64,000 nucleotides of DNA from Patescibacteria group bacterium. Lineage in GTDB: Bacteria; Patescibacteriota; Patescibacteriia; Patescibacteriales; UBA12465. The notes beneath the pieces were generated by a model that saw only the letters and a list, made by a program, of their open reading frames with translations, had not been told where the DNA came from and ran no database searches. Positions 1 through 64,000 of this stretch are shown one piece after another. Each line of letters begins with the position of its first letter. Within the stretch, counting starts at the first letter, position 1. A program made the position numbers and the translations under genes. The stretch is from assembly GCA_041651095.1 (NCBI GenBank), contig JBAZJV010000004.1, forward strand, positions 7,735 through 71,734. Direction: 5' to 3'.

Positions 1-103
1 CAGTTCTTTATAAAATTAGCGACCAGTCGGGACCCGAGCCTTGGAGTAAAAAATACTAAGAGGCCCGGGAGTAGAAAACTCGGGCTGTTTAATTATTAAA
101 CCT

Positions 104-262
104 ATGTTTAAGACATTAAACGGTTTCCTGGCAATAATCGTTCTGATTATTGTCTTGAAATGGGCGCTTCCCCCGGAGGCAGTCGAACTGGCGGGCCAGA
201 TCTTAGTCAAGGTATTAACCTTGATCAGAGATTTGCTCCAACAGGTCAATATGCCTCAATAA
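104..262 (+). CDS. small hypothetical membrane peptide (52 aa, one TM helix LAIIVLIIVLKWAL)
   Basis: ATG at 104, stop TAA 260-262, hydrophobic core, followed by strong hairpin terminator; below ORF-track size cutoff; no clear SD. Confidence 0.2.
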   Translation: MFKTLNGFLAIIVLIIVLKWALPPEAVELAGQILVKVLTLIRDLLQQVNMPQ

Positions 263-270
263 CAATTTTA

Positions 271-305
271 AAAAGAACTCTTTTCCAAGAGTTCTTTTAA
301 TTTAT
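271..305 (+). terminator. rho-independent terminator hairpin (12-bp stem AAAAGAACTCTT/AAGAGTTCTTTT, loop TTCC, then AATTTAT)
   Basis: perfect inverted repeat 271-282/287-298 read directly. Confidence 0.45.
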
Positions 306-406
306 AAAATGTCGGCAATTAAAGTTAATCCGCCGGGCAAAGCCTGGGCAAGCACCAATAAATTGACGCAAAACGCCTTTTAACGATAAAATCTTAATAA
401 ACACCT

Positions 407-1294
407 ATGATCAATCCCCGCTTTTTATTTCTTGGTCTCGGCTTATCGGCCATCGCCATCATCTATCTGATCATCTGGGCGCTCATGAAATCAGGACCGA
501 AGGCCTACCGTTTTATTAAATCCCTGGCCTTTTCTTTATGGCCAGCCTTGCGCCAGAACGAATATATCGCCGAATTCATCTACCAGCAACCCCGGCTGAA
601 CCATTTCATCAAGAAACGCTCTAGCCGCCAATCCTTCGTGGGCCTGCCGCTCACTATCCTGGGTCTGGCCTTTTTATATGTACTATTCGCCTTCCTGGGG
701 CTGGTAGAAGATTTTATCACTTCCGACCAGATTGTCGCCATCGACTCTCGGCTGAACAATTTCCTGTTGCTTTTCCGCTCCGAGCATTATGTTAAGATCT
801 TCCTGGCTATTACTACGCTCGGACGCGCCAGAGTCATTATCAGCTTGTTGCTGGCCGCCAGTCTGCTCTTCTGGCTATGGCGCAAAAGAGCCTATATCCT
901 GCCGGCCTGGTTGAGCTTGGGCGGAGCCAGCTTGCTTAATTTCCTTAGCAAATGGGCTTTCCACCGGCCGCGGCCGGCGTTTCCGGTCTATATTGAATCC
1001 AATTTTTCTTTTCCGAGCGGCCATGCCACCGTCGCTGTTGCAGCCTACGGCTTCCTGACTTATTGTTTGTTAAGAAATACTAAAAAATTGCCGAATCGCG
1101 CTTTAGTCTTCCTGGCTGGTTTACTGATTATCGCGGCTATTGGTTTTTCCCGACTATATCTCGGCGTACATTATTTGAGCGATGTCCTGGCCGGCTATCT
1201 TTTAGGCGCTCTTTGGCTGACCATGGGCATCAGCCTAACTGAATGGCAGCTGGACCGGCAAAAGCGCCAAGAGACGGAGGCTGCGCCTAATTAA
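407..1294 (+). CDS. PAP2-family phosphatase (undecaprenyl-diphosphatase / phosphatidate phosphatase-like) membrane protein
   Basis: PAP2 motifs KWAFHRPRP (KX6RP), FPSGHAT (PSGH), SRLYLGVHYLSD (SRX5HX3D); multiple TM helices. Confidence 0.7.
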   Translation: MINPRFLFLGLGLSAIAIIYLIIWALMKSGPKAYRFIKSLAFSLWPALRQNEYIAEFIYQQPRLNHFIKKRSSRQSFVGLPLTILGLAFLYVLFAFLGLVEDFITSDQIVAIDSRLNNFLLLFRSEHYVKIFLAITTLGRARVIISLLLAASLLFWLWRKRAYILPAWLSLGGASLLNFLSKWAFHRPRPAFPVYIESNFSFPSGHATVAVAAYGFLTYCLLRNTKKLPNRALVFLAGLLIIAAIGFSRLYLGVHYLSDVLAGYLLGALWLTMGISLTEWQLDRQKRQETEAAPN

Positions 1295-1330
1295 AAACCC
1301 GGTCTTTTGGATCGGGTTTATTGTAAAATT
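1295..1330 (+). terminator. rho-independent terminator (AAACCCG...CGGGTTT + T-rich)
   Basis: inverted repeat 1295-1301/1313-1319 followed by ATTGTAAAATTTT. Confidence 0.45.
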
Positions 1331-1339
1331 TTGAGAGAT

Positions 1340-1588
1340 TCACCGGAAACTGGCACATAAACAATTGGCCTCCCACTCTTCTGCGCTATTATCCGGTGCA
1401 GCCCTGTAAATCATTTCTGCCAGCATGACATCTCTAAGCTCTTTAGCTCGCCGGCACAAAAATGTAAATGCCTTACTTTTTAGGGCGCCGGCTCGACGGG
1501 ATTTATAAACTTTTAAAACGAAATAAAATGTCCCGTAAGGGTGCACGATGACAAAACAATTCACCAGAAAGAAAAAAAATTTTTTCAA
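1340..1588 (-). CDS. hypothetical protein
   Basis: ORF only; no recognisable motifs. Confidence 0.2.
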   Translation of the reverse strand: MKKFFFFLVNCFVIVHPYGTFYFVLKVYKSRRAGALKSKAFTFLCRRAKELRDVMLAEMIYRAAPDNSAEEWEANCLCASFR

Positions 1589-1616
1589 GTGACCTCCGCT
1601 TTTAATGTTTTAGATG

Positions 1617-1901
1617 TTAATTAATTAGCGCTAAACAAATATCGCAAAGATAGCCTAAGCCGACTCTGTGGTATCTTAAAACGAACAATTTGCGCTCCGC
1701 TTCTTTACGAGCGATGCCTTTTTCGGGAAAGGAAAAATAAATCGCTTCAATTTCCGAAATAGTATTAACCATGTTGAGCTGCCATAAAGAATATTTATCC
1801 CAGGCAACCAGTATGTTTCTTTCTTCTTCGCCGCCGATAGTAGCGGCCAGATAAGCCTGTTTGTAGGCTTCAGCGTTTGGCAAATTGATTTCTTGAATCA
1901 T
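1617..1901 (-). CDS. hypothetical protein
   Basis: ORF only. Confidence 0.3.
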   Translation of the reverse strand: MIQEINLPNAEAYKQAYLAATIGGEEERNILVAWDKYSLWQLNMVNTISEIEAIYFSFPEKGIARKEAERKLFVLRYHRVGLGYLCDICLALIN

Positions 1902-2023
1902 TTTTACCTCTATTGTTAATTTACGAAATAATGACTTATTTTATAAAAAAATAATAACATAACTTTATAGTTATGTCAATGATATAAAAATCCTAAATAT
2001 TCAAACAATTTACACGTCTTTTT

Positions 2024-2731
2024 TTATTTCCCGTACCTTCTCTGCCGCCGGCCGTATTCCCTGATCGCGGCAGCCAGATCCCGGCCGCTAAAATCCGGCC
2101 AATGTTTTTTTACGAAATATAGCTCGCTATAAACCGACTGCCAGGTCAGGAAACCGGACAAACGCTGTTCGCCGGAAGTCCTGATGATCAGATCCGGGTC
2201 GGGCCAGCCGGCCGAGTCCAGATTCCGGCTGATCAACTCCTCGGTAATCTTGGCCGGTGATATTTTTCGGGCCGCCAGTTTCCGCATCGCGCGAATGATT
2301 TCGTCGCGGCCGCCGTAGCTCAAGCAGATATTCAGGACGCCGCGTTGATTATTTTTCGTGGCCTGTTCCACGCGCTGCATGGCCGTTTGCAAGGAGCGGT
2401 CAAAATCCTGCCGCCGGCCGAAAAAATTCAGCCGTATTCCCTGGCGGGCCAGATCGGCTGTGCCGGTACCGACGAACAGCCTGAACAATTTTAAAAGATA
2501 AGCGACTTCCGATTTCTGTCGGCGCCAATTTTCAGTGGAAAAGGCATAGACAGTCAAAACTTTCACGCCCTGCTCAAAGGCGGCGACGGCAATCTCCTTG
2601 ACCTTATCGTAACCGCGGCGATGTCCCTCCAGAGTCGGCAAACCGTGCGCCCGAGCCCAGCGACGATTGCCGTCTAAGATAATACCGATGTGAATAGGCG
2701 TTTTCAGTTGGCTGGCTTTGTTAGGTGTCAT
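2024..2731 (-). CDS. uppS: undecaprenyl-diphosphate synthase (isoprenyl transferase)
   Basis: IGIILDGNRRWA signature and full-length UppS-like sequence (YAFSTENWRR, RTSGEQRLSGF). Confidence 0.9.
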   Translation of the reverse strand: MTPNKASQLKTPIHIGIILDGNRRWARAHGLPTLEGHRRGYDKVKEIAVAAFEQGVKVLTVYAFSTENWRRQKSEVAYLLKLFRLFVGTGTADLARQGIRLNFFGRRQDFDRSLQTAMQRVEQATKNNQRGVLNICLSYGGRDEIIRAMRKLAARKISPAKITEELISRNLDSAGWPDPDLIIRTSGEQRLSGFLTWQSVYSELYFVKKHWPDFSGRDLAAAIREYGRRQRRYGK

Positions 2732-2783
2732 ATGTAATAGCCGATCTTATTGGTAGCGACGACGGCCGACAATGCCGCCGGTT

Positions 2784-4082
2784 TTACGAAGACAAAGCTT
2801 TCAGATCCTCTCTGACCGCGGCAGCTAATAATTCCGGGCTGGCGAATTTTTTGACCTCGCGCAATTTACGGCCGACCGTCACCTGCACTTCCTGGCCATA
2901 GATATCTTCATGAAAATCCTGGATCAAGATTTCCAAAGATGGCGGCTCGTTAAAAACATCCTTGAAGCCGAAATGCAGCAAGCCACGATAATTTTCGCCC
3001 TTGACCACGATATCCGCCAGATAAATGCCGTGCGGCATGTCCAGGTCGGTCTTGTCCAGATTGGCCGTCGGGAATCCTAGTTCCCGGCCCCGGCCCTGGC
3101 CGCGGATGACCCGGGCCGTAAAAGCGATCTTCGGCTTATCCAGATAGGAAACCTGGAAGAAGGCCCACAGCAGAACCAAGGCGGCGACGATCTGTACCGG
3201 CGTCAGATAATTGTGATTGAAAACATAGTCCATGATCAAGGCGGAAAATGGCCAGAACAATTCCAGGATGGTGGAAGCGGAAGCGGATACCCGGCGCAAG
3301 CCGAAATAATAGACGAACATGGCCCCGGCGCCGCTCGTGAACAGGATCAAAACGAAGAAACGCCAATGCATGGGCGTAATCTGGCTGAAACGGAAGACAT
3401 CGCTGTTTAATAGGATAAGAACCAACCCCATGACCGCGGTGACACCGAAGCGCAAAGCGGCCACGGCCCTATAGTCCAAGTGGTTGGCGATGCGCTTGCC
3501 GAACACCGTGGAGGAGCCGAAAGCGAAGGCGGCCAGGAAGGAAAACAACGCCGCGTTATGCCACCAATTAATCTCAAAAATATTCAGTCCGGTCTTGGCA
3601 AAAGCGATAAAATAGCTAGCGACGATGGCGATCGCGGTCCAGGCATAGAAACGCTTCGGCAATTTTTCGCCCAAGATAATACGCGCCAATAACAGAGCGA
3701 AAATCGGTTGAAGTTTCTGCAGAATCACGACCGTCGCGAAAGTAGTCTCGCCGTCAAAAGCAGCGAAGAACGCCTTGGTAATCATGATTGTTCCGATAAG
3801 TCCACCAAACAAGCTGATCCAAATAATCGCGCCCCAGCTTTTGCGGCTTAGCGCTTTGATCTTATTCCAATAGATAAAAATAAACGGCGACAAGACTAAG
3901 AATCCAAGGGCATGTTCGACAAACACGACCAAAGGAGCCGGCAGGATATAAAAGCGAGGACGGATGAACAGGCCGTCGATGCTCCACAACAAGGCGGCCA
4001 ACATGATGGCCAAACTACCTAATACCGTATATCTGCTCCGGTTGGCAAATAATTTTTTCATGGTTTTATAATTAATTTCCAC
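2784..4082 (-). CDS. fusion protein: N-terminal 10-TM EamA/DMT-family transporter + C-terminal riboflavin kinase (RFK) domain
   Basis: C-terminal ~125 aa RVIRGQGRGRELGFPTANLD...EILIQDFHEDIYGQEVQV matches RibF C-terminal riboflavin kinase hallmark (GRGR.LGFPTAN); N-terminal 300 aa is a polytopic EamA-like membrane domain. Confidence 0.75.
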   Translation of the reverse strand: MEINYKTMKKLFANRSRYTVLGSLAIMLAALLWSIDGLFIRPRFYILPAPLVVFVEHALGFLVLSPFIFIYWNKIKALSRKSWGAIIWISLFGGLIGTIMITKAFFAAFDGETTFATVVILQKLQPIFALLLARIILGEKLPKRFYAWTAIAIVASYFIAFAKTGLNIFEINWWHNAALFSFLAAFAFGSSTVFGKRIANHLDYRAVAALRFGVTAVMGLVLILLNSDVFRFSQITPMHWRFFVLILFTSGAGAMFVYYFGLRRVSASASTILELFWPFSALIMDYVFNHNYLTPVQIVAALVLLWAFFQVSYLDKPKIAFTARVIRGQGRGRELGFPTANLDKTDLDMPHGIYLADIVVKGENYRGLLHFGFKDVFNEPPSLEILIQDFHEDIYGQEVQVTVGRKLREVKKFASPELLAAAVREDLKALSS

Positions 4083-4143
4083 TGTCAGACATCGATGAAC
4101 AAAACAGCCCGCCGGGCGGGCTGTAATTTGCCGCCATCTGCGG

Positions 4144-4437
4144 CTATTTCCTTTTCGGCTTCTTATTTGCGCTCGCCTGGACGACTCGCTGCCAATTCTG
4201 CTTGCCGATAGAGTAGCCGAGGATAAGGCCGATAACCAGCAAAGCGAATTTGACTAGCGGCGACAGGTAAGAATTCACGCCCAGGAAACGATAGGCCTGC
4301 GGCACCAGGCCCTGAGCCAGGATCTGCCTGATATACAAGGCTTCAAGCAGACTCTGGAAAATGGCGACCGGCACCAGCGTTAAAAAAATAAAAAACAGGA
4401 AGTAGTTAAGCTTATCGATCTTCAGGTTTTGGAGCAT
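4144..4437 (-). CDS. small hypothetical membrane protein
   Basis: two predicted TM helices, Lys-rich C-terminus. Confidence 0.35.
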   Translation of the reverse strand: MLQNLKIDKLNYFLFFIFLTLVPVAIFQSLLEALYIRQILAQGLVPQAYRFLGVNSYLSPLVKFALLVIGLILGYSIGKQNWQRVVQASANKKPKRK

Positions 4438-4505
4438 ACTTTAATTTTTAAGTTTTGCCCTTTTTTTGAATTATAACAAAGATTAGATTAAAGCTCAACT
4501 TTATT

Positions 4506-4534
4506 TTGACAAATTGCCCTGATTATATTAATAT
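4506..4534 (+). promoter_or_regulatory. putative sigma70 promoter TTGACA-N17-TAATAT upstream of hpt
   Basis: hexamers read directly; GGAGG SD precedes ATG at 4603. Confidence 0.4.
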
Positions 4535-4602
4535 AGAGCATTACTTTAAAAACATCGTTCTTAAAACCAGGCCATTACCGTGGCCGCATTACGGAGGATA
4601 TT

Positions 4603-5192
4603 ATGAATACCATTTCAACCAAAAACGGCACTATCACCATCAACGGCGACCTCTACCGCCGATTATTCAGCGAAGCGCAAATCATGTCTAGAGTTGGCGC
4701 GCTGGCAGCAGAGATCAAAAAAGATTATATATCCGAGGAGCGAACGCCGATATTATTATTAGTACTAACCGGCGGATTATACTTTGGATAGATCTATCCA
4801 AAGCTTTGTCAGATATCGGATTAAATCACCACCTGGACACCGTGGGGCTTAAACGGTATAGCGCCGATGAAAAAGGCGGCGCCGTAGAATTGCTGAGCCG
4901 GCCGCACGCCGATTTGGGCGACCGCGATGTCATCGTGGTAGAAGACGTGGTCGATAACGGCGCGACCATGAATTTCTTGCATGACTACCTGTCATATCTG
5001 CCCATCAAACCACGCTCCGTAAAATACTGCTTCCTGGGCATCAAGAATAATCACGGTCCGTTGAAATTTTCCACCAACTATCTGGGTTTCGATATCGAAC
5101 CAGCCTGGATCGTCGGATACGGTTTAGATTCCGGGCAAAGCTACCGCGGTTTAAGAGATATTTACCAAAAAATTGAAAACCCGGAAGCATAA
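4603..5192 (+). pseudogene. hpt: hypoxanthine phosphoribosyltransferase, interrupted by a single-nucleotide frameshift near 4783-4787
   Basis: frame 1 (4603-4791) gives Hpt N-terminus ...ILLLVLTGGLYFG*; frame 0 continues WIDLSKALSDIGLNHHLDTVGLKRYSADE...DRDVIVVEDVVDNGATM (PRPP-binding motif); join requires a 1-nt indel in the TTT run at 4783-4785. Confidence 0.8.
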
Positions 5193-5203
5193 ATTTCGCT
5201 CGC

Positions 5204-5240
5204 AAAACCTCGTCTTTACAGGCGGGGTTTTTAATTTTTA
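5204..5240. terminator. bidirectional rho-independent terminator between convergent hpt and the M23 peptidase gene
   Basis: AAAACCTCG...CGGGGTTTT stem flanked by A/T runs. Confidence 0.45.
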
Positions 5241-5259
5241 CTAAATACAGCTCAACCGG

Positions 5260-6024
5260 TTATTTTATATATTTCAAAGGATCCAACCAATCCGCTAAGT
5301 CCGCCCGGTCGGCAACATAGCCGCGCAAATTTATACTAGGCCCTTGATGAATGCCGAGGTGCAGGTGTTTGCGCTCGCCGTCAGTTTCCTGGCTATACCC
5401 CTGCCCTAGGATGGCAATCTGATCGCCGGATTCCAAAGTATCGTTAAGCTTGTGGCTGATCGAGGAAAGTTTTAGGTGGCCGTAAAGCACGGTAACACTT
5501 GCCCCATCCAATTGGCATCGTTCCACGGCGACGCCGCCGTAACCATTAACATAATTCTTATAAACCAAGAAACCGCTACAAACCGCATGGATTGGCACTT
5601 CGTCATCATCTTCTCCGGTAAAAATTTCAAAATCCGCTCCCGTGTGATAGCCATAAAACTTTTCCGGACTGACGGGCGAATCTTGCGGCGAAACTTTTAA
5701 GCCAAACGGTTTTTTGGTTACCCGCTTTGGCGCATCACTTAGCGGCCAACTTAAAGAAGCGGCGGCCGGAGTAACTTGACTAGCGGGAATTATCTGGCTC
5801 ATTGTCGTTTGTCCGTCGGCCGACACTGGCCGGTTTGGCGCTCCCGCGAGATTCGAAGCAATGTCAGGAGCTTGATTACCGGACGGCGCCTTAGTGTGAT
5901 TAAAAAATAATAATCCCCAGGCTGCTAACATCAGGATTATTATGATTAATCCGAATATCAAATCCTTATTTTTCATAAAGCTGTCCACGGCCAGCAGCCC
6001 TAGCGGCCAACAGTCCGCCCGCAA
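5260..6024 (-). CDS. membrane-anchored M23/LytM-family metallopeptidase
   Basis: HTGADF (HxxxD) and HLHLGIH (HxH) M23 motifs; N-terminal TM anchor, Pro/Ala-rich linker; true start may be the internal MKNKD (5976). Confidence 0.75.
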   Translation of the reverse strand: MRADCWPLGLLAVDSFMKNKDLIFGLIIIILMLAAWGLLFFNHTKAPSGNQAPDIASNLAGAPNRPVSADGQTTMSQIIPASQVTPAAASLSWPLSDAPKRVTKKPFGLKVSPQDSPVSPEKFYGYHTGADFEIFTGEDDDEVPIHAVCSGFLVYKNYVNGYGGVAVERCQLDGASVTVLYGHLKLSSISHKLNDTLESGDQIAILGQGYSQETDGERKHLHLGIHQGPSINLRGYVADRADLADWLDPLKYIK

Positions 6025-6125
6025 CCGTATCCCCAGAACAGCCGAAATATGACCAATCTGGCTTTGCCATGTTAATCATTTATAGTCTATAAATTTAATA
6101 ACAATATCCAGTTATTGTTCAGGCG

Positions 6126-6506
6126 CTAGCGATTACTTCGACCAGAGGTGCCGAGGGCTGATTTTTTATAGCGCCAACTAAGGAGGTAAAGCAGCCCGAC
6201 AATCGCCGACGGCAAGGAGATGGCGGCATACCAGCTCCAAGGCCGTCCCCAGCCGACCATCACGATGTAGAAAACGGCGAAACCGAAGAAGATGACCGCG
6301 CCGACGAGGTCATACTTCCAGGCTACTAAGACGGCCGCCAGCAGAATAAGCATGGGGATCAGGTGGATTAAAAACGGCAGAACGGCGCTCCAACCGCTAT
6401 ACTCCGTAAAAACGTCCAGCGCAAACAAGGACAAAAACAACACGAAGCCCAGGCTGAGAATCCGGGGCAGCCAATAAATAGCTTTATGGCTGATTTTTTG
6501 GTCCAT
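6126..6506 (-). CDS. hypothetical membrane protein (4 TM)
   Basis: hydrophobic helices only. Confidence 0.4.
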   Translation of the reverse strand: MDQKISHKAIYWLPRILSLGFVLFLSLFALDVFTEYSGWSAVLPFLIHLIPMLILLAAVLVAWKYDLVGAVIFFGFAVFYIVMVGWGRPWSWYAAISLPSAIVGLLYLLSWRYKKSALGTSGRSNR

Positions 6507-6600
6507 AGGTTTTTATGTTAAATATTAAGCAGCTTATTAACATTATACCAAATATAACACCGGAAGACGATTGCTGCGCCATCAGGCCCAAGTATTAAAA

Positions 6601-6632
6601 AAGAAGGGCGTTTGAATTCCCTTCTTGGTTTC
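6601..6632 (-). terminator. rho-independent terminator downstream of the 6644-6850 gene
   Basis: AAGAAGGG...CCCTTCTT stem with T-run on minus strand. Confidence 0.4.
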
Positions 6633-6643
6633 GTTAAAAAATA

Positions 6644-6850
6644 TTAAATGTCGCCGAGCATTTCGACATAATCTGTCAGCCTGGCTTTGCCGCCAGCGAC
6701 GATTTCCGGGGGCCAACCTAGCTGCTTGATTTTGGTCTTAGTATTTTCACTTAAGCTGTCATACCAAGCACTATCCCCAGACTGTCCGCCGAGTTGTTGC
6801 TGTTCTTTATCGATTTGATCGATAAATTGCTTTGTTTCTACTTTGTTCAT
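6644..6850 (-). CDS. hypothetical protein (68 aa)
   Basis: ORF only. Confidence 0.3.
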   Translation of the reverse strand: MNKVETKQFIDQIDKEQQQLGGQSGDSAWYDSLSENTKTKIKQLGWPPEIVAGGKARLTDYVEMLGDI

Positions 6851-6885
6851 TTTGATCTCCTACGCTTTGATTATAATTTAGTTTT

Positions 6886-8142
6886 TTATACCTTTTTCAT
6901 CAACAAAATAGCGCTATTTCTATACCGGTCAACCCAATTATCAAGATAGGCGAAATCATGACCGGCTAATTCACGGACGACCTGCTTAACCTGGTATTTC
7001 TTTGACCTAAAGACTTCGATGCCGCCGTAATGCAAGACAATGAAACCGGTTTTTGGTTCATAACTCCATTTGGCCCGGCGATAATCGATCTGGCTGCTTT
7101 TTACTATTTGATTGACGGCGAAATTCAAATAATAAGGGTTAGCGCGGTACTTCTTAAAGGTTCGCGCAATATGATTCCTCAGCTGGAAACCAAGCAACAG
7201 CTTATCTCCCGGCCGGGTATTGCTCTGAAAAACCTTAAAGATTTCTGCTTGGTCACGAGAATTTCCAATCGTGTTCCCGACGCAGATATGAATGCTGTGC
7301 TTGGTCTGACCGAGATCCAGACGGGATCGATCCAAATTCTGAAATATATCGCAAATCAGATTGGCGCTAATATTTTTTCGCGGATATTCGATCTGCTTAG
7401 CTGCCAGTTTGCCGGCAAAAATATCCAGGAAGTCCTGACTGACATCAATGGCATTAAGTTTGACCGGCGACCGCGATTCGATCTGCCAGCGCACCAATTC
7501 CATCTCGGTTTCGGCCGTACCGATACCGTAGTAGACTTGGGTGTGATTGGCAATCTGCGGATAAATGGACAACCGATATTGCTCCAGGATAGCCAACTCG
7601 TTATTCCCGCACTTATAATGTACGGGGTTACAGAAAGCTACCATCAACCAGTCGCGGGGATTACGATACCACTGTTCGCCTTGTAATTCATGGCGACTCA
7701 ATTGGTCATTCAGCCTTTGATTTAATATTTCTTCCTTTTTGCGGCTAGCATAGGCTAGCGGCGCCAAAGCGATGACCGGCTGCGGTTTCAGGTATTCGCC
7801 AACTTTCCGGCTCTTGATGACCAGCCTGGTTTTAACTGGCACGGTTCGCGTGTCGTCAAAGCGATCAAGCCCGGATCTCATTTTTATGGAATCAGGATCA
7901 GAACCTGATGGGAAGGCATATTCCATCATATCCTTGGCTATTATTTTCCCGTGCCGCACCAAATAAGTGCCTAATGGACTGGATTCGATCACTTCACCGT
8001 CGCCCAATATATAGTGAAGATATGGACCGGAATATAATTCGGAATAATTCACCGTATCAATGGAGAATAAGCTGAGCAAGAAAACGAAAAAAACAAATAA
8101 GGCTTTAATGGCCCGTACTGCCTGAGTTTTGAACTTTTTCAT
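6886..8142 (-). CDS. EgtD-family (histidine N-alpha-methyltransferase-like) SAM-dependent methyltransferase with N-terminal signal/membrane anchor and ~130-aa extra N-terminal domain
   Basis: C-terminal half parallels the EgtD family by recall (YYGIGTAETEMELV ~ ELGSGTSEKT; ICVGNTIGN ~ FLGSTIGN; PGDKLLLGFQL ~ PGDSLLLGTDL; YRRAKWSYEPKTGFIVLHY ~ FEHVAKWNSDEERIEMWL); recall-based, needs an HMM check. Confidence 0.5.
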   Translation of the reverse strand: MKKFKTQAVRAIKALFVFFVFLLSLFSIDTVNYSELYSGPYLHYILGDGEVIESSPLGTYLVRHGKIIAKDMMEYAFPSGSDPDSIKMRSGLDRFDDTRTVPVKTRLVIKSRKVGEYLKPQPVIALAPLAYASRKKEEILNQRLNDQLSRHELQGEQWYRNPRDWLMVAFCNPVHYKCGNNELAILEQYRLSIYPQIANHTQVYYGIGTAETEMELVRWQIESRSPVKLNAIDVSQDFLDIFAGKLAAKQIEYPRKNISANLICDIFQNLDRSRLDLGQTKHSIHICVGNTIGNSRDQAEIFKVFQSNTRPGDKLLLGFQLRNHIARTFKKYRANPYYLNFAVNQIVKSSQIDYRRAKWSYEPKTGFIVLHYGGIEVFRSKKYQVKQVVRELAGHDFAYLDNWVDRYRNSAILLMKKV

Positions 8143-8236
8143 TTTGACCTCTTTCGGTTTATTGATTGTTAAAATACTTTTTTAGTTTCCTATTAATTTA
8201 CAATATTAATGATTTTATGTCAATAATAATTAAAAT

Positions 8237-8285
8237 AAAAAGGCGGGCATCAAAGATACGCCGCCTTATTTGTTGTCCTGTAGAT
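8237..8285 (-). terminator. rho-independent terminator of the small Cys-rich peptide gene
   Basis: minus strand AAGGCGGCGTATCTTTGATGCCCGCCTT then TTTTATTTT. Confidence 0.5.
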
Positions 8286-8291
8286 ACAAGA

Positions 8292-8414
8292 TTAACGAGT
8301 GGCCCCGGTTATATTGTTCCATTCCGATTTGCCGTTCTTACAACGACACCAACCAGTAAACCGACCTCCTTCACATTCGTATTCGTAACGACCAATTGTT
8401 ACCCAGTAGTACAT
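8292..8414 (-). CDS. unannotated 40-aa Cys/Trp/Tyr-rich peptide MYYWVTIGRYEYECEGGRFTGWCRCKNGKSEWNNITGATR
   Basis: strong SD GGAGGAGG 4 nt upstream of ATG (8414), stop TAA (8292-8294), own terminator and upstream promoter; below ORF-track cutoff. Confidence 0.5.
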   Translation of the reverse strand: MYYWVTIGRYEYECEGGRFTGWCRCKNGKSEWNNITGATR

Positions 8415-8498
8415 GGGTCCTCCTCCTTGATTATACGACTTTGTTAAAGAAATTAGTTAACTTTACTAAATCTACTGTTATATTGCTAACATTATTTG

Positions 8499-8527
8499 AT
8501 AATAACATATAAAATATATTATGTCAA
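8499..8527 (-). promoter_or_regulatory. putative promoter TTGACA-N17-TATTAT for the small peptide gene
   Basis: minus-strand hexamers (plus tgtcaa 8522-8527, ataata 8499-8504). Confidence 0.35.
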
Positions 8528-8548
8528 TTAAACTAATTTTATATTGTA

Positions 8549-8577
8549 TTGACAACAATCAACTTATATGATATAGT
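8549..8577 (+). promoter_or_regulatory. near-consensus sigma70 promoter TTGACA-N17-TATAGT for the 8637 gene, divergent from and back-to-back with the peptide promoter
   Basis: hexamers read directly; GGAGG SD before the GTG start. Confidence 0.45.
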
Positions 8578-8636
8578 AACCAGTTACTCATGTTCTTAAA
8601 AAATTAAATAACAATAAACAAAAAACGGAGGAACCC

Positions 8637-9824
8637 GTGAAAATATTATTAGCTTTCGTTAAAGTGGCGGTGGTTTTCCTGTTTATCTGGAACACCGGCA
8701 TTTTCTCTTATTTGACGCGGGGCATCTCTAAACAGGAAGTTTATGACCCCGCAACTACTCAAAAAATCCGGACTTTCTGTGTCCAACGGTATCAGGCGGC
8801 CAAAGCTCAGATAGATGCCGGCGGTACTTACTCGCTAGCTGAATACTTCACTGATCTGTCAGCCATCAAGAAACTACAGGACAGCCTGCATTGCCATGGC
8901 GGCTTCAATTGCGGCTATGGCGGTATTAATGAGTTGTGGGCGCTGTCCTTTGCTCAAAGCAAAGATCTCAGCCGGGAAGAAATCGACGCGGCTAGAGAAA
9001 AGTACCTGACTTATCAGCCAGAATCATTAAAAAGCGATCCGGCATTTTCGTGGCTCAAGCTCTTGATGACTATTCTCCATGGACTGACGACCTTGTATCT
9101 TAAGAATCTTCCCTGGGCGCTCTTAATGATGTTAATTTGGCTTAAAGAAGAAAACGCGGAACAAAACAAGCAGCTCCGTTTGAGAAGTCCACTAAGTTTC
9201 TTGATTAGCCTGATTCTCTACCCCATATTTTTCACCGTCGTCTTCATCCAAAAGTTCAAAAGTATCGGGCGCGGTTTTCTGGCAGCGGCGAGCATCCAGC
9301 AGACCAAAGAGAAATTCTTCAGCCTGTTGTCGCCGGATGAACTAACAGCGATCAGGCAATTTGCCAAAAGCAATATCAAGTTGCAGACTTTCCGGCAGAG
9401 TTTAGTCGCGGAAGGCTTAGTAAGCAGACGATCATTCGCTCTGGCTTCCCTATCACTAATCTTGTGCCTGTTTATCATTAATAATAGCCAGGCGAGCCAA
9501 AACACAAAAATTCCGACCAAAGCCCCGACCATTACCGTACTTGATGTCGGAAGCGGCAACTTAGACAAGCCGCCGAATCTTAATGATGAGGTACCAGCTC
9601 AAAGTTTTGCTGTTTTAACGGCAACGCCGCAGTACTTTGTTAAAGAAATTGGTAGAATCTATGAACAGAGGATAATGTCTCTGTCAACGCGAATACGAAA
9701 AATAGAACATATTCCTATACTCCGGTTAGTAAACCAGTCAATCAACTATTTACTAACCAAAAAGGGAAAGGAAAATGAAAACTATTATTTCAATATTGAT
9801 AGCATTAGCTATATTTACCAGTAA
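8637..9824 (+). CDS. hypothetical polytopic membrane protein (395 aa), low-GC
   Basis: multiple TM helices, GTG start with SD; no known domain. Confidence 0.5.
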   Translation: MKILLAFVKVAVVFLFIWNTGIFSYLTRGISKQEVYDPATTQKIRTFCVQRYQAAKAQIDAGGTYSLAEYFTDLSAIKKLQDSLHCHGGFNCGYGGINELWALSFAQSKDLSREEIDAAREKYLTYQPESLKSDPAFSWLKLLMTILHGLTTLYLKNLPWALLMMLIWLKEENAEQNKQLRLRSPLSFLISLILYPIFFTVVFIQKFKSIGRGFLAAASIQQTKEKFFSLLSPDELTAIRQFAKSNIKLQTFRQSLVAEGLVSRRSFALASLSLILCLFIINNSQASQNTKIPTKAPTITVLDVGSGNLDKPPNLNDEVPAQSFAVLTATPQYFVKEIGRIYEQRIMSLSTRIRKIEHIPILRLVNQSINYLLTKKGKENENYYFNIDSISYIYQ

Positions 9825-10614
9825 CTCTCTAGCACAAACTGATTCCGCCATCACCGCCAGCAAATATTTAGGCGTCTTATATACCGGTACCTACGATCAG
9901 GACACCAACCTCAAGAATAATGTCAGCCTCAGGCTGGGAAGCGACGCGGTCCTGCCGATAATGGATCAATTGAACCTGAACGTCAGGGGCGGCTACGAAA
10001 CCGGAACGGGCGGCAATTCAGCCTTCGGCAAATTCTATCTGGAATGGTCACCGGAATTTCTGAAATGCTATTTAGGCTACGCTCCCAGACCGATTACCCT
10101 GGTTTTCAAGCCAGCGCCGCTTAGCGCCGACGGACAGCTAGGGCGTTCCGCTTTAAAGCCTATCCCTGGATCCAATCTAGGCGCCTATGCAGCCAAAGAG
10201 ATCATTCCCGGGAAATTAAGCCTGATGGCCGGTTCATATTTCCTGGCACCGTCTAAATCAGTAGAATGGGACGGGTCAATAAAGTACAAGCCGGGAGCCA
10301 TAGAATTCCTATTGAGCGGCTATACCAGCCGAATCAATAGAGGCTTGGCCGTTGGATTCAAAACCGCGGCAATCTCGGTAACCGGGTTCACGACCAGTGA
10401 TTCGCTCTGGACGGCTTGGCTCAATGTCAAGACCAAGGTGCTCAATCCTTATGTCAGCATCACTTATAACCGCAACCGACATAAGTATGGGCAGATAGAA
10501 CTGGGCTGGGATAAGATCTTTTCCCTGCCCTACGGTGGAGCCAAGGTAAGAGCGGGTATGAGCTATGAATGTCAAGCTAAACTCCTTAATACTTTTGTAC
10601 AAATGTTCTTATAA
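9775..10614 (+). CDS. hypothetical secreted beta-rich protein (signal peptide, C-terminal ...VQMFL)
   Basis: N-terminal signal peptide MKTIISILIALAIFTSNSLA; alternating amphipathic pattern; 50-nt overlap with upstream gene. Confidence 0.5.
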   Translation: MKTIISILIALAIFTSNSLAQTDSAITASKYLGVLYTGTYDQDTNLKNNVSLRLGSDAVLPIMDQLNLNVRGGYETGTGGNSAFGKFYLEWSPEFLKCYLGYAPRPITLVFKPAPLSADGQLGRSALKPIPGSNLGAYAAKEIIPGKLSLMAGSYFLAPSKSVEWDGSIKYKPGAIEFLLSGYTSRINRGLAVGFKTAAISVTGFTTSDSLWTAWLNVKTKVLNPYVSITYNRNRHKYGQIELGWDKIFSLPYGGAKVRAGMSYECQAKLLNTFVQMFL

Positions 10615-10617
10615 ACC

Positions 10618-10655
10618 AAAGGCGTTCCCAAAAATCGGAACGCCTTTTTTATTTC
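10618..10655. terminator. bidirectional rho-independent terminator (AAAGGCGTTCC...GGAACGCCTTT)
   Basis: 11-bp perfect stem flanked by A-run and T-run. Confidence 0.55.
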
Positions 10656-10696
10656 TTCCAAGTTATCCTCTGGCCGAGCAGCCGGACCAGGTCCGA

Positions 10697-11638
10697 CTAC
10701 CTGTTGACGATAAATTCCACTAGGGCGAAAATCAGCCAGAAAGCCAGGAGGCCGCCCGCCTCCCGCCGGCTGATCGTCCGGCCGGAGCGCATGAAGCGGA
10801 ACAGGACGAACGAAGCGACCACCATGAACAGGCCGGTAACATAAATGATCTTCGGCGGGAAATAGAAAGGATTGATCAGGGCCAGCAGGCCGACCACGAT
10901 GGTAGCGTCCGCCAGCACGGTCCCCAGGATGTCTCCGACCGCCAGCGAATCATCCCGCTTCCTGACGGATTTCAGGGAAAAGAAAAACTCCGGCATGGTC
11001 GTACCCAGGCCGACTACCAGCATGCCGATCAGGATCGGGCTGATGCTGAAGTAATTGGCGATAAAAGTAGCGGAAACGACTGTAAAATGGGCGCCGATGA
11101 GCAGGACAGCCATGCTGAACAGGAGCAGCCAGAAATTTTTCCCGCGGCTTCCGTCGCCGTCTAAAGGCACGGTGCCGTCCGTTCCCTCTCTTAGCGCCAG
11201 ATAATAGAAAATGCCGCCGGCCAGAATAAGCACCAAGCCCTCCAGACGGGAAAAATGGCCGTTGAAGCCGAGTATCAGGGGCAGCAATAGGATGAGCGGA
11301 TAAACGACATGGTTCTTCAGGATCTTGCTTTCGATTTTCAAGCCCCGGCCGGCCAGCAGGATGATGACGGCAAAAACCAGGGTCAGATCCGCGATATTGG
11401 ATCCGAACAGCATGCCTAGACCGAATGAGGGAATGCCTTTAACGGCGGCGTTCAAGGAAATGAAGGTTTCCGGCAGAATGGAAATCACCGCGACGATGAT
11501 GAAGCCGACCGTGTATTTAGACAGCCGGTAGCTTTCGGCCAGCCGCGCGGCATAGCGCGTGGCTAAAGTTGCGCCCTTGATTACCAGGAAGAGCGCGAGG
11601 GCAAAAATGAATAAATTATTGAGCAAGGTCTGAGCCAT
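10697..11638 (-). CDS. Ca2+/cation antiporter (CaCA/YrbG-type sodium/calcium exchanger) membrane protein
   Basis: two alpha-repeat motifs GSNIADLTLV and GTTMPEFFFS, 10 TM. Confidence 0.6.
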   Translation of the reverse strand: MAQTLLNNLFIFALALFLVIKGATLATRYAARLAESYRLSKYTVGFIIVAVISILPETFISLNAAVKGIPSFGLGMLFGSNIADLTLVFAVIILLAGRGLKIESKILKNHVVYPLILLLPLILGFNGHFSRLEGLVLILAGGIFYYLALREGTDGTVPLDGDGSRGKNFWLLLFSMAVLLIGAHFTVVSATFIANYFSISPILIGMLVVGLGTTMPEFFFSLKSVRKRDDSLAVGDILGTVLADATIVVGLLALINPFYFPPKIIYVTGLFMVVASFVLFRFMRSGRTISRREAGGLLAFWLIFALVEFIVNR

Positions 11639-11714
11639 ATATATGCGTCTATTTTAACAAAAATACCCATTTTGGCAAAATTCGCTTCCTGGGGGCAGAC
11701 TTTTGCCTCAGACA

Positions 11715-11750
11715 AAATAAAAAATGGCCGCCTTGAATGGGCAGCCATTA
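11715..11750 (-). terminator. rho-independent terminator after the 11763-12551 gene
   Basis: minus strand ATGGCTGCC...GGCGGCCAT then TTTTTTATTTT. Confidence 0.4.
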
Positions 11751-11762
11751 ATTTCTAAGAAC

Positions 11763-12551
11763 TTAGGCCAGAGCCAGTAAAACACAGAATAGAGCGACGG
11801 TAATCACCGTCTCGCTCCGACTGGCCTGCTTACGGTAAATCAGATGCCAGGCGGTCAAAATAAAGAGGATGACGGCAATGGCGACCATAGATTGTTGGAA
11901 TAAATTGCCGGTGAATCTTAGTAAAGACAGCATCATCGCTCCCACGATCAGTAGCAGGCTGCCAGCTATTTGAAGGACTTTATCCGTTCCCAGCACCATC
12001 GGCAAGGTCACCCGTCGGCCGTTATTGGCAATGATGTCTTTGACGTCCTTAATCATCTCCCGCGAGAGATGGGCTAGGGCGGCGATAGCCAGCGCCCAAG
12101 GAACCAAAGGATGGGTAAAACTCCCCGCTTGCCAGCCAATCGCAACCGGCGTAGCGCAGACCAGGCTCATCGTCAGATTTTTCGTTAACCAATGGGATGA
12201 TAGTTTAGCTGAATAAGCGGCGACGGCAATGGTGTTGAACAACGCGATATACACGCATTGTTTGGGTAGCCACTGGACCGCGATAAAGACAGAGGCGCAA
12301 AAAATTACCAGACCGGCCAGCATCACCACCTGGGGGTCTTTGAATTTCAACCGTTCGGATTTGCGGGCATACATCCAATTCGCCCCGCCGTAATGGTAGA
12401 AACTGGCGCCGACAGTGCTAAGCGCCATGGTCAGGGCGGCAGCGAGCGACGAACGGAAATCTGCCCCGCAGGCTTGGGAAACTATCCAGGCGGCCAGACC
12501 ACCGGAAATGGGCAGGACCGGCCTGATAAGCTTATACGTAAGGTACCACAT
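11763..12551 (-). CDS. divergent UbiA-like prenyltransferase-family membrane protein
   Basis: 8 TM; second-motif-like KDVKDIIANNGRRVTLP; first NDxxD motif not evident. Confidence 0.35.
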   Translation of the reverse strand: MWYLTYKLIRPVLPISGGLAAWIVSQACGADFRSSLAAALTMALSTVGASFYHYGGANWMYARKSERLKFKDPQVVMLAGLVIFCASVFIAVQWLPKQCVYIALFNTIAVAAYSAKLSSHWLTKNLTMSLVCATPVAIGWQAGSFTHPLVPWALAIAALAHLSREMIKDVKDIIANNGRRVTLPMVLGTDKVLQIAGSLLLIVGAMMLSLLRFTGNLFQQSMVAIAVILFILTAWHLIYRKQASRSETVITVALFCVLLALA

Positions 12552-12663
12552 GGGTTACTCCTGGTTTATTTAAGAAATAATGAATTTTGATTTTAAATAA
12601 CTATTAAGACAACGAATTATTCTAGCATATACCGAAGAATCGTCAAATGGCGATGGGCTAATC

Positions 12664-13026
12664 CTAGCGCCCGCCGATCCGGCCCAGATGCGTGTCTTTG
12701 AACCCGCTCTCCAATTTCAAACCGTAACCCAGAGCCCGGTCCAGACCGATATGGCCCAGCCAAATAAGCGCTAAGCGCACGGCGGTATCTGAAGCGGCGA
12801 TCACCCCCCAGGCTAAAAGCAGGCTCGGCAGCAGGTAGCTATGCCCGATATTATAAACCAGCGCCCCGATCTTATTGTTGATGAGATAGCCGGCCATAAA
12901 GAGGTCCGCGGCCAGCAGCAAAAGCACGAACCATAGAAGATTGAACCCGAGCGCCCAATAGACAAGCGCCGAAATCAGGAATATTCCCAATCCCTCTATT
13001 CTCTCGTAACGAACGATGGTCGGCAT
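12664..13026 (-). CDS. small membrane protein (DUF4260-like)
   Basis: 3-4 TM, GHIGLDRALGYGLK motif recalled from DUF4260. Confidence 0.35.
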   Translation of the reverse strand: MPTIVRYERIEGLGIFLISALVYWALGFNLLWFVLLLLAADLFMAGYLINNKIGALVYNIGHSYLLPSLLLAWGVIAASDTAVRLALIWLGHIGLDRALGYGLKLESGFKDTHLGRIGGR

Positions 13027-13083
13027 ATATTTATTATCCGTTATTTATTATCTATTATTTCTCGGCTAGCGAAACTAGGCCCG

Positions 13084-14955
13084 CTAGTCAACAAAGTTTT
13101 CCGTTTCATCGAATTGGCCGGTAATAGAGCTGTTCCCCGCCGCCCGTTTCAGGATCACCTGCGGTTCACCGCGATAGGTTATATCAGCGTTATCGGCCGC
13201 GGCCGCTTCCAGCCTGTCCTTCACCCAGATCTCAGCGTCGGCAAAATCCCCGGCATCGACTTTCACCTGATCGGCCGCGAAGTTATAGCCGTCAAACTGG
13301 CTGTGGCCCTGCAGGCTGACTTCTAAATTCTGGGCGCTGCCCGCTAAATCGGCATCACTAAAGATATCGAGCGCTAACTTCACGGACTGAGCCGAGAGAT
13401 CGTCGGCCGAGAGGTCGGCCGAGCCGTCCATTTGGATATCCAGTTTGCCGGCCGAGCCGCTTAATCGTAATTCGCTGCCCACGCCGCTCAGGCTGGCGCT
13501 TAAATCCTGACCTAACAATTCCAGCCGGGCGCTCGCGGTTTCACCTAGACTGACATAAAGCGGCTGATCAAAGCCTTGCAGCTCGGCCGAGGAACGATTG
13601 ACGCCGACGAAGGAGTCTAGGCGGGGCATGACGATCTCGCCGCTGATCCGCCGGTCGAAGCAGAAGACGCAGATGCCCCGGTTTTCCCGCGGCCGCTGGC
13701 TTATTTGCAATTGGCCGTCCTCGATCTTGAAAGACAGGCGGCTCAGGTCCTCCGGCCGGCCGGACAGATTGATCGCGAAGGCATCCCCTTTGACCACCCG
13801 GATATCCTCCTGGCCGCTCAAATACAGCTTATTAAAATCCTGGTAGCCAAAACTCTGGCTGATTGTCTGCTGCCGGTTGATCTCTTCCACCCTGGTCTTG
13901 ACCAAAGGCAGAAAGTTAACGGCCGCGACCGTGAAAACAGCGATAGCCGCCATCCAGACGCCGATCAGAATGCCGGAACCGACCAAATTTAAAGAATTTT
14001 TCCGCCGAATAGCGGTCAGGCCCAGAGCGGATAAAAAGATAAGCGGCAGAGCGCAAACCAGATATAAAGAAATCACGCTGACGTAATAATTGGGCTGGCT
14101 GGCGATTTCTGCCAGAGGCAGATCCGAGACCAGATACGGCGAATTGATATTAAAAATCATTAAGGCCGCGGCAATGCTCAGGCCCAGGATCCCGAATAGC
14201 GAGGCGATCAGAAAGACCGTCCCGATCAGGACGCTGATTACCGGCAACAGGAAACTTCCGGACCGCTTCAGGAAGAGAAAAATCGCTTCTATGACCCGGA
14301 CCGGAAAATTCAGCACCCGGCGCAAAGTGCCGTTGCGGCGCAGCTGGCCGATCGCTTCCCGCCCCTCCGCCTCGATCAGCTTGGATTTTTCCTTTACGGC
14401 TTGCTGGATTTCCGCCAGATTGACCGGCTTGCCGCGCATCTCTAATTTTTGGGTGCTGGTGGTCGCTTTCGGCATAGCGATCCAGAAGACGATGTAAGCG
14501 AGGATGCCGAGGCCGTTCGCCAGAGTCAGGATGACGAAAACCAGACGGACAAAGACCGGATCAATGCCGAAATAGGCGGCGATGCCGGAAGCGACGCCGG
14601 CGATGATCACGTCATCCGTATCGCGGTACAAGCGGCGCCGGGCGCCCGACGTTTCGGCCACGGTTCGAGCCGGTTCAGCCGCCTCTTCTTCCGAATCGGT
14701 TATTTCCTCTACCGTCCCCATGACCCTAATGACCTCTTCCACGTCCGCCAGGGTAATGATCTGTTTCGCGTCCTTGAGCTGACGGCTGAATTTTTCCGCG
14801 ATGCTGGATTCTATGTCGGCCATAATTTCCGCTTCTTCTTCCGGCGCGACGTAATGCTGCTTGATGGAATCCAGATAGCCCTGCAAGCGCTGATAAGCCG
14901 CTTCTTCCAGGCTGAAAGCCAGGCCGCCGAGGGTGATGTTGATACTTTTTTGCAT
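13084..14955 (-). CDS. PspC-domain membrane protein with C-terminal DUF4097/DUF2807-like beta-helical (putative adhesin) domain
   Basis: PspC motif RRRLYRDTDDVIIAGVASGIAAYFGIDPVFVRLVFVILTL; repetitive LSG/DG beta-helix C-terminus. Confidence 0.65.
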   Translation of the reverse strand: MQKSINITLGGLAFSLEEAAYQRLQGYLDSIKQHYVAPEEEAEIMADIESSIAEKFSRQLKDAKQIITLADVEEVIRVMGTVEEITDSEEEAAEPARTVAETSGARRRLYRDTDDVIIAGVASGIAAYFGIDPVFVRLVFVILTLANGLGILAYIVFWIAMPKATTSTQKLEMRGKPVNLAEIQQAVKEKSKLIEAEGREAIGQLRRNGTLRRVLNFPVRVIEAIFLFLKRSGSFLLPVISVLIGTVFLIASLFGILGLSIAAALMIFNINSPYLVSDLPLAEIASQPNYYVSVISLYLVCALPLIFLSALGLTAIRRKNSLNLVGSGILIGVWMAAIAVFTVAAVNFLPLVKTRVEEINRQQTISQSFGYQDFNKLYLSGQEDIRVVKGDAFAINLSGRPEDLSRLSFKIEDGQLQISQRPRENRGICVFCFDRRISGEIVMPRLDSFVGVNRSSAELQGFDQPLYVSLGETASARLELLGQDLSASLSGVGSELRLSGSAGKLDIQMDGSADLSADDLSAQSVKLALDIFSDADLAGSAQNLEVSLQGHSQFDGYNFAADQVKVDAGDFADAEIWVKDRLEAAAADNADITYRGEPQVILKRAAGNSSITGQFDETENFVD

Positions 14956-14964
14956 ATGATCTAA

Positions 14965-15327
14965 TTATTTAAACTTCTTAACCAGCGAGTTAATCGATTT
15001 ATCCAGCGACCGCCAGGTGAGCGTCAGCTGTTTCAGGGTCTCTTTGCCCTTAGGCGTCAGAGAATAATACTTGCGCGGCGGCCCGCTCGGCGATTCTTCC
15101 CAATCATAGGACAAAAGGCTGGAGTTCTTCAGGCGGGTCAGGAGCGGATAGACCGTTCCCTCCACGACCAAGAGGTCGGCTTCCCGCAAAGCGCCCAAAA
15201 TATCCGAACAGTAGACCTTGCCCCGCGAAATAATGAGCAGGATGCAAAATTCCAAGGTGCCCTTGCGCATCTGCGCCCGGGTGTTTTCCGTATCGATTTG
15301 ATGCTGGCTAGTCATAGTTATCCACAA
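14965..15327 (-). CDS. PadR-family transcriptional regulator
   Basis: winged-helix PadR signature ...GTVYPLLTRLKNSSLL...PRKYYSLTPKG. Confidence 0.75.
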   Translation of the reverse strand: MWITMTSQHQIDTENTRAQMRKGTLEFCILLIISRGKVYCSDILGALREADLLVVEGTVYPLLTRLKNSSLLSYDWEESPSGPPRKYYSLTPKGKETLKQLTLTWRSLDKSINSLVKKFK

Positions 15328-15499
15328 CAGTTAATAAGCTATTTTTATTATAACACCTAATACTATGTAATACAAGGTAGCTGAGGAAAAATGGCCAGCG
15401 ACCGGAATCGGCCACCGGCGGCGCCCAGGCGATCCGGCTTATTTAAAAACCCCGGAATAAATTCCAGGGTTTACTGACGGGACAAATTTGAAAGACCTT

Positions 15500-15919
15500 T
15501 TAAGAGGACGGCTCGGCGTTGTTATTGGCGATCAGAGCCCAAACTTCCTCCTCATAACCTGCTTGCACCAATGCCAGATTCTTACAATGACGGGAGTAAA
15601 TCGGGGTACGGGATTCGATATACTGTTCAGGAATAGAGTCGAATTCCCTGGTGTGTCCCATCCAAATGGCGATGTTTTTACGGTCGTTGCCAAAATAAGA
15701 AGAATCAACCAGCTTCAGGATCATTCTGGACCCATGAATCTTTTTGCAATTATAAATCGCGAAATTAGTCCTTTCAATAAGTAGATCAGCCGTCACGATA
15801 TCACCAGGTTCGACATCGCTTTCCCTGGATACCAGGTGATACTTCTGGTTGTACATCTTACTGGCCAGGACATAACCGTCTCCCCGACCGTAAGTCACTT
15901 CACGAATTTCAATCATCAA
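15500..15919 (-). CDS. hypothetical protein with weak resemblance to the C-terminal half of YfcE-type metallophosphoesterases
   Basis: GHT motif in IAIWMGHTREFD; N-terminal DxHG absent; low GC. Confidence 0.25.
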   Translation of the reverse strand: MMIEIREVTYGRGDGYVLASKMYNQKYHLVSRESDVEPGDIVTADLLIERTNFAIYNCKKIHGSRMILKLVDSSYFGNDRKNIAIWMGHTREFDSIPEQYIESRTPIYSRHCKNLALVQAGYEEEVWALIANNNAEPSS

Positions 15920-16090
15920 GACCTCCGTAGTAAGTTTATCCCTCGGTTAGTTATCATTGTCTCGGCTATGAGGGACCAAGTTTGCCGATTTTTTTAAAAG
16001 AAAAGTAATAAAAAATAATACCACGAGGATATTATTTTTGTCAATTCCTTAGCGAATATAGCCTTTACTTCAAGATAAATTTGAATAACA

Positions 16091-16978
16091 TTATTTAATG
16101 ATAAGGCTTTTTAGAATCTGCTCAAAAATAGGGGCATTGTCTTCCCATTTGCTTGCTAAGCTATTAAAATTAAAAATCCAAATATCGTCGCCGCGGCCTG
16201 TTACGGCCACGGTCAAGATTTTAAAGTCCGCATTATTTTGCCTGACATAGGCTTCTGTCGCCAAGGCCGCCTGGCCGTTTATGGTCACGCTATTTTCGTT
16301 ATCAAACACGATGCCGGCCACGGATTTCTTTATCTCGTTTTTCAAGTTGTCAAAATATTCATTCAATGTGCCGCCTGATACCTTATCCCGGCCGACTGAT
16401 AAATACGTTCTGAAATCATTGAACGGCGCTTCGTTGATATTGATATAAATTGACTGCCCGTCTCCCGCTGTAGCCGCCTGCCAACCCGCCGGCAAAGTCA
16501 GACTATAATCTGAAGTCTTTATTTCCATCGGTTTATCCGTCTGCTGATCCGCCCCTGTCTGTGGCTGCCCACCGAGCTCTTTTTTATAGACAGCCACGAT
16601 CTGATCACAAGAGACGTCGGAAATACGATCTCGGCGATTAAATTGGATCACTTTGTAGACCAAACCCTGGGACGAATCTTCAATTTTATCTATCGCCCCC
16701 AATCTGATAACGCCGCCACTTTTAAAAGCGATGATTTGATTGATTGCTAGGTCATCTAAAACAAAACATTTATCAAAGATAACGGTCTGCCCGCTCTTGA
16801 AATTCGGCTCCATTGAATCGCCCGCGACTCTGAGAGGATAGGAACAGGCCAAGGTCGACACCTTATTATCATCCCCCAAGATACCCATAATATACCTAGC
16901 GGGCATGAAACGAAAAGCCAAGAACAATAAAACCAGCAAGGCGATGATAATTGATAAGATGACATAGACCTTTTTCAT
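16091..16978 (-). CDS. membrane-anchored signal peptidase I (S26)-like domain protein with extra C-terminal domain
   Basis: box B AGDSMEPNF, degenerate boxes C-E (GQTVIFD, VYKV, FNRRDRISDVS); N-terminal TM. Confidence 0.4.
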   Translation of the reverse strand: MKKVYVILSIIIALLVLLFLAFRFMPARYIMGILGDDNKVSTLACSYPLRVAGDSMEPNFKSGQTVIFDKCFVLDDLAINQIIAFKSGGVIRLGAIDKIEDSSQGLVYKVIQFNRRDRISDVSCDQIVAVYKKELGGQPQTGADQQTDKPMEIKTSDYSLTLPAGWQAATAGDGQSIYININEAPFNDFRTYLSVGRDKVSGGTLNEYFDNLKNEIKKSVAGIVFDNENSVTINGQAALATEAYVRQNNADFKILTVAVTGRGDDIWIFNFNSLASKWEDNAPIFEQILKSLIIK

Positions 16979-17071
16979 ATAGTTGATTTTATGAATAAAT
17001 GTCTCTTTATATTATATCAAAAAAACCATTAAAATAAAAAAATAGCAAAATAATATTCTTCTTAAGTAAAA

Positions 17072-17100
17072 GAAAAAACGAGTTCTTCACTCGCTTTTTC
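17072..17100 (-). terminator. rho-independent terminator immediately 3' of tRNA-Asn
   Basis: minus strand AAAAAGCGAGTGAAGAACTCGTTTTTTCTTTT. Confidence 0.4.
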
Positions 17101-17105
17101 TAGAG

Positions 17106-17407
17106 CTCCCGGGGTGGGATTCGAACCCACGACCAATTGGTTACACTTATCCTCATGTTTCCATGCGGGGTGGACTATATCATCATCCGCTGAATACGGA
17201 TGCGGGGCGCTTCGGGCCGCCCTATGGGCGGACCTACTCCCTTTCGGGATAGTCTCTGAACCTTCTCTATAATAGAGCTTGGCTGCTGATTACCATATCC
17301 TTTCAGATTTAGGCTTCCAGCAATTCACCTCGTTTTCACCCTCTGATTGCTCAAAGGGGCTGCGTTTATGTTCACAGCCAACTGCGCTACCGCTGCGCTA
17401 CCCGGGA
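17106..17407 (-). tRNA. tRNA-Asn(GUU) interrupted by a 230-nt group I intron (exons 17374-17407 and 17106-17143; no encoded CCA)
   Basis: exons fold into cloverleaf: acceptor UCCCGGG/CCCGGGA, D-arm GCGC-AGCGGTA-GCGC, anticodon stem GUUGG/CCAAU with loop CUGU|UAA, variable UGGUC, T-arm GUGGG-UUCGAAU-CCCAC, G73; near-identical to E. coli tRNA-Asn outside the stems. Confidence 0.85.
17144..17373 (-). other. group I self-splicing intron (IC3-like) in anticodon loop between U35 and U36
   Basis: R element GUUCAGAGACUA (plus 17250-17261), S element GAUAUAGUCC (17172-17181), Q-like AAUCAGCAGCCAAG, IGS GCAGCC pairing exon GGCUGU with U.G at splice site, terminal G. Confidence 0.8.
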
Positions 17408-17505
17408 ATATTAAGTTGTTTTTCGGGTTGGCGCTCCTGGCGCCCGGTCCCAAAAATAAAATATTTCAAACGAAATATTTACTAATATGATAGCAAATAC
17501 CGGAG

Positions 17506-17979
17506 TTATGTCAATAAGCCTATCAGCCGCCCGGCCAGCCAGCTAAGAGCCAGGACCAGGAGGGCGATGCTCAGGTGTTCGGCGATCATATTGAACGGCT
17601 TTTTTCCGTTTACTTTGGCAATATAATAATTCAGGAGCACTAGAATTAAGATGCCCCAGCCGACGGCAACCACCAAGGCCCAGGGCATCGGCAACGCTAG
17701 TACCGGCACCAGAAAACTCAGGCCGAAAACCAGCTTGGCAACGAAAGTATAACCGGTCGCTTTCCAGATCTCCTGGTGGCTGAAGTTCCCTTCTGATTCC
17801 TTGACCAAGTGGACGCCCAGGGAATCGGAAAACGCGTCGGCAATTGCTATCGTCATGATGCCAGCGGCCACGGCCAAGCGCGATCCGGTACCGGTCTCCA
17901 AGCCGATGATCAGCCCCAGGGTCGTGATGCTCGCCGAAGTCAGACCGAAGCTGATGCCGACTTTTTCTGCTTTATCCAT
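17506..17979 (-). CDS. small membrane protein (VIT1/DUF125-like)
   Basis: 4-5 TM; weak recall-based similarity. Confidence 0.3.
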   Translation of the reverse strand: MDKAEKVGISFGLTSASITTLGLIIGLETGTGSRLAVAAGIMTIAIADAFSDSLGVHLVKESEGNFSHQEIWKATGYTFVAKLVFGLSFLVPVLALPMPWALVVAVGWGILILVLLNYYIAKVNGKKPFNMIAEHLSIALLVLALSWLAGRLIGLLT

Positions 17980-17980
17980 T

Positions 17981-19006
17981 TTATTGTGATTTAGCTATTT
18001 TCTTAACCCAGCCCACACCGGCATCCAGCTCCAATAAATCCCCGTCCTGAAAAATCTTGGTGGCCGCCTTAGTGGCGATCAGGCAGGGCTTATTCATTTC
18101 CCGGGCAACGATGGCGGCATGACAAATGATACCGCCCTCATCGGTTACTATAGCCGCCGCTTTTTTAAGCGCGGGCATAAAATTGGCCGTGGTCATAGGC
18201 GAAACAATGATATCTCCTACCTTGACCTTGGCCAAGTCATTAGTGGTATATAGCAATTTAGCCGGACCGATGACCTTGCCAGGACAAGCGGTTTGGCCTG
18301 TTAAGACTCCACCGGAACCTTCTACAGCCTCCTCTATAAACCGATAGCCGGTCTGCTCAGCATACTCCTCCAACGTCTGGATCCGGCTATACCCGTCAGA
18401 GACACAGACGTAGTGTTCATAGCGCTGCTGCATTTCCGCGACGCTCGGCATCCGGTCTAAATCATTGATACAGACGGCGTTGACGTAATCCTTGATTTGC
18501 GGGAACAGTTTCCGCACGGTGTTGACAAAGACTTTATTGGAAGAGGAAAAATAGTGGTCGCCGTCTCGCAAAGCATAGGCGCGCTGCTTGACTGCGCCCT
18601 TGACCCGATTCTCGTAGGAAATATAGAGGATGAACAGGTCGCCAGCCATATTGTCCCGGACCGCGGTAATAAAATCCTTGAGATCTCTCAGGCTGTCTAA
18701 TACGCCGCGCTGCCAGACTTTCTCGAGCGGCTCTTTCTTATCTACAAAACGCTGCAGAAAATGCAGCGCTGCTTGCGGCTGAGCCTGGCTGAACTTGGCA
18801 AACTGGTCCTTGATATATTTTACCGACTCATCGTTCTCCCAGATTTCACAGGAACCGTGGTACAGGTAATCGACGACCGAGGGACGAAAGGGATTCTTAG
18901 GCACGATTTCGCTTAGCCCTTCTTCCATGCTTATCGGCCACAGCTGCTGCAGGATCATTATTGTATCCCGCGTGAAATTCTTATGAAAAGTAAAGGGCTG
19001 GGCCAT
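17981..19006 (-). CDS. PEP-utilising-enzyme mobile (phosphohistidine) domain protein with unknown N-terminal domain
   Basis: C-terminal TDEGGIICHAAIVAREM phosphohistidine motif. Confidence 0.6.
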   Translation of the reverse strand: MAQPFTFHKNFTRDTIMILQQLWPISMEEGLSEIVPKNPFRPSVVDYLYHGSCEIWENDESVKYIKDQFAKFSQAQPQAALHFLQRFVDKKEPLEKVWQRGVLDSLRDLKDFITAVRDNMAGDLFILYISYENRVKGAVKQRAYALRDGDHYFSSSNKVFVNTVRKLFPQIKDYVNAVCINDLDRMPSVAEMQQRYEHYVCVSDGYSRIQTLEEYAEQTGYRFIEEAVEGSGGVLTGQTACPGKVIGPAKLLYTTNDLAKVKVGDIIVSPMTTANFMPALKKAAAIVTDEGGIICHAAIVAREMNKPCLIATKAATKIFQDGDLLELDAGVGWVKKIAKSQ

Positions 19007-19018
19007 AGGTTTTGATGA

Positions 19019-20296
19019 CTAGTAGTCCCTCAGTTTCTCCAAGCCCTTGAACTTGCGGATCTTCTCCAGGGCCTTGGACTCTATCTGCCGGATGCGTTCG
19101 CGAGTGACTTCAAATTCCTGACCGACTTCTTCCAGAGTATGGGCCACGCCGTCAACCAGCCCGAAGCGCATTTCCAGAATCTTCTGTTCGCGCGGCGAGA
19201 GCTGGGATACGATGTTTTTGACGTAATCACGGAGCAGCTGCAAAGCGGCCGCCCGATCCGGGGTGACATTCTTCACGTCTTCGATGAAGTCCTCCAGGGT
19301 GGAGTCTTCGCCGTCATCGCCGATGGTGGTCTCCAGAGAAATGGTATCCTGGGAAATCTTCATAATGTACCTGACTTTCTCCAAAGGCTCGCCCATTTCC
19401 GAAGCGATTTCCTCGGCTAATGGTTCGCGGCCGAGTTCCTGGATCAGGTTACGCTGGACTTGCTGGAACTTGTTGATGTTTTCCACCATGTGGACCGGAA
19501 TGCGGATGGTGCGGGATTGATCGGCTAAGGCGCGCGTAATGGCCTGGCGGATCCACCAGGTGGCATAGGTTGAAAACTTAAAGCCCTTGCGGTATTCGAA
19601 TTTCTCTACCGCCCTGAACAAGCCGATATTCCCTTCCTGAATAAGGTCCAGGAGGCTCATGCCCTTGGCGCCGGCGAATTTCTTGGCAATGGAAACGACC
19701 AGGCGCAGATTGGCCTCGATGATTTTCTTTTCCGCTTCCTTATCACCCTTTTCCTTGCGCTTGGCCAGCTCCACTTCTTCTTCGCTGCTTAACAGCGGCA
19801 CTTTGCCGATCTCTTTCAAGTACATCTGGATGGAATCGGCGCTGAGTTTCGAGAGATCGATATTCAGGGCGGCCTGATGCGCCGCGGCCTTGCCGGTTAA
19901 AGGCGGTTCCTGGGCTTTCTTTTCGGCGGTATCCAGGATGCGGCCGGAGTCTTCCATGATGCGCACGCCGCTACGCTGCAGCTCGCCCAAAAAGACGTCA
20001 AAGTCATAGACGTATTCTTCCACTTCCGGAAAAAGATATAATAGTTCGGTCTCGGTAATGAAACCGCGCAGGCGCCCCTTATCAATCAGTTTTTTCATCT
20101 GCTCTTCCGTCGGTCTCGCGACCTGATGCTCTTCGCGGCTGTGCTTGATTTTAGGCTTGGAGTTATGATGCGGCTTCTTGGATTTATTTTTGCTATTTTT
20201 AGCCAATTTATTTCCAAGCGGCCTCTTGGCTTTAGTGGTCGTATGCTTGGCCTTGGTCGCGGTCTTCTTGGTTTTTTTAACGGCTTTCTTAGCCAT
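19019..20296 (-). CDS. rpoD: RNA polymerase sigma-70 factor RpoD with Lys-rich N-terminal tail
   Basis: regions 2-4: [39 protein letters not shown]. Confidence 0.9.
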
Positions 20297-20305
20297 AGTG
20301 ATAAG

Positions 20306-22096
20306 TTATAAAGTCATTAAATCTTTTAATTCGCCCATCAGCTTGTTCAATTCTTCGCTGTTCCCGGTTTTCTCGGCTTGGGCAATAGACTTTTGCAGTT
20401 TCTGGATCTTTTTCTGCCGGCCGTATTTCTTTAATTCGCCGATGATACCGACGATTTCGGCCTTGGCCTGCGCCGGCTCGAAATTATAAAAATCCTTTTC
20501 ACCTAAAAGGATGAGCTTATCCAATAATTTTTCATCCCCCGCCCCTTGCTCTTCCAGATACAGCCGGAAATTATCATAGTCCAAAGAGGCAGTCTTATTA
20601 TAGTAGATTATAAAACCCTTGTAAAACCGGGAAAAATCATGGCTCAGGTAATCCGGCTCCAGGTTGCTCACCCCGTAATTGACGAATTCCGGAAACTTGA
20701 CGAGGAGGGACAGGAATAGTTCCGCCAATTTGTCTTCCCGGCTCAGTTGCGGCGCTACCGGAGCCGCGGCCTTAGCTACTACGCCGCTCGCCGGCCCGTT
20801 CTTCTTCATGAGCGCGCCCAGCTTCTCCCTCAATTCCTGCTCGTTGGCGCCGATTTCCTGGCTCAGCTTGGTCAGCCAATAACTGCGCTCGATGTTGTTA
20901 TGGACATTGGCGAGCATCGCGAGCATCTGGCCCTCTATTTCCCGCCGGTCTTCGGTCTTATCCAGATCCAGTCCGGCGCTTACTTTATGGAAATAATACT
21001 CCAGCATGGGCTGCGCGCGTTCTACGGCCTCCTTGAAATCATCCGGATCGTTGCGCAGACATTCGTCCGGGTCCTTGCCCGAGGGCAAAGTGATCACTTT
21101 CAGGTTCATTTCCTGGGCCAGACATTCCTTGATGCCCCGGTCGGCGGCCATCTGTCCGGCTTTATCCATATCGAACAAGAGGGCGACGTTTTCCGTGAAA
21201 CGCTTAATAAGTGTCACCTGCTCGGTGGTCAAGGCCGTACCCGAGGAAGCGACCACGTTCTGGAAACCATGCTGGTGGCAGCTGATTGCGTCCATCTGGC
21301 CTTCGACGACGATGGCCAGATCAGCCTCGCGGATAGCGCTCTTCGCCTTGTTCAGGCCGAATAAGACCCGGCTCTTGTCATAGACCTTGGTTTGGGGGCT
21401 ATTGATGTACTTGCCCATCTTTTCCGTCTTTTCCTTTTCCGGATTGACCCGGGCGGTAAAAGCGATAATGTTATTGTTGCTGTCCCAGATCGGAAACATT
21501 ATCCGGTCGCGAAAGCGGTCGTAATAACCGCGGCCGCCTTCTTTCTTGGTAATCAGTCCGGCGGCGAAGATCTCTTCATCCGTATACTTCTGGCCGCTTA
21601 ATGGCCGCTGTTTCAAAAAGGAATATAATTTATCCCAGGCATCCGGGCTGTAGCCTAATTGCCAGTCCTTGATGATTTCCTCGCTCAGGCCGCGCCTGGT
21701 TAAGTATTCCCTGGCCTTGGCGCCCAGCGGTTCGCTAAGCACATGGGCATAGTATTTGCCGGCCAGCTCCAAAATATCCAGCAGACGGTTGCGCTCGGAA
21801 TAATCGCGGCTATTTTCATAATGCAGGGTCACGCCGGCTTTCGGCGCCAGGAGGCGCAGGGCTTCCATAAAGCCCAGGCCTTCTTTTTCCATGACAAAAC
21901 TGAAGACGTCTCCACCCCGGCCGCAGCCGAAACAATGCCAGATCTGCTTTTCCGGGGAAATCACGAAAGACGGCGTCTTCTCGTTATGGAACGGACACAA
22001 AGCCTGGAAGTTCGCGCCCACGGCCCGGACGGGCACGTATTCACGGATCACTTCCACGATGTCCAGTTTGGATTTGATGTCTTCGGCTTGGCCCAT
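20306..22096 (-). CDS. dnaG: DNA primase
   Basis: CHC2 zinc finger CPFHNEKTPSF...HCFGCG; TOPRIM IVVEGQMDAIS. Confidence 0.9.
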   Translation of the reverse strand: MGQAEDIKSKLDIVEVIREYVPVRAVGANFQALCPFHNEKTPSFVISPEKQIWHCFGCGRGGDVFSFVMEKEGLGFMEALRLLAPKAGVTLHYENSRDYSERNRLLDILELAGKYYAHVLSEPLGAKAREYLTRRGLSEEIIKDWQLGYSPDAWDKLYSFLKQRPLSGQKYTDEEIFAAGLITKKEGGRGYYDRFRDRIMFPIWDSNNNIIAFTARVNPEKEKTEKMGKYINSPQTKVYDKSRVLFGLNKAKSAIREADLAIVVEGQMDAISCHQHGFQNVVASSGTALTTEQVTLIKRFTENVALLFDMDKAGQMAADRGIKECLAQEMNLKVITLPSGKDPDECLRNDPDDFKEAVERAQPMLEYYFHKVSAGLDLDKTEDRREIEGQMLAMLANVHNNIERSYWLTKLSQEIGANEQELREKLGALMKKNGPASGVVAKAAAPVAPQLSREDKLAELFLSLLVKFPEFVNYGVSNLEPDYLSHDFSRFYKGFIIYYNKTASLDYDNFRLYLEEQGAGDEKLLDKLILLGEKDFYNFEPAQAKAEIVGIIGELKKYGRQKKIQKLQKSIAQAEKTGNSEELNKLMGELKDLMTL

Positions 22097-22101
22097 GTTG
22101 T

Positions 22102-22431
22102 CTAAACGAATAATTGATTGATCAACAGACTTTTTAATCTCTCTATTTCCCGCTCGACTACTTCCCCGTCGTATTCGGCGTTATGCCGGCTATAGCCCTC
22201 GTAGCCGGGGCGTTTCTGGTCCAGGTGCAGATTGAAAGTGATCTGCTCGTCGCCGCCGTCTTGAGGCGCGCTGGTAAAATAGACATGGAAACGGGGGTAA
22301 AAATCACGGCCCAGGCGGCGGGCGAAACTGGGCTGCCCGGCTTCCCGATCCGGGACCAAAGTATAGCCGGCCTGCCGGAGCCAGAGTTCCGGCGCGGCGC
22401 CTAATTGTTTCTTATTGACGATCAGTTTCAT
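22102..22431 (-). CDS. hypothetical protein (109 aa)
   Basis: ORF upstream of dnaG where rpsU is usually found; not S21-like. Confidence 0.4.
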   Translation of the reverse strand: MKLIVNKKQLGAAPELWLRQAGYTLVPDREAGQPSFARRLGRDFYPRFHVYFTSAPQDGGDEQITFNLHLDQKRPGYEGYSRHNAEYDGEVVEREIERLKSLLINQLFV

Positions 22432-22894
22432 TTTCGCCGATTTTAAAAATAATGAATTTATAGACCAGGAAATTAACGACGGCCAGCACCAAGTTGACGA
22501 TGATCTGGGCCAGGATGTACCAGGTCTGATACTTATTGACCAACAAATGCATGAACCAGCCGTTCAAGTACAGGCCGATGAGCGCGTTAATGATATATAA
22601 GAAGAGCTGGTGCAGGACTTTCTTCTGGCAATAATTGCGGAAGGTCCAGAATTTCTGCAAAGTGAAGCTGATCAGGAAAGCGCAGATAAAAGCCAGGCTG
22701 GTCGACAGGACGATGTCCAGACGAAATAAGCCGTGGAAGACGAAAAGCAGGACAATGTCGGCGCCCCCGGAAAAAGAACCGGCGATGAAGAATTTGATGA
22801 TTGATTTCTGGGGTTCGATTATTTTAAATATTCTTGGAAACTTAGTGGAAAAATAAAGACGCAAACGGTCGTAAAGCTGACGGATATGGGACAT
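22412..22894 (-). CDS. GtrA-family membrane protein (polyprenol-sugar flippase-like)
   Basis: 4 TM, KFFIAGSFSGGADIVLLFVF and TLQKFWTFRN motifs. Confidence 0.55.
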   Translation of the reverse strand: MSHIRQLYDRLRLYFSTKFPRIFKIIEPQKSIIKFFIAGSFSGGADIVLLFVFHGLFRLDIVLSTSLAFICAFLISFTLQKFWTFRNYCQKKVLHQLFLYIINALIGLYLNGWFMHLLVNKYQTWYILAQIIVNLVLAVVNFLVYKFIIFKIGENETDRQ

Positions 22895-22920
22895 AATTTA
22901 AAACGTGATTAAAATAGTTC

Positions 22921-23793
22921 TTACCTTTTCCAATTATAGCTGTTAAATACCCAATTAGCCAGGTACTTGCTCTCTCTGAAACGCTCGTTCTTGCCGTCCG
23001 AATTAAGGATGACGGCAATAACTTCCCGGCCGCTGGCGTCTTGGAGGCGGCCGACGAAACAGTAGCCGGCCTGATCGGTATAGCCGGTCTTGCCGCCCAG
23101 GACTTGCAGGCCTTTCGGCACCGGATCGAAAAGCAGATAATCCGTTGAGTCTATCTGCTTGTTCCGGCCGTCCTGGGTCGTGAATTCATAGGTGCTCTTG
23201 GTGGTCGCTTCCCTGATCTCGGGCGCCTTGAGCGCGGACTGAGCCAGGAGCGCCACTTCGCGCGCCGTCGACACGTCTTTATCGCTCAGGCCGATGGGAT
23301 CGACGAAACTGGTGCGGGCTAAGCCTAAGGCTCTGGCCTTGGCGTTCATCCGGCTGACGAAATCCGCCTCGCTCAGGCCGGAGGCATGGACCAGCGCCAG
23401 CGTCGCCCCGTTATCGGAAGCGACCAGGCTGGTATAGAACAGGTCGCGCATCGTCACTTCTTCGCCGCGGAACAGATGCCATTTGCCGCCTTCCACTTCG
23501 TCGTCAGGCGTGATCTTATAGGTCTCTTCCCAGCCCGGATTATTCTCCAGGAAGACCAGGGCGGTCATCAGCTTGGTGATGCTGGCGATAGGCTGGACTT
23601 CGTCGGCGTTCCGGGCGAACAGGAAGAAACGGCCGTCAGCGGACAGGACCGCGCTGCGCGGCGCCCGGATTTCCGGTTGCGCCGCCGCCGGGCTGAGCGT
23701 AATCAGCCGGACGTCGGAATTGACGCGCGGCGCCAGACCGTTGAACCCGAACAGCAAAATCAATATTAGATTGGCTATGGCGTTCCAAAACAT
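22921..23793 (-). CDS. dacA: serine-type D-Ala-D-Ala carboxypeptidase (S11, PBP5-like)
   Basis: SITK (SxxK), SDN, KTG motifs in order. Confidence 0.8.
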   Translation of the reverse strand: MFWNAIANLILILLFGFNGLAPRVNSDVRLITLSPAAAQPEIRAPRSAVLSADGRFFLFARNADEVQPIASITKLMTALVFLENNPGWEETYKITPDDEVEGGKWHLFRGEEVTMRDLFYTSLVASDNGATLALVHASGLSEADFVSRMNAKARALGLARTSFVDPIGLSDKDVSTAREVALLAQSALKAPEIREATTKSTYEFTTQDGRNKQIDSTDYLLFDPVPKGLQVLGGKTGYTDQAGYCFVGRLQDASGREVIAVILNSDGKNERFRESKYLANWVFNSYNWKR

Positions 23794-23805
23794 GGACTGA
23801 TAGAT

Positions 23806-24354
23806 TTATTTTTCGTCTTCGCCGGCCGAGAGGACCGATTCAATGCTTTCCGTCCGGTGCAACTTCTCGTAATCTGGCAAGGCGGCCACTTCGCTCAGGC
23901 CCAGGAAACGGACGAAATCATGAGTAACGGTATAATAATATTCGTTTTTGCTCTTTTCAAATTTCTCTTCGATCAGGCCGCGCAGGAGCAGATTGCGAAT
24001 GATGAGCGCGCAATTGACGCCACGGATGCGATCCAGTTCCAGCTTGGCGATGGGGCCGCGGTAGGCGATTATCGTGAGCGCTTCCAGGCTGGGCTGGGAC
24101 AGTTCGCCGCTGGTCTCGTCTTTCAGAAATTCCTTGATCAGGCCGGCATTAGCGCCGGCGGTCGTGAGCTGGTACTGGTTATTATTCTTGACCAGGGCCA
24201 GGCCGCGTTCGCCCGTCTCATATTCTTGAGACAGTTCGCCGAGCGCTTCCTCCACTTCCTTGGGCTTGGTCTGCGTAAGATTAGCCAGGTCCTTAGCCGA
24301 AAGCGGCTTGAGAGAAACGAATAACAAGGATTCTAATTGGGATTTTAGGGGCAT
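23806..24354 (-). CDS. scpB: segregation and condensation protein B
   Basis: ESLLFVS...EVEEAL...NNNQYQL signature. Confidence 0.85.
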   Translation of the reverse strand: MPLKSQLESLLFVSLKPLSAKDLANLTQTKPKEVEEALGELSQEYETGERGLALVKNNNQYQLTTAGANAGLIKEFLKDETSGELSQPSLEALTIIAYRGPIAKLELDRIRGVNCALIIRNLLLRGLIEEKFEKSKNEYYYTVTHDFVRFLGLSEVAALPDYEKLHRTESIESVLSAGEDEK

Positions 24355-24366
24355 ATGTGATGTTGT

Positions 24367-25095
24367 TTAATCGGTCTTACGGCTAATATGGATCTCGCTG
24401 AACAATTCTTCCTGTTCGAAAAACAGCTCCTTCTGCTTGGCCAGCTCCAGGACGGCTAGGAAGCTGACGATGATTTCGGTTCTGGACTGGGCGGCGGCCA
24501 AAAGGCGGGAAAAGTTGACCTTGAGCTTATCCAAAAGCAGCTGCTTGATCTCGCTTATCCGGTCCTCGATATTGATTTTCGGTTCCAGGGTGGCTTCCGG
24601 CAATTTTTCTTCCTGCTCTTTTTCCAAGCGCGCCAATAGAGCCAGGAATTTCTCATGCATTATAGCCTGGGTCAGCTTGGCCGGCGGCGAAAAGACCGGC
24701 AGATTGAACTGGCTGCGCCGGCTCCTGGCGCCGACTAAGGGCGGCAGATAGAGCCAATGCTGGCCGCCGATGATCGCCTTGATGTTCTGGCTGGCCGTAA
24801 CGAATTCCTTATACATCCTTAATTGGCGTTCCAGGTCGCTGATCTCTTCCTCTTCTTCGCCGGTATAGAGATACGGCAGCAGAGCCTTGGATTTGATGAA
24901 CAGCAGCTTGGCGGCGATCACCAAAAAATCCGCCAGCTCCTCCGGATCGATGTCTTTGGCGGCGCGGATATAGGCCACGTATTCATCGGCGATCTTGGCT
25001 AGCGAGAATTCGGTGATATCCAGCTCTTCCTGTTCGATCAGGTTCAGGAGCAAGCCCAAAGGACCGGAAAATTTTTCAGTCTTTATTTCCAACAT
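24367..25095 (-). CDS. scpA: segregation and condensation protein A
   Basis: N-terminal KFSGPLGLLLNLIEQEELDITEFSLAKIADEY. Confidence 0.8.
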   Translation of the reverse strand: MLEIKTEKFSGPLGLLLNLIEQEELDITEFSLAKIADEYVAYIRAAKDIDPEELADFLVIAAKLLFIKSKALLPYLYTGEEEEEISDLERQLRMYKEFVTASQNIKAIIGGQHWLYLPPLVGARSRRSQFNLPVFSPPAKLTQAIMHEKFLALLARLEKEQEEKLPEATLEPKINIEDRISEIKQLLLDKLKVNFSRLLAAAQSRTEIIVSFLAVLELAKQKELFFEQEELFSEIHISRKTD

Positions 25096-25098
25096 AGC

Positions 25099-26106
25099 TT
25101 AATCCAACAGCTTGGCTTTCGCCGGCAAGACGTACAGGTTGCCGGTCAAGCATTGGTAGCCGGCCCGATGGTTCTTGCCGTCCCCGACATAGGAAACCGG
25201 CATCCGGCCGTTATCGGTCGCGCTATCCAGACGGAAAGTCGCGCAAAATTCGAAGCTCTTATCACCCAGCTTATGATACGCTATCGGCGCCTTGGTCTCC
25301 GGATCGACCAGCATATCGCTGTTCAAGTAGATGTTGGCGTCGCCCTGAACCGCCGCCAGGTCATCCGGCAGCTTCTTATAGCGCTCATAATAGTTATTGA
25401 CTACGGCTTCCAAATTGGAAATATTATTAGTGAGCGCCTGATCCAGACGCCGGGCCCGGGCGATTTTCGGCGGCTCCACGAAAAACCAGGCCGCGATAAA
25501 GACCGCCAGGACGACGACTAAAGACGCCCAGAAATAAATCGTCACGACCTTATCTTTCTTATCCGGATCATTGCGCTTGATCTCGTAGAAATAATACGAG
25601 AAAGCGGCGGCGGCGATGACAAAGATGGTGAGCGCCTTCAGGATGAAGCGGCTCGTCAGCTCCCCGCCCAGGAAGACGTTGATCGTGCCGATGAAGACTC
25701 CGAGTACGACCAGCGAGGAAATGAGCAGGATGAAATAGGTCAGCCAGCGGCGGATCGCCGAATCCTTTTCCAGTTCCCCGCGGCGCAGGCCGCGAGCGAT
25801 TAGCCAGGACATGACATAGAAAATAGGCGCGGCGATGAACAGGGCGGAAATGGCGAATTTCAACTGGCTGTCGCTGCCGCTGTAACTGACCAGGACGTCG
25901 GCGACGGTCTGATTGATGATGCCGAAACAGATCATGCCGACCGCCTGGGCCGTGAAGACCAGGGCGACCAGGGACAGGAGATAATAAAACGCGTATTTGG
26001 CGTTGTGCTTGTTAGACATATGATTGTTTTCGTCGCGGGCCGCCAAGGCCAGAGCAATGACCATAACGGTCGCGACGGATATGAAAATAGCGAAAAAAAT
26101 ACTCAT
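25099..26106 (-). CDS. hypothetical membrane protein (6 TM + C-terminal soluble domain)
   Basis: hydrophobicity pattern only. Confidence 0.45.
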   Translation of the reverse strand: MSIFFAIFISVATVMVIALALAARDENNHMSNKHNAKYAFYYLLSLVALVFTAQAVGMICFGIINQTVADVLVSYSGSDSQLKFAISALFIAAPIFYVMSWLIARGLRRGELEKDSAIRRWLTYFILLISSLVVLGVFIGTINVFLGGELTSRFILKALTIFVIAAAAFSYYFYEIKRNDPDKKDKVVTIYFWASLVVVLAVFIAAWFFVEPPKIARARRLDQALTNNISNLEAVVNNYYERYKKLPDDLAAVQGDANIYLNSDMLVDPETKAPIAYHKLGDKSFEFCATFRLDSATDNGRMPVSYVGDGKNHRAGYQCLTGNLYVLPAKAKLLD

Positions 26107-26115
26107 ATTAGACGG

Positions 26116-27507
26116 TTAAAATTCCGCGTTCTTGGGCGTGCGCGGGAACGGAATCACGTCCCGGATATTGGCCATGCCGGACAAGTACATGATCAGGCGC
26201 TCAAAGCCCAGGCCGAATCCCGCATGCTTGACCGAGCCGTACTGGCACAGGTCCAGATACCAGGCATAGTCTTCTTTGTTCAGCTTGAGTTCGGCCATCC
26301 GTTGTTCAAGGTTCTCCAGGCGCTCTTCCCGCTGGCTGCCGCCGATGATTTCCCCCACGCCGGGGACGAGCAGGTCCATGGCCGCGACCGTTTTTCCGTC
26401 GTCATTGAGGCGCATATAGAAAGCCTTGATCTCTTTGGGGTAATTCGTAACGAAGACCGGTTTCTTGAAGACCTGATCGGTCAGGTAGCGTTCGTGTTCG
26501 GTCTGCAGGTCGATGCCCCACTTGACCGGATAGACGAATTTTTCACCGGATTTTTCCAGTCGCTCGATAGCCTCGGTATAAGTAATACGCCCGAATTCGG
26601 AATTCAGGATATTATCCAGACGATCCTTGATACCCGGATCGATGAACTTATTGAAGAATTCCATTTCTTCCGGCAATTCTTTCAGGACATGACTAATCAA
26701 ATATTTAAGCATCTGCTCCGCCAGGTCCATGTCTTCGCGCAAGCCGGCGAAAGCCATTTCCGGCTCCATCATCCAGAATTCGGAAGCGTGGCGGGTGGTA
26801 TTGGAATTTTCCGCCCGGAAGGTCGGACCGAAGGTATAGACCTTGTTCAGACCCATAGCCAGGGCTTCGGCGTTGAGCTGGCCGCTTACGGTCAGCCCCG
26901 CTTTCTGGCCGAAAAAATCTTCGGCGTAATTTATTTCTCCGGCTGGCGTCAGCGCCGGTTTTTTCAGGTCCAGAGTCGTCACCTGGAACATCTCGCCGGC
27001 ACCTTCGCAGTCGCTGGTGGAAATTATAGGCGTATGGACATAGCTGAAACCGGCCTCATGAAAAAATTGATGGATCGCGAAACTGAGCTCGGAACGCAGG
27101 CGGAAGACCGCGGAAAAAGTATTGCTGCGGCCGCGCAAGTGGGCGATGGTGCGGAGGAATTCGAAACTGTGCTTCTTTTTCTGGAGCGGATAATCGGCTG
27201 GCGCCAGATTGACGATTTCTATAGTTTTGGCCTTGAGCTCGAAAGCCTGGCCGGCGGCCGGCGACTCAACCAGTTTCCCGCTGACCATTATTGACGAGCC
27301 GACGCTGGCTTTTTCCGCTTCGGTGAAGTTCGGCAAATCCGTGCCGAAGACTATCTGCAGGCCTTTGAAAAAAGTGCCGTCATTAATCTCAATAAAGCCG
27401 AAGTCCTTGGCGCTGCGCGCGGTCCTCACCCAGCCGGCGACGCTGATTTCTTTGTTCAAATGTTCAGTTGTGGAACGATATAAAGATTTGATGCTAGTGA
27501 TTGGCAT
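26116..27507 (-). CDS. asnS: asparaginyl-tRNA synthetase
   Basis: class II motifs incl. [37 protein letters not shown]. Confidence 0.9.
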
Positions 27508-27536
27508 AAGGCGTTGCTTAAGTGATAGCGCCGAGC

Positions 27537-29330
27537 TTACTTTTTCTTCCGGACCGGCGCGATATAGAGTTCGTCTAATTGCTTAGGGCTGACTTCGCTC
27601 GGCGAATCGGTCATCAGGTCGCGGCCCTGGCCGTCTTTGGGGAAAGCATAGATATCGCGGATAGAATCCCAGTCATTCAAGACCATGAGGATCCGGTCGA
27701 TGCCCGGGGCATTGCCGCCGTGCGGCGGCGCGCCATAGGAGAAAGCGTTGATCATCGCCCCGAACTTATGGTCTACTTCTTCCTTGGTGTAGCCGGCAAT
27801 AGCGAAAGCTTTATACATGATTTCCGGATCATGGTTACGGATGGCGCCGCTCGACGCTTCAAAACCGTTAATCACCAGGTCATATTGATAGGCCAGAACC
27901 TCCAAGGGAGCCTGCTCCTCTAAGGCTTTCAACCCGCCTTGGGGCATGGAAAAAGGATTATGTCCGAAATCGATGCGGCCTTCTTCTATTTCCGAGTAAT
28001 CGTACATCGGGAAATCTACGATCCAGAGCCAGGCCGCCAGATTATTGTCTTTCAGGTTCAAACGGTTGGCTACTTCGCTTCTAACCACGCCTAAGACCGC
28101 GCAGACCGTGCGCCAGCTGTCGGCGCCGAAAAAGACGATGTCGCCGTCCTGGGCAGCGCAAGCTTTGACAATAGCCTGCAATTTTTCCGGCGTCATAAAT
28201 TTCACGATCGGCGAACTTAGCTCGTTATTCTTCAAGGTCAGATAGGCCAGACCCTTGGCGCCTTTCTGCTTGGCCAGTTCGGTCAGCTCGTCTATTTCCT
28301 TGCGGGTGAATTTCGCGCCGCCGTCTATTTTCAAGGCATGGACAACGCCGTTATTTTTCAGAGCGTCGGTAAAGACCGAGAAGCCGCAGTCTTGCGCTAA
28401 TTCGGAAACATCCTTGATCTCCAGATCAAAGCGCAGATCCGGCTTATCCGTGCCATATTTATCCATGGCGTCGCGCCAGGATAGTTTTAAGAAACGGCCG
28501 TCCGGCGCCAGCTTGACAATCTTCTTCCGGCTGAATTTCTCGGTCAATTCTTTCATGAGCGGTTCCATGACCTGAAAAACGTCTTCCTGTTCCACGAAGC
28601 TCATTTCCATGTCCAGTTGGTAGAACTCGCCATAGTGACGGTCCATGCGCGGATCTTCGTCGCGGAAGCAGGGCGCTATTTGGAAATACTTGTCCACGCC
28701 GCCGACCATGAGCAACTGCTTGAACTGTTGCGGCGCCTGCGGCAAGGCATAGAACTTGCCGGGATACATGCGGGACGGCACCAGGAAGTCGCGCGCGCCT
28801 TCGGGCGAAGAATTAGCCAGGATCGGAGTCTGGACTTCCACGAAATCCAATTTATGGAAGTAGTCGCGGATATAAGCGATGAACTGGTCCTTGACGCGTA
28901 GCATTTCCTGGAGTTTGGGCCGGCGCAGATCAATGAAGCGGTATTTCAGGCGCAAGGCCTCGTTCGCTTCGGCGTTCTTTTCCTCGTTGATTTCAAAGGG
29001 CAGAGTCTTGGCCTGGCCCAGAATCTCAATTTCGGAAGCGATAACTTCTATTTCGCCGGTCGAAGTTTTCGGATTGACCATATCAGCCGGGCGGGCCTTG
29101 ACCTCGCCGCTAACTTTTATCACCCATTCATCATGCAATTTACCGGCCGTAGCGATATCGGCCTGGCTGGTGGTCTCGTCGAACCTGACCTGGGTAAAGC
29201 CGTAGCGGTCGCGCAGGTCCACAAAAATCAGAGCGCCGTGGTTCCGGACACTGTTCACCCAGCCGGCCAAGACGACTTTTTGGCCAACTTTAGATTTATT
29301 TAATTCTCCGCAAGTGTGGGTTCTTAACAT
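27537..29330 (-). CDS. aspS: aspartyl-tRNA synthetase (with GAD insertion domain)
   Basis: class II motifs [24 protein letters not shown], length 597 aa. Confidence 0.9.
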
Positions 29331-29609
29331 AGCTTTGTTAATAAAAAACTAACGAAAATACTCGTTTATTGAACCAATCTGTCTTATTTTGCTGTTAAAA
29401 TTTTAACTGATTTTAAGGATTTAAGCAAGAAAAAAGGGCGGCTACAAGTTAAGATACTATTTCTATTGACATTATTTATAATATATGTTATTATATCCTA
29501 ATGATCTTTAAAATCAGGGAATAAATAGGTTGGTGATTTCAGTTCCCTTACCGACCAAGGTGTCTGAAACCACTAACTTATTTATTTACCAACTAAACCA
29601 GGAAGAGCC

Positions 29610-30137
29610 ATGAAAACCAGAATCATCACTTTCGTTCTTATCCTTATTACCATTTTATTAACTGCTTCGATTTCCAGCGCCCAAGAAGAATACAGCGGCC
29701 CGCTCGGACACGGCACCGGATATTATACCAAGACTGCCGATTCAACCGCGCACAAATATTATTTCACCTGGAAATCTTACACGAACTCGGATGGCTATAT
29801 CCAGATCGAAATGGATGTGGCTATTAAGCAATCTGATGCGAACGTCATTAAAAAATTCCGCGATCAGATGAATCGTGACGGAGTCTGGGATGCAACGGTC
29901 ACGCCCACCAATTCCACCACCTGGATCGGTACGTCTAATGACATTTTCTGTCTTGATCGCCTCAGCAAAAAATATTTTCACCTGGGTAAAGAACAGAAAG
30001 TAGCGGGCGGCGGCACCACAGCACCATTAATCTTCCACTACCGGACTTTAAAAAGGGATTATCTCGAAAGAATCAGCCGGGCTCTTAATAACCGACTAAT
30101 CTTCTACGTTGCGGAATTGGGAGAAACAAAAGGATAA
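29610..30137 (+). CDS. hypothetical secreted protein (signal peptide), low GC
   Basis: MKTRIITFVLILITILLTASISSAQE signal peptide. Confidence 0.5.
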   Translation: MKTRIITFVLILITILLTASISSAQEEYSGPLGHGTGYYTKTADSTAHKYYFTWKSYTNSDGYIQIEMDVAIKQSDANVIKKFRDQMNRDGVWDATVTPTNSTTWIGTSNDIFCLDRLSKKYFHLGKEQKVAGGGTTAPLIFHYRTLKRDYLERISRALNNRLIFYVAELGETKG

Positions 30138-30156
30138 GCTTTCCGAGAATTTATCA

Positions 30157-30243
30157 AAAACCGTCGAATGCATTAAGCAAACGACGGTTTTTAAATTTAA
30201 TGCTATTTTTACAAAAACGGCCAGATCGCTCTGGCCGTTTTAC
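30157..30243. terminator. two tandem bidirectional terminator hairpins between convergent genes
   Basis: AAACCGTCG...CGACGGTTT and ACGGCCAG...CTGGCCGT each flanked by A/T runs. Confidence 0.5.
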
Positions 30244-30260
30244 ATTTTTAACAGTTACTT

Positions 30261-33200
30261 TTACTTTTTTAAATGCTTGCCGGCCGCCCTGATAATCAAA
30301 TCCGGACTCAGATTAGAAGAGCCAATCAATTCCCCGTTATCGTCAACGTAATATCCACTATTCGGCGTCCAGGCTCGGTCGTAAGTGCCGCGGTTCTTGG
30401 CATATGATTCTCTCGCTTTTTTGTGGATAATCCGTTCCGTCTTGGCATTAGACCAGCGGACTGGATCGCCCAAGATGAGCATGACATCAGGAGTGCCTAA
30501 AGCGGCGGCATAGTGTCCCAAGCCAGTATCAGGAGTTAACACAACATCGGCCATAGACATTATCGCGTTGACATTCTCCACCGGCTCCTTGACTAAACTA
30601 ACCCGACCGGTATCCTTAGCCAGTTTTTCCACCAGCGGATTATAGCGTTCTTGGCGCTGCTTATTCGGGTCTTCCATGAACAGTACCTTGGACTTGGGGT
30701 GTTCTTTCAAGATGCCCTTGATCGCTAGCGCCCATTTTGCCGGCTCATATTCCTTAGGCATGACGCCGGAGCCGGCCGAAACAACGATAATATTTTCATC
30801 ATCGGCAACCTTATATTTCTTTTTCAATTCAGCGGAGATCTTATCGTGATCTTTGCCCTTCTCCAGATAGTGGTCCATCTTGTTGATATCCGGGAACAGT
30901 TTCTGGCCGAACATGACTTCGAAATTCCGCATAATCCGGGCTGGGATCGGATCGTATTTTTCCGTCAGGCCGCGGCGCTTAGGTATTTCTTCCTTGACCC
31001 AGCTTGACCAGTCAACCGACATCACGTGTGAAGGATCATCCGAATCGTTATCGTCCAGATTGAGCAGCCCATACTGCTCGAACTCTTTATGGGCATTAAT
31101 GATGAATTTTTCTTTATGGTCATTGGCGAAAGCGGCGCGCAGGGGCCGGAAATTCTCCGCCTCATTCTCATTGCGCCGACCTAATTCTATCAGTTCGACT
31201 TTGCCTGGGAACTGGTCGACTAGGCATTGGAACAGTTTCATTCCAGTCTTCGATACCGCCAATTTGATCGGCTTGTCGAATTTATTTTCCTCCAAGTAAC
31301 GCTCAACCGCTAAAACGATCGGGGTAGTCACGACTTCGTCGCCGATCGGGTCGTCCAAGAGTATCACTATTTCTTCCGCCCGTTCAATACCTTTAACAAG
31401 CGGTGACTCTTTATAGAACTCCGGCGGGAACGGCTTGTCGCCGACCTTCGCTTCGCTGAGGAAAATATTATCAATCTGGTTTTGCAGCCGGCCGATCTGC
31501 AAGCCGACATAATCTTCAGCGCTCAAAGGAGCGCCACTATTGCGCTGCTCATTGTAATGTCGGCAATCACCGGCTATTTTAGTTTTGTCTGCTTCGCTCA
31601 ATTCGTCATAATTTACGTAGAATCTTAGCTGATCAAGCACGAAACCATATTTCTTATATTTCGGATCCTGCTTCAGAGTCTCTACCAATTTAAGGAATTT
31701 ATCTCCCTGGTCGCGGTAATCCTGCAATTCCCGATTATCGCTCTTTAATTTGACGCTCGTATCGTAATTACTGTTATCCAGAGTAATAAACAATGGCTTA
31801 CGCTTCTTGCCGGCATCCTGTTCAGGGGCGGCCTGAGTATCGGTGCTGAGAATTTTTTTCAAAGCCACCAAATCGACATTGCTCGGATTGCCGCGATACA
31901 GCTTCAGCTCCTGGCGGTCTTTCTTCAGGCTGCCGCTATAGCCGTAATAATCGCCATAATAGCCGGACGGAAATTCTATCGGCTCGGCCGCTTTCTGCTT
32001 CTCTAACGGCGTCCGCCAGCCGACCGGAATAAACGGCGGCCAGTCGGTATCGCGACCCACGTCCAGCAAAGTCGCCGTGCCTAAGTCGGGCGGCGTATTG
32101 ACGACCTCGCTGGCATCGACGCCTTTCAGGCCTTCGCCCACCGCGGTGGCAAAGACATGGACATTCTCCGCGCCGTCCTTGCCCAGACCGGCGGAGACGG
32201 CCACTTCGGCAAATTTGGCTTTGAGCACGGCATGGCCGTCCTTCTCGCCGAATAATAATTTGCCCAGCTCGCTGCCTCGTTCCACGCTGATCTTGCCGGT
32301 CGTCGGATCGACCGGAATCTCAATTACCTGATGCTGCGTGCCGCTCGATAGCGAGAATAAAAACTTCATCTTCCCTTCCTTGATCAGCTCCGCGGCGTTC
32401 TCGCTCAGCTTGACGCCGTTAACGGTTTCAAACGAACCGTCCGGCGTCATCCGGATGGCCGCCATTTCATAGCTATTAGTCTGCAAATTGATGCCGCTCC
32501 CCTTATCGCCGGCCCAGGTTTCGCGCAGTTCGTTCAAATCCGCGCCGTGCCATTTGCCGTCCGCCCCCTGATACATCGGGGTATCGTTGGCATACCACAG
32601 GCCGCGACGCACTTCCTTGAACATTTCCGGATGCTTATTGACATAGTCTTCCGGCCCGATATGCGTTTCCGTAGTGACGCTATGGCCGGATTCGATCAGA
32701 TACTGGCTATCGCTGACGCCGATATGCTCATTAGCTAAAATCTGCTTAGCTTCCTCGGTCAAGGAACCGTCCGGATTGACCTGCAAATGCTCGGCTAAAA
32801 TTTCCGAACCGCGCACCAGATTGAATGAGCCGTCTGGATTAGGCAGCCAGCTGCAATTGGCCGGCATTTTGATCAAACCGTGCTCTACTGCTATTTCCTG
32901 CAGCTTGCCCGGATTGCTATGGCCGGTCAAAAAATTCTTTAAACTCTCTAAAGCCGTATCGCGGTCGCCGATCGCCCGGTTATTGCCCTTAATCAAGTTT
33001 TCTGCCAAACCTTCCTGCTTGTCACTGAGCAAAGCAAAACCTTCCTGCGCTACTAAACCGATAGTGAGGCCGGCGACGGTGCTCTGAGCCACCTTCTTAA
33101 AAACTTCCTTATTCCTATGCTTATTAAAAGCCTTGTCTTTAACGGCTAAACCGGTATCGGCATCGCCGATCAGATCATTGCGATATAAAGCTGTCAGATC

Positions 33201-34859
33201 TGCCAAGCGCTGCTCCCAGCCTTGATTAAGCCCGGCCGGCAGCTTGCTCAACTGCTGTTTGGCCTGCCACTTGGCCTGCAGCAGGGCCTGCCGTTCGGAT
33301 TCGACATTAGCCAGGCCGGAATAGCTGATCAAATCTATTTTCCTTTCATTGGACAGGGCCAACCGGGCCTCGATTTCCGCCAGATTGTTCAGGGCTTTTT
33401 CCATTTCCTCGGCCGTTTCCGGCGCCTTGGCCAGGCTGGCGGTCAAATCCTCGTGCAAATTAGCGGCGCTCTTTTTCCGGTAGATAAAGCTGGCTTGAGA
33501 ATCTAATTTTTCTTTTTCCTGCTGCAAACTCTTGAGATTCTTGTCTATCTTCTTAAGTTCTTTCTTATCGGTCGTCGTCTGCTTGGCATTTTCCAAGGCG
33601 CCGATCTCGTCAGCCAGGCGGTTCCTGTCCGCCTGGATATTTAAATCCTGGACGGCGGAACGCGCTTCCAGAGTCTGGCGCTCCCGCTTCTGCATCTGGC
33701 TTTCCTTGATGCCGGTATAGAGTCCGGAAACGCCGGCCGCGAGGCCCAAAGTGCCGATGGCGGCGGCTTTGGAGCGCAAGATACGTTGGGATACGAAAGC
33801 GCCGGCCGAATAGGCCAGTCCGACGCTGACAGCCAGCGTGGTCTCATTGACCAGGCTGCCTAATTTGGTCCGGCGCAGTTTCTCGACGGTTTTCTCCGCG
33901 ATATTATAATGGGTTTCCGTCTTGACGCCTTCCTTGGCGCGGCCTAAGACCAGTTCGACGTCGAAATCGAAAGCGGCCAGCTTGGCCTGATGGTCGGCCG
34001 CCTGCTTGATATTATCCTTGATCTCCTTGACCTGTTCGGCAATGGCTAGAAAATTATCGACGTACATCTCGCTCTGCTTGATCGTCGTCTGGTCGCCGCT
34101 TTTTTCAATGGCGGCGAAAATCTGCCGCTTCTCGCCCTCGAAAGCGGCTTGGTCCAATTTGCCGTCGGCGTAATCATTGATGATGCGCTTCAAGTCGGTT
34201 TTTATCTTTTGCGTTTCCGGATTATCAGCCAAGCTTTCTTTCTTCTCGCCCAGATTTTCTTCGACTAATTCCTTGATATCGGAAGTAAAGCGGGACAAGA
34301 TCGCCGTTTCGAAATTCTGCTGCATCGCCGCCTTATCGGCTGCGCTTGATTTCTCTCCGGCGTAGAGATTGCCGGTTTTTAAAATTTCCTGCTTGCTCTT
34401 GACCCGGGCTTGCTCATGCAGATACTGCTCGGCATAATTATATTTCCAAATCCGCTTGATCGCTCCCTTGAAGCCTTTGAGTTCCGCTTTCTCCGCGGTC
34501 ATAGTCTCGGAAGCGGCGCGATGGGCCCGGCTGCGCAGGATCTCAGAGGTATCGACCACGCCGGCCTTAAATACCAGCTTCTTGGTCTGATCCAACTGGT
34601 TCAGGGAATCTTGCTTGGCCGTGTCCAAGCCAACGGCAGCATCACCAATCGCTGCCTCGGCGTCCGGTTGCTGCTTAGCCGGCAAATCCTTGGCTTCCAC
34701 AGCGGGCGGCGTCAATTCCCGGCCTTTGATTGCGGCCGCCGTAGCGTTCAGCTGCTGTTCCACGGCCGCCGACTCGGTTTCGGAAACTGCCTGGTCCGGC
34801 CGTGATTTCTGTTCTTTAAGATTGAAAAATTTTTTTAAACCAGAATAAAATTTATCCAT
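30261..34859 (-). CDS. giant (1532 aa) membrane-anchored coiled-coil protein with PDGS-repeat middle region and C-terminal GT9 (ADP-heptose heptosyltransferase-like) glycosyltransferase domain
   Basis: uninterrupted ORF; TM hairpin aa ~333-383; coiled-coil-like K/E/Q-rich N-half; repeats NPDGSFNLVRGSEILAE / NPDGSLTEEAKQILA / TPDGSFETVNGVKLSENAAELI; C-terminal ~371 aa (nt ~30264-31376) with GT9 motifs IVILLDDPIGDEVVTTPIVLAV and VVLTPDTGLGHYAAALGTPDVMLILGDP (cf. WaaC VVSVDTGLSHLTAALDRPNITVYGPTDP). Confidence 0.8.
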   Translation of the reverse strand: MDKFYSGLKKFFNLKEQKSRPDQAVSETESAAVEQQLNATAAAIKGRELTPPAVEAKDLPAKQQPDAEAAIGDAAVGLDTAKQDSLNQLDQTKKLVFKAGVVDTSEILRSRAHRAASETMTAEKAELKGFKGAIKRIWKYNYAEQYLHEQARVKSKQEILKTGNLYAGEKSSAADKAAMQQNFETAILSRFTSDIKELVEENLGEKKESLADNPETQKIKTDLKRIINDYADGKLDQAAFEGEKRQIFAAIEKSGDQTTIKQSEMYVDNFLAIAEQVKEIKDNIKQAADHQAKLAAFDFDVELVLGRAKEGVKTETHYNIAEKTVEKLRRTKLGSLVNETTLAVSVGLAYSAGAFVSQRILRSKAAAIGTLGLAAGVSGLYTGIKESQMQKRERQTLEARSAVQDLNIQADRNRLADEIGALENAKQTTTDKKELKKIDKNLKSLQQEKEKLDSQASFIYRKKSAANLHEDLTASLAKAPETAEEMEKALNNLAEIEARLALSNERKIDLISYSGLANVESERQALLQAKWQAKQQLSKLPAGLNQGWEQRLADLTALYRNDLIGDADTGLAVKDKAFNKHRNKEVFKKVAQSTVAGLTIGLVAQEGFALLSDKQEGLAENLIKGNNRAIGDRDTALESLKNFLTGHSNPGKLQEIAVEHGLIKMPANCSWLPNPDGSFNLVRGSEILAEHLQVNPDGSLTEEAKQILANEHIGVSDSQYLIESGHSVTTETHIGPEDYVNKHPEMFKEVRRGLWYANDTPMYQGADGKWHGADLNELRETWAGDKGSGINLQTNSYEMAAIRMTPDGSFETVNGVKLSENAAELIKEGKMKFLFSLSSGTQHQVIEIPVDPTTGKISVERGSELGKLLFGEKDGHAVLKAKFAEVAVSAGLGKDGAENVHVFATAVGEGLKGVDASEVVNTPPDLGTATLLDVGRDTDWPPFIPVGWRTPLEKQKAAEPIEFPSGYYGDYYGYSGSLKKDRQELKLYRGNPSNVDLVALKKILSTDTQAAPEQDAGKKRKPLFITLDNSNYDTSVKLKSDNRELQDYRDQGDKFLKLVETLKQDPKYKKYGFVLDQLRFYVNYDELSEADKTKIAGDCRHYNEQRNSGAPLSAEDYVGLQIGRLQNQIDNIFLSEAKVGDKPFPPEFYKESPLVKGIERAEEIVILLDDPIGDEVVTTPIVLAVERYLEENKFDKPIKLAVSKTGMKLFQCLVDQFPGKVELIELGRRNENEAENFRPLRAAFANDHKEKFIINAHKEFEQYGLLNLDDNDSDDPSHVMSVDWSSWVKEEIPKRRGLTEKYDPIPARIMRNFEVMFGQKLFPDINKMDHYLEKGKDHDKISAELKKKYKVADDENIIVVSAGSGVMPKEYEPAKWALAIKGILKEHPKSKVLFMEDPNKQRQERYNPLVEKLAKDTGRVSLVKEPVENVNAIMSMADVVLTPDTGLGHYAAALGTPDVMLILGDPVRWSNAKTERIIHKKARESYAKNRGTYDRAWTPNSGYYVDDNGELIGSSNLSPDLIIRAAGKHLKK

Positions 34860-34870
34860 ATATTTATAAA

Positions 34871-34893
34871 ATCCGGCCTTAAATAAGCCGGAT
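34871..34893 (-). promoter_or_regulatory. stable hairpin (ATCCGGC/GCCGGAT) immediately upstream of the giant gene start: terminator of the upstream small ORF or 5' attenuator
   Basis: minus strand AATCCGGCTTATTTAAGGCCGGATTTTATAAATATATG. Confidence 0.35.
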
Positions 34894-35069
34894 TATTCCT
34901 TACTGCTTCCTAAATCGCTTCTTAACTGCGCCAGCCGGTCCTGGTCGGCTGCTTGCAACAGCGCCGCCAACTTGGCGTCGCGCTTGGCTTCGATAACCGC
35001 CACGCGCCGCGAAAAATCCTGATAGATATCATTGATCAATCTGATTTTGTCCTGATCCGATAAAGGCAT
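34893..35069 (-). CDS. small hypothetical protein (58 aa) MPLSDQDKIRLINDIYQDFSRRVAVIEAKRDAKLAALLQAADQDRLAQLRSDLGSSKE
   Basis: ORF below track cutoff between 35087-35404 gene and the giant gene; helical/charged. Confidence 0.3.
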   Translation of the reverse strand: MPLSDQDKIRLINDIYQDFSRRVAVIEAKRDAKLAALLQAADQDRLAQLRSDLGSSKE

Positions 35070-35086
35070 AATTAATCAAGATTTTT

Positions 35087-35404
35087 TTAACCTAAATAAG
35101 AAGCTCGAAACTCCATCAGCGCCTGGGCGACCAACTGCTCCAGGTCCGGAATGCTGGCCTTGATGAAAGACTGCAGCGCCTCGGCGTCAGGCTGTTCCAT
35201 CAGCCGGTTGAACTCTTCCAATTTATCCGCCGGGATATTGTCGAAGATAGCCGCCTTGATCTTGTCTTCGGCCCGAGCGGCCAGGTCGGCTTTGGCCTGT
35301 TGGAGCGTTTCCGGCTCCAGATTAGCCAGCTTCTTCTCGGCCAATAGGCGATCGACGAACTGCTCGACGGCCGGAGAGAAATTTTGATTGCTCATATTAG
35401 TCAA
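35087..35404 (-). CDS. hypothetical protein (105 aa, helical)
   Basis: ORF only. Confidence 0.45.
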   Translation of the reverse strand: MTNMSNQNFSPAVEQFVDRLLAEKKLANLEPETLQQAKADLAARAEDKIKAAIFDNIPADKLEEFNRLMEQPDAEALQSFIKASIPDLEQLVAQALMEFRASYLG

Positions 35405-35477
35405 ATTAATTTTGCCCTTACGGGCGATAAATTTTGCTTATGATAGCTATATTGATTATAACATGTAGCGGTGAAAA

Positions 35478-36221
35478 TCAGAAATTATAATCCAGGAAAC
35501 GGCGGGCTAAATCGATTATCTCTTTATTCGTCTTTTTATCTATCCTGACCTTGGTTATTTCGGCCAAACTATACCCCAATATAAATCTGATCATTTTAAC
35601 ACAATTATCGGAAACTGTCAATAAATAATTACTATTAAAATCCGGCCGTTTCTGATCGGCCAGAAAGCAATCCGGACAGATTAAACCGCCTTTGAGCAAA
35701 TGAAAATAATTAAGGCCCGGCTCAATGGGCTTATGGCAATCCAGACAGCGATATATTTCCGGCTGATAGCCTAATTCCACTAATAGGCGCCAGATGAAAA
35801 AAGATAAGAACAGGTCCCCCTGCTCCGCTCGGAAGCCGGCCAGGCATTCCAAGGCGTTGAGCCAATCCGCCAATAAAAAGAACAGGCATTCTTCCGCCTG
35901 GTTCTCGCCGACCCGTTGGTTCAGGATCCGCAAGGCTTGCCCGGCATAATATAATTTATTCAGATCATTCCTGATACCTTGATAAAATTTCCGGCCGCTG
36001 GCGCCGGCTAAGTAATCAAAGCCTTTGCCGGCCACGATCATGATATCGGACAAGGTGAGCGGCTCCAGGTGTCCCGCCAGCTTGGAGCCCGGCTTCTGCG
36101 TGCCGCGGGCGACCAGGCTGAGCTTGCCGGCTGATGGGCTATAAACCGTTACTAAGGAGTCGGCCTCGCGGTAAGGCTGGCGATTCAGGATAAGGGCGGC
36201 GGTAGTCCTGGTATTTTCCAT
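35478..36221 (-). CDS. recO: DNA repair protein RecO
   Basis: N-terminal OB-fold pattern and C-terminal zinc motif CLDCHKPI...ICPDC. Confidence 0.8.
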   Translation of the reverse strand: MENTRTTAALILNRQPYREADSLVTVYSPSAGKLSLVARGTQKPGSKLAGHLEPLTLSDIMIVAGKGFDYLAGASGRKFYQGIRNDLNKLYYAGQALRILNQRVGENQAEECLFFLLADWLNALECLAGFRAEQGDLFLSFFIWRLLVELGYQPEIYRCLDCHKPIEPGLNYFHLLKGGLICPDCFLADQKRPDFNSNYLLTVSDNCVKMIRFILGYSLAEITKVRIDKKTNKEIIDLARRFLDYNF

Positions 36222-36235
36222 ATGATCTCCGGGAA

Positions 36236-36619
36236 TTAATGCTCGTCCAGATAGTCTTGCAGGATAAGCGTCGCGGCGATCTCGTCGCGCTGGGCTTTCT
36301 CGGCCTCGCTGCCCTCCAGGGAATCGGCCGCCTGACTGGTCAGCCTCTCATCAGCCAGCTCCACCGGCCGGCCGCCACGCTCCCGCAGCTGGACCAGAAA
36401 ATCCTGCCATAACGGATTATCGGCGGCGGCGCCGTTCATTTTTTTCGGCGCGCCGAGCACGATGACGTCTATTTCCTCTTCTTTCACGGCACTCAGCACT
36501 GCCGCCAGGGTGCTCACGGTCCTGAGCGGCAAAGCCAGGCTGACTTCGCTGTCCGCCGTAGCCAGGCCGATGCGTTTTTCGCCCCAGTCAATGCCGAGGT
36601 ATTTTGTCACTTTCTCCAT
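36236..36619 (-). CDS. ruvX: Holliday junction resolvase-like RuvX/YqgF
   Basis: YLGIDWGEKRIGLA N-terminus. Confidence 0.85.
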   Translation of the reverse strand: MEKVTKYLGIDWGEKRIGLATADSEVSLALPLRTVSTLAAVLSAVKEEEIDVIVLGAPKKMNGAAADNPLWQDFLVQLRERGGRPVELADERLTSQAADSLEGSEAEKAQRDEIAATLILQDYLDEH

Positions 36620-36624
36620 ATGGC

Positions 36625-37455
36625 TTATTTGGTCAGGATCTCATTGCCCGACGCCGTGATCGCGACCGTATGTTCGAAATGCGCGCTCAAGGAACCGTCG
36701 GCGGTCAGGACGGTATAATCGTTATCGGCCATCTTGACCGCCCAGCCGCCGGCGTTGATCATGGGCTCGATGGCAATGACCAGCCCCGGTTCCAGGACGA
36801 TATTTTCCGGCGATTTCTCGCTGATCTCAAAATTAAAGACGTCCGGCTGTTCATGGATGAAATAGCCCACGCCGTGGCCGACCAGGTCACGGACTACGCC
36901 GTAGCCGTGGCGTTCGGCGTGCCCCTGAATCGCTCGGGCGATATCATTCAAGGTATTGCCCGGCTGCGCCGCCTTAACGCCTAAAGCCAGACATTCCTGC
37001 GTTACTTTAAGCAGTTTCCGGGCCGACGCGCTGATGCTGCCGGCGCCGATAGTCAGGCAGGTGTCGGTAAAGAAGCCGCCGTGCTTGGAAAAAGGATTGA
37101 GCGGCGCTTTGAATTCCCGGCGCGCTTCCGGCGTAACCGGCCATTCCATGCCGATATCCAGGTCCACGATGTCTCCAGCGGCGATGGCGCGCGGCGGCAA
37201 GGCCGCGCCGTGGACGACCTCGTCGTTTAGGGAAACGCAAAGCGTCGAGGGAAAGAAGATATCGCCGCCCATGGGATAGTCCTTGAAAGCGGAACGGCCG
37301 CCCGCCTCGATGATCAGATGGTTGGCCAGATCTTCCAGGTAATCGGTGCGCACGCCGGGCTTGACCTCGGACGCTAGGCGCGCCAAAACCAAGGCCAGGC
37401 GACGGCCGCCTTCCCGAATAACGCGTATCTCGTCCGGCGTTTTCAAGCGGATCAT
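36625..37455 (-). CDS. map: methionine aminopeptidase type I
   Basis: metal ligands in DIVDLDIG, VRDLVGHGVG, HFEHTVAIT. Confidence 0.9.
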   Translation of the reverse strand: MIRLKTPDEIRVIREGGRRLALVLARLASEVKPGVRTDYLEDLANHLIIEAGGRSAFKDYPMGGDIFFPSTLCVSLNDEVVHGAALPPRAIAAGDIVDLDIGMEWPVTPEARREFKAPLNPFSKHGGFFTDTCLTIGAGSISASARKLLKVTQECLALGVKAAQPGNTLNDIARAIQGHAERHGYGVVRDLVGHGVGYFIHEQPDVFNFEISEKSPENIVLEPGLVIAIEPMINAGGWAVKMADNDYTVLTADGSLSAHFEHTVAITASGNEILTK

Positions 37456-37461
37456 ACAATT

Positions 37462-38394
37462 TTAAATTTTAATCCCGGCCGCCTTGGCCTCCCGGTTGGT
37501 CTTGATCGACAGGAACAGAAAAATTCCCAAAAGGACGAACATATTGAGCGGCGACAGCCAGAATGGGAATTCCTGGCCGAAGCTTTCTAAAATCATCACA
37601 AAGCCCAGGGAGCCGATGGCATACATGGCGCCGTTCTTCAGGTAAGCGAATTTGGTAATCAGATCGATGCCGCGTATCGTCATCTCCCGCACGACCAGGG
37701 CGCCCAGCCCGTTGCCCAGGATGATCAAGGGGACGCTGATCGTGAAAGCGAAAGCGCCGATCACCCCGTCGATGGAAAAAGAAGCGTCCAAGACTTCCAG
37801 ATAAAGAATCTTGCTCCAAGCGCTCATATTCGGATCCAGGAGCTGCTTTTCCTTCTCTTCGGAGTTCTTCTTGAAACCGTCGGTGATGAAGAAGGCGGAA
37901 ACGCCGATAGTCGCCGCGAGCGCCAGGATCGGGTTCTGTTTCAGGGAAAAATAGACGATGAGCGTCGTCAAGACGGAAGCGAAAGCATAAAACCAGACTC
38001 CTTGGCGGTGGATGAAGCCCTCCACCAGGAAAGCGTATTTTTTCTCTTCCAAAAACAGCCAGGCCAAAAAGACGAAGAACAAATAGACGCCGCCGCCTAA
38101 GAGCAGGAGCGGTTTGGATTGCTCGATATAATGCGTGATTTCCGGGCTGCCGGAAAAAGTGGAGCTAACGACCTGCCAGAGGGATAAGCTGGGATTAGCC
38201 ACCCAGACAATGGCGAAGGGTAAAAGCCCGCGCATCACGAAGACCGCGAACAAAAGACCCCAGAATAAAAAAATCTTCCGGTATTTCTCCGGCATGGTCT
38301 TGAGGATATGGGCGTTCACGACCGCATTATCCACGCTGCTAATAACTTCGAACAGGCACAAGCCGAGGATAACCACGGCGAAATTCCAAAACAT
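37462..38394 (-). CDS. TerC/DUF475-family integral membrane protein
   Basis: LFEVISSVDNAVVNAHIL motif near N-terminus, 7-8 TM. Confidence 0.5.
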   Translation of the reverse strand: MFWNFAVVILGLCLFEVISSVDNAVVNAHILKTMPEKYRKIFLFWGLLFAVFVMRGLLPFAIVWVANPSLSLWQVVSSTFSGSPEITHYIEQSKPLLLLGGGVYLFFVFLAWLFLEEKKYAFLVEGFIHRQGVWFYAFASVLTTLIVYFSLKQNPILALAATIGVSAFFITDGFKKNSEEKEKQLLDPNMSAWSKILYLEVLDASFSIDGVIGAFAFTISVPLIILGNGLGALVVREMTIRGIDLITKFAYLKNGAMYAIGSLGFVMILESFGQEFPFWLSPLNMFVLLGIFLFLSIKTNREAKAAGIKI

Positions 38395-38398
38395 AGTT

Positions 38399-39019
38399 TT
38401 ATTTATTAAGCTTTAACGGACCGAGGCTGGAGCCGCGCCGGCCGCCCGGACCCAGATTGCCGCTGCTCTTCTGCAACCGGGCATAGGCGTCTTCCTGCAA
38501 TTTCCGCGCCGTTTCTCCGCTGCCCAGGCGCTGCATCTTCTGATATTTCATGGCATCGGAAACGGCGGCGCCGCGATTGATCGGCGCGGTTTGCCGGAAA
38601 AAATTCGGATCGGCCTCGTGCGCGAAATTCGGCCGCCGGCCCGTAACCTTAGTTTCATCCAATTCCCTGTTAACCGCCGGCTTGACCGGCTCGGGCGAAG
38701 AAGCATCTTCCTTGCGGCCGCGGGCATAGTGATCCAACAATTCCTTGACTTTGTATTTATCCTGCTTGGTCAGGGATTTATCGCTCTTTATTATTTCCGA
38801 CAGCGCGCTCTTGCGCTGCATCCGGTCCAAGCCGCCCTTCATCCGGATGATGCCGGCCCGCTTGCTGATGGCTTTATTGATCGCCTCGCGGTTGTTCCTG
38901 AGCATGCCGAATTCGCCTCCCTGATAGTGCGTCAACTTATTCAACTTGGCTTTGAAATTGCCGGCGCCGGTGCTGGTTTTAAAATTGATGCCGCCTTTCG
39001 GCAGGATATTCAAGCCCAT
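38399..39019 (-). CDS. hypothetical basic protein (start trimmed to MGLNIL to avoid overlap)
   Basis: ORF; upstream extension overlaps neighbouring gene. Confidence 0.4.
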   Translation of the reverse strand: MGLNILPKGGINFKTSTGAGNFKAKLNKLTHYQGGEFGMLRNNREAINKAISKRAGIIRMKGGLDRMQRKSALSEIIKSDKSLTKQDKYKVKELLDHYARGRKEDASSPEPVKPAVNRELDETKVTGRRPNFAHEADPNFFRQTAPINRGAAVSDAMKYQKMQRLGSGETARKLQEDAYARLQKSSGNLGPGGRRGSSLGPLKLNK

Positions 39020-39020
39020 A

Positions 39021-39320
39021 TTAATAATCTTTGAAACTGTCCAATAATTTATTGATCTGTTCCAGATCTTCCGGCGACAGGCCGAGCTTGAAGCGATTCT
39101 GATACAGGCGGTATTTGTCTTTCCGAACCGTAGCATCCGAGGTCCTGATGCCGTGCCGCACTTTTTCCTGATACTCCTTGATCATATCCATGATCAAGGT
39201 CCGATTGGCGGCGCTCAGGTTCTTATAGCCGGGATTCAGGCGCATCATTTTCTCCATGCGCTGCGCCAGACGGTAATTGTTCTGGTCCGTGATATCCTTG
39301 GTTAGGTCTTGTAAATCCAT
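39021..39320 (-). CDS. hypothetical protein (99 aa)
   Basis: ORF with TATAAT-like -10 just upstream. Confidence 0.4.
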   Translation of the reverse strand: MDLQDLTKDITDQNNYRLAQRMEKMMRLNPGYKNLSAANRTLIMDMIKEYQEKVRHGIRTSDATVRKDKYRLYQNRFKLGLSPEDLEQINKLLDSFKDY

Positions 39321-39349
39321 ATAGTTATTGATGATATTTGCTATTATAC

Positions 39350-39378
39350 TACAAAAAAGCCGGCTGGGAAAGCCGGCT
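39350..39378 (-). terminator. secY terminator (AGCCGGCT-GGGAA-AGCCGGCT + T6)
   Basis: perfect 8-bp stem, T-run on minus strand. Confidence 0.55.
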
Positions 39379-39404
39379 AGCTAAAATCAGCTAAAATATA
39401 AAGA

Positions 39405-40676
39405 CTATAAACCGTCGTATTCCCGCATAGTCAGCTGTGACTCAATCTGTTTGACCGTCTCAATGACTACGGCCACGACGATGAGCAGGCTGGTGCCGCC
39501 TACCGACAAAGCGTCAATACCCGTGAAATAACGCATCACTAGCGGTAAGACGGCGATCAGGCCCAAAAATAAAGCGCCGACCAAAGTGATCCGATGAGTC
39601 GTCGAAGCCAGGTAATCGCTGGTTGTCTTGCCGGGTCGGATACCCGGGATGAAACCGCCTTGTTTCTGGAGATTTTCCGCCACCTGAGTCGGATGGAAAA
39701 TCACTTCGGTATAAAAGTAAGTGAAGGCGAAGACCAGGATGAAGTAAACGACGCCATAGAACAGCTGGTTATTGAACAGGACAATAGTGCTCTCGGCCGC
39801 TCCAGCGATCCAGGCGGTCTTGGCGTGAATCAGGAACTGGGCGATCATCGACGGGAACAAGACTACGGAAATGGCAAAAATGATCGGAATGACGCCGGCC
39901 ATATTGACCCGCAAGGGCAAATGCGTGCTGGTACCGCCGAAAGTCCGGTTGCCGCGAACCTGGCGAGCGTACTGCACCGGAATATTGCGCTGCCCTTCGT
40001 TGATGATAACGACGCCCACGACCGTGATCAGGCCGATCGCCACGAAACCGATCAGCATGAAAAGCTGGGTCTGATCAAAAGTGACGAACAGGCGCTGGAT
40101 AGTCGTCGGCAGCGAGGCGACGATGCCGGCGAAGATGAGCAGCGAAATGCCGTTACCGACCTTCTTCTCGGTAATGAGCTCGCCCAGCCACATCAGGAAA
40201 ATGGAGCCGGCCGTAATCGTTATCAGCATGACGCCGAAATCAAAGGGCGAAATTTCGCCCAGGATGCCGGCTGATCCCCGGCGCAAGAGGGTGATCATGC
40301 CGTAGGCCTGGAATAAGGCCAGCGGCACGGTCAACCACCGGGTCCATGAATTTATCTTTTGGCGGCCGGCTTCCTCCTTCTGCATTTCTTCGATGCTCGG
40401 CACGATCATGCCCAGGAGCTGGAAGATGATAGACGAGGTGATATAAGGAGCGACGCCCATCATGACTAAAGAAAAATTTTCCATGCCGCCGCCGGAAAAC
40501 AGGTTCAACAAACCAAGAATCTGGTTGGAAGCGAACAGATTTTTCAAAGCCACGGTATTGACTCCCGGCACCGGAATATGGGCGACCAGGCGAAAAATTA
40601 CCAGCATCACCAAGACGAAGAGGATATTGTTCCGCAAATCTTTGGCTTTCCAGATTTGTTCTAATTTATCGAACAT
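39405..40676 (-). CDS. secY: preprotein translocase subunit SecY
   Basis: 10 TM, conserved SecY sequence throughout. Confidence 0.9.
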   Translation of the reverse strand: MFDKLEQIWKAKDLRNNILFVLVMLVIFRLVAHIPVPGVNTVALKNLFASNQILGLLNLFSGGGMENFSLVMMGVAPYITSSIIFQLLGMIVPSIEEMQKEEAGRQKINSWTRWLTVPLALFQAYGMITLLRRGSAGILGEISPFDFGVMLITITAGSIFLMWLGELITEKKVGNGISLLIFAGIVASLPTTIQRLFVTFDQTQLFMLIGFVAIGLITVVGVVIINEGQRNIPVQYARQVRGNRTFGGTSTHLPLRVNMAGVIPIIFAISVVLFPSMIAQFLIHAKTAWIAGAAESTIVLFNNQLFYGVVYFILVFAFTYFYTEVIFHPTQVAENLQKQGGFIPGIRPGKTTSDYLASTTHRITLVGALFLGLIAVLPLVMRYFTGIDALSVGGTSLLIVVAVVIETVKQIESQLTMREYDGL

Positions 40677-40698
40677 AGGGTTGGCTTAATAGCGAGGA

Positions 40699-41112
40699 TT
40701 ATTTTAATTGTTCAGTCAGGCCGGCGCTCATCTTTATCTTCTCAAATTTGACCTTGACCGTCAATTTCTCCTTGCCCAGGATCTTGACCGGGCGCGCCAA
40801 GGAAGAAATCAATTTCTTGGCCAGGAGCGAAGCCGGGCTGACTATTTCCTCATCCTTGAAATTATGATTGATCGCCCGGACCGACACGACTTGGTTCTTC
40901 GGGCTGAGGGATTTGAAGCCGCGGGCCTTGGGAATCTGCAATAATTGCTTTTTCAGGCCCAGCCGCTTCAAGCCGGAGACGCCGGAACGGGACTTCTGCC
41001 CTTTCAAGCCGCGCGTGCTGTAAGTACCGTGGCCGGAAGCGTTGCCGCGGCCGACGCGTTTATTCGCCTTAGCGCGGCCTTTGGCCCGGGTGATGGAATT
41101 AAGTGATAACAT
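40699..41112 (-). CDS. rplO: 50S ribosomal protein L15
   Basis: GRGNASGHGTYSTRGLKGQKSRSG. Confidence 0.85.
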   Translation of the reverse strand: MLSLNSITRAKGRAKANKRVGRGNASGHGTYSTRGLKGQKSRSGVSGLKRLGLKKQLLQIPKARGFKSLSPKNQVVSVRAINHNFKDEEIVSPASLLAKKLISSLARPVKILGKEKLTVKVKFEKIKMSAGLTEQLK

Positions 41113-41116
41113 ATTT

Positions 41117-41773
41117 TTATTTTTCCTGGTTAACTTCTTTACTAGCTTCTTTCTTCGCCTCCTTGGCCCCGTCCTTCCCTTCTACCCGCCGCAACTGCTG
41201 CAAGGCCTCGATGGTGCAACGGGCGTTATTGATCTTATTCTTGGAACCCAGGGTCTTGCTGGTCACGTTCTTGACGCCGGCCAGTTCCAAGATCGCCCGG
41301 GTCACGCCGCCGGCGATAACGCCGCGGCCCTGCTTGGCCGGTTTCAGAATCAGACGCGCCGCGCCCATTTTATGGCTCAAGGCGTGCGGGATGGTCTCGT
41401 TGACCATGGGCACGTTGATCATAGTCTTCTTCGCTCGATTAACGGCCTTATTGACCGCCATGGTCACATCCGCGCCCTTGCCTAAGCCGACGCCGACATT
41501 GCCCTTCTGGTCGCCGATAGCGACGCAGGCCCGGAAATTCATCCGTTTGCCGCCGGCCATGACGCGCGTCACTCTGGCGACTTCCAGAATCCGCTGTTCG
41601 ATATCGTCTTTCGGGCGCTCGCCGCGAGCTTGGCCCCGGCCGCCGCGCCCCCGGCCGCCTTCCCGGCCGCCGCGCTTGGGCGTGTTGCCGTAAACGTCCT
41701 GGGCCGCGGTCTTGGCCGCTCCCTGGGAAACGGCTGCCGCCTTATCTGCGCTGGTTACTTTTTTGTCTTCCAT
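41117..41773 (-). CDS. rpsE: 30S ribosomal protein S5 (N-terminal RGG-rich and C-terminal K/E-rich extensions)
   Basis: RVTRVMAGGKRMNFRACVAIGD core. Confidence 0.9.
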   Translation of the reverse strand: MEDKKVTSADKAAAVSQGAAKTAAQDVYGNTPKRGGREGGRGRGGRGQARGERPKDDIEQRILEVARVTRVMAGGKRMNFRACVAIGDQKGNVGVGLGKGADVTMAVNKAVNRAKKTMINVPMVNETIPHALSHKMGAARLILKPAKQGRGVIAGGVTRAILELAGVKNVTSKTLGSKNKINNARCTIEALQQLRRVEGKDGAKEAKKEASKEVNQEK

Positions 41774-41806
41774 ATGATATTTGCTATTTTACCAAAAGCC
41801 GCTTAA

Positions 41807-42160
41807 TTAAAACTCCAGGCCGCCGGACCGGGCGCCTTCCGCCGCGGCCTTGACCCGGCCGTGATATTTATAAAATCCGCGATCGAATACCGCCTTGGTG
41901 ATCTTTTTCTCGGCCGCTTTCCGGGCGAGCAGCTGGCCCAACTCCTGGCTTTTAGCCGTCGGTTTGCCGTCCGCCTTGACTTCTTTCAAAGAAGCGCTGG
42001 CCAGGGTCCGGCCGGTCGTATCGTCGATAAGCTGCAGGAATAAGCCGGAATTGGAACGATAAACGCTCAGGCGGGGTCGCTCTGCCGTGCCGGCGATCTT
42101 GGCGCGCACCCGGCCGTGGCGTCTTGCTTGCTGCCGATTTTTGGCTGTTATTTTATCCAT
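41807..42160 (-). CDS. rplR: 50S ribosomal protein L18
   Basis: RPRLSVYRSN...GRVKAAAEGARSGGLEF. Confidence 0.85.
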   Translation of the reverse strand: MDKITAKNRQQARRHGRVRAKIAGTAERPRLSVYRSNSGLFLQLIDDTTGRTLASASLKEVKADGKPTAKSQELGQLLARKAAEKKITKAVFDRGFYKYHGRVKAAAEGARSGGLEF

Positions 42161-42180
42161 ATGATTACGCTGATAAACTA

Positions 42181-42726
42181 TTACTTAGTCTTGGCCGCGG
42201 CTTTGCCGGCCTTGCGGCGGATAATCTCTTCGGCGTATTTGACGCCCTTGCCCTTGTACGGCTCCGGCTTGCGGATCTTCCTGATCTGCGCGGCGGTTTC
42301 GCCCAGGAGCTCCTTATCGGCGCTTTCCAGGGTAATGACATTGGCGGCCACGCTGGCCGTCACCCCTTTGGGCAGCGAAAAATCGACCGGATGGGAAAAA
42401 CCGAGGTTCATATTCAACTTGCTGCCGGCGACCGCCGCCCGGTAACCGACGCCGTTGATTTCCAGTTTGCGGGTAAAGCCGGTGCTGACGCCGACGACGG
42501 CGTTGCGGATCAGGCTCCACATCAGCCCCCAGACCGCGCTCGCCTCCTTGGCGGCCTTATCGCGCGGGCTCACCATGATTTCGTTATTTTCTATTCTGAC
42601 TTCCACTAACGGGTGGAGCGGCAGGCGCAGTTCGCCCTTCGGGCCCTTGAAGACCATTTCCGTTTCCCCGACGGTGGCTTGGGCGGGCGGGACTAATTTG
42701 ATTGGCAGTTTTCCTAGACGTGACAT
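42181..42726 (-). CDS. rplF: 50S ribosomal protein L6
   Basis: MSRLGKLPI...two-domain L6. Confidence 0.9.
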   Translation of the reverse strand: MSRLGKLPIKLVPPAQATVGETEMVFKGPKGELRLPLHPLVEVRIENNEIMVSPRDKAAKEASAVWGLMWSLIRNAVVGVSTGFTRKLEINGVGYRAAVAGSKLNMNLGFSHPVDFSLPKGVTASVAANVITLESADKELLGETAAQIRKIRKPEPYKGKGVKYAEEIIRRKAGKAAAKTK

Positions 42727-42750
42727 ATATGATGATGCTTAAAAGGTGAT

Positions 42751-43161
42751 TTAGAATATCTCGCCGAGCACTTCGCCGCCGATGTGTTGCTTCTTCGCTT
42801 CCTTATTGGTCATCAGCCCTTTGGAAGTAGACAGGATGGCGATCCCGAAATTATGCAAAACCGTCGGGATCTCGTCCTTGCCGACATAAATCTTCAGGCC
42901 CGGCCGGCTCACCCGCTTGATCTCGGAGATCTGCGGTTTGCCGTTCTTCCGGTATTTCAGCTGGATTTGCAGTTCGTCAAAGCTGCTGTGCCGCCCTTTC
43001 AGGCCGCCGGTTTTGATCGAGACGGATTTGACCCAGCCCTCCTGCTCCAAAATCTTGGCGATTTCGTATTTCAATTTGCTGAGCGGCAAAACGACCTCCG
43101 TCTTCCTGACGACGGAAGCGTTTCTAATCCTGGTAAACATGTCTGCGATGGGATCCATCAT
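42751..43161 (-). CDS. rpsH: 30S ribosomal protein S8
   Basis: MMDPIADMFTRIRNA. Confidence 0.9.
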   Translation of the reverse strand: MMDPIADMFTRIRNASVVRKTEVVLPLSKLKYEIAKILEQEGWVKSVSIKTGGLKGRHSSFDELQIQLKYRKNGKPQISEIKRVSRPGLKIYVGKDEIPTVLHNFGIAILSTSKGLMTNKEAKKQHIGGEVLGEIF

Positions 43162-43188
43162 ATTTTTCTTGGTTGCTTAATTATATCT

Positions 43189-43374
43189 CTACCAGCTGGA
43201 CTTCCGGATGCCCGGCAAATCGCCGTTGTCGGCGAGTTCGCGGAAGCAGATCCGACACAGCTTGAAATCACGCAGATAGCCGTGATTGCGGCCGCACCGC
43301 CAGCACCGGTGGATGGTCCGGGTGGAAAATTTCGGTTTTCTTGACGCTTTGACGATTAAAGCAGTTCTAGCCAT
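43189..43374 (-). CDS. rpsZ: 30S ribosomal protein S14 type Z (zinc-binding)
   Basis: 61 aa, [20 protein letters not shown]. Confidence 0.9.
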
Positions 43375-43383
43375 ATATTTAAA

Positions 43384-43929
43384 TTATTTGCTGTCTTTTT
43401 TAAACGGGAAGCCTAAGGCGCGAAAGAGCTCCAATCCTCTTTCCCGGTCGCCGGCGTTAGTGGACAGACAGACTTCCAGGCCGTAATTATTGTCCGCTTC
43501 TTCCATCCGGATTTCCGGAAAAGCCGTATAGTCCTTGAAGCCGACCGTCAGGTTGCCGGTGCGATCAACCGATTTCTCGCTTAAGCCGCGAAAATCGCGA
43601 ACCCGCGGGAAAGTGATATTGACCAGCTTATCGGTAAAATCATACATCCGCTGGCCGCGCAAGGTCACTTTAGCGCCGATGACCAGGCCTTCCCGGATCT
43701 TGAAGGCGGAAATCGATTGCTTGGCTTTGGTAAAAACCGGTTTCTGGCCGCTGATCTGCGCCAGGCCTTTTTCCACGCTGGCCAGGAATTCCTTCTCTTT
43801 CGGACGGCTGCCGAAACCGACGTTAATCACTACTTTGGTCAGCTTGGGCGCCAGCATCGCGTTCTGGAAACCGAATTTCTTTTCCAGCTGCGGGACGACC
43901 TCTTTTTTGTATTTTTCTCGTAATGTCAT
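43384..43929 (-). CDS. rplE: 50S ribosomal protein L5
   Basis: conserved L5 sequence. Confidence 0.9.
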   Translation of the reverse strand: MTLREKYKKEVVPQLEKKFGFQNAMLAPKLTKVVINVGFGSRPKEKEFLASVEKGLAQISGQKPVFTKAKQSISAFKIREGLVIGAKVTLRGQRMYDFTDKLVNITFPRVRDFRGLSEKSVDRTGNLTVGFKDYTAFPEIRMEEADNNYGLEVCLSTNAGDRERGLELFRALGFPFKKDSK

Positions 43930-43939
43930 ATGAGTGGCT

Positions 43940-44266
43940 TTATTCGATTACTTCCCGACATTTCCGGCAGACGCGGAATTTCTTGGCCGGCTGGCTATCG
44001 GTCTTGGGGCTCAGCTTGGCGCCGACCCGGGTCGCTTTGCCGCACTTCGGGCAGACCAGGGCCAGATTGGAAATATTGACGAAAGCCGGGAACTCGATGC
44101 GCTGTCCCTTCTCCCCTTCCTTGCGCGGCCGCAGATGCTTGATCAGCAAATTCAAGCCTTCCACGCTGGCGCGGCCTTCCCGCGGCAAAATCTGCAAAAC
44201 CTTGCCGGTCTTCCCCTTATCCTTGCCGGCTAATATTTTTACCGTGTCGTTCTTCTTGATATACAT
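43940..44266 (-). CDS. rplX: 50S ribosomal protein L24 with C-terminal C4 zinc ribbon
   Basis: KOW KNDTVKILAGKDKGKTGKV; CPKCG...CRKC. Confidence 0.85.
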   Translation of the reverse strand: MYIKKNDTVKILAGKDKGKTGKVLQILPREGRASVEGLNLLIKHLRPRKEGEKGQRIEFPAFVNISNLALVCPKCGKATRVGAKLSPKTDSQPAKKFRVCRKCREVIE

Positions 44267-44302
44267 ATATTATATACTCTATTTTTTCCTCGCTTCCGTC
44301 AT

Positions 44303-44677
44303 TTATAAAACTTCGGGCGCCAAAGAAGCGATCTTGACGAAACCGGCCCGACGCACTTCCCGCGCGACCGGCCCGAAAATACGGGTACCCTTCGGATCCT
44401 TCTTTTCCAGATCGACGATGATTACGCCGGCGTTATCGTCGAAACGGACATAGGAACCGTCCGGACGCCGGATTTCCTTGCGGGTCCGGACAATCACGGC
44501 TTTCACTACGTCGCCTTTCTTGACGGCCGCATGCGGCACCGCCGATTTGACGGCGGCCACGATGACGTCGCCCACCCGGCCGTAACGGCGCTTATAGCCG
44601 CCGAGCACCCGGATGCACTGCATTTCCTTGGCGCCGGAATTGTCGGCCACCTTCAAATAGGTTTGTACTTGCACCAT
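44303..44677 (-). CDS. rplN: 50S ribosomal protein L14
   Basis: [17 protein letters not shown]. Confidence 0.9.
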
Positions 44678-44681
44678 ATGT

Positions 44682-44951
44682 TTACTTGATTACGCGCCAG
44701 CGCTTATCCCGGCTTAAAGGCCGGCATTCGATGAACGACACCTTATCTCCGACATGATACTGGTTGTTTTCGTCATGAACCTTGTATTTCCGGCTGACCG
44801 CATAGCGCTTCTGGTATTTCGGATGCTTCTTGACGGCTTCCACCTTGACGACGATGGTCTTGTCGTTCTTAGCGCTCACCACCACGCCCTGGAATTTCCG
44901 GCTGATCACCGCGGCTGGAGCAACGGATTTTTTCTCTTTGCTGCTGGCCAT
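44682..44951 (-). CDS. rpsQ: 30S ribosomal protein S17
   Basis: conserved S17 OB-fold. Confidence 0.9.
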
Positions 44952-44952
44952 A

Positions 44953-45171
44953 TTATTTTTGCTTATTTAACAAAGTTAAGATTTGGGCGACCAAGACCCG
45001 GGCCGCCCGGATTTCCCGGACGTCCTTCAATTGTTTGTTGGCGTCTTTGAAGCGCAGCTCGCGCAATTTCTCCCGAGTCGCGGCTAATAATTTCTGCAAT
45101 TCCGGCGCGCTCTTGGCCTTTAATTCTTGTTGGTCCATATGATTATTTATTCCTTGCTGATAAATTGGCAT
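44953..45171 (-). CDS. rpmC: 50S ribosomal protein L29
   Basis: position between rplP and rpsQ, helical 72 aa. Confidence 0.8.
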
Positions 45172-45554
45172 TTCACCGGCAGCTTATGGCCGGCCAGTTC
45201 CATGGCTCGCTTCGCGGTCTCCCGGTTCAAGCCTTCCATCTCGAACATGACCGTGCCGGGCTTAACGACCGCCACGTAATGGTCCACGGCGCCCTTGCCT
45301 TTGCCCATCGGGATTTCGCCGCCGTGCATCGTCACCGGCTTATCCGGAAAAATCCTGATCCAAATCTGGCCGCCTTTCTTGACATACTGGGTCATCACCC
45401 GGCGCGCCGCTTCAATCTGGCGGGAAGTCACCCAGCAAGCGGTCAGGCTCTTCAGGCCGTAGCTGCCGAAACTGATTTCCAGATTACGGCTGGCTTGGCC
45501 GCCCCGGCGCCGCTTCTGATCCTTTCTCCATTTGGTTTTCTTTGGCATTAACAT
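45147..45554 (-). CDS. rplP: 50S ribosomal protein L16
   Basis: [11 protein letters not shown]... Confidence 0.9.
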
Positions 45555-45592
45555 ATGATTTCACAAATCTCATTTTTTTATCCGATCCGACC

Positions 45593-46273
45593 CTATTCGG
45601 CGATCACTTCGCCTTTGGCCGCTTTTTCCTTGGCAAACACTTCTCCTTTATAAATCCAGACCTTGATGCCGATGGAACCGTAAGTGGTATGGGCCGCTCC
45701 CCGGGCATAGTCAATATCGGCCCGCAAGGTCGCGAGCGGCACTTTGCCCCAGACCAGCTTCTCGGTCCGGGCGATTTCCGCGCCGTTCAAGCGGCCGGAA
45801 ATGACGATCTTGGCGCCTAAGGCCCCGGCCCGCTCGATTTTGCCCAAGGTCTGCTTCATCACTTTTCTAAACGGCATGCGCTTTTCGATATCCATGATCA
45901 TGCTCTGGACGTTGACTTGGGCGCTCAGGTTCGGCCGGCTGCATTCCTTGATGTTCAGGTTGATTTCCCCTAAACGCAGGTTTTTCAAAAATCTAACGTG
46001 CAGTTTCTTCTTCAATTCCTCGGCGCCGTTGCCGCCCCGGCCGATGATGAGGCCCGGCTTGGCGGTCGTAATGTTCACCTCGACCTTGCTTAGGCTGCGG
46101 ACGATCTCTACCTGATCAATGCCGGCTTCCTTGAATTCCTTGATCAAATATTTGCGGACGCCGATATCCTGGCGGATATTCTTGATATACTTGTCCCCCT
46201 TTTCGAACCAGACGGAAGGCCAAGTCTTGGTGATGCCCAGGCGGAGAATTTTTGGATTGACTTTTTTACCCAT
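45593..46273 (-). CDS. rpsC: 30S ribosomal protein S3
   Basis: MGKKVNPKILRLGI; KH domain. Confidence 0.9.
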   Translation of the reverse strand: MGKKVNPKILRLGITKTWPSVWFEKGDKYIKNIRQDIGVRKYLIKEFKEAGIDQVEIVRSLSKVEVNITTAKPGLIIGRGGNGAEELKKKLHVRFLKNLRLGEINLNIKECSRPNLSAQVNVQSMIMDIEKRMPFRKVMKQTLGKIERAGALGAKIVISGRLNGAEIARTEKLVWGKVPLATLRADIDYARGAAHTTYGSIGIKVWIYKGEVFAKEKAAKGEVIAE

Positions 46274-46303
46274 AGAGATGCAAAATTAGGAAATATTAAA
46301 ATA

Positions 46304-46810
46304 TTAACCGGCTTTCCGCTGGAACATCTTCCGCTTTTCCCCGGCCGCTTTCTTGCCAGCGGCTTTCGTTGCTTTGGGCGCGGCTTTGGCCATTACCTGT
46401 TCGCTTTCTTTGGCCAGTTTCTCCAGCTTGACCGGCTCGGCAACCTGGACGGCCTTCTTTTCTTTTTGGCCGCTGGCTTTGATTTCACCCAAGACCAGAG
46501 TCAAGTGGCAGCCGCGCTTGCGTATCGAAGTCGCCCGGCCGTGGGCGCGGGGCATCCAGCGCTTGAGAGTCACTCCTTCATCCGATCGGATTTCCTTGAT
46601 ATACAAATTGCCGCGTTCCAGGTTATAGGTATTTTCCGCGTTGGCCACAGCCGATTTTATCAGCTTGGCGACCGGTTGCGCCGCTAACTTGCCCATGAAG
46701 CGCAACTGGTCCAAGGCTGAGTCGACCGGCAGTTTGCGGACCACGTCGATAACCAGGCGCACTTTCTGCGACGACATCCTTAAATGTTTCAAACTGGCTT
46801 TTACTTCCAT
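46304..46810 (-). CDS. rplV: 50S ribosomal protein L22 (with ~55-aa K/A-rich C-terminal extension)
   Basis: conserved L22 core. Confidence 0.85.
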   Translation of the reverse strand: MEVKASLKHLRMSSQKVRLVIDVVRKLPVDSALDQLRFMGKLAAQPVAKLIKSAVANAENTYNLERGNLYIKEIRSDEGVTLKRWMPRAHGRATSIRKRGCHLTLVLGEIKASGQKEKKAVQVAEPVKLEKLAKESEQVMAKAAPKATKAAGKKAAGEKRKMFQRKAG

Positions 46811-46827
46811 ATGATCTTGCTTAAAAA

Positions 46828-47115
46828 TTATTTCTTATCGGCCGCCTGCGCTTTAGCCATCTTGCCACCATGGCCCGGGAACTTGCGGGTCGGCGCAAAT
46901 TCGCCCAAACGGTGCCCGACCATGTTCTCGACGATATAGACCGGCAGATGCGTCTTGCCGTTATGGACGCCCAGGGTACGGCCGACCATTTCCGGCGTTA
47001 CCGTACAGGCGCGATCCCAGACCTTGATGACCGATTTGTCGCCCGCCGGCAATTTCTGGATCTTGCTGATAAGCCGGAGGTTGACGTAAGGGCCCTTTTT
47101 TAAACTTCTGGACAT
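46828..47115 (-). CDS. rpsS: 30S ribosomal protein S19
   Basis: [11 protein letters not shown]...[11 protein letters not shown]. Confidence 0.9.
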
Positions 47116-47119
47116 ATGA

Positions 47120-47956
47120 TTATTTCCTCTTAGTTCTGCGGTTAATTATTAAGCGGTCGCTGTGGCGTTTGCGTCTGGTCTTAACGCCGAGCGCCGGCTT
47201 GCCCCAGATGGTCTTCGGATGGCGCAAACCGATAGGCTGTTTGCCTTCGCCGCCGCCGTGCGGATGATCGACCGGATTCATGGCCGTGCCTCTGACCGTC
47301 GGCCGGATGCCTAAGTGGCGGCTGCGGCCAGCCTTGCCCAAGGAGACATGACGCCGGTCGGGATTGCTGGCCCGGCCGATAGTGCATAAGCATTCTTTCT
47401 TGACCTGGCGGATCTCGCCGGACGGCATCTTCAGCTGCGCATATTTACCTTCCACGCCCATGACATAGACTACGTTGCCGGCGCCGCGGGCGATCTTGGC
47501 GCCCTGGCCCGGTTCCAGCTCCACGCAGCTCACGGCCAAACCGGCCGGAATGAACTGCAGGGGTAAAGCATTCCCTTCCTTGATCTCAATAAGTTCCCGG
47601 GCGCTCATCACTTGGTCGCCGACTTTCAGATCGGCGGTCGCGATGATATATCTCTTTTCTCCGTCAGCGTAGTTCAACAAGGCCAGGCGGGCGCCGCGAT
47701 TCGGATCATATTCGATCGCCGCGACCGTCGCCGGAATATTGTATTTATCCCGCTGGAAATCGACCAGGCGGACATAGCGCTTGGCGCCGCCGCCGCGATG
47801 CCGGACCGTTATCTGGCCGCTGGCGTTGCGGCCGCCGCGCTTCTTCTTGATAACGACCAGACGCTTCTCCGGCGTGAACTTGGTCAAGTCGGAAAAAGTG
47901 TCGAAAGTCGCTTCGCGCCGGCCGGGAGTATTCGCTTTTACTTTTTTAATGCCCAT
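47120..47956 (-). CDS. rplB: 50S ribosomal protein L2
   Basis: conserved L2 incl. [13 protein letters not shown]. Confidence 0.9.
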
Positions 47957-47978
47957 ATGATGCCTTGAAATGTATTAA

Positions 47979-48434
47979 TTAAACGCCTTCGTAAACCTTG
48001 ATCGTCTCGCCCTTGGCCAGGGTCACTACCGCGACCTTGCTGTCGCTCCGGGAACCCTGGATGCGGCCGCGCGTTACCTGCTTGCCGCGGCGATTGATAA
48101 TATTGACGCTCGTCGGCTTGACGCCGTAAAGGGCGCGGACGGCGGCGGCGATACTGATCTTGTTAGCGCCGGAAGCGACTAGGAAGGAATACTTATTATG
48201 CTCGACCTGATTAGTCGCCTTTTCCGTAATCACGGGCTGGCGCAGGACGGTCTGGAGGGACGGCTGGAACGCCGCCGGAGATTTTTGGCCGCTCTGAGCC
48301 GGGACGGACTCGCTATACAAGTCCTGCATACTGGCCGCGGCCGGCTTGGCCTTTTCCGGCTTAACGGCAGGCTTAGCAGTCGCCGTCTTAGCTTTCGCCG
48401 GCTGATCGGTTTTTTTGGAGCCGAATAAAGACAT
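47979..48434 (-). CDS. rplW: 50S ribosomal protein L23 (with ~60-aa low-complexity N-terminal extension)
   Basis: VITEKATNQVEHNKYSFLV core. Confidence 0.8.
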   Translation of the reverse strand: MSLFGSKKTDQPAKAKTATAKPAVKPEKAKPAAASMQDLYSESVPAQSGQKSPAAFQPSLQTVLRQPVITEKATNQVEHNKYSFLVASGANKISIAAAVRALYGVKPTSVNIINRRGKQVTRGRIQGSRSDSKVAVVTLAKGETIKVYEGV

Positions 48435-48445
48435 ATATCTGGTGA

Positions 48446-49090
48446 TTATTTATTATAGCGATCAGTGAGCAGGTTAACGCCCGCTTCCGTCAGCAATAGA
48501 TTTTTATAATTTAAAATATCCAGCAGGTTCAGGTTCTCCAGGTTGATGACCTTGACGCCAGACAGGTTGCGGCCGGAATAACGGACCGCCTCGTTCTTGC
48601 CGGTATTGACGATCAGGATATCGCGGCGCTCGCTATTCAAAACTTTCTTTTCTAAAGCGCTCAGGATCTGATTAAAAGCCTTAGTCTTGTACTCGGATAA
48701 CTGCAGTTGGTCCAGGACCAGCAAAGCGCTGGACGCCACTTTGTCGGACAAAGCCATAAACAGCGCTTTCTGCTTCATCTTCTGATTCAGTTTCTGCTTG
48801 AAATTGCGGTCTTTGGTCGGGCCGAAAGTGACGCCGCCGCCCCGCCAGAGCGGCGAACGGCTGGAACCGGCGCGAGCGCGGCCCGTGCCTTTCTGCTTCC
48901 AGGGCTTCTTGCCGCCGCCGGAAACTTCGCTCCTGTCCTTGGTATGAGCCAAGACCTGCCGGCTATTGGCCTGGCTGGCTACGACGGCCTGATGCAATAA
49001 TTCATTATTCGGCTTGACGCCAAAAATCTTGACGGGCAGTTCCAGGTCTTTGACCGGTTCGGCGCTTTGATTATAGACTTTTATTTTCAT
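48446..49090 (-). CDS. rplD: 50S ribosomal protein L4
   Basis: conserved L4. Confidence 0.85.
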   Translation of the reverse strand: MKIKVYNQSAEPVKDLELPVKIFGVKPNNELLHQAVVASQANSRQVLAHTKDRSEVSGGGKKPWKQKGTGRARAGSSRSPLWRGGGVTFGPTKDRNFKQKLNQKMKQKALFMALSDKVASSALLVLDQLQLSEYKTKAFNQILSALEKKVLNSERRDILIVNTGKNEAVRYSGRNLSGVKVINLENLNLLDILNYKNLLLTEAGVNLLTDRYNK

Positions 49091-49116
49091 ATATTTGAGA
49101 ACGGTGATATCGCGAT

Positions 49117-49893
49117 TTAATTCTTGGCGTCTTCGGCCTTGGTTTCGGCCGCTGGTTGAGCGGTCTGGGGCGCAACTTCGGCAGCCGGCGTTTCCAATTC
49201 CGGCTTAACCTCCGCTGCCGGGGCTTCCTTGGCTTCGGCGGCTTGAGCCGCTACCGGCTGAGTATTGACGACCAGATCGCCCGCTCCCTTGACCATGACA
49301 AAACCGTTAATCGCGCCCGGAATAGCGCCGGCGATAAAGAGCAGATTCTTTTCCGCATCAATCGCGGCGATCTTCAGATTGGCAACCGTCACCCGGGAAT
49401 TGCCCATGCGGCCGGCCATGCGCGTTCCTTTGAAGACGTGCGCCGGGCCTTTGGGGCCGATGGAGCCGGACATGCGTTCCTGATCTTTATTGCCGTGCGT
49501 CGCCCGGAAACCGCCGAAATTATGACGCTTGACTACGCCCTGGAAACCGCGGCCCTTGGAGGTGCCGGTCACCGCGACGACATCGCCGACCTGGAAAGTC
49601 GCGACCGAAACCTGGTCGCCGACCTTGAATTTAGACGCTTCCGGCGTCAGGAATTCCCGGACATAGGCCGCGGCCTTGAGGCCGGCTTTCTGATAATGGC
49701 CCTGTTGGGGCTTTTTGACGTTCTTGGCTTTCCGTTCGCCATAAGCCAGCTGGACCGCTTCATAACCGTCCTTAGCCTTATCCTTGACCTGAGTGATCAT
49801 GCAAGGGCCGGCTAATACCGGCGTCACGGCGACCACCCGGTCGCCGGACCAGATCTGAGTCATGCTTAATTTTTTGCCGCTGATGAATTTCAT
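49117..49893 (-). CDS. rplC: 50S ribosomal protein L3 (start set at MKFISGKKLSMTQIW; A/E/P-rich C-terminal tail)
   Basis: L3 N-terminus preceded by SD AAAGGA. Confidence 0.9.
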   Translation of the reverse strand: MKFISGKKLSMTQIWSGDRVVAVTPVLAGPCMITQVKDKAKDGYEAVQLAYGERKAKNVKKPQQGHYQKAGLKAAAYVREFLTPEASKFKVGDQVSVATFQVGDVVAVTGTSKGRGFQGVVKRHNFGGFRATHGNKDQERMSGSIGPKGPAHVFKGTRMAGRMGNSRVTVANLKIAAIDAEKNLLFIAGAIPGAINGFVMVKGAGDLVVNTQPVAAQAAEAKEAPAAEVKPELETPAAEVAPQTAQPAAETKAEDAKN

Positions 49894-49904
49894 ATGATGT
49901 TCCT

Positions 49905-49936
49905 TTATAAAACAAAAACTGGCTTCTTGTAACCAG
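49905..49936 (-). terminator. terminator/attenuator-like hairpin + T-tract inside S10 operon, in the 160-nt rpsJ-rplC spacer
   Basis: minus strand CTGGTTACAAGAAGCCAG (6-bp stem with one T.G wobble) followed by TTTTTGTTTTAT. Confidence 0.3.
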
Positions 49937-50099
49937 CTCAAAAAAACTAAGAATAAAAAATAAATCTTACCTATTTTTTATTTGTTTTTCCGCCTGCTGA
50001 TTTACCTCCAATATTTAGCTGATTTTCGCTCAAACACTTTCTTTTGGCTCAGAGTTATTCAAGCGGCGAGCAGCTAATTTAAATTACCTGATAATGTTA

Positions 50100-50435
50100 C
50101 TACATTTTTATCTCTACGTCAACCCCGGCCGGTAAGACCAAATTCGTCAAATCTTCGATGGTTTTTTGGGTCGGATCAATGATGTCGATCATCCGCTTAT
50201 GGGTGCGCATCTCATACTGGTCACGGGCATCCTTATGCACGAAAGTCGAACGGTTAACCGTGTACTTGCGTTTTTCCGTGGGCAGCGGGATCGGACCGAA
50301 AAATTGCGCATCGCTGCGCTCGATGGTCTCGATAATGGTCTTGGTGGACTGATCGATGATCTTATGGTCAAAAGCCCGGATCTTGATCCTGATTCTCTGC
50401 TTGAAGTCTTTTTCTTCTTTTTTGGTTTCCGACAT
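50100..50435 (-). CDS. rpsJ: 30S ribosomal protein S10
   Basis: [17 protein letters not shown]. Confidence 0.9.
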
Positions 50436-50454
50436 AATGAACTGGTTATTTTTC

Positions 50455-50490
50455 TATGAATTATTTTTTAATTATGAATTATTTTTTAAT
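50455..50490. repeat. perfect 18-bp tandem direct repeat x2 (TATGAATTATTTTTTAAT) 20-55 nt upstream of rpsJ start
   Basis: copies 50455-50472 and 50473-50490 identical. Confidence 0.7.
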
Positions 50491-50507
50491 CCTAAATAAT
50501 CACTACA

Positions 50508-50533
50508 AACCCGCCCTTCGCGGGAAGAGCGGG
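50508..50533 (-). terminator. tuf terminator (GC hairpin CCCGC-GAAGG-GCGGG + TTTGT)
   Basis: minus strand hairpin just after tuf stop. Confidence 0.4.
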
Positions 50534-50542
50534 TCTAAGTGC

Positions 50543-51733
50543 TTACTTGATGATCTTGGTCACCGCGCCCGCGCCGACGGTCCGGCCGCCTTCACGGATG
50601 GTGAACTTCTGCTTGTCTTCCAAAGCGATAGGAGCAATCAGCTTGATCGTCAAATTGACGGTATCGCCTGGCATGACCATTTCCGTGCCGGCCGGCAAAG
50701 TGATGTCGCCGGTCACGTCGGTGGTCTTGAAATAGAATTGCGGCTTATAGCCGTTGAAGAACGGCTTGTGGCGGCCGCCTTCGTCCTTGCTTAGGACATA
50801 GACTTCAGCCGAGAATTCGGTGTGCGGAGTGACGGAGCCCGGTTTGCACAGGATCTGGCCGCGTTCGACCTCATTCTTCTTGGTGCCGCGGAGCAAAATG
50901 CCGGCGTTATCGCCCGCTTGCCCCTGGTCCAGAGACTTATTGAACATTTCGATGCCGGTTACGGTGGTTTTCTTGGTATCCATCAGGCCGACAATTTCTA
51001 CTTCGTCGCCGACTTTAACCATGCCTCTTTCAATACGGCCGGTCACGACAGTGCCGCGGCCTTCAATAGAGAAGATATCTTCAATCGGCATCAAATACGG
51101 CTTGTCCACGTCGCGAACCGGTTCCGGAATATAGGTATCCAGGGTTTCCATCAGCTTCATGATCGGCTCGGCATCCGGACCGCTCGGGTTTTCCAAAGCT
51201 TTCAAAGCGGAACCGCGGATGATCGGGGTGGTCTCGCCCGGGAATTCATATTTCTTCAGCAGGTCGCGGACTTCCTCTTCGACCAGATCGATGAGCTCCT
51301 TATCCTCGACCATATCGCATTTGTTCAAGAAAACGACGATATACGGCACGCCGACCTGGCGGGCCAAGAGGATGTGCTCTCTGGTCTGCGGCATCGGGCC
51401 GTCGGTCGCGGCGACCACCAGAATCGCGCCGTCCATCTGAGCGGCGCCAGTGATCATGTTCTTGACATAATCGGCGTGGCCCGGACAATCAACGTGCGCG
51501 TAGTGGCGCTTGTCGGATTCATATTCGACGTGCGCGGTCGCGATGGTGATGCCTCTCGCCTTCTCTTCCGGCGCGGCATCGATTTCATTGACCCCCTTGT
51601 GAGACGCTTTCATGCCTTTGGCGGCGAAAACGGCTAACATCGCGGCGGTCAAAGTGGTTTTCCCATGGTCGACGTGGCCGATAGTACCGACGTTGACATG
51701 GGGCTTAGTGCGTTCGAATTTTTCTGCTGCCAT
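50543..51733 (-). CDS. tuf: elongation factor Tu
   Basis: [22 protein letters not shown], full-length EF-Tu. Confidence 0.95.
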
Positions 51734-51834
51734 GTTTTTGTTGTAAGGCCCCCGTAAACGGGGTTTCTTTCCTGAGAGGAGTCTAAAACGACCCTTAGGA
51801 AACCAGCCGAACTTAAATTAATTAATTATTAAAA

Positions 51835-52218
51835 TTATGCTATTTCTTGCGCCTTGTCTTTAACCTGGGGCGGAATTTGCCAACCGTTTTTTGGCTTATT
51901 TTCCTCGCCCAAGAAAGACGAAACATCCCGATTTTTCCACATCGAGATCTCGCGATTTATCTTATCAGTTAAATCTTCTTCTGTCAAATTATCAGATTTG
52001 GCTGAAATTGGGGATAATTCCGCTGATGCCATGTCCTTCGCGGACGTAGCTGCCGGCTGGGCAGGAGCAACCGGATCATGGCCGGACTGCTTAGCCGCGT
52101 AGCTGGCAAAATCCATGATGACATAGGAATCATCCGGTTCTTGGCTGTCAAAAATAATGACCCGGTCGCCTGTCCGCTTGATGAGATCCAAGATTTTTTT
52201 CAACTGTTCGGGAAACAT
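51835..52218 (-). CDS. hypothetical acidic protein (127 aa) inserted between fusA and tuf
   Basis: ORF starts 4 nt after fusA stop; no known domain. Confidence 0.4.
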   Translation of the reverse strand: MFPEQLKKILDLIKRTGDRVIIFDSQEPDDSYVIMDFASYAAKQSGHDPVAPAQPAATSAKDMASAELSPISAKSDNLTEEDLTDKINREISMWKNRDVSSFLGEENKPKNGWQIPPQVKDKAQEIA

Positions 52219-52222
52219 ATCA

Positions 52223-54301
52223 TTATTTACCTTGCTTTTCCTTAATCGTTTCTAAGATATTCTTCGGCACTTCGGCATAATGGGAAAATTCCATGACGTA
52301 ATTGGCCCGACCCTGGCTCATGGAGCGCAACGAAGTGGCGTAGCCGAACATTTCGGCGAGCGGTACCTTGGCTTTCACCACCTTGATGTTGGACCGGTCG
52401 CTCATCTCTTCTATTTGGCCGCGCTTACTGCTTAAGTCGCCGATGATATTACCCATATAGTCTTCCGGGGTGGTCACTTCCACTTTCATGATCGGTTCCA
52501 AAAGGATCGGGCTGGCTTTCTGGCAAGCTTCCTTGAAAGCAAAAATAGCGGCCATCTTGAAGGCGATTTCCGAAGAGTCGACTTCGTGATAGGAGCCGTA
52601 GAAAACCGCGGCTTTGACATCGACCATGGGGTAGCCGGCCACCGTGCCGCTCAGCATGGCTTCCCGGACGCCTTTTTCAATCGCCGGAATATATTCGCGC
52701 GGAATGATGCCGCCTTTGATCTCGTCAGCGAACTCGAAGCCCTTGCCCTGCTCTTGCGGCTCGACGCGCAAGGAACAATGCCCGTATTGGCCGCGGCCGC
52801 CGGACTGCTTGACGTATTTATGCTCCGCTTCCGCGGTCTTGGTGATAGTTTCGCGATAAGAGACTTGTGGATTGCCGACATTGGCTTCCACGCCGAACTC
52901 CCGCCGCATGCGATCAACAATGATGTCCAGATGCAGCTCGCCCATGCCGGAAATCAGCACCTGGCCGGATTCCTCGTCGGATTCCACCCGGAAAGTCGGA
53001 TCTTCTTCCGCCAGACGCTGCAGGGCCACGCCCATCTTTTCCTGGTCGGCCTTGGTCTTCGGCTCGACGGCGATCTTAATGACCGGTTCCGGGAAAATGA
53101 TCGATTCCAGTAAAACCGGATTGTTCTCTTCGCAGAGCGTATTGCCGGTCGTGGTATTCTTCAGACCGATAACCGCGGCGATGTCGCCGGCATAGACTTC
53201 CTTGACTTCCTCGCGATGGTTGGCGTGCATGCGCACGATACGGCCGATCCGTTCCTTGCTGTCCTTGGAAGAGTTGATGATATAAGAGCCGGCGGTGAGC
53301 ACGCCCTGATACACCCGGACGAAACATAATTTTCCGACAAAAGGATCGGTCGCGATTTTGAAGGCCAGGCCCACGAAGGGCTTGCTGTCATCGGCCTTAA
53401 CTACCACCTTTTTCTCGGTGTCGCGGACATCGGTCGCTTCTACGTCCGGCAAATCCAGCGGCGACGGCAGATAGTCGTTGACCGCATCTAAGACCAGCTG
53501 GACGCCGATATTCTGCAAAGCGGTACCGCAGAACACCGGGTACAGCGCGTTAGCGATCACTCCCTTGCGGATGGCGGCTTTGAGCTCTTCCAGGCCGATT
53601 TCCTGTCCGCCCAAATATTTTTCCATGGTCTTCTCATCGCATTCTACGGCTTTTTCCACTAATTCGTTATGATATTGGTCAACCTTCGCCTGCAAGTCGG
53701 CCGGCACCGGAATCTCTTCGATATTGACGCCGTTATTGCCGGTGAATTGATAAGCCTTCTTGGTTAGAAGGTCGATGACGCCTTTCAAATCGCTTTCCGC
53801 GCCTATAGGCAGCTGCATGGCCACGGCTTTCGGATTGAGGCGGGTGCGGATGGAATTCAAGCTCATGTAAAAATCGGCGCCCATCTTATCCATCTTGTTG
53901 ACGAAGCACAGGCGTGGCACTTGATATTTGTCCGCCTGACGCCAAACGGTTTCCGATTGCGGCTCGACACCGGCCTGGCCGTCGAATACGGCGACCGCGC
54001 CATCCAACACGCGCAACGAGCGTTCGACTTCAACGGTGAAATCAACGTGGCCGGGAGTATCGATGATATTGATCTTGTTATGCTTCCAAAAACAAGTGGT
54101 AGCGGCAGAGGTGATGGTAATGCCCCGCTCCTTCTCCTGCTCCATCCAGTCCATCTCGGCCGCGCCTTCGTGCACTTCGCCGATCTTATGCTTCTTGCCG
54201 GTATAAAAAAGAACCCGCTCGGTAAAAGTGGTCTTACCGGCATCGATGTGGGCCATGATCCCGATGTTCCTGATGTTTTCTAGCGCGTAATCTCGAGCCA
54301 T
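52223..54301 (-). CDS. fusA: elongation factor G
   Basis: AHIDAGKTT, full-length EF-G. Confidence 0.95.
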
Positions 54302-54339
54302 AAATTGATGATATGATAATAGCTTAAAAATTATCCGGT

Positions 54340-54807
<468 letters not shown>

Positions 54808-54824
54808 AAATATTTAGAGTTAAT

Positions 54825-55244
54825 TTATTTTTTCGGTTTCTTGGCGCCGTAGCGGCTGCGGCCCTGGCGACGAGCCTCCACGCCGGCGGCATCAAAAACG
54901 CCGCGCACCACCTTATAGCGGACGCCCGGCAGATCCTTGGTCTTGCCGCCCTTGACCAGCACGATAGAGTGTTCCTGCAGATTATGCCCCATGCCCGGGA
55001 TATAGGCGGTCACTTCCATGCCGTTACTCAAACGGACGCGAGCGATCTTGCGCAGAGCGGAATTCGGTTTCTTGGGGGTAGTCGTGGTCACCTTCAAGCA
55101 GACCCCTTGTTTAAAGGGCGCCCCCTGGGCCGTATCTTTTTTCTTGCGGTGCAGCGAATCCAAGCTAGTATGCAAAGCCAAGGCATTGCGCCGCTTGCCG
55201 ATTGACTTCCGACCTCTTTTCACTAATTGATTAATTGTTGGCAT
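54825..55244 (-). CDS. rpsL: 30S ribosomal protein S12 (15-aa insertion in N-terminal extension)
   Basis: PTINQLV...[13 protein letters not shown]...GHNLQEHS...KDLPGVRY. Confidence 0.9.
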
Positions 55245-55413
55245 ATCAAGAATCTTGTCTGCTCTTGCTGGGAGGCGCCGATAAACCGGGCCTCGCTCGC
55301 TCAGTTGACAATAATATTATAAAAATCCTGATTATTCAGGATAGGTTTAAGCTACTGAAATTTTTACTAATTCAATTTAACAAAATCTAAAATATAAGTC
55401 AAGAACGGACAAA

Positions 55414-56025
55414 TCAGGCGCCGACAATAATTTTAAACAAAAAATCAACTGCCGGGATGATCAATCCACCAGCTAACATCACGAGCAAAATGATCAGGAC
55501 AAAGCCAAAACGGTCTACGGCCAGATAGCGCGCCCGTAGGTGCTCGGGCAAGAAAACCGCCAGGATCTTGGAGCCATCAAGAGGCGGGAGCGGCACCAAG
55601 TTAAAAACAGCTAATATTAAATTAATATAAATAATTACCGCCAGCAGGCCGGCGAAAGTCAGATTAAATATGGGAAAAAATCTTAAAAATAAACCAAAAA
55701 ATACTGCAATAATCAGATTAGTCAAAGGGCCGGCGACAGCCACTTTGGCATCGCCATATTTACGATCTCGCAAATTATAGGGGTTATAAGGCACGGGCTT
55801 GGCCCAACCGAAAACAAAGGGCATCTGGGTTAAAACCATAAACAAGGGTAAAAAGAAAGAACCGAACCACTCCAGATGAGCCAGCGGATTCAAAGTCAGG
55901 CGGCCGGCATCCTTGGCCGTGGAGTCGCCCAAATGAAAAGCCGCCCAGCCGTGCATGTATTCATGAGCCACGGCCGAAAAAATCAAGACAATGATCTGGA
56001 AAGTGACGCTTAATTCTTGAGACAT
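55414..56025 (-). CDS. site-2-protease-family (M50B) membrane metalloprotease
   Basis: HEYMHGWAA (HExxH) and GRLTLNPLAH motif. Confidence 0.6.
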   Translation of the reverse strand: MSQELSVTFQIIVLIFSAVAHEYMHGWAAFHLGDSTAKDAGRLTLNPLAHLEWFGSFFLPLFMVLTQMPFVFGWAKPVPYNPYNLRDRKYGDAKVAVAGPLTNLIIAVFFGLFLRFFPIFNLTFAGLLAVIIYINLILAVFNLVPLPPLDGSKILAVFLPEHLRARYLAVDRFGFVLIILLVMLAGGLIIPAVDFLFKIIVGA

Positions 56026-56138
56026 ATACCAGAATTATACCATAGCTTGATTAATTTTAAAAATGCTGTTAAGATAAAACCGTTAATTTGACCATTATTC
56101 CCGCGAGCCGCGGGAATCTAATTTTAAAGACCAATAAT

Positions 56139-56390
56139 ATGGCGAAAAAATGCGATCTCTGCGGACGAAGCGCGACCAAAGGAGCCAGCCGTTCCCATTC
56201 CAAGATCAAAACCCTAAAAAGGCAGCATATCAACTTGCAGACCAAGGTCATAGACGGACAGAAAGTTAAACTCTGCACTTCCTGCCTGCGGACCATTGAT
56301 AAGCCGAAACGAGTCAAGGCCAAACGGAAACCGGCGCTTAAGTCTGGTGAAAAGAAAGCAGCCAAGAAGAAAGTGGCCAAGAAGAAATAA
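56139..56390 (+). CDS. rpmB: 50S ribosomal protein L28 (zinc-ribbon form)
   Basis: MAKKCDLCGRSATKGASRSHS...CTSC; start at internal Met of the track ORF. Confidence 0.75.
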   Translation: MAKKCDLCGRSATKGASRSHSKIKTLKRQHINLQTKVIDGQKVKLCTSCLRTIDKPKRVKAKRKPALKSGEKKAAKKKVAKKK

Positions 56391-56417
56391 GAAGATACTG
56401 ATAGCGAACTATAAAAA

Positions 56418-56450
56418 ATCACCTCTCAAACAGCGGTGATTTTTTTTAGA
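56418..56450. terminator. bidirectional terminator between rpmB and comEC (AAATCACC...GGTGATTT + T8)
   Basis: 8-bp stem with flanking A/T runs. Confidence 0.5.
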
Positions 56451-57790
56451 AAATAAACCAAGCCGGCCAGCAGTCCATAATACTCCGCTCCACACCACCA
56501 ATTAAACCAGTCGACATTGACGGCTGCCAAACTCGGCGCGGCTAAGAGTCCGGAGACGACGAAGATGAATTTCAGCAACAGATAGGCCGGCAGGAACCAG
56601 AACGGGCTCAGCGCCGGCAGGATCGCCGACAGCAGCAAACCGCCGATTAGAGAAGCTAAGAGTGGCGGGAAGGTCCAGAGCACCAGGATATTGGCTAAGG
56701 GAGCGATCAAGGATAACTGATGGAAATTAATCAGGGCTACCGGCAGAATAGCCAGCTGGCAAGACATAGTCAGATTGGCCGTGTCCAACAGGGCGGTAAT
56801 GATATTCTGTCGGCCCATCGGCCAGCCTAGCCCGGCCGTTAAGTGCCGGATCATTGCCCGGCCAAGCGGATAAAGATAGATGATGCCCAGGAGTGCCAGG
56901 AAGGACAATTGGAATCCGATATCGTCGCGCAAGAGCCGCGGATTGAACGCCAGCATCACGGCGGCCGAAAAAACCAAGGCCCTGATCAAGGAATTAGCCC
57001 GACCATAATAGACCGCCAAGAAAGCCAGGCCGCCCATGATGGCAGAGCGGACCGCGGAGGCGGCCAGGCCGGTAATGAGCGGATAGGCGATCAGGAAAAT
57101 AAAGACCAGTCTAGTCGTCCAGCGCCGGCTGAAGCCGAGTGCTAGAAAAAAATTAATGATCATCGCGCTCAAAATAGTGATATGCGAACCGGAGATGGCG
57201 ATGAGGTGGCTCAGTCCGACCCGAGCGAAGATATCCAGATCGCTCCGATTGACGGTCCGGCGATAGCCAAGCAAGATAGCGTCAGCCAGGCCGGCGGACG
57301 GCTCCGGCAAGCTGGCATCAATCATGCTTTTCAACCGCTGTTTACCATTAAGCAAGCGGCGATAGGCAGACTGCGGCCAGGTCAAACGGCCGACCGACCA
57401 TTCTGCCCGCGGATAATACATCAGCGAATAAATATCGTAGCGGGACAAATAGCTGGCGTAATCAAAATCGTCAATGGCCGCGGGAGCCTGCAATGTCCCG
57501 GTGAGCCGCAAGAAATCGCCATAATCATAGGCCGGATACAAATTAGTCGTCACCAAGACCCGGCCGTTTTCCTGTCCGTTCACGCAAACAGTCAGGCGTC
57601 GGCTCTTATAATCAAGATCCGCCTCCTCGCAGACCCGGCCGGTCAAAGACAAACGCCGGCCGTTATAATAAGCGAGGCTGCGCTCGGTTATCTCCGGCTG
57701 GAAAGCGCCGGGGCGGAAACCGAGCAGGAAGATAATCAGGATAAACAACAAATTAAGATAAAAGAAAATCTTGGCCGGCCTCAGGCGCAT
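56426..57790 (-). CDS. comEC: ComEC/Rec2-family DNA internalisation channel (no metallo-beta-lactamase domain)
   Basis: competence-domain motif VGLSHLIAISGSHITIL; polytopic. Confidence 0.75.
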   Translation of the reverse strand: MRLRPAKIFFYLNLLFILIIFLLGFRPGAFQPEITERSLAYYNGRRLSLTGRVCEEADLDYKSRRLTVCVNGQENGRVLVTTNLYPAYDYGDFLRLTGTLQAPAAIDDFDYASYLSRYDIYSLMYYPRAEWSVGRLTWPQSAYRRLLNGKQRLKSMIDASLPEPSAGLADAILLGYRRTVNRSDLDIFARVGLSHLIAISGSHITILSAMIINFFLALGFSRRWTTRLVFIFLIAYPLITGLAASAVRSAIMGGLAFLAVYYGRANSLIRALVFSAAVMLAFNPRLLRDDIGFQLSFLALLGIIYLYPLGRAMIRHLTAGLGWPMGRQNIITALLDTANLTMSCQLAILPVALINFHQLSLIAPLANILVLWTFPPLLASLIGGLLLSAILPALSPFWFLPAYLLLKFIFVVSGLLAAPSLAAVNVDWFNWWCGAEYYGLLAGLVYFLKKITAV

Positions 57791-57944
57791 AAAAATACCG
57801 TTAATGATAACGGTATTAGTATAACGGCAAAGTAATGACCAATTATTAAACTATAACCGGGCTTAATCTTAAAATTTTTAAATTGACAATAATTAAAATA
57901 TATTTTAATATAAACAATCACCCGATTTCTTTAAAAAACATTCG

Positions 57945-57990
57945 GCTTCACCGAAATAAGCCCTTAATCATAGGCTCATTTCGGTGAAGC
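57945..57990. repeat. 13-bp perfect inverted repeat (GCTTCACCGAAAT/ATTTCGGTGAAGC) with 20-nt loop in low-GC island
   Basis: read directly. Confidence 0.6.
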
Positions 57991-58105
57991 TAAATCATGG
58001 TTTCGCCCCAGTCTTCCCTTGCGGCAAAAGCCGGGGGACAAGCGCCATTCCGGTGGGCTGGAACTCCGTTATCCCTTAGCCGGGATTGAAAAAAGGGAGA
58101 ATAAA

Positions 58106-58864
58106 ATGTTGAAAGAATTAGTTTTAGCTACCAGAACAAGCCGGTTGGTGACGATTACCATACTGGCCAGCTTATGTTTTTTCTTATTTATTTCAAATAT
58201 GTCGCTAATCGTAAAAATCTACACCAGCCCGCTTCATCCGACTAGCGACCAAATGACCAAGCTGGTTCTAATCCTGATAGCTTTATCGCTTGGCACTATT
58301 GTCTTAGCCTATCTGAGCTTATCGCTCTCCGCCGAGGAAAAGGCGGCGCGTGATAAGAGCAGCCGAGAACAAATCATTAATAATCTAAGAGAGGCCGTAT
58401 CTGCGGCAATTACCGTTACGACCTTCGATATGGAGTTGTCAACGATAATTAGAAAATTTTCTGACTGCATCAGCCAATTTAAGCCAGAGGATCTTCCTGG
58501 CCTTTCAGCTAAAATTTTGCTGATCGGCGCGGCTAATAGCTTAGCGGTAATATATTATTGCCTTGACCTTAAGGATTACCAAAAGCAACAAATTATCTCT
58601 AAAAAACCGCAAAATTGGGATTATATACTAAGCGCCACCCAGGAAGAAATCAACAATATAGGCACAGCCAAAAAAGAACTGCAAGAGTCTTATGAACAGA
58701 TTCATAACTTCGCTAGACGCCATATCAGCGTCGTTTCAGATACGGGTAAGAACAAATATACGCTCTATGCTGATGCGGCAGTATTGCTACTGTTAAAAGA
58801 TAGAAGAAAAAAAATGAAAACAGGGGCCGTACCAATGAACAAATATTATTACCGATACAGCTGA
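58106..58864 (+). CDS. hypothetical membrane protein (2 TM + soluble domain), low-GC
   Basis: SD GGGAG before ATG 58106; structured GC-rich leader 57991-58100. Confidence 0.5.
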   Translation: MLKELVLATRTSRLVTITILASLCFFLFISNMSLIVKIYTSPLHPTSDQMTKLVLILIALSLGTIVLAYLSLSLSAEEKAARDKSSREQIINNLREAVSAAITVTTFDMELSTIIRKFSDCISQFKPEDLPGLSAKILLIGAANSLAVIYYCLDLKDYQKQQIISKKPQNWDYILSATQEEINNIGTAKKELQESYEQIHNFARRHISVVSDTGKNKYTLYADAAVLLLLKDRRKKMKTGAVPMNKYYYRYS

Positions 58865-58883
58865 AGCAAAATTGGTTAAAAAT

Positions 58884-58913
58884 AAACCCTCCAAAAAACG
58901 GAGGGTTTTTCAT
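58884..58913. terminator. bidirectional terminator (AAACCCTCC...GGAGGGTTT) between the island gene and prfB
   Basis: 9-bp stem, A-run/T-run flanks. Confidence 0.55.
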
Positions 58914-58944
58914 AATCTAAAATCTTTTAATCATCGAATCGCAG

Positions 58945-60042
58945 CTATCTAGCCTTCAACCATCTCAAATACGCTTCCATGAATTGTTCTAAATCGCCGT
59001 CTAAGACCTTATCGACATCCGAGGTCTCGTAATTGCTGCGGTGGTCCTTGACCAAACGATTGCCATAGAGAAAATAAGACCGGATCTGTTTGCCCCACTC
59101 GGCTTTCTGCACTTCCCCTTTCAGTTTCCGCTCCTCCGCTTCTTTCTCGGCTAAGGCTAATTGGTAAAGCTTGGTGCGCAAAATCTTCAGGGCGTTTTCC
59201 TTGTTCTGGTGCTGAGAACGCTCCGTCTGGCAGGAAATCGTGATCCCCGTCGGCAAATGAACCAGGCGCACGGCCGAGTCGGTCGTATTGACGCTCTGGC
59301 CGCCCGGACCGCTGGACCGGAAAACATCTATCCGCAAATCCTCGTCCTTGATGACGATAGTGTCGCTGTCTTTGATTTCCGGGATAACCTCCACCAGCGC
59401 GAAAGAAGTGTGGCGCAAACCGTCGGCGTCGAAAGGTGAATTGCGCAACAAGCGATGCACGCCGTTCTCGCTCTTGAAATAACCATAAGCCCAGGCGCCG
59501 GCTACCCGGAAAACCACGCTCTTTAAACCAGCTTCGTTGCCGTAATTACGGTCTAGGATCTCGGTTTTCCAGCCCTGCCGTTCGCAAAAGCGCAAGAACA
59601 TGCGCTCCAGCATTTGCGCCCAGTCCTGGGCGTCAACGCCGCCGGTGCCGGCATGAATGGCGACCAGGGCATTATCATGATCGTATTTTTCATCGAACAA
59701 CGATAAGAATTCCAAATGGGAAAATCGCTGAGCCAGCTCTTCATATTTGCGGCCCAACTCTTCAGTCAGATCGCCGCTGCCTTCTTTCTGCGCCAATGCG
59801 GCGATTTCTTCGGTTTCCCGGATATTATGCTCCATCTCCGACCATTCCTTGATCTCGGCGGATAATTCTTCAGCTTGCCGGCCGATACTTACGGCTGCTT
59901 CCCGATCATGCCAAAAATCCGGCTCGGCCATCTTGAGCCGCAAGGCTTTTTCTTCGCCGGTTTTCCGTTCAATAGCTAAAAGCGCCTTAGTTTTCAGGAA
60001 GCGCTCGCGCAAATCTTCCAATTTTTCCAATAAAGTTTCCAT
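58945..60042 (-). CDS. prfB: peptide chain release factor 2 (single frame, no programmed +1 frameshift)
   Basis: GGQ motif GGQSVNTTDSAVR, SPF motif, 365 aa continuous. Confidence 0.85.
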   Translation of the reverse strand: METLLEKLEDLRERFLKTKALLAIERKTGEEKALRLKMAEPDFWHDREAAVSIGRQAEELSAEIKEWSEMEHNIRETEEIAALAQKEGSGDLTEELGRKYEELAQRFSHLEFLSLFDEKYDHDNALVAIHAGTGGVDAQDWAQMLERMFLRFCERQGWKTEILDRNYGNEAGLKSVVFRVAGAWAYGYFKSENGVHRLLRNSPFDADGLRHTSFALVEVIPEIKDSDTIVIKDEDLRIDVFRSSGPGGQSVNTTDSAVRLVHLPTGITISCQTERSQHQNKENALKILRTKLYQLALAEKEAEERKLKGEVQKAEWGKQIRSYFLYGNRLVKDHRSNYETSDVDKVLDGDLEQFMEAYLRWLKAR

Positions 60043-60045
60043 ACA

Positions 60046-60056
60046 GGCATTATAAC
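60046..60056 (-). promoter_or_regulatory. extended -10 promoter TGTTATAAT ending 6 nt before prfB ATG (probable leaderless transcript)
   Basis: minus strand TTTTTTTGTTATAATGCCTGTATG. Confidence 0.3.
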
Positions 60057-60057
60057 A

Positions 60058-60087
60058 AAAAAACGCCCCGGTAAACAGGGCGTTTTC
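60058..60087 (-). terminator. rpsI terminator (CGCCC...GGGCG with flanking A/T runs)
   Basis: hairpin read directly. Confidence 0.45.
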
Positions 60088-60096
60088 GTATAAAAA

Positions 60097-60609
60097 CTAG
60101 CGCTTGCTCCATTGCGGACTCTTGCGAGCCTTGCGCAGACCAGGCTTCTTCCGTTCCACCTGGCGCGGGTCGCGGGTCAGGAAATCATTCACTTTCAGAG
60201 CTTCCTTGGTGGCCGGATCGCAGGCCAGAATCGCCCGGCTGATGCCTAAGCGGACCGCCCCGACCTGCCCCTGTTTGCCGCCGCCGCGGACGAGCACGGA
60301 AAAATTAAAATCGCGGCTATGGCCGGTCACTTTCAGCGGCTGGGCGACCAGGTTGGCACCCTCGCCGGCAAAATATTCGCTGGCCTTCTTGCCGTTAACC
60401 ATTATAACTCCTTTGCCGTCTTCATATAAGCGGACGCGGGCAATCGCCTGCTTGCGGCGCCCGTTGGCCTGGATATATTTGCCGGCAAACTCCGCCGTTT
60501 CATTCTTAGCCCAATCCTTTTCCTCCTCCACCGGTTCGGTCGAGACGGCCGTCAAGATTTCCGCTACCGGCTTCTTGGCTTTCACCGCTTTGGTTTTTTT
60601 CTCTGCCAT
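60097..60609 (-). CDS. rpsI: 30S ribosomal protein S9 (with ~40-aa N-terminal extension)
   Basis: C-terminal GGGKQGQVGAVRLGISRAIL...RKKPGLRKARKSPQWSKR. Confidence 0.85.
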   Translation of the reverse strand: MAEKKTKAVKAKKPVAEILTAVSTEPVEEEKDWAKNETAEFAGKYIQANGRRKQAIARVRLYEDGKGVIMVNGKKASEYFAGEGANLVAQPLKVTGHSRDFNFSVLVRGGGKQGQVGAVRLGISRAILACDPATKEALKVNDFLTRDPRQVERKKPGLRKARKSPQWSKR

Positions 60610-60612
60610 ATG

Positions 60613-60969
60613 TTATTTGATGATTAATCGCTTGAGCTGGGCCGTCCGCAACTTGGTGGGCGGCAACATTTCCCGGACCGCCCGATACAGGACATCACCC
60701 GGATTCTTGGTGAAGACCTCGGACATCTTCTTGCTCTTCAAGCCGCCCAGATAACCGGAAAAATGATGATATTGCTTCTGGTCCAATTTCCGGCCGGTAA
60801 ATTTCAATTTGGCGACATTAGCCACTTCAACGATATCGCCCAGGTCCAGGTGCGGGACGAATTCCGGTTTGTTCTTGCCGCGCAAGAGCCCGGCGATCTT
60901 GGTGGCCAAACGTCCGACCGGGCTGCCGGCCGCGTCTAGCTTATGCAGTTTTCTCTGGATATTTTTCAT
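60613..60969 (-). CDS. rplM: 50S ribosomal protein L13
   Basis: GRLATKIAGLLRGKNKPEFVPHLDLGD. Confidence 0.85.
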   Translation of the reverse strand: MKNIQRKLHKLDAAGSPVGRLATKIAGLLRGKNKPEFVPHLDLGDIVEVANVAKLKFTGRKLDQKQYHHFSGYLGGLKSKKMSEVFTKNPGDVLYRAVREMLPPTKLRTAQLKRLIIK

Positions 60970-60973
60970 ATTT

Positions 60974-61324
60974 TTAGACTAATTCGATCTGCACCATCTC
61001 CGCCCCGTCGCCGGCGCGCGTCCCCAGCTTGATGGTACGGGTATAGCCGCCCGCTCGATTCTTATAGCGCACACCCAGGACTTCCAGGGCCTTCTTGACG
61101 GCATTCTTCTGCAGCAATACCTTGATCAGGCCGCGCCGGGCATTCAGGTCGCCGGCTTTCGCCGCCGTTATCGAACGTTCCACCAGGGGGCGGACCGCCG
61201 TCGCCTTGGCTTTGGTCGTCTTCACTTTCTCATAGAGCAGGATGCTGGAGGCCAGGTTGCGCAGCATCAGTTCCCGCGGCCCTTTCTTCCGATCCAGGAT
61301 CTTGTTTTTATTTCTGTGACGCAT
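60974..61324 (-). CDS. rplQ: 50S ribosomal protein L17
   Basis: MRHRNKNKILDRKKGPRELMLRNLASSIL. Confidence 0.85.
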   Translation of the reverse strand: MRHRNKNKILDRKKGPRELMLRNLASSILLYEKVKTTKAKATAVRPLVERSITAAKAGDLNARRGLIKVLLQKNAVKKALEVLGVRYKNRAGGYTRTIKLGTRAGDGAEMVQIELV

Positions 61325-61349
61325 AAACTTGAGTGATCTTTATGGCAAA

Positions 61350-62192
61350 TTATTTTTTCGTTTTCTTCTTGGTTTCCTTCTTTTCCTTCTTCTCTTTCTT
61401 TTCCTTCTTGTCTTCCGGCGCTTCGGCTGCCGTCTCGTCTGCCGGCGTTGCCTCATCTGCCGTATTCTCGGAAACCGGCTGTTCAATCGCCGACTCTTCT
61501 TCCGGCGCTTGGTTCAAGAAGGAACTGTACTGATCGACCAGAATCTTGACCGCTTCGTTAAAGGCCTCTTCCGGCGTGATTGTGCCGTCCGTCTTGACGT
61601 GCAGAATAAGCTTGTCCCAATTGGTCATCTTGCCGACGCGAGTATTTTCGATGCTGATACTGACCAGGATGACCGGCGAAAAAATCGAATCGATCTCAAT
61701 GTAGCCGATTTCCCGATTTTCTCTCTTGGCGCCTTCGGCCAGCTTGTAGCCGCGGCCTTCCTTAACGACGATGTCCGCCTCCAGGCTGCCGGAATCATCC
61801 GTAATATGCGCCAAAACCAGCTCCGGATTCTTAATCGCGACCTGGGAATTCTTGGTGATATCGCCGGCCGTGACGGTCTTTTTCCCTTTGATTTTCAGTT
61901 CCAAATGGATCTCCTCTTCGGTAAAGACCTGTAAACGCAACTGCTTCAGATTGAGGATCATTTCCAAAACATCTTCTTTGACGTGCGGCACGGCCATGAA
62001 TTCATGGCTCGCTCCCTTGATCTTGACGCCGATGACGGCCGCGCCGGGCAAGGAAGAAAGTAAAACGCGGCGCAAAGAATTGCCTAAGGTCATGCCGTAG
62101 CCCGGGAACAAGGGCTCGACCGTGATTATCCCCTCTTTCGGATCCGAGCCGCTCTTGAATTCGATTTTTTTGGGCAAAGCAATGTTTTGCAT
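61350..62192 (-). CDS. rpoA: DNA-directed RNA polymerase alpha subunit, NTD only; alpha-CTD replaced by acidic/KE-repeat tail
   Basis: NTD VEPLFPGYGMTLGNSLRRVLLSSLPG; C-terminus ...EDKKEKKEKKEKKETKKKTKK, 280 aa. Confidence 0.85.
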   Translation of the reverse strand: MQNIALPKKIEFKSGSDPKEGIITVEPLFPGYGMTLGNSLRRVLLSSLPGAAVIGVKIKGASHEFMAVPHVKEDVLEMILNLKQLRLQVFTEEEIHLELKIKGKKTVTAGDITKNSQVAIKNPELVLAHITDDSGSLEADIVVKEGRGYKLAEGAKRENREIGYIEIDSIFSPVILVSISIENTRVGKMTNWDKLILHVKTDGTITPEEAFNEAVKILVDQYSSFLNQAPEEESAIEQPVSENTADEATPADETAAEAPEDKKEKKEKKEKKETKKKTKK

Positions 62193-62239
62193 AAAATTTA
62201 TTCGGCCCGCGGAACTGGTCGCGCGCGGCTGAATGCTTA

Positions 62240-62869
62240 TTATTTCGAGTAATACTCAATGATGACCTGGACGTTCAGGTTCTGCGGCAAATCGTTTTCC
62301 GCCGGTTCATGGAGGACTTTCACGCTGGCATCGCTAGCGTCGAAATGGAGCCAGCTCGGGCGTTCCGCCTTCTTCAGCTGCTCTGCGTTATTTCTAAAAT
62401 ATGGCGAGCTCAGACTGCTCTTTTTCGGCTTGATGACCTGACCGGCCTTGACGGTGAAAGACGGAATATCGGTTTTGCGGTCGCTGACAGTGAAATGGCC
62501 GTGATTGACCAGCTGCCGGGCCGCGGCGCGGGAATTGGCCCAACCGGAACGATAAACGACGTTGTCTAAACGCATTTCGAGCGCCCGCAGGAAATTCTTG
62601 CCGGCGTCGCCGGATTTCTTGGCCGCTTTTTCAAAAATCAGATGGAATTGCTTTTCATATAAGCCATAGAACTTCTTGGCTTTCTGTTTTTCCGCCAACT
62701 GGGCGCCGTAATCGCTCAAACGCTTGCGGCCTTTCTGACCATGGAAACCAGGCGTGTAGTTGCGCTTGACGATAGCGCATTTCGGCGTATAGCAACGTTC
62801 TCCCTTGAGAAAGAGCTTTTCGCCGCTGCGGCGGCACTGTGCGCATTTGCTGTCGATACTTCTAGCCAT
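62240..62869 (-). CDS. rpsD: 30S ribosomal protein S4 (zinc-finger form)
   Basis: CAQCRRSG...CYTPKC, S4 domain. Confidence 0.9.
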   Translation of the reverse strand: MARSIDSKCAQCRRSGEKLFLKGERCYTPKCAIVKRNYTPGFHGQKGRKRLSDYGAQLAEKQKAKKFYGLYEKQFHLIFEKAAKKSGDAGKNFLRALEMRLDNVVYRSGWANSRAAARQLVNHGHFTVSDRKTDIPSFTVKAGQVIKPKKSSLSSPYFRNNAEQLKKAERPSWLHFDASDASVKVLHEPAENDLPQNLNVQVIIEYYSK

Positions 62870-62889
62870 AATGATATTATTTGCTTATT

Positions 62890-63480
62890 TTAGACGCGGC
62901 GGGGCTTTTTCGGCCGGCAACCGTTATGCGGCACCGGGGTCGTATCCTTGATGGCCACGACATTCAGACCGTTGGCGTTCAAGGCGCGGATCGCCGCTTC
63001 CCGGCCGGTGCCGACGCCGGAAACAAAAACGCTCACTTCTTCCAGGCCGTATTCCTCACGCGCTTTCTGAGCCGCTATTTTGGTGATGATCTGGGCGGCG
63101 TAAGGTGTCGCCTTCTTGGCGCCCTTAAAGCCGGCCAGACCGGCGCTCGCCCAGGCAATCACGTCGCCAGAGGTATCGGTCAGGGTGATCATGGTGTTAT
63201 TATAGGTCGCCTGGATATAGGCGCGACCGACTTTGACCGTTCGGGCCGTCTTCTTCTTTTTTTTCTTGACCAGCTTCTTCTTGGCCCGGGCCGCCTTATT
63301 CTTTTCCAGCTTCTGCTTGATTTCTTCCGGCAATTCTTCGTTCGCGGAATCAAAAGAAAAATCCGAGCTTTCCTTCTCTTCCTTCTCTTCTTTGGCTTCC
63401 TGGGTGGCCGCTTCGGCCGCCACGACGACCGGGGTCGTCTCGATTTCCGATTTGCTAGCTGCTTTTACTTCTTCAGACAT
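62890..63480 (-). CDS. rpsK: 30S ribosomal protein S11 (with ~70-aa acidic/KE-rich N-terminal extension)
   Basis: C-terminal S11 core [16 protein letters not shown]... Confidence 0.85.
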
Positions 63481-63494
63481 ATGATATGTGTTTA

Positions 63495-63890
63495 TTAGGT
63501 CTTCTGCAGGCCGGCCTTGCTCTTGCCGCTGCCCATGGTCACGCGCTTATTGCCGCGGACGGTCCGGCTATTAGTTTTGGTCCGCTGTCCGCGCACCGGC
63601 AAATGCTTGCCGTGACGCAGGCCGCGATAGCAGCCGATTTCCCTCAGACGCTTGATATTGCTCTGAACCTCCCGGCGCAAATCCCCTTCCACCGTGTATT
63701 TCTTCTCCACGATTTCCCGCAGGGCGTTCGCTTCCGCCTCTTTCAGGTCTTTGACCCGGATATCCTTATTGACTTTGGCGGCGGCCAGGATTTTGTTCGC
63801 CGTGGTGCGGCCGATACCGTGGATATAGGTGAGAGCGATCTCTATTCTTTTGTCATTCGGGATATTGACTCCCGCGATTCTTACTGCCAT
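63495..63890 (-). CDS. rpsM: 30S ribosomal protein S13
   Basis: [27 protein letters not shown]. Confidence 0.9.
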
Positions 63891-63910
63891 AGAATATTGA
63901 TATTAAAAAA

Positions 63911-64000
63911 TTACCCCTGTCTCTGCTTGTGCTTAGGGTTCTTGCAAATCACGTGCACCCGGCCGTTGCGTCGCACCACCTTGCAGTCCTTGCAGATTTT
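63911..64000 (-). CDS. rpmJ: 50S ribosomal protein L36 (partial; N-terminus beyond window end)
   Basis: minus-strand translation ...KICKDCKVVRRNGRVHVICKNPKHKQRQG*. Confidence 0.8.
   Translation of the reverse strand, partial: KICKDCKVVRRNGRVHVICKNPKHKQRQG

Follow-up and report, generated by a model that had tools for sequence, protein, structure and literature searches.

Analysis of the 64-kb window, by which we mean the whole stretch of DNA under study from a tiny-genome bacterium of the Patescibacteria, revealed a gene whose product joins an N-terminal DMT/EamA-type transporter to a C-terminal riboflavin kinase (RFK) domain. We propose, with a probability of roughly 0.75, that this protein is a one-polypeptide riboflavin salvage module that would combine uptake with phosphorylation and so trap the vitamin as FMN. 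That transport is inward, that the kinase is cytoplasmic and active, and that the two halves are coupled are points that we infer, whereas the fusion itself was observed in many independent sequences.

The ORF at 2784–4082 on the minus strand encodes 432 aa from a GTG codon and contains no interruption, and it has the coordinates given in the sequence-only reading, but the GTG start chosen there is probably not the true one. ATG 4061 appears to be the likelier start codon, given that public ENA/NCBI gene calls contain the identical 425-aa product beginning at this ATG (P0001), that the first conserved residues of the family consensus appear only from about residue 16 of the 425-aa form, and that a terminator-like hairpin ends ~20 nt upstream of GTG 4082 (Table 1). 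Initiation at the GTG would add seven residues. The two strings quoted earlier from this protein, RVIRGQGRGRELGFPTANLD and EILIQDFHEDIYGQEVQV, were both located in the ORF translation. An Rfam scan found no FMN riboswitch (RF00050) in the 64-kb window, and thus none before the fusion gene. The neighbors of the gene in the window are a small membrane ORF and UppS, and exact-protein look-ups for the rest of the window gave no match apart from one 3-kb contig.

Table 1. Coordinates of the fusion gene, its domains and its upstream flank within the window.
Feature	Position	Strand	Description and basis
DMT-RFK fusion CDS	2784..4061	(-)	425 aa from ATG 4061; stop TAA 2784-2786; ORF list and sequence
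Terminator-like hairpin	4104..4124	(-)	9-bp stem and T-tract; terminates the small membrane-protein gene that lies upstream; immediately 5' of the fusion gene
Transporter moiety	3129..4061	(-)	aa 8-318 (ORF-432 numbering); 10 TM helices, two EamA repeats; predicted topology N-in/C-in
Transporter first half, TM1-5	3588..4028	(-)	about aa 19-165; coordinates approximate, from hydropathy
Second EamA repeat, TM6-10	3156..3554	(-)	aa 177-309; best Pfam EamA stretch
Linker, TM10 to first kinase beta-strand	3129..3143	(-)	~5 residues, D-K-P-K-I; AF2 secondary structure, column conservation
Riboflavin kinase (RFK) domain	2796..3128	(-)	aa 319-429; Pfam PF01687
PTAN motif of the RFK active site (P338-T339-A340-N341)	3060..3071	(-)	sequence; aligns to PTAN of the human and T. 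maritima enzymes
Glu384	2931..2933	(-)	equivalent of the RFK catalytic base; alignment to 1nb0/1mrz

By profile, modeled fold and motifs, the C-terminal half is a complete riboflavin kinase domain (EC 2.7.1.26). Flavokinase (PF01687) matches aa 319–429 over profile positions 5–119 of 124 (E 4.5e-26; 91.9 bits against a cutoff of 19.6), which bears out the earlier assignment of the C-terminal ~125 aa. Sequence matches in the PDB include human RFK (1nb0, 1e-7) and T. maritima RibF (1mrz, 6e-13), the best match being bacterial RibF, and Foldseek superposed the C-terminal part of the AlphaFold (AF2) model on 1q9s, 5a89 and 1n06 with an rmsd of 2.1–2.8 Å over about 120–127 residues (2.2 Å for 1q9s). 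The GxGRG loop, the PTAN motif, the GxY flap, the catalytic Glu and the conserved Arg are all present in the window protein. Glu384 aligns with human E86 and C. ammoniagenes E268, which we take, from published RFK enzymology, to be the catalytic bases of those enzymes. All of 52 homologs keep G328/G332, T339, G352, Y354, E384 and R408, and 51 of them keep N341 (column conservation); the catalytic residues are under strict purifying selection. ATP-dependent conversion of riboflavin into FMN is predicted from these features.

The sequence-only reading had also noted that no FAD-synthetase module, that is, no RibF N-terminal part, is attached. NCBIfam RibF models agree with this, since the aligned region is limited to the kinase portion at their C-terminus (positions about 185–300) and the scores lie far below their cutoffs, and a search with E. 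coli RibF residues 1–185 returned no FMN adenylyltransferase (FMNAT) module in the 64-kb window at E≤10. The fusion protein thus lacks the N-terminal PF06574 domain that characterizes a bifunctional RibF/FAD synthetase. No FMNAT partner was found in six-frame ORFs of about 165 loci either, a single-sequence query on small fragments that is uninformative at genome level.

The transporter half has the two 5-TM repeats and the YddG-like fold of a 10-TMS EamA-type DMT protein. Pfam detected EamA (PF00892) twice along this half (E 2.3e-23; 83 bits, cutoff 28), so that both Pfam families named for this protein score far above their cutoffs. Ten TM segments had been counted at the outset; hydropathy gives the same number, and the AF2 model of the fusion (pLDDT 85.7, pTM 0.84) has 10 long helices and, after them, a beta-barrel. 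Foldseek matched the N-terminal part to YddG (5i20; TM-score 0.72–0.75 on target) and LicB (7paf; TM-score 0.78), with further matches to TPT (5y78) and SLC35. Family-invariant polar residues occur in the TM1–5 half and include a QKLQP motif in TM4 and Glu132 (alignment numbering). Lys and Arg, judged by eye, are enriched at the N-terminus, in the loops after even-numbered helices and in the segment that follows TM10, a positive-inside pattern that suggests an N-in/C-in topology and would thereby place the kinase on the cytoplasmic side, as uptake with trapping had presupposed.

The fusion is real and not an artefact. The linker is short and conserved among homologs (column conservation), and at the junction the AF2 model runs as helix to residue 306 and as strand from residue 312 with a pLDDT of about 80–86. 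The EamA plus Flavokinase architecture is found in all of the 120 best of 583 homologs, the same continuous frame is present on a second contig, L002, which carries the same sequence and was assembled independently, and the fusion recurs without frameshift in hundreds of independent contigs, so the frameshift or stop between the halves that had been named as fatal to the proposal is not there. A product of misassembly, frameshift or gene calling that joins adjacent genes could be suspected from the metagenomic origin of the window and from a related locus (L041) at which the halves lie in different frames, but the unbroken frame in L002, in the 120 best homologs and in dozens of species genomes, as well as the conserved linker and the confidently modeled junction, leave this explanation with virtually no probability.

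For the locus search an 8-sequence alignment was used, a 33-sequence alignment being too divergent. Translation table 11 gives a fused reading frame at 56 of the 80 best GTDB species loci; code 25 (SR1) adds a further fused locus, and at another a frameshift splits the gene. Across Patescibacteria, ~58 of the 80 best-matching species genomes thus carry the fusion. It also occurs in DPANN archaea; a Woesearchaeota contig carries fused copies with TrmB-family regulators, which are typically archaeal, as neighbors. In metagenomes the two domains are fused at 35 of 80 loci. No conserved or flavin-related neighborhood was found for the fused copies, the genes around L003 and L171 being unrelated, and no FMN riboswitch was detected at L003, the sole other fused locus scanned.

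In the L037 lineage the gene occurs as a tandem pair in which both PTAN motifs have degenerated, to ATIN and NTAD, which suggests that not every family member need be an active kinase. Dispensable catalysis in some members is what might be expected if the RFK domain were a cytoplasmic flavin sensor that gates the transporter through riboflavin/FMN feedback without net phosphorylation, and both the very short linker, which would suit allosteric gating, and the strong product and substrate inhibition of RFK modules such as that of C. ammoniagenes FADS can be counted in favor of this idea. A pure sensor would nevertheless be expected to lose the residues of the chemistry, yet Glu384, Thr339, Asn341 and the GxGRG loop are invariant or nearly so in the 52 homologs, and we regard a sensor as very unlikely.

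Evidence on the cargo of the carrier comes from stand-alone homologs, which are 51–53% identical to the window transporter domain over about 290–300 aa. At three distinct loci (L086, L166 and L168/L169) a monocistronic stand-alone gene lies directly downstream of an FMN riboswitch, which at L086 scores 116 bits and has a terminator and an RBS behind it. In two Cloacimonadota-type genomes (L056 and L167) the stand-alone homolog is the last gene of a ribD-ribE-ribBA-ribH operon, and at L167 the operon itself stands behind an FMN riboswitch. In a rough NJ tree these riboswitch- or rib-linked homologs are the sister group of the fused clade of the window, and RFK fusions appear in several separate branches. 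Such homologs point to riboflavin as the cargo and supply the riboflavin-transporter relatives whose lack would have spoken against the sequence-only reading. Counting the RFK fusion itself, three riboswitch-linked and two rib-operon-linked homologs, the genomic linkage is that of a riboflavin importer, and riboflavin transport by the fusion protein is predicted.

The rib-operon link is confined to a narrow lineage, that of L056 and L167, since at none of the 80 metagenome loci found in a scan with the L056 transporter were there rib genes or an additional RFK gene less than 4 kb away. The first 18 stand-alone loci, mostly from Marinimicrobia, showed no riboswitch, and no rib context was found for the Marinimicrobia copies; their conserved context is an unknown ORF of ~300 aa followed by cupin, UmuD and UmuC genes, in which Pfam gave no pointer to flavins. 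This neighborhood, the notorious diversity of EamA substrates and a weak, sub-threshold NCBIfam match of the transporter half to a generic amino-acid/amine carrier model could reflect a different substrate (a flavin analogue, a lumichrome-like compound or an unrelated metabolite), in which case the fusion would serve something other than riboflavin salvage. The recurrence of the RFK fusion in many lineages and several branches of the rough tree, and the similar closeness of all five riboswitch-controlled or rib-operon homologs to the window domain, argue against such a substrate, which we consider highly improbable.

Direction is a separate matter, as the DMT fold is shared by many exporters and antiporters and does not reveal which way a substrate moves. 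The protein could export riboflavin or FMN made by the cell, or it could, like many DMT antiporters, take in external riboflavin against an internal metabolite, one of the two partners being provided or consumed by the kinase. The closest solved structures (YddG, TPT and SLC35) are indeed exporters or antiporters, and stand-alone homologs that end rib biosynthesis operons would suit riboflavin secretion as well. In opposition to this are the FMN riboswitches before stand-alone homologs, of which the L086 aptamer with its intrinsic terminator has the usual OFF-at-high-FMN design and fits an importer rather than an exporter; the predominance of the fused form in Patescibacteria and DPANN, which are generally described as lacking vitamin biosynthesis; and the presence of an intracellular FMN-making kinase, for which an export role is not obvious. 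Only a very small probability is therefore given to export or exchange.

A mechanism for riboflavin salvage is proposed where the 10-TM DMT/EamA domain would pass riboflavin through the membrane by alternating access, and the RFK domain, tethered ~5 residues past TM10 at the cytoplasmic face, would use ATP-Mg to convert the incoming riboflavin into FMN. FMN is charged and would not be expected to leave through the carrier, and free cytoplasmic riboflavin would stay low, so that a facilitator-type carrier could become an accumulating uptake system by metabolic trapping. Only B2 prototrophs have been found to use facilitator-class riboflavin transporters, and auxotrophs rely on primary active systems (PMC6593275); through trapping, a fused kinase would lift this limitation of facilitators in auxotrophs.

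The trapping logic is that of PnuC–NadR for nicotinamide riboside and of other vitamin facilitator/kinase pairs. A facilitator such as PnuC lets an uncharged vitamin precursor into the cell, where phosphorylation by a kinase in the cytoplasm blocks its exit. PnuC and NadR are, however, separate polypeptides of unrelated families (Pnu fold and NadR kinase), whereas here carrier and kinase form a 1:1 covalent fusion. PTS EIIC–EIIB proteins likewise join a permease covalently to a cytoplasmic phosphoryl-transfer domain and deliver their substrate phosphorylated, although in that unrelated family coupling is obligatory through a PEP-driven relay, while in the present protein coupling is only predicted. 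The kinase module shares its Pfam family, fold and catalytic motifs with human RFK and with the RFK modules of RibF/FAD synthetases (T. maritima TM379, C. ammoniagenes FADS), but the bacterial module normally follows an FMN adenylyltransferase domain and here follows a membrane transporter, without FMNAT. The kinase of the archaeal protein RbkR is of a CTP-dependent archaeal type with an unrelated fold. RbkR is described as a bifunctional riboflavin kinase/regulator with a fused DNA-binding domain that controls riboflavin transporter genes (PMC5397151). It resembles the present protein as a riboflavin kinase with a non-FMNAT partner in flavin homeostasis, and differs in being a soluble transcription factor rather than a bacterial ATP-type RFK fused to a transporter.

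RibN is reportedly a secondary carrier with two EamA domains. Like RibN (Rhizobium leguminosarum RL1692, Vibrio cholerae RibN), the present protein has two EamA domains and would be a riboflavin importer, but RibN is stand-alone whereas most of the present clade has a C-terminal RFK domain. Some RibN members are controlled by FMN riboswitches, and RibN has been reported only in Proteobacteria (PMC4418817), whereas the present clade is found in Patescibacteria, DPANN, Cloacimonadota, Marinimicrobia and others, with riboswitches before the stand-alone genes at L086, L166 and L168 but not before the window gene. ImpX had been cited alongside RibN as a DMT/EamA protein, which is doubtful, since ImpX is described as a distant homolog of SLC52/RFT2 (PMC4418817) and RFVTs have an MFS/ENT-like structure (PMC12044054). 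The 50 Foldseek matches listed include no entry described as an RFVT/SLC52 riboflavin transporter, and all transporter matches are DMT-type; the modeled fold thereby speaks indirectly against placing the fusion transporter in the ImpX family.

A more far-reaching scheme can be drawn, which we consider unlikely. The carrier's cytoplasmic gate would serve as a docking site for the RFK domain, which would receive riboflavin straight from the inward-open site, and release would require phosphorylation, a vitamin group translocation on a PTS-like principle with an unrelated scaffold. In the same scheme the whole DMT clade, fused and stand-alone, would be an unnamed riboflavin transporter family apart from RibN and ImpX, and its exchange between CPR bacteria and DPANN archaea would have been a key step in adapting to life as vitamin auxotrophs.

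Literature searches for a riboflavin kinase–transporter fusion found no description, and the fusion is a widespread, apparently undescribed arrangement that probably allows vitamin-dependent microbes to import and trap riboflavin in one step. A large fraction of microbial diversity belongs to Patescibacteria (CPR) and DPANN archaea, most of which have not been cultured and are believed to rely on partners for their vitamins. A riboflavin capture-and-trap protein in most of the best-matching species genomes would give them a concrete mechanism of flavin cofactor supply, and suggests riboflavin as a required supplement in media for these organisms; it also raises the question of how FAD is supplied without an attached RibF-type FMNAT. 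A compact uptake and activation module could serve flavin engineering. The fusion may account for the use of a facilitator-type carrier by an auxotroph, which is not seen for the known facilitator-class riboflavin transporters (PMC6593275). As a 'Rosetta stone' taken together with the riboswitch and operon links, it would also allow a substrate to be assigned to an extensive EamA clade with generic annotation (at E≤1e-3, 972 representative clusters, more distant EamA relatives included), an assignment that would extend to the stand-alone members of Cloacimonadota and Marinimicrobia.

A single unbroken ORF encodes the proposed transporter–kinase polypeptide (Table). Pfam matched EamA over two stretches (E = 2.3e-23) and Flavokinase once, at residues 319–429 (E = 4.5e-26), both far over the curated cutoffs. 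The N-terminal part is an EamA-type transporter and the C-terminal part a bona fide riboflavin kinase (RFK) family member. NCBIfam RibF models matched only with their C-terminal kinase part, and an FMN adenylyltransferase query (residues 1–185 of E. coli RibF) had no match in the window. With that module absent, the whole protein is not a RibF; its kinase half is nearest by sequence to bacterial RibF (T. maritima 1mrz, 6e-13). The sequence-only reading, which had described one ORF with these two domains and no attached FAD synthetase module, was therefore correct in every point of that observation. Public gene calls for an identical protein (P0001; on a 233,933-bp ENA contig and an independent Logan contig) begin at ATG 4061. 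Given these calls, a family consensus in which nothing upstream of about residue 16 of the resulting 425-aa form is conserved, and a terminator-like hairpin whose 3' edge lies just ~20 nt upstream of the GTG, ATG 4061 is favoured as the real start; residue numbers in the kinase domain count from the GTG.

Hydropathy analysis revealed ten hydrophobic segments, and an AlphaFold2 model computed from 52 homologs (pLDDT 85.7, pTM 0.84) features ten long helices, a linker of only ~5 residues and then a beta-barrel domain. The transporter half is a genuine 10-TM EamA/DMT protein. Foldseek against the PDB matched the first 310 residues to DMT transporters (YddG 5i20, LicB 7paf, the triose-phosphate translocator 5y78 and SLC35 carriers) and the last 120 to human RFK (1q9s, 2.2 Å) and the C. 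ammoniagenes RFK module (5a89, 2.1 Å). Among the 50 matches listed, all transporters were DMT-type and none was identifiable as an RFVT/SLC52 riboflavin transporter. Clusters of Lys/Arg mark the N-terminus, the loops that follow TM2, TM4, TM6 and TM8, and the stretch directly after TM10. Such a distribution matches the N-in/C-in arrangement typical of 10-TM DMT proteins and would place the kinase in the cytoplasm.

Across 52 fused homologs (59–83% identity), G328 and G332 of the Gly-rich loop G328-x-G-R-G332, T339 of the PTAN motif, G352 and Y354 of the GxY flap, the catalytic Glu equivalent E384 and the conserved R408 are present in 52/52, and N341 of PTAN in 51/52; all are residues known from RFK enzymology. 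This near-invariance speaks for a functional rather than a relic enzyme, and makes it unlikely that the domain serves as a sensor or regulator. One Falkowbacteria genome (CG10_big_fil_rev_8_21_14_0_10_43_10, L037) does encode two tandem fusions, 49% identical, with PTAN altered in both (ATIN and NTAD), so non-catalytic members may exist; this could reflect sub-functionalisation or lost kinase activity in one lineage.

In a search of 5.8 billion proteins, both Pfam domains were found in all of the best 120 matches (405–451 aa, plus one 377-aa entry). These come from members of the Patescibacteria, Falkowbacteria, Kuenenbacteria and Parcubacteria among them, and are labelled merely 'riboflavin kinase', 'EamA family transporter' or 'DMT-like permease'. 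This recurrence in many Patescibacteria lineages excludes an artefact of assembly or frameshift. A GTDB scan with one genome per species yielded 569 relatives; of the best 80 loci, 56 are fused under table 11, one is fused under genetic code 25 (SR1), one is frameshift-split, one is truncated by a contig end and 21 are stand-alone. Fused genes occur in Falkowbacteria, Parcubacteria, Saccharimonadales, Magasanikbacteria, Nomurabacteria, Moraniibacteriota and Paceibacterota (all Patescibacteria), and in archaea-labelled bins; a Woesearchaeota copy (NQU98807.1) lies on contigs up to 641 kb, with TrmB-family (typically archaeal) regulators as neighbours on the contig examined. Stand-alone forms occur in Marinimicrobia/Fidelibacterota, Cloacimonadales, Bacteroidota, Lentisphaeria and Gracilibacteria. 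Four SR1/Gracilibacteria loci (L042, L054, L068 and L083) look fragmented under table 11 and require code 25, which yields a 452-aa fusion in SR1 and 312-aa stand-alone transporters in the three Gracilibacteria.

The link between transporter and riboflavin was the weakest part of the sequence-only reading and now has independent support. When 1.84 billion cluster representatives were searched with the transporter half alone, fused (~410–455 aa) and stand-alone (~300–320 aa) relatives were interleaved from 53% identity down. Five stand-alone relatives are tied directly to riboflavin metabolism. In L086, a full-length FMN riboswitch (RF00050, 116 bits) lies 47 nt upstream; between it and the start codon come a GC hairpin carrying a T10 tract and then an RBS, a leader with the layout of a classical FMN 'off' attenuator; FMN riboswitches immediately precede L166 (111 bits) and L168/L169 (110 bits). 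L056, on the Cloacimonadales chromosome OZ245797.1, and L167 each close a ribD-ribE-ribBA-ribH operon, the latter with an FMN riboswitch ahead of it. These five proteins share 51–53% identity with the window transporter domain over ~290–300 residues and form the sister group of its fused clade in a rough neighbour-joining tree without support values. When the L086 protein is the query, fused Patescibacteria proteins (55–61%) are the best matches once the protein itself and two stand-alone homologs are set aside. RibU, RibM, RibN and ImpX were first recognised by just such evidence, control by a riboswitch and a place in a rib operon (PMC4418817). Taken together, fusion, riboswitch and operon predict riboflavin as the substrate with good confidence, and four independent flavin links argue against another one. 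Export or exchange would be allowed by the fold and by rib-operon placement, but is a poor fit to FMN 'off' riboswitches and to a kinase producing FMN intracellularly.

Other stand-alone genes sit in a conserved Marinimicrobia-type string (L039, L049 and L004), in which no FMN riboswitch was found: a ~300-aa ORF without a Pfam match overlaps the transporter start, and a cupin (mannose-6-P isomerase C-terminal type), a UmuD-like S24 peptidase and a UmuC/DinB polymerase follow. In two ~1.58 Mb genomes, the transporters linked to a riboswitch or rib operon (L166 and L167) are immediately followed by giant ORFs; one genome shares its rib-operon arrangement with the L056 chromosome.

The window, part of a larger genome, contains housekeeping genes (sigma-70, DnaG, AspRS/AsnRS, ScpAB, RecO, SecY, ribosomal proteins and UppS) and no other flavin genes in its 64 kb. 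Proteins with PF00391 as their sole Pfam match recur in the vicinity of the fusion gene, in the window, at L003 and at the Woesearchaeota locus (Table). ARAGORN reported no tRNA over the whole window; an intron-interrupted tRNA gene was nevertheless recognised, with a U.G wobble at U17374 in the intron P1 helix and a predicted splice joining 17374 to 17143 to give a 73-nt tRNA-Asn(GUU).

Coordinates of the fusion gene and of features in the window and at homologous loci
Locus	Coordinates	Strand	Feature
Window	2784–4082	−	Fusion ORF, 432 codons from GTG
Window	4104–4124		Terminator-like hairpin
Window	4144–4437	−	97-aa membrane ORF directly upstream of fusion gene; no Pfam match in public gene calls
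Window	8637–10614	+	Two overlapping ORFs, 395 and 279 aa; no Pfam match in public gene calls
Window	17101–17407	−	tRNA gene, anticodon loop interrupted by group I intron
Window	17151–17384		Group I intron, Rfam RF00028, 88 bits
Window	17981–19006	−	Protein with PEP-utilising-enzyme mobile domain (PF00391) as sole Pfam match
Window	30261–34859	−	1532-aa ORF; sole Pfam match glycosyltransferase family 9, aa 1345–1461 (C-terminal); none in first ~1300 residues
L003	2773–5247		Two proteins with PF00391 as sole Pfam match, near fusion gene
L004	5102–9011		Marinimicrobia-type string
L037	2965–4257; 4256–5560		Tandem DMT-RFK fusions
L039	2085–6047		Marinimicrobia-type string
L049	1992–5979		Marinimicrobia-type string
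L166	7532–12921+		Giant ORF, ~11,050–11,090 aa, no Pfam match
L167	8281–12942+		Giant ORF, ~11,050–11,090 aa, no Pfam match
L171 (Woesearchaeota)	430–10004; 12913–21275		More than ten PF00391 paralogs and interspersed TrmB regulators flanking fused gene

RibN, the closest known transporter when compared by description rather than by sequence, has two EamA domains. It is riboswitch-controlled in alpha-proteobacteria, and is stand-alone and reported in Proteobacteria only (PMC4418817). ImpX is described as a distant homolog of SLC52/RFT2 (PMC4418817) and RFVT structures are MFS/ENT-like (PMC12044054); the earlier placing of ImpX among EamA proteins may be wrong. PnuC with NadR likewise pairs a facilitator with a trapping kinase, here united in one polypeptide, and resemblance to the PTS goes no further than the joining of a permease to a phosphoryl-transfer domain. 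RbkR is another non-canonical riboflavin kinase fusion, its partner being a DNA-binding domain (PMC5397151). Full-text searches of the literature yielded no account of an EamA-RFK fusion; even so, the architecture can be seen in domain databases, and each of its two parts is a familiar family.

For this conserved architecture, with its motifs, folds and genomic links, the best-supported reading is riboflavin uptake followed by immediate phosphorylation (metabolic trapping), with direction, topology, catalysis and kinetic coupling as predicted elements. The DMT domain would equilibrate riboflavin across the membrane and the tethered kinase would convert it into FMN, which is anionic and expected not to be an exit substrate, thereby sustaining an inward gradient of free riboflavin at the cost of ATP. 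A stronger version, obligatorily coupled vitamin group translocation by a new riboflavin transporter family common to CPR and DPANN, seems improbable. Facilitator-class riboflavin transporters have been observed only in B2 prototrophs, and auxotrophs use primary active systems (PMC6593275), an observation with which trapping is consistent; a built-in kinase would enable a facilitator to serve an auxotroph. The fused form predominates in Patescibacteria and DPANN, whereas stand-alone forms are seen where rib operons exist (Cloacimonadota loci) and in Gracilibacteria, for which riboflavin/FMN/FAD pathways are reported (PMC9166423); this distribution is only suggestive of trapping for auxotrophs. 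The prediction offers no conceptual surprise, but is clean, well supported, experimentally tractable and relevant to CPR/DPANN auxotrophy.

Follow-up and report, generated by a model that had tools for sequence, protein, structure and literature searches.

Leaderless class IId bacteriocins (aureocin A53, lacticin Q, enterocin L50) are Trp-rich peptides of about 40-50 aa that carry no leader; they are strongly cationic amphipathic helices, and they are encoded beside ABC transporters and immunity genes. In nisA-type RiPP layouts, a precursor gene is followed by an attenuating hairpin and then by modification enzymes. The locus described here lies in a 64-kb stretch of Patescibacteria (candidate phyla radiation) DNA that was analysed as a whole (hereafter the window) and encodes a 40-aa peptide that shares with the class IId bacteriocins its size, its leaderless form, and its Trp-rich composition. 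It was nonetheless rejected as a member of that class on account of a pI of 8.6, a charge of about +2, predicted beta-strands, and the absence of an ABC transporter or immunity gene from the locus. As in the nisA-type layouts, a small open reading frame (ORF), a hairpin, and an enzyme gene occupy one strand; unlike in those layouts, no RiPP enzyme family is represented, the enzyme gene has its own conserved promoter, and one orthologue locus is peptide-less. Unannotated bacterial small proteins of ≤50 aa, with a promoter, Shine-Dalgarno (SD) sequence, and terminator of their own, have been catalogued in E. coli and in Gram-positive bacteria (PMC10730256, PMC11429745). We consider the unit to be, with a probability of roughly 55%, an independently transcribed, lineage-specific gene for a small cytoplasmic protein that annotation pipelines have missed.

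A promoter-to-terminator unit around a 40-codon frame

The elements of the small unit and the genes that flank it are the following.

8292..8414, minus strand: 40-codon ORF, ATG to TAA (TAA at 8294-8292), encoding MYYWVTIGRYEYECEGGRFTGWCRCKNGKSEWNNITGATR
8428..8419, minus strand: SD sequence AAGGAGGAGG, followed by ACCC and the ATG, that is, 4 nt before the start
8415..8492, minus strand: predicted 5' leader of ~78 nt, AT-rich, containing the SD
8499..8527, minus strand: small-unit promoter, TTGACA-17-TATTAT, 11/12 match to consensus, with an extended -10 TG
8296..8272, minus strand: small hairpin preceding the terminator, from RNA folding
8267..8240 (G+C-rich stem) and 8239..8230 (T-run), minus strand: intrinsic terminator, from folding and a consensus scan
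8230..8296, minus strand: 3' end of the small unit, overall
8549..8577, plus strand: divergent promoter for the 395-aa gene, TTGACA-17-TATAGT, 11/12 match, TG-extended
8637..9824, plus strand: 395-aa membrane protein with a GTG start and three hydrophobic segments (NCBI hypothetical protein WC453_02685)
9775..10614, plus strand: 279-aa ORF (272 aa at NCBI) with an N-terminal signal-like segment
8195..8223, minus strand: the methyltransferase's own promoter, TTGACA-17-TAAATT, conserved in a 63%-identical orthologue locus
6886..8142, minus strand: 418-aa EgtD-like (Methyltransf_33) protein with an N-terminal hydrophobic anchor

An in-frame TAA lies 18 nt 5' of the ATG, which makes a longer ORF impossible and fixes the start, and the minus-strand read-out into that start is TCAAGGAGGAGGACCC-ATG. 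In the proposed course of expression, a near-consensus sigma-70-type promoter with an extended -10 would start the transcript near 8492, and the leader would present an exposed SD before the ATG at 8414; in the MFE fold of the predicted mRNA, the SD is mostly unpaired. The 40 codons would then be translated, and the transcript would end at the intrinsic terminator ~25 nt past the stop codon, where the 3' end folds with a dG of -21.5 kcal/mol (z = -4.3 relative to shuffles). The methyltransferase gene downstream and the membrane-protein operon upstream would be driven by separate promoters, and the -35 boxes of the two divergent promoters stand 21 bp apart.

All sequence elements on which the original prediction of a "hidden transcription unit" was built are real. 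The 40-aa minus-strand ORF at 8414-8292 has exactly the coordinates and the translation that had been proposed, the SD-ACCC-ATG arrangement precedes it, and both TTGACA-N17 promoters lie where they had been placed, each matching 11 of 12 consensus positions, including the back-to-back plus-strand promoter ahead of the GTG-start membrane gene at 8637. Promoter, SD, start, ORF, and terminator follow one another in the correct relative order. For the terminator, a hairpin with a T-run was found as described, but its stem (8267..8240) is narrower than the 8237-8285 originally assigned to it. The small ORF is indeed uncalled: the protein collection lists no gene from any source at this position, and the gene calls on a Logan contig of SRR8542065 that carries identical DNA skip it as well. 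A 93-aa plus-strand ORF (8166..8447) was rejected as a competing gene, given its TTG start, its lack of an SD and of a promoter, and its course across the terminator. The unit has no other copies in the window, so that a mobile repeat was also set aside.

Composition, translation signals, and relatives of the small frame

The small ORF has a GC content of 44.7%, against 27.5% and 24.3% in the spacers on either side, and is nearly equal in this respect to the flanking genes (45.2% and 43.9%). At 30-nt resolution, a GC-normal block at 8240-8430 comprises the terminator, the ORF, and the SD, and its surroundings fall to 10-25% GC. The expectation of strongly AT-rich flanks was thus borne out (24-28%), but the background against which they stand had been put too high at ~55%, the actual values being 51% for the window and 44-45% for the neighbouring genes. 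In gaps without an ORF or RNA candidate, the GC fraction of any 120-nt window reaches at most 0.36; the gap holding the small unit reaches 0.47, close to the gaps with small ribosomal-protein genes or an intron, which exceed 0.5.

The odds that the expression signals arose by chance were estimated in several ways. Across 20,000 Markov simulations preserving the spacer's dinucleotide make-up, two 11/12 promoters in the 222-bp spacer had a probability of ~5e-4, and a similar value (~5e-4) was obtained for an SD match of at least 7 nt in a 15-nt window of the gap's composition. Window-wide, about 2 ATGs with an SD match of at least 7 nt were expected by chance and 2 were observed, so the SD by itself falls short of significance; taken together with the single long frame, the promoter, and the terminator, it becomes significant. 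The window contains 9 near-consensus TTGACA-17-TATnAT sites, the majority of which include the TG motif, and the TG-extended TTGACA-17 promoter appears to be the organism's own type.

The small ORF has the strongest SD in the window when compared with all long genes and with intergenic small ORFs, and its SD-to-start spacing and its bracketing by a promoter and a terminator are those expected of a genuine small coding ORF. Its initiation context, GGAG(G)(A)ACCC-start, is common to the 395-aa gene (GGAGGAACCC-GTG, with the SD GGAGG at 8627-8631) and to the UbiA-family gene at 12551 (GGAGTAACCC-ATG). No SD match was found at 43 of the 51 long genes in the window, and the enrichment of SDs at gene starts was not significant window-wide (p = 0.13). 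An anti-SD motif has been detected in only 48% of Parcubacteria, some of which lack it in their 16S rRNA (PMC9297842); an Rfam scan located no 16S rRNA of the host within the 64-kb window. The codon log-odds of the small ORF came to -0.06 per codon, relative to 0.28 ± 0.16 for real 40-codon segments and -0.13 ± 0.23 for spurious ORFs, which corresponds to the 3rd percentile of the real segments and the middle of the spurious-ORF distribution. However, the neighbouring low-GC genes also score low (0.10-0.14, with segments scattered from -0.19 to 0.31), so we regard the codon test as neutral rather than negative; usage was scored with a window-wide model and with an island-only model, and neither discriminated. 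We infer the transcription and translation of the small ORF from these sequence signals.

The leading alternative is a small non-coding RNA of ~250 nt in which the 40-codon frame is incidental, a reading that we consider unlikely. The promoter, the terminator, and the GC block would fit such an RNA equally well, the codon usage of the frame is not gene-like, and, in a genome that mostly does without SDs, a purine run resembling one does not have to signal translation; moreover, a stop-free run of 40 codons would arise by chance with a probability of ~0.1 or more at the local composition, by a rough estimate. Against this, an ATG that has a properly spaced SD of at least 7 nt and also opens the sole long frame, which stops shortly ahead of the terminator, has a combined probability of ~1e-3 in a transcript of this size, by an estimate from the figures above. 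The fold of the whole small-unit transcript is not unusual in energy (z = -1.4), so a structural RNA is not favoured, and membership of an Rfam family was rejected, as no covariance model matched at E ≤ 1 in 7500-9500 and the window-wide scan gave no match there at gathering scores.

Relatives of the peptide were sought in protein and DNA collections. Searches covering ~15 billion proteins, as well as the DNA of metagenomes, viruses, plasmids, and phages, turned up no homologue. A word-indexed search of 5.8 billion clusters and an exact-sequence look-up returned no relative, as did a search of PDB sequences and a tblastn search of plasmids and phages; NCBIfam, PHROGs, and PADLOC gave no match to the peptide, and thus no phage or defence-system family. 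A phmmer search of 1.84 billion representatives, in which ~35 bits were needed for E ≤ 0.001, returned 8 matches, all of them long repeat proteins of unrelated type (FxGW hairpin, YRDAQGR, and tandem ~100-aa repeats), whose low E-values arose because many weak repeat matches were summed. The Pfam family Flg_new scored 13.3 bits against a gathering cutoff of 27 (E = 0.094, 24 of 65 profile positions), and membership was rejected for falling below that threshold. The best Foldseek match in the PDB, a blade of the RSL lectin, was non-significant (E about 6). For the DNA scans, back-translated patterns were made degenerate by means of synthetic alignments, and matches were confirmed against the real peptide. 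Viral contigs and metagenome contigs, each scanned twice with the degenerate patterns, yielded nothing, and the genome collection gave a single match, discarded because it is a 9-residue stretch shared by chance with a PQQ-propeller-like protein (399 aa) from a Planctomycetota MAG. By a rough estimate, an orthologue at least ~50% identical would score near those ~35 bits and would probably have been detectable by phmmer if it had been called as a gene; with the small ORF itself missing from the gene calls of every source, little weight can be given to the lack of relatives.

That the peptide is a complete orphan fits a second alternative, which we rate as quite unlikely, namely a non-functional or marginal unit in which a recent or imported ORF bears expression signals and its product is not maintained by selection. 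The position of the unit among orphan and near-orphan genes, in a block of 44-45% GC as opposed to 51% for the window, is consistent with this, as is a codon usage resembling that of non-genic frames. On the other hand, a near-perfect promoter, SD, and terminator would decay fast without selection, the GC block stops sharply at the edges of the ORF and terminator, and the promoter is of the host's own type.

The EgtD-like methyltransferase and the wider neighbourhood

The methyltransferase gene lies on the same strand as the peptide, 150 nt downstream, and is treated here as a context gene. Its family is rare, with only 4 members in the 5.8-billion-cluster database, but well conserved, with 123 invariant columns. 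The lineage is thinly sampled, and the three relatives, at 63, 54, and 44% identity, lie on contigs of 1.6-2.3 kb. At the 63%-identical locus (L002, Logan SRR22387810_223630), both the promoter and the leader of the methyltransferase gene have been preserved, and a terminator unlike the one here lies upstream on the same strand; 152 nt upstream of the enzyme gene are available, and the contig ends 10 nt past that terminator. At a further locus (L004, SRR14702244_203231), a hairpin and T-run occur upstream of the methyltransferase within the 48 nt available. The 54%-identical locus (L003) has a divergent gene at the position of the peptide and no small ORF. The co-occurrence of peptide and enzyme is thus absent at L003, and the sequence of L002 and L004 extends 152 and 48 nt upstream, respectively. 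The N-terminus of the methyltransferase consists of a K/R-rich segment followed by a hydrophobic segment, an arrangement that predicts an enzyme anchored in the membrane with its enzyme domain outside the cell, an unusual location given its dependence on SAM.

The EgtD family methylates aromatic amino acids, and the peptide, rich in Tyr and Trp, is encoded close by on the same strand. These facts fit a tie between the two, with the peptide serving either as a precursor or substrate of the enzyme or as a leader peptide controlling terminator read-through, and the same-strand terminator-like hairpin found just 5' of the enzyme in L002 and L004 points in the same direction. Several observations nonetheless make such a tie very unlikely. 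The enzyme has its own promoter and 5'UTR, both conserved in L002, and L003 has a divergent gene upstream in place of a small ORF. Neither a candidate antiterminator, judged by eye as upstream sequence able to pair with the arms of the terminator, nor a run of regulatory codons near the terminator was seen, and the surroundings lack any known RiPP enzyme, peptidase, or transporter. An N-terminal Met-Tyr is not a substrate of methionine aminopeptidase, which would leave the alpha-amine of Tyr2 inaccessible, and the K/R-rich anchor would place the enzyme domain outside the cell. In the literature searched, no paper linking EgtD to RiPP precursors was found. A more specific form of the idea, in which the adjacent membrane-anchored enzyme has the peptide as its own specific partner or substrate, the two forming an undescribed modification or sensing pair confined to one Patescibacteria lineage with the hairpin setting the peptide:enzyme ratio, strikes us as highly improbable. 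A classical attenuator leader of the trpL/hisL kind was rejected because no antiterminator candidate was seen by eye and a conserved promoter serves the downstream gene separately; the MFE fold also keeps the terminator intact.

The original prediction had proposed a check of the RiPP context, which turned out negative, with no RiPP, bacteriocin, or transporter genes within ~9 kb of the peptide. Pfam and NCBIfam searches of the neighbouring genes, together with the precomputed Pfam annotation of the 18-kb locus, identified no YcaO, LanB/C/M, radical SAM, C39 ABC transporter, or immunity gene, and the peptide was accordingly rejected as a RiPP precursor, the neighbourhood lacking any recognised modifying enzyme, protease, or transporter. 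Pfam families represented in the locus include PadR, PspC, UbiA, Na_Ca_ex, Methyltransf_33, DUF7670, M23, and others, and the window also carries the S10/spc ribosomal-protein cluster. On the divergent side, the protein database contains no relative of the 395-aa protein; an apparent cluster variant was dismissed because the two differ solely in the initial residue (V versus M). The last 50 nt of the 395-aa gene are shared with the 279-aa ORF.

Further observations concern the surrounding DNA. SD-bearing starts cluster at 6644..12551, where six neighbouring starts have them (a 68-aa ORF, the methyltransferase, the peptide, the 395-aa gene, the 279-aa gene, and the UbiA-family gene). The GC content here is mostly 44-48%, below the 51% of the window, and the genes have few relatives or none; the cluster may be either an island of imported DNA or an SD-led gene class in an otherwise SD-independent genome. 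At 15500..15916 on the minus strand, a 138-aa ORF with no Pfam match has a GGAGGT SD and a TG-extended 11/12 promoter at 16044..16015, an architecture that is the same as that of the peptide unit. At 17085..17407, also on the minus strand, lies a tRNA gene that ARAGORN missed and that contains a full-length group I intron in its anticodon loop (Rfam RF00028, 88 bits, 17384..17151). Once the intron was removed in silico, ARAGORN called the tRNA, and splice sites obeying the rule that the exon ends in U and the intron ends in G give tRNA-Thr(UGU) or tRNA-Asn(GUU). A phosphoribosyltransferase gene at 4603..5192 on the plus strand, HPRT-like by reading, shows an apparent frameshift near 4790-4806 that separates a 62-aa N-terminal piece (GGAGG SD, ATG at 4603) from a 128-aa C-terminal piece in another frame (Pfam Pribosyltran); the split could reflect a pseudogene, an assembly error, or recoding.

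The predicted product and known peptide classes

The product of the small ORF would have a mass of 4.79 kDa, a pI of 8.6, a GRAVY of -0.93, 20% aromatic residues, three Cys, and a net charge of about +2. Neither a signal peptide nor a hydrophobic or transmembrane segment was found in the 40 aa, the hydropathy threshold being unreached, and with no export signal and no membrane segment the peptide should stay in the cytoplasm. A single-sequence AlphaFold model placed strands at residues 2-7, 10-16, 20-25, and 32-36 with a pLDDT of 73.5. The antisense frame of the same DNA, modelled as a control, reached an approximately equal 70.8, so the model was given no weight as evidence of a fold. With low confidence, the alternation of aromatic and charged residues in the peptide (e.g., Y-E-Y-E-C-E), a pattern typical of amphipathic beta-hairpins, may give rise to such hairpins, and the only weak similarities of the peptide are to beta-hairpin repeats; as a sheet of 40 residues would be unable to bury its aromatic face alone, self-association or docking on a larger partner would be expected. 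In the predicted strand register of this weak model, C23 and C25 lie on one face of the sheet and C14 on the opposite face, which would make an intramolecular three-Cys metal site unlikely. Any metal or redox site would then form between chains, and the CxC pair might, again with low confidence, take part in such an intermolecular site. Fold and function are likewise inferred.

The functions originally suggested for the peptide (metal binding, a toxin, a bacteriocin-like factor, or signalling) found no supporting evidence: the peptide lacks a signal peptide and a hydrophobic segment, and it stands outside any RiPP or bacteriocin context. Residues 15-17, "EGG", fall outside any double-glycine leader consensus by inspection. 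A type I toxin was rejected because of the GRAVY of -0.93 and the absence of a hydrophobic segment, and also because no plus-strand promoter is positioned to read across the ORF. The small unit is probably a real small-protein gene, and a link to bacteriocins or peptide natural products is absent from the locus.

If translated, the frame would encode a further lineage-specific micro-protein within the large share of candidate-phyla-radiation coding sequence that annotation has not captured, in a case where gene callers miss the unit with the strongest ribosome-binding site in 64 kb. The unit also makes a convenient test case: most genes here are SD-less, yet a cluster of neighbouring genes to which it belongs has GGAGG-type sites, so that one may ask whether SD-led initiation still operates in this genome. 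The finding, a small orphan ORF absent from annotation, is of an ordinary kind and has a modest chance of amounting to more, and otherwise no new mechanism is indicated.

Among known sequences, residues 5-34 of the peptide resemble the "Y..E..G..F.GW....NG" hairpin motif of the Listeria-Bacteroides repeat (Flg_new), and the proteins matched by phmmer are made up of repeats of this sort; all scores against Flg_new repeats and against RSL-type lectin or propeller blades are sub-threshold, and common ancestry with either is unsupported. Many characterised small proteins consist of a single transmembrane helix or have conserved relatives, whereas this peptide is hydrophilic, beta-predicted, and relative-less. 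In its genetic organisation, the unit is like the catalogued small proteins, being monocistronic and intergenic, with a strong RBS and a length below the thresholds of gene callers.

Follow-up and report, generated by a model that had tools for sequence, protein, structure and literature searches.

Among bacterial tRNA genes, the classical hosts of group I introns are tRNA-Leu(UAA), split at 34/35, and tRNA-fMet, split at 33/34, in cyanobacteria, tRNA-Ile(CAU) in Azoarcus, and tRNA-Arg(CCU), split at 36/37, in Agrobacterium. A later catalogue (Williams KP 2020, bioRxiv 10.1101/2020.01.27.920355) extends the classical list of four tRNA types with introns to 21 cases, and its tFind class Asn.4Ug is, according to PMC13011429, the first listing of tRNA-Asn(GUU) interrupted at 35/36.

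[quoted passage not shown] Across 95 complete Patescibacteria genomes they counted 15 cases of tRNA-Asn(GUU) with an IA-type intron at 35/36; 25 of 28 introns at this position were IA, and not one Patescibacteria tRNA intron was IC, the type of 81% of bacterial tRNA introns. For the tRNA-Asn of GCA_016700035.1, GTP-dependent self-splicing was demonstrated in vitro, with the ligated exons sequenced and an omega-G to C control, and the tRNA-Asp intron of GCA_001029755.1 also self-spliced in vitro (PMC13011429). The same paper noted that ARAGORN and tFind mislabel such genes as Thr(UGU) split at 33/34, found that interrupted and uninterrupted copies for one anticodon rarely occur in the same genome, and speculated that the introns of Patescibacteria may replace lost protein regulators. 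The preliminary description of the locus analysed here knew of no such intron in tRNA-Asn(GUU), and this has to be corrected, since both host and site are already present in PMC13011429 and, as cited there, in Williams 2020.

The locus lies in a 64-kb stretch of DNA, analysed at its full length and referred to below as the window. We consider it, with a probability of roughly 95%, to be a functional gene for tRNA-Asn(GUU) from a member of the Patescibacteria, split between U35 and U36 by a 230-nt IA-type group I ribozyme without an endonuclease gene. The host phylum follows the window proteins MFA5155327-29, which NCBI names “Patescibacteria group bacterium”.

The 302 bases from 17407 to 17106 on the minus strand comprise the two exons of tRNA-Asn(GUU) around the 230-nt insert, with exon and intron boundaries exactly as first proposed (features in the table). 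The insert begins with GAACAUAAAC GCAGCC and ends in AUAAGUG, so the claimed terminal G is indeed present. The group I assignment was borne out by Rfam RF00028, which matched 17384..17151 (-) at 88.2 bits (gathering score 50 bits; E 3.5e-21) over model positions 1-253 of 253 and was the sole Rfam family above its gathering score within the window. Default ARAGORN reported zero tRNAs in the whole 64-kb window. Once the exons were joined in silico (72 nt), the program returned a regular cloverleaf, tRNA-Asn(gtt), with a length given there as 73 bases, in agreement with the host named at the outset. CCA is not encoded, as had been stated, and CUC follows G73 directly. The claim that the intron lacks an ORF for an endonuclease also held: the gap contains no same-strand ORF of at least 60 aa, and the longest ORF on the sense strand has 42 aa. 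A 68-aa antisense ORF in the gap was judged mechanical.

Table. Features of the interrupted tRNA-Asn gene and its surroundings. Window coordinate = 17374 minus intron position; in junction motifs the slash before UAAC marks the splice site.
Feature	Window coordinates	Intron or tRNA positions	Strand	Sequence or detail	Support
5' exon, 34 nt	17407-17374	tRNA 1-35	-	TCCCGGG TA GCGC AGCGGTA GCGC A GTTGG CTGT; acceptor 5' strand, D-arm, anticodon stem 5' strand, C32 U33 G34 U35	
Group I intron, 230 nt	17373-17144		-	subgroup IA-like, without ORF	RF00028, covariation, MFE
3' exon, 38 nt	17143-17106		-	TAA CCAAT TGGTC GTGGG TTCGAAT CCCAC CCCGGGA G; U36 A37 A38, anticodon stem 3' strand, variable loop UGGUC, T-arm, acceptor 3' strand, G73	
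P1	17358..17379		-	exon GGCUGU (17379-17374) and intron G1 paired with C10-GCAGCC (17364-17358)	
P2	17340..17357	intron 17-23/28-34	-	7 bp, GCAA tetraloop	covariation, MFE
P3 5' strand	17326..17332	intron 42-48	-	CGAGGUG	RF00028, covariation
P4-P5-P6 domain	17260..17322		-		helices 82-100% paired, compensatory changes
P4		intron 52-57/85-90	-	UGCUGG/UCAGCA	
P5		intron 61-81	-	CCUAAA...UAUGG motif, GAAA cap	
P6 and P6a		intron 91-114	-		
P7 5' strand	17250..17256	intron 118-124	-	G-A-GACUA, bulged A119; guanosine-binding helix	RF00028, alignment
P7.1	17249-17238	intron 125-136	-	UCCC-GAAA-GGGA	covariation, MFE
P7.2	17234-17214	intron 140-160	-	GGUCCGCCC-AUA-GGGCGGCCC	covariation, MFE
P3 3' strand	17203..17209	intron 165-171	-	CGCCCCG; P3/P7 pseudoknot	RF00028, covariation
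P8	17184..17202	intron 172-190	-	CAUCCG/CGGAUG	84% paired, both-side changes in 4 pairs; MFE
P7 3' strand	17172..17177	intron 197-202	-	UAGUCC, within the GAUAUAGUCC element	RF00028, alignment
P9	17151..17168	intron 206-223	-	GAAA tetraloop	87% paired, both-side changes in 5/6 pairs; MFE
omega-G, 3' splice site	17144	intron 230	-	AAGUG/UAAC, then U36	
Promoter-like site	17487..17514		-	TTGACA, 16-nt spacer, TG-TATCAT; sigma-70-like, extended -10 TG	11/12 consensus matches
Intrinsic-terminator-like hairpin and T-run	17071..17101		-	starts 5 nt past G73	
rpoD	20296-19019		-	upstream, same strand as tRNA-Asn	
dnaG	22096-20306		-	upstream, same strand as tRNA-Asn	

The core elements GUUCAGAGACUA, GAUAUAGUCC and AAUCAGCAGCCAAG, described initially as R, S and Q-like elements, were all found in the intron, and the complete set of helices from P1 to P9 could be drawn around them. 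Intron nt 11-16 form the internal guide GCAGCC, and the U35.G11 wobble marks the 5' splice site; this pairing had also been proposed and was recovered in 50 of 50 homologues. Next to it, intron nt 1 and nt 10 form a pair that extends P1 and covaries in the 50-sequence alignment, occurring as GC in 18 sequences, AU in 14 and CG in 11. The L1 loop is only 8 nt long, and the intron therefore carries no endonuclease gene. All seven pairs of P2 have changed on both sides across the 50 sequences, in which the helix is 92.9% paired. P3 contains one mismatch in the window, A44.C169, at a position that is A-U or G-C in 42 of 50 relatives and at which seven other relatives in the alignment likewise have no standard pair. 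P7 shows no variation in the 50 sequences, with 100% of its cells paired, and is therefore neutral as covariation evidence. About half of the 50 homologues possess P7.1 and P7.2, which are 82-90% paired there, with compensatory changes. The invariance of the omega-G among the 50 aligned homologues holds by construction, as the motif belonged to the search pattern. Inspection of the sequence revealed no convincing P10 between the start of the 3' exon (UAAC) and the L1/guide region.

The CCUAAA/UAUGG motif of P5 appears to resemble the 11-nt GAAA-tetraloop receptor, which makes a tertiary contact between L9 and P5 likely; the GAAA loop of L9 would dock into the P5 receptor as in other small group I ribozymes. 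Having P7.1/P7.2 placed after P7 and ahead of the 3' strand of P3 is reportedly the classical mark of subgroup IA in the scheme of Michel and Westhof of 1990. We accordingly describe the intron as IA-like, an assignment made by the position of P7.1/P7.2 and not by subgroup covariance models. It agrees with the prevalence of IA at 35/36 (25/28) and the lack of IC introns in Patescibacteria (PMC13011429).

MFE folding alone, which excludes the pseudoknot, recovers P1, P2, P4-P6, P7, P7.1, P7.2, P8 and P9. The intron has an MFE of -82.9 kcal/mol (z = -4.27), and none of 200 shuffled sequences was as stable. An alignment of 50 homologous interrupted pre-tRNAs from metagenomes supports the same structure. 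Of its 3928 cells, 92.9% are paired under the named intron structure, compared with 35-44% in slid controls in which the 3' partners were shifted by 1-3 columns; since it was the window sequence that served to draw the structure, the percentage paired favours the unslid register, while the counts of compensatory changes are unaffected. Such both-side changes were found in 61 of 87 intron pairs, with a covariation score of 0.459 against 0.05-0.09 in the slid controls. In the 50 homologues the stems of the tRNA cloverleaf, among them the anticodon stem whose two strands flank the intron, were 99% paired, with both-side changes in 15 of 21 pairs. Taken together, the RF00028 E-value, the MFE z-score and the covariation exclude chance as the origin of this structure.

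We examined 123 matches, consisting of the loci from a metagenome scan, the window and a cyanobacterial locus of Microcoleus sp. MP8IB2.171. The scan used the 3' junction pattern GATGANATAGTCCN{15,45}AAGTGTAAC and yielded at least 120 loci, so the family is abundant. Among the matches listed, 96 of 123 could be rebuilt in full, and in silico splicing at 35/36, the insertion site that the preliminary description had suggested surveying in relatives, turned every one of them into tRNA-Asn(gtt). The other 27 are mostly cut at contig ends and have the same 3' exon. The 96 rebuilt loci contain 57 distinct exon pairs; among the matches listed, the window exons are identical to those of nine other metagenomic loci, and the most similar introns share 80-88% identity with that of the window. 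Intron lengths ranged from 185 to 898 nt among the examined loci. About one-third of the introns among the matches listed are at least 440 nt long and have an ORF inside L1; two such ORFs of ~108 aa gave weak HNH matches below the Pfam cut-off, and a third, of 215 aa, gave a clear LAGLIDADG_2 match (E 1.6e-25). A separate scan of genome contigs with GTAANNNNNNGGTCNNNGGTTCRANTCC returned the Microcoleus locus as the sole true interrupted tRNA-Asn among the matches listed.

Upstream of the window gene, dnaG and rpoD are accompanied by further same-strand genes encoding a PEP-utilizing-domain protein and a small membrane protein. The exact proteins of the window (RpoD, MFA5155328; DnaG, MFA5155329; PEP-utilizer, MFA5155327) lie on a 233,933-bp contig. 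An RpoD homologue was found upstream on the same strand in 25 loci, in 24 of which it is 50-94% identical to the window RpoD (34% in the remaining one); counted over the loci whose upstream sequence extends to 1.5 kb or more, RpoD was present in 20 of 53. DnaG often precedes RpoD at these loci. This linkage, retained over RpoD identities of ~50-94%, makes the interrupted gene look vertically inherited in a wide clade. The data suggest that an interrupted tRNA-Asn is common, and largely inherited vertically, in part of the phylum.

A promoter-like site is located ~80 nt upstream of tRNA position 1, and the terminator noted initially behind the 3' exon was recovered as a hairpin with a T-run at 17101-17071 (-). 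With these two elements on its flanks, the gene looks like a self-contained transcription unit. A promoter function of the upstream site is suggested by its consensus match, and both signals are presumed to be used at this locus.

Under the reading of a functional interrupted tRNA-Asn(GUU), maturation could proceed as follows. Transcription would start at the promoter-like site of the gene and stop at the gene's terminator, and the intron would fold into P1-P9 with P7.1/P7.2. A free guanosine nucleotide bound in P7 would attack the bond after U35, marked by the U35.G11 wobble, after which the last intron G (17144) would occupy the guanosine site. The 3'-OH of U35 would then attack the bond before U36, joining the exons and restoring the loop CUGUUAA; the joined exon junction would read GGCUGUUAACC. 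RNase P, 3' trimming and CCA addition would complete the tRNA. Precise GTP-dependent self-splicing at 35/36 is documented in the literature for homologues, and by analogy the same reaction would be expected at this locus. The A.C mismatch in P3 might lower splicing activity.

An additional role of the intron can be imagined, although we regard it as very unlikely. The intron would be kept in what is perhaps the sole tRNA-Asn gene of a minimal genome as a checkpoint of guanosine-dependent splicing at the RNA level, by which the GTP pool or the growth state would set the supply of mature tRNA-Asn, and the P3 A.C mismatch specific to the window would then render this copy unusually sensitive to conditions. 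This idea extends the published speculation that introns of Patescibacteria replace lost protein regulators (PMC13011429).

In our view it is highly improbable that the gene is decaying or crippled and splices inefficiently, the cell using another tRNA-Asn gene elsewhere in its genome. In favour of this, cmscan flagged the P3 mismatch, which few relatives have, no convincing P10 was seen, an endonuclease is missing, and the window covers only 64 kb of the genome. All other helices are nevertheless intact, and the invariant core (P7, J8/7, the guide GCAGC and the omega-G) is unchanged in the window relative to 49 relatives. The tRNA exons are perfect and shared with nine other metagenomic loci, the promoter-like site and the terminator are retained, and seven other relatives likewise have no standard pair at the P3 position. 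The rarity of coexisting interrupted and uninterrupted genes for one anticodon (PMC13011429) also argues against this reading.

The position of the boundary required separate consideration, as two formal boundaries exist, each with a U at -1 and a G at the intron end: CUGU/G...GUG/UAA and CU/GUG...AAG/UGUAA. ARAGORN in intron mode, which the preliminary description had proposed as a check, did find the 230-nt intron, yet it named the host tRNA-Thr(UGU) with a split at 33/34. Across the homologues, U35 forms the U.G wobble in 50 of 50 sequences, as expected for the insertion between U35 and U36 that had been described, whereas at U33 all 50 have a U-A pair. U1-A72 is likewise retained by every one of the 50 homologues, and the window tRNA carries G73. 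Together with the anticodon, G73 is an identity element for AsnRS of E. coli. Two intron-less tRNA-Asn genes have the same TCC...GGAG ends. A negative-control set of tRNA-Thr genes came as a by-product of the genome-contig scan with GTAANNNNNNGGTCNNNGGTTCRANTCC (omega-G, then U36 A37 A38), a pattern that also fits the G35 U36 A37 A38 of ordinary tRNA-Thr; in this set, 142 of 145 genes begin with G. The alternative reading, which shifts the 230-nt intron upstream by two bases so that it separates U33 from position 34 and makes the host a tRNA-Thr(UGU), is thus effectively refuted: the output tRNA-Thr(tgt) i(33,230) of ARAGORN -i and the formally acceptable U and G at its boundary are outweighed by the -1 U it would place in a conserved U-A pair, by exons of the intron-less tRNA-Asn type, and by the same two-base ARAGORN/tFind artefact in a homologue with CUGU/...GUG/UAAC whose sequenced product established 35/36 (PMC13011429). 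The correct boundary is 35/36, between U35 and U36.

The value of the tRNA-Asn(GUU) assignment lies in annotation and not in discovery. The gene is missed by default tRNA finders and mislabelled as tRNA-Thr by intron-aware ones; the MAG would therefore seem to have no tRNA-Asn, and its completeness score would be too low, a pitfall against which PMC13011429 has warned. This locus extends a published class by one further draft genome and leaves the knowledge of group I introns unchanged.

Compared with the known systems, the intron shares with the classical bacterial tRNA introns, which are self-splicing, its group I type, its place in the anticodon loop, a length mostly of 200-300 nt without an ORF, and the P1 wobble of an exon U. 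Those introns differ in host and site and overwhelmingly belong to subgroup IC3, and therefore have no P7.1/P7.2. Closer are the interrupted tRNA-Asn(GUU) genes of cyanobacteria (the Microcoleus locus; GCA_022701255.1, given as IA1 in Table S5 of PMC13011429), which have the same host and the 35/36 site. The Microcoleus locus (RF00028 76.5 bits) also has the 3' junction motif GGAUAAGUG/UAACC in common with the window, whereas its intron is 302 nt long, with an extra hairpin in L1 and other P6 and P7.x peripheries, and belongs to another phylum. The tFind class Asn.4Ug has the same site, after anticodon-loop position 4 (U35) of bacterial tRNA-Asn, in a catalogue that is purely computational.

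The closest match is with the published introns of Patescibacteria, with which the window shares phylum, host tRNA, anticodon and insertion site. The window differs in being a draft MAG (MFA51553xx) outside the 95 complete genomes of PMC13011429, in the A.C mismatch of P3, and in not encoding the CCA that is present in the published genes of Saccharimonadia. Its 230 nt fall in the size class of the published short forms (222-259 nt), the HEG-less state is that of most published members, and the Thr(UGU) 33/34 mislabel of ARAGORN was reproduced as for the published genes. With GCA_016699245.1 (Paceibacteria), the window has in common the IA-type layout ...GUUCAGAGACUA-(P7.1/P7.2)-GAAGCGCC..., a P7.1 of the form ...GACUAUCCC-loop-GGGAGUAG... 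and the next hairpin. The intron aligns end to end with five sequences of Table S3 (PMC13011429), with the same core and helix order, a global intron identity of 58-65%, an exon identity of 74-88%, and common blocks in P3, P4, P6, P7, J8/7 and P9. The locus is a further instance of this published, experimentally validated class, and as such is already known.

In the window, the interrupted tRNA-Asn gene is preceded on its own strand by dnaG and rpoD, and this arrangement recurs elsewhere. Among the matches listed, 25 metagenomic loci carry an RpoD homologue upstream of the interrupted gene on the same strand, often with dnaG ahead of it (L151, L229, L222, L239, L162, L186, L171, L169 and L182 are among them). 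RpoD identity to the window protein is 50-94% in 24 of these 25 loci, the exception being L214 at 34%. The rpoD-to-tRNA distance among the linked loci listed ranges from 29 to ~2100 nt, with additional genes between the two in the window and in L229. The linkage of dnaG and rpoD to the interrupted gene across these loci suggests that this gene has been vertically inherited over a long time.

Features of the window locus and of loci compared with it
Feature	Sequence	Position	Strand	Remarks
dnaG + rpoD	window	19019-22096	-	upstream of interrupted tRNA-Asn (17106-17407)
Leader, promoter-like site to tRNA position 1	window		-	~80 nt, AT-rich apart from hairpin
GC-rich hairpin GGCGC-CAGGA-GCGCC, within GGGACCGGGCGCCAGGAGCGCCAACCC	window	17425-17451	-	in leader of interrupted tRNA-Asn
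P3 third pair, A.C	window	17330 + 17205	-	intron A44 + C169
L244, interrupted tRNA-Asn	IMGVR_UViG_3300025600_000123	about 1217-1527	+	contig classed viral in IMG/VR
L243, different group I intron	IMGVR_UViG_3300000786_000009	around 1253-1316	-	core GUUCAGAGACUA + GAUAUAGUCC
L123, tRNA-Asn 35/36 intron	Ga0163155_10000242	ending at match 7407-7451		898 nt
L110, tRNA-Asn(GUU) with group I intron at 35/36	JARCMA010000601.1, Microcoleus sp. MP8IB2.171	1620-1990	+	302-nt intron; RF00028, 76.5 bits

The third pair of P3, a mismatch in the window, is A-U or G-C in 42 of the 50 aligned relatives (21 each) and is unpaired in seven further relatives. Across the full window (1-64000), ARAGORN in its default mode found no tRNA genes, and no Rfam family besides the intron exceeded its gathering threshold.

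Two Logan contigs from the assembly of SRR8542065, L001 and L122, carry the genes flanking the window tRNA-Asn and stop within the 5' exon (window about 17385) and the 3' exon (about 17134), respectively; this assembly is therefore broken on either side of the intron. The breaks probably arose because k-mers of the tRNA exons are common to other genomes in the sample, and they illustrate how interrupted tRNA-Asn loci drop out of short-read bins.

Two loci were found on contigs filed as viral. The interrupted gene of L244 shares 82.6% identity with that of the window across 316 nt, and its promoter region is AT-rich, resembling that of the window; L244 is either a Patescibacteria fragment wrongly classed as viral or a copy carried by a phage. 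L243 is not a tRNA, and its match to the AAGUG/UAAC junction is due to chance. The contig is an AT-rich phage sequence on which this intron appears to lie within protein-coding DNA, with an ORF resembling an endonuclease upstream.

Of the 96 metagenomic introns that were rebuilt among the matches listed, roughly a third (about 32) measure 440-690 nt and contain an ORF of ~105-120 aa (L242, L158, L233 and L230, for example). The ORF sits in the P1 loop, stopping just ahead of the guide GCAGC, and bears a CxxC...HH...CANCHREVH motif, with weak Pfam HNH matches under the cut-off (E 0.0015-0.008). The endonucleases reported in Patescibacteria tRNA-Asn introns belong to the HNH family only (PMC13011429), whereas the L123 intron encloses a 215-aa LAGLIDADG_2 endonuclease ORF (Pfam E 1.6e-25) on a contig that may not be from Patescibacteria. 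The cyanobacterial counterpart, L110, is almost identical to the cyanobacterial entries labelled IA1 in Table S5 of the same study.

Follow-up and report, generated by a model that had tools for sequence, protein, structure and literature searches.

The closest structurally described counterparts of the module examined here are WaaC and WaaF, the ordinary LPS-core heptosyltransferases, and Veillonella 3tov, all of which have the GT-B arrangement of two Rossmann folds. Other GT9-family enzymes, the BAHT proteins TibC and AAH, glycosylate proteins and not LPS. A second point of comparison is provided by the polymorphic toxins (Rhs, CdiA and LXG-type), which combine a long conserved N-terminal part with a sharp junction and swapped, non-homologous C-terminal enzymes. 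Patescibacteria (CPR) account for a large share of bacterial diversity and have tiny genomes. They are not known to make LPS, and most of their conserved lineage-specific proteins are without a known role.

We analyzed a giant gene in a 64-kb stretch of Patescibacteria DNA (the window), in which the genes around it are housekeeping genes only. That the gene is one unbroken ORF, as stated in the initial annotation, is borne out by the ORF list, and its product is identical to a public protein, MFA5155339.1, recorded as ‘MAG: glycosyltransferase family 9 protein [Patescibacteria group bacterium]’. This name conceals three quarters of the protein, which is composed of a scaffold, a linker and a C-terminal GT9-type module (Table 1). 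We tentatively regard the gene as the local orthologue of a Patescibacteria-wide, hitherto undescribed family of giant proteins. Our best guess, to which we assign a probability of about 45%, is that it encodes a scaffold-tethered, nucleotide-sugar-dependent transferase.

Table 1. Features of the giant gene and its immediate surroundings, in window coordinates.
Feature	Size or residues	Coordinates	Strand	Basis or remark
175-aa gene	175 aa	29610-30137	plus	convergent with giant gene
Giant gene	1532 aa + stop	30261..34859	minus	ORF list; identical public protein
GT9-type GT-B module	aa 1126-1532	30264..31484	minus	Pfam, AlphaFold, Foldseek, invariant columns
Linker, Tyr-rich then K/D-rich	aa 959-1125	31485..31985	minus	low GC3
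Beta-rich domain	aa 612-958	31986..33026	minus	best-conserved part of family
Junction motif PPFIPVGWRTPLE	aa 941-953	32001..32039	minus	end of conserved scaffold
H3, third hydrophobic helix	aa 590-611	33027..33092	minus	Kyte-Doolittle 1.36
Charged helical region between H2 and H3	aa 385-589	33093..33707	minus	composition, heptad scan
H1 and H2, Gly/Ala/Ser-rich hydrophobic helices	aa 339-360 and 366-384	33708..33845	minus	Kyte-Doolittle
N-terminal hydrophilic, K/E/Q-rich region	aa 1-332	33864..34859	minus	composition, conservation
Terminator-like hairpin overlapping sORF stop codon		34870..34894	minus	RNA fold
sORF between DUF5663 and giant gene	58 aa	34893..35069	minus	four-locus alignment
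DUF5663 gene	105 aa	35087..35404	minus	Pfam PF18908, 33.9 bits

The C-terminal GT9-type module

As judged from sequence profiles and a structural model, the C-terminal module is a divergent GT9-type GT-B glycosyltransferase and not a WaaC/WaaF orthologue. Its earlier assignment to GT9 was confirmed with Pfam, in which PF01075 (Glyco_transf_9) matched aa 1345-1461 with 32.2 bits (gathering score 22; E 8.8e-8). This match covers profile positions 94-208 of 247, that is, only the C-terminal half; the tail of one relative, P0081, reaches 55 bits with the same profile. The AlphaFold model of the module (pLDDT 84.4, pTM 0.85) led to the same family, as the Foldseek matches at ranks 1-9 were all GT9 proteins (3tov, 1psw/WaaF and WaaC), with E values of 4e-13 to 2e-8 and TM scores of about 0.62-0.69 per target. 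Scores for the NCBIfam equivalogs were 29.2 bits for WaaC (TIGR02193; cut-off 185.3) and 14.6 bits for WaaF (TIGR02195; cut-off 134.6), and searches of PDB sequences with the C-terminal domain alone, or with its 13-sequence profile, returned WaaC at an E of about 1 or not at all. TibC did not appear in the PDB sequence searches, TibC-type structures were absent from the top 50 fold matches, and the giant locus has no autotransporter substrate gene nearby.

At an identity of only 13-17% to WaaC, WaaF and 3tov, the module has two further motifs that may be shared with them: an N-terminal G-D followed by a proline six residues on and, just past the first strand of its C-terminal lobe, a Lys-x-aromatic motif. 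The donor-site motif D-T-G-x-x-H is represented by PDTGLGH (aa 1443-1449), which aligns with D261-H266 of WaaC; the alignment proposed initially, of VVLTPDTGLGHYAAALGTPDVML to vvsvDTGLsHltaaldrPnitv, was reproduced. Three candidate catalytic motifs, IGD (D1174, with G1173 also invariant), PKEY (K1369) and PDTGLGH (D1444, H1449), are invariant in 13 sequences, and PDTGxGH is kept in 20 of the 21 fused GT9 tails. Judging by motif spacing, D1174 and K1369 may correspond to the catalytic D13 and the phosphate-binding K192 of WaaC. Taken at face value, these motifs tentatively suggest that the predicted enzyme is catalytically intact. Compared with WaaC, WaaF and 3tov, the module is enlarged by a helical extension at its N-terminus (EAKVGDKPFxxEFY) and by an N-lobe insertion, and it is joined to a scaffold of 1125 aa in an organism that is expected to be without LPS. 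No gmhA, hldE, gmhB-type or other sugar-nucleotide genes were present among the genes scanned in the window.

The same module occurs in standalone GT9-like proteins of the same phylum (P0021-P0026, ~410 aa), which have both its N-terminal helical extension and every one of its invariant motifs. These are 31-34% identical to it, and their genes adjoin secA, NUDIX and Mur ligase genes and not DUF5663 or scaffold genes. The gene upstream of one standalone homologue (L002) was considered as a split-off scaffold and rejected; it has no similarity to the scaffold, and SecA-like motifs were recognized in it by eye.

These data bear on an explanation in which an ordinary LPS-core heptosyltransferase (WaaC/WaaF) was fused with an unrelated ORF, either through misassembly or through loss of a stop codon, an assembly chimera having been allowed for in the initial annotation. 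Although a frameshift or a single in-frame stop splits tail and scaffold in L020, L021 and L022, independent assemblies contain the same fusion in four other full-length relatives, and it is found in 21 clusters, GT9 making up 21 of 159 related tails. Moreover, both equivalog scores lie far under their cut-offs, an LPS substrate would be out of place in a phylum not known to make it, and the GT9 module forms its own clade, to which even the standalone Patescibacteria relatives bear only the low identity given above. We consider this explanation effectively refuted.

The scaffold and its hydrophobic helices

The scaffold matches no Pfam or NCBIfam model, and a 17-sequence profile of the whole family gave no usable match among PDB sequences. 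In a search of 1.84 billion proteins, clustered at 50% identity, a profile of scaffold residues 1-958 recruited 1177 clusters at E<=1e-3, of which 683 also passed E<=1e-30; the window ORF matches positions 2-948 of this profile. A family of more than 1000 clusters is, in this part, absent from the descriptions in Pfam, NCBIfam and the PDB. With lengths of 1000-2000 aa, its members are very costly for a ~1-Mb genome; they occur in one copy per locus. A scan of viral contigs revealed no relatives, and neither the giant protein nor DUF5663 nor the 175-aa gene product had a match in PHROGs. In the searchable literature we found no description of the fusion of GT9 to the scaffold or of DUF5663. The earlier claim of an undescribed architecture holds to this extent, but within a very large family the fusion represents a minority form.

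Relatives from Saccharibacteria are included in the family (L011, L016-L019). For Southlakia epibionticum, no orthologue was located in the Tn-seq tables published by Wang et al. (2023) by way of DUF5663, the J domain, glycosyltransferase Pfam identifiers or flanking genes; at SEML1_0161-0163 these tables list a 767-aa hypothetical protein and then two DUF5663 genes. A 1085-aa protein encoded between two DUF5663 genes in L004 was examined as a possible scaffold paralogue and set aside (hhalign probability 0.2; no scaffold-HMM match).

Provisionally, the ~955-aa scaffold may be divided into four kinds of element: a helical region at the N-terminus, three hydrophobic helices rich in small residues, a helical spacer that is charged, and a beta-rich domain of a novel type. 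Its N-terminal third is K/E/Q-rich in composition, as noted at the outset, and in the alignment of relatives it is conserved from ~aa 85, with invariant columns from A116 on. Coiled-coil character had been assigned more broadly; in a crude heptad test, heptad-like periodicity was found at aa 267-314 and 420-471 and nowhere else. The second of these segments lies within the charged region between H2 and H3, the flanks of which are strongly K/R-rich.

All three hydrophobic helices are conserved in 165/165 family members, with an invariant NETT motif preceding H1 and H2. A two-helix TM hairpin had been proposed here. The two hydrophobic segments are indeed present, but membrane spanning is unproven because H1-H3 are only marginally hydrophobic (Kyte-Doolittle values of 1.1-1.4; insertion energies of +3.5 to +6.2), and the third helix had been missed. 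Kyte-Doolittle peaks are 1.17 for H1 and 1.38 for H2 (family medians 1.25 and 1.38), and the family median for H3 is 1.54. The apparent insertion energies of 19-mers are +6.2 for H1, +3.5 for H2 and +5.7 for H3, on a scale applied without position weighting; family medians are 3.7-5.9, with no member at <=1. Within the same window, most helices of SecY, TerC and DUF5671 have values of -3.7 to about +2, and the soluble aspS product contains a segment of +6.0. The middle of H3 carries an invariant Gln605 and a near-invariant Glu606, and in the predicted structure this helix is part of a single long helix, aa 573-611. Its flanks are asymmetric in the family, with 6.8 K/R before and 2.0 after. No signal peptide was found, and in 161/161 complete relatives the sequence ahead of H1 and H2 is free of hydrophobic segments.

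The beta-rich domain contains four PDGS-type motifs within aa 675-870 (window 32250-32837), where three or four had been counted; they are located at aa 675, 696, 806 and 852. The glycine of each motif (G677, G698, G808 and G855) is invariant in 17 relatives, and each motif begins a beta-hairpin or beta-alpha unit in the predicted structure. The resemblance of this domain to extracellular Ig/FN3-type folds is weak and non-significant. At its end lies the junction, with the family consensus PPFIPxxxRxPLE, in which P945, R949, P951 and L952 are invariant.

Interchangeable tails and the proposed role of the giant protein

The shared part of the family stops at the junction in 17/17 relatives, beyond which the tails differ. 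By sequence classification, most tails are GT2-like GT-A domains, and GT9 is a minority variant: among the tails of 159 relatives, 97 are GT2-like, 21 are GT9 and 19 are of a repeat type. The GT2-like assignment is based on PF13641, which matched with 28.5 bits (gathering score 27), and on matches of lower strength to PF13632 and Glyco_transf_7C. A Ser/Thr kinase is added in 12 of the 97 GT2-like tails, and single relatives end in a YkuD or a J-domain tail. Because ~12% of the relatives have a non-enzymatic repeat tail, not every family member is an enzyme.

In a clustering of scaffolds, tails of the GT9 and GT2-like types are interleaved, so that close relatives differ in tail type at one and the same locus. 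Two GT2-like-tailed proteins, P0006 and P0007 (scaffold 67-69% identical), have the junction motif, chromosomal position and DUF5663 partner in common with the window protein; their tail, a GT-A domain that is not homologous to the GT9 tail, contains NDADN and GGED motifs and in some cases has a Ser/Thr kinase behind it. One orthologous locus carries two different tails in identical synteny, GT9 in L004 and GT-A plus kinase in L005. We suggest that in the window genome a GT9 module replaces the GT2-like GT-A module of most relatives. GC3 is 0.54 in the linker versus 0.65-0.69 in the scaffold, and in both the window gene and L004 it drops from the scaffold to the GT9 tail, with no such drop in the GT-A-tailed L005. 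The strong preponderance of glycosyltransferases among the tails and the repeated swapping of non-homologous glycosyltransferase classes, GT-A and GT-B, at one junction make the family a concrete experimental target in cultivable Saccharibacteria.

The GT9 tails are 42-54% identical where the scaffolds are 30-36% identical. As the tails are better conserved than the scaffold and their catalytic motifs are intact, the tail appears to be under purifying selection and not arms-race diversification.

Like the polymorphic toxins, the giants combine a long conserved N-terminal part and a sharp junction with swapped, non-homologous C-terminal enzymes; variable C-terminal domains past a conserved junction are a plain property of the family. 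Unlike the toxins, they have no recognizable secretion domain (Pfam, NCBIfam, PHROGs) and no downstream immunity gene, their few tail types are dominated by the GT2-like one and are under purifying selection, and the gene is single-copy amid housekeeping genes.

A rival reading is that of a host-directed effector platform, in which the N-terminus would stay in the symbiont, the helices and beta-rich domain would span or leave the envelope, and the tail, possibly freed at PPFIPxxxRxPLE, would act in or on the host. Such a host would supply nucleotide sugars (ADP-heptose if it is Gram-negative), ATP and DnaK, and GT-A, GT-B, Ser/Thr kinase, J and YkuD domains resemble the domain types of secreted effectors. 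Also consistent with it are an odd number of hydrophobic helices without a signal peptide, the positive-inside bias at H3, the repeated swapping of tails after a sharply conserved junction, and the lower GC3 of the tail. One report, moreover, describes all cultivated Patescibacteria as obligate episymbionts (10.1101/2024.11.25.624915). However, the gene stands as a single copy among housekeeping genes, and in L004 and L005 it is aspS, and not an immunity-like gene, that comes directly next. The conservation of the tails and their catalytic motifs fits purifying selection, the helices are too weakly hydrophobic for a transmembrane call, neither a known secretion signal nor a delivery route came to light, and viral contigs and PHROGs hold no relatives. 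We consider this reading unlikely. Less likely still is that the DUF5663-linked giants form a phylum-wide, Patescibacteria-specific machine that brings interchangeable cytoplasm-type enzymes to the host, the GT9 tail using a host nucleotide sugar such as ADP-heptose. In such a machine the Gly/Ala-rich helices may be pore- or translocation-like, the enzymes being GT-A, GT-B, Ser/Thr kinase, J domain and L,D-transpeptidase. Were the tail to act on the host, the family would represent a new type of host-interaction device.

In the scaffold-tethered transferase that we favor, the giant protein would be kept on the cytoplasmic side, with its hydrophobic helices holding it to the membrane or envelope. 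The beta-rich domain may position the acceptor (a protein, a lipid-linked precursor or an envelope precursor), onto which the tail would move a sugar from a nucleotide sugar. With GT-B in place of GT-A, glycosyl transfer would be kept, and the donor or linkage may change. If the tail acts on the envelope, this would constitute a CPR-specific glycosylation pathway. A cytoplasmic location is suggested by the lack of a signal peptide (161/161), by helices far less hydrophobic than genuine TM helices encoded in the same genome, and by tails, including the kinase and J domains of relatives, that need ATP, nucleotide sugars or DnaK. Counting against it are the K/R bias of H3, which fits an in-to-out helix, the weak Ig/FN3-type resemblance of the beta-rich domain, and the one YkuD L,D-transpeptidase tail, an enzyme that is normally extracytoplasmic. 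The transferase reading also has to contend with the topology predicted from three helices, with a window devoid of sugar-nucleotide genes and with the repeat tails of ~12% of relatives.

If all three helices do span the membrane, their number, with the N-terminus inside, would place the C-terminal half outside. This topology would suit the self- or protein-glycosylating surface machine of the initial annotation, an extracytoplasmic, surface-anchored device acting on itself or on other surface proteins, as would the Tyr/Ser-rich linker and the glycosylation of adhesins by BAHT-type GT9 enzymes. However, GT-A and GT-B enzymes need nucleotide sugars, which are absent outside the cell, and the known BAHT enzymes work in the cytoplasm, before export. 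Kinase- or J-domain-tailed relatives would make no sense extracellularly, and the TibC-type structures lie outside the top 50 fold matches. Nothing that we found supports the surface machine directly, and we judge it improbable. The labels ‘membrane-anchored’, ‘surface’ and ‘coiled-coil giant’ are likewise not borne out, given the marginal helices, a signal peptide in no member, and tail enzymes in relatives that normally need cytoplasmic cofactors.

Gene neighborhood

A scan of the genome collection with an alignment of closer relatives yielded 13 loci. At every locus with upstream DNA, including MAGs of Saccharibacteria, Uhrbacteria and Parcubacteria, a DUF5663 gene lies directly upstream of the giant gene on the same strand. 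The giant gene would be co-transcribed or otherwise coupled with this small gene, the product of which may be an adaptor, a chaperone or a substrate.

In L004 and L005 the gene order is map-ruvX-recO-DUF5663-giant-aspS-asnS-DUF5671. In the window, aspS and then asnS lie beyond the 175-aa gene. The giant gene had been placed between aspS and recO; both are nearby, but neither is a direct flank, as the sORF and DUF5663 intervene on the recO side and the 175-aa gene on the aspS side. The latter gene, first described as divergent, is convergent, and a bidirectional terminator hairpin (30214-30241) separates both genes. As it is missing from the syntenic loci L004 and L005, this secreted-protein gene is not part of the unit.

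The sORF shows codon-like variation, with translations of 58-61 aa across four loci, and is conserved in the closest relatives only. The hairpin at its stop codon is the one that had been seen just 5' of the giant start codon, and its folding energy of -14.3 kcal/mol (z -2.9) agrees with that observation. It is followed by an invariant TAAATATATG containing the start of the giant gene, which is conserved in L004 and L005.

The giant gene and its C-terminal GT9 module

The giant gene is real: its reading frame is uninterrupted in the ORF list of the window, as the initial annotation had stated, and an identical public protein, MFA5155339.1 ([quoted passage not shown]), is encoded on a 233,933-bp contig. 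Misassembly as the origin of this ORF is effectively excluded.

The proposal that the C-terminus is a GT9 domain also held. The predicted GT9/GT-B assignment is solid because several lines of evidence agree: Pfam Glyco_transf_9 matches above its gathering score; G-D (aa 1173-1174), K-E-Y (1369-1371), and T-P-D-T-G-L-G-H-Y (1442-1450) are invariant in a 13-sequence alignment; the PDTGLGH stretch aligns with D261-H266 of WaaC; and the AlphaFold model (pLDDT 84.4, pTM 0.85) gave, as its best nine Foldseek matches in the PDB, only GT9 enzymes (3tov, WaaF 1psw, WaaC). Judged by these motifs, which are intact, the module is a genuine GT9-type catalytic unit. Since the protein scores far under the cut-offs of the NCBIfam WaaC and WaaF equivalogs, sequence comparison marks the domain as GT9-like and not as an LPS heptosyltransferase orthologue. 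With the last 439 aa as query, both fused relatives and free-standing proteins of ~410 aa (31-35% identity) were recovered; on Patescibacteria contigs from groundwater, the genes of the latter adjoin secA, a NUDIX gene and Mur ligase genes.

Coordinates of features in the window, the giant protein and related loci
Feature	Location (strand)	Details
Giant ORF	window 30261-34859 (-)	1532 aa
H1, H2, H3	aa 339-360, 366-384, 590-611	hydrophobic helices
PDGS-type motifs	aa 675, 696, 806, 852	G677, G698, G808, G855 invariant across 17 relatives
PF01075 match	aa 1345-1461	32.2 bits, gathering score 22
DUF5663 gene	window 35087-35404	105 aa, PF18908
sORF	window 34893-35069 (-)	58 aa, MPLSDQDKIRLINDIYQDFSRRVAVIEAKRDAKLAALLQAADQDRLAQLRSDLGSSKE
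Terminator-like hairpin	window 34870-34894 (-)	-14.3 kcal/mol, z -2.9; overlaps sORF stop codon
This hairpin with the following segment TAAATATATG (details for the segment)	window 34860-34894 (-)	invariant in four loci; contains ATG of giant gene
Second hairpin	window 30214-30241	12-bp stem, A-run and T-run flanks
175-aa gene	window 29610-30137 (+)	MFA5155338.1, signal-peptide-like N-terminus
Promoter-like site upstream of 175-aa gene	window 29466-29494	11/12 extended -10 match
Tandem asnS and aspS	window 26116-29330 (-)	
EamA-riboflavin kinase ORF	window 2784-4082 (-)	432 aa, PF00892 + C-terminal PF01687
PspC-domain protein	window 13084-14955 (-)	623 aa
aspS-position gene	L004 14864-16168	434 aa
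Region with a protein between two DUF5663 genes	L004 5750-9774	1085 aa, uncharacterised
J-domain-tailed relative (Saccharibacteria)	L011 2678-6175	tail aa 1093-1145, PF00226, 33 bits
YkuD L,D-transpeptidase tail	P0162 aa 1301-1427	PF03734, 34 bits
Separation of GT9 tail ORFs	L020, L021 around 8001-8020; L022 7976-8001	

A scaffold family with exchangeable tails

The first ~958 aa are common to seventeen close relatives, after which the sequences part company. Among these seventeen, P0002-P0005 carry a GT9 tail, P0007, P0008, P0010, P0011, P0013 and P0017 have a Ser/Thr kinase in the tail, and the remainder have no precomputed Pfam domain there. In the tails that are not GT9, reading of the sequences reveals a GT-A-like domain marked by NDADN (DXD) and GGED motifs; relatives of that tail match the Pfam GT2-type families PF13641 (28.5 bits, gathering score 27) and, more weakly, PF13632 and Glyco_transf_7C. 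When a scaffold profile was searched against 1.84 billion representative proteins, 1177 clusters were recovered at E<=1e-3 and 683 at E<=1e-30, the members among the matches listed being mostly 1000-2000 aa long. The scaffold had no match in Pfam, NCBIfam or PHROGs, nor the whole-family profile in PDB sequences, and in the literature we found no paper on DUF5663, CPR heptosyltransferases or giant proteins of this sort. The giant protein belongs to a Patescibacteria-wide family, very large and so far undescribed, whose tails are modular and which is partnered by DUF5663; the initial annotation was largely correct in its observation, and the finding is broader than the single fusion it supposed, the GT9 glycosyltransferase lying within an undescribed, family-wide modular architecture.

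Local sorting of 159 tails gave 85 GT2-like, 12 GT2-like plus kinase, 21 GT9, 19 repeat-containing and non-enzymatic, one kinase-only and four of a further type, the rest being singletons or truncated. One relative each carries a J-domain and a YkuD tail (see table). A recurrent tail of ~300 aa (P0043, P0064, P0150 and others) combines one or two copies of the repeat ISQEEYDAMxDDLKMINKxIQ...GIITL...DFKSEYGKKRY with a small C-terminal beta domain.

Close relatives share the gene order ribosomal operon-secY-...-map-ruvX-recO-DUF5663-giant-aspS-asnS-DUF5671-scpA-scpB. Because this one order carries a GT9 tail in locus L004 and a GT2-like plus kinase tail in locus L005, the tails have been exchanged in an orthologous gene. 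Tail types are interleaved when scaffold sequences are clustered; GT9 tails are 42-54% identical to the window tail where the scaffolds are only 30-36% identical, and PDTGxGH is kept in 20 of the 21 fused GT9 tails; in the giant gene and L004, GC3 is 0.54-0.59 in the linker and GT9 part, under that of the neighbouring genes, versus 0.65-0.69 in the scaffold, with no such drop in the tail of GT2-tailed L005. Taken together, the data indicate that tail modules were replaced repeatedly, and that an active enzyme then came under purifying selection.

Three loci encode the GT9 tail as an ORF of its own. A frameshift at GGAAAAGG, within the first helix of the GT9 module, splits it off in L020 and L021 (the resulting protein, P0020, occurs on 8 contigs), and in L022 one in-frame stop, TAA, within the linker detaches it; the breaks may be genuine, reflect recoding or stem from sequencing errors. 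Three MAGs titled "uncultured Gammaproteobacteria bacterium" (L009, L010, L013) hold a Patescibacteria-type giant gene, two of them (L009, L010) also with map-ruvX-recO-DUF5663-giant and giant-aspS-asnS-DUF5671 synteny, and are probably mislabelled bins.

Scaffold anatomy and candidate roles

The K/E/Q-rich first third and the PDGS-type motifs described earlier were both recovered. The coiled-coil assignment was borne out in part, a crude heptad test finding periodicity at aa 267-314 and 420-471 and nowhere else. The putative two-helix transmembrane hairpin corresponds to H1 and H2, but H3 had been missed and hydrophobicity is only moderate. Every member examined has exactly three such helices, all Gly/Ala/Ser-rich (Kyte-Doolittle family medians 1.25, 1.38 and 1.54 for H1, H2 and H3). 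On a Hessa-type insertion scale, with no position weighting, H1-H3 of the giant protein score +6.2, +3.5 and +5.7, and none of 165 family members has a helix at or below +1; on the same scale most SecY, TerC and DUF5671 helices of the window fall between -3.7 and about +2, and soluble AspS has one segment at +6.0. Mid-H3 holds an invariant Gln and a near-invariant Glu. No hydrophobic segment precedes H1 in any of the 161 relatives with a complete N-terminus, so a signal peptide is lacking.

We favour, at a probability of roughly 0.45, a nucleotide-sugar-dependent transferase on the cytoplasmic side, where the scaffold would tether and target the tail and the tail would use a nucleotide sugar as donor. 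This reading is preferred because the cofactors that almost every tail type requires are cytoplasmic, no signal peptide is present, the hydrophobic helices are sub-threshold, and two unrelated GT folds interchange with their chemistry preserved. Other features support the main rival, an exported, host-directed platform: the three-helix count, the strongly asymmetric K/R content around H3 (6.8 before versus 2.0 after), the predicted mostly-beta region of aa 612-958 (the family's best-conserved part; pLDDT 78, pTM 0.50), the YkuD variant, an invariant PPFIPxxxRxPLE junction closing the scaffold ahead of swapped, effector-like domains, and the episymbiotic lifestyle. Such a platform is nonetheless unlikely, since the gene sits in a housekeeping context, no immunity gene accompanies it and the tails are conserved; that the family is a new type of host-interaction machine is more doubtful still. 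Extracellular self-glycosylation, as initially proposed, is highly improbable, there being no donor source outside the cell; the initial interpretation as a whole was right about the catalytic domain and unsupported as to location and role.

The DUF5663 partner and neighbouring genes

Across 13 genome loci (Saccharibacteria, Uhrbacteria and Parcubacteria MAGs among them) and three metagenome loci, each with one scaffold gene, DUF5663 is the sole constant neighbour, immediately upstream on the same strand and often abutting the giant ORF. The placement between aspS and recO needs correction, as the giant gene is directly flanked by the sORF and DUF5663 gene at one end and by the 175-aa gene at the opposite end. 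In Southlakia epibionticum, where we take the Tn-seq codes ES and GD to mean essential and growth defect, SEML1_0161 and SEML1_0162 are presumably essential. According to the supplementary tables of Wang et al. 2023 (PMC10633639), adjacent DUF5663 genes SEML1_0162 (GD/ES/ES) and SEML1_0163 (NE/GD/GD) follow the 767-aa hypothetical SEML1_0161 (GD/ES/ES), and SEML1_0163 structurally matches the trigger-factor C-terminal domain and LTXXQ-type folds; an orthologue of the giant protein was not located in these tables. These entries hint at an important, chaperone-like role for proteins of the DUF5663 family. As large uncharacterised proteins in both L004 and S. epibionticum have DUF5663 genes beside them, DUF5663 may partner large proteins of Patescibacteria more generally.

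Counterparts of the sORF (59-61 aa, codon-like substitution pattern) are kept in L004, L005 and L010, and existing gene calls for L004 and L005 omit them; a jump in NCBI numbering from MFA5155339 to MFA5155341 suggests that PGAP called the window copy. Distant relatives have DUF5663 directly against the giant gene, with no space left for the sORF. The hairpin noted 5' of the giant start codon was confirmed. No obvious Shine-Dalgarno sequence precedes the ATG, and TATAAAT just 5' of it might be the -10 box of a leaderless transcript.

The 175-aa gene, earlier called divergent, is convergent with the giant gene, and the second hairpin between them is likely a bidirectional intrinsic terminator. 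Its product had no match in Pfam, NCBIfam or PHROGs. Being missing from syntenic L004 and L005 and having the region's lowest GC3 (0.51), the gene looks like a recent local insertion and is outside the giant gene/DUF5663 unit.

Elsewhere, the short aspS-position gene of L004 lacks the GAD insertion domain of the window and L005 aspS. The EamA-riboflavin kinase ORF is an unusual transporter-kinase fusion, and the PspC-domain protein joins a PspC-type TM region to a DUF2807 "adhesin head GIN" domain.
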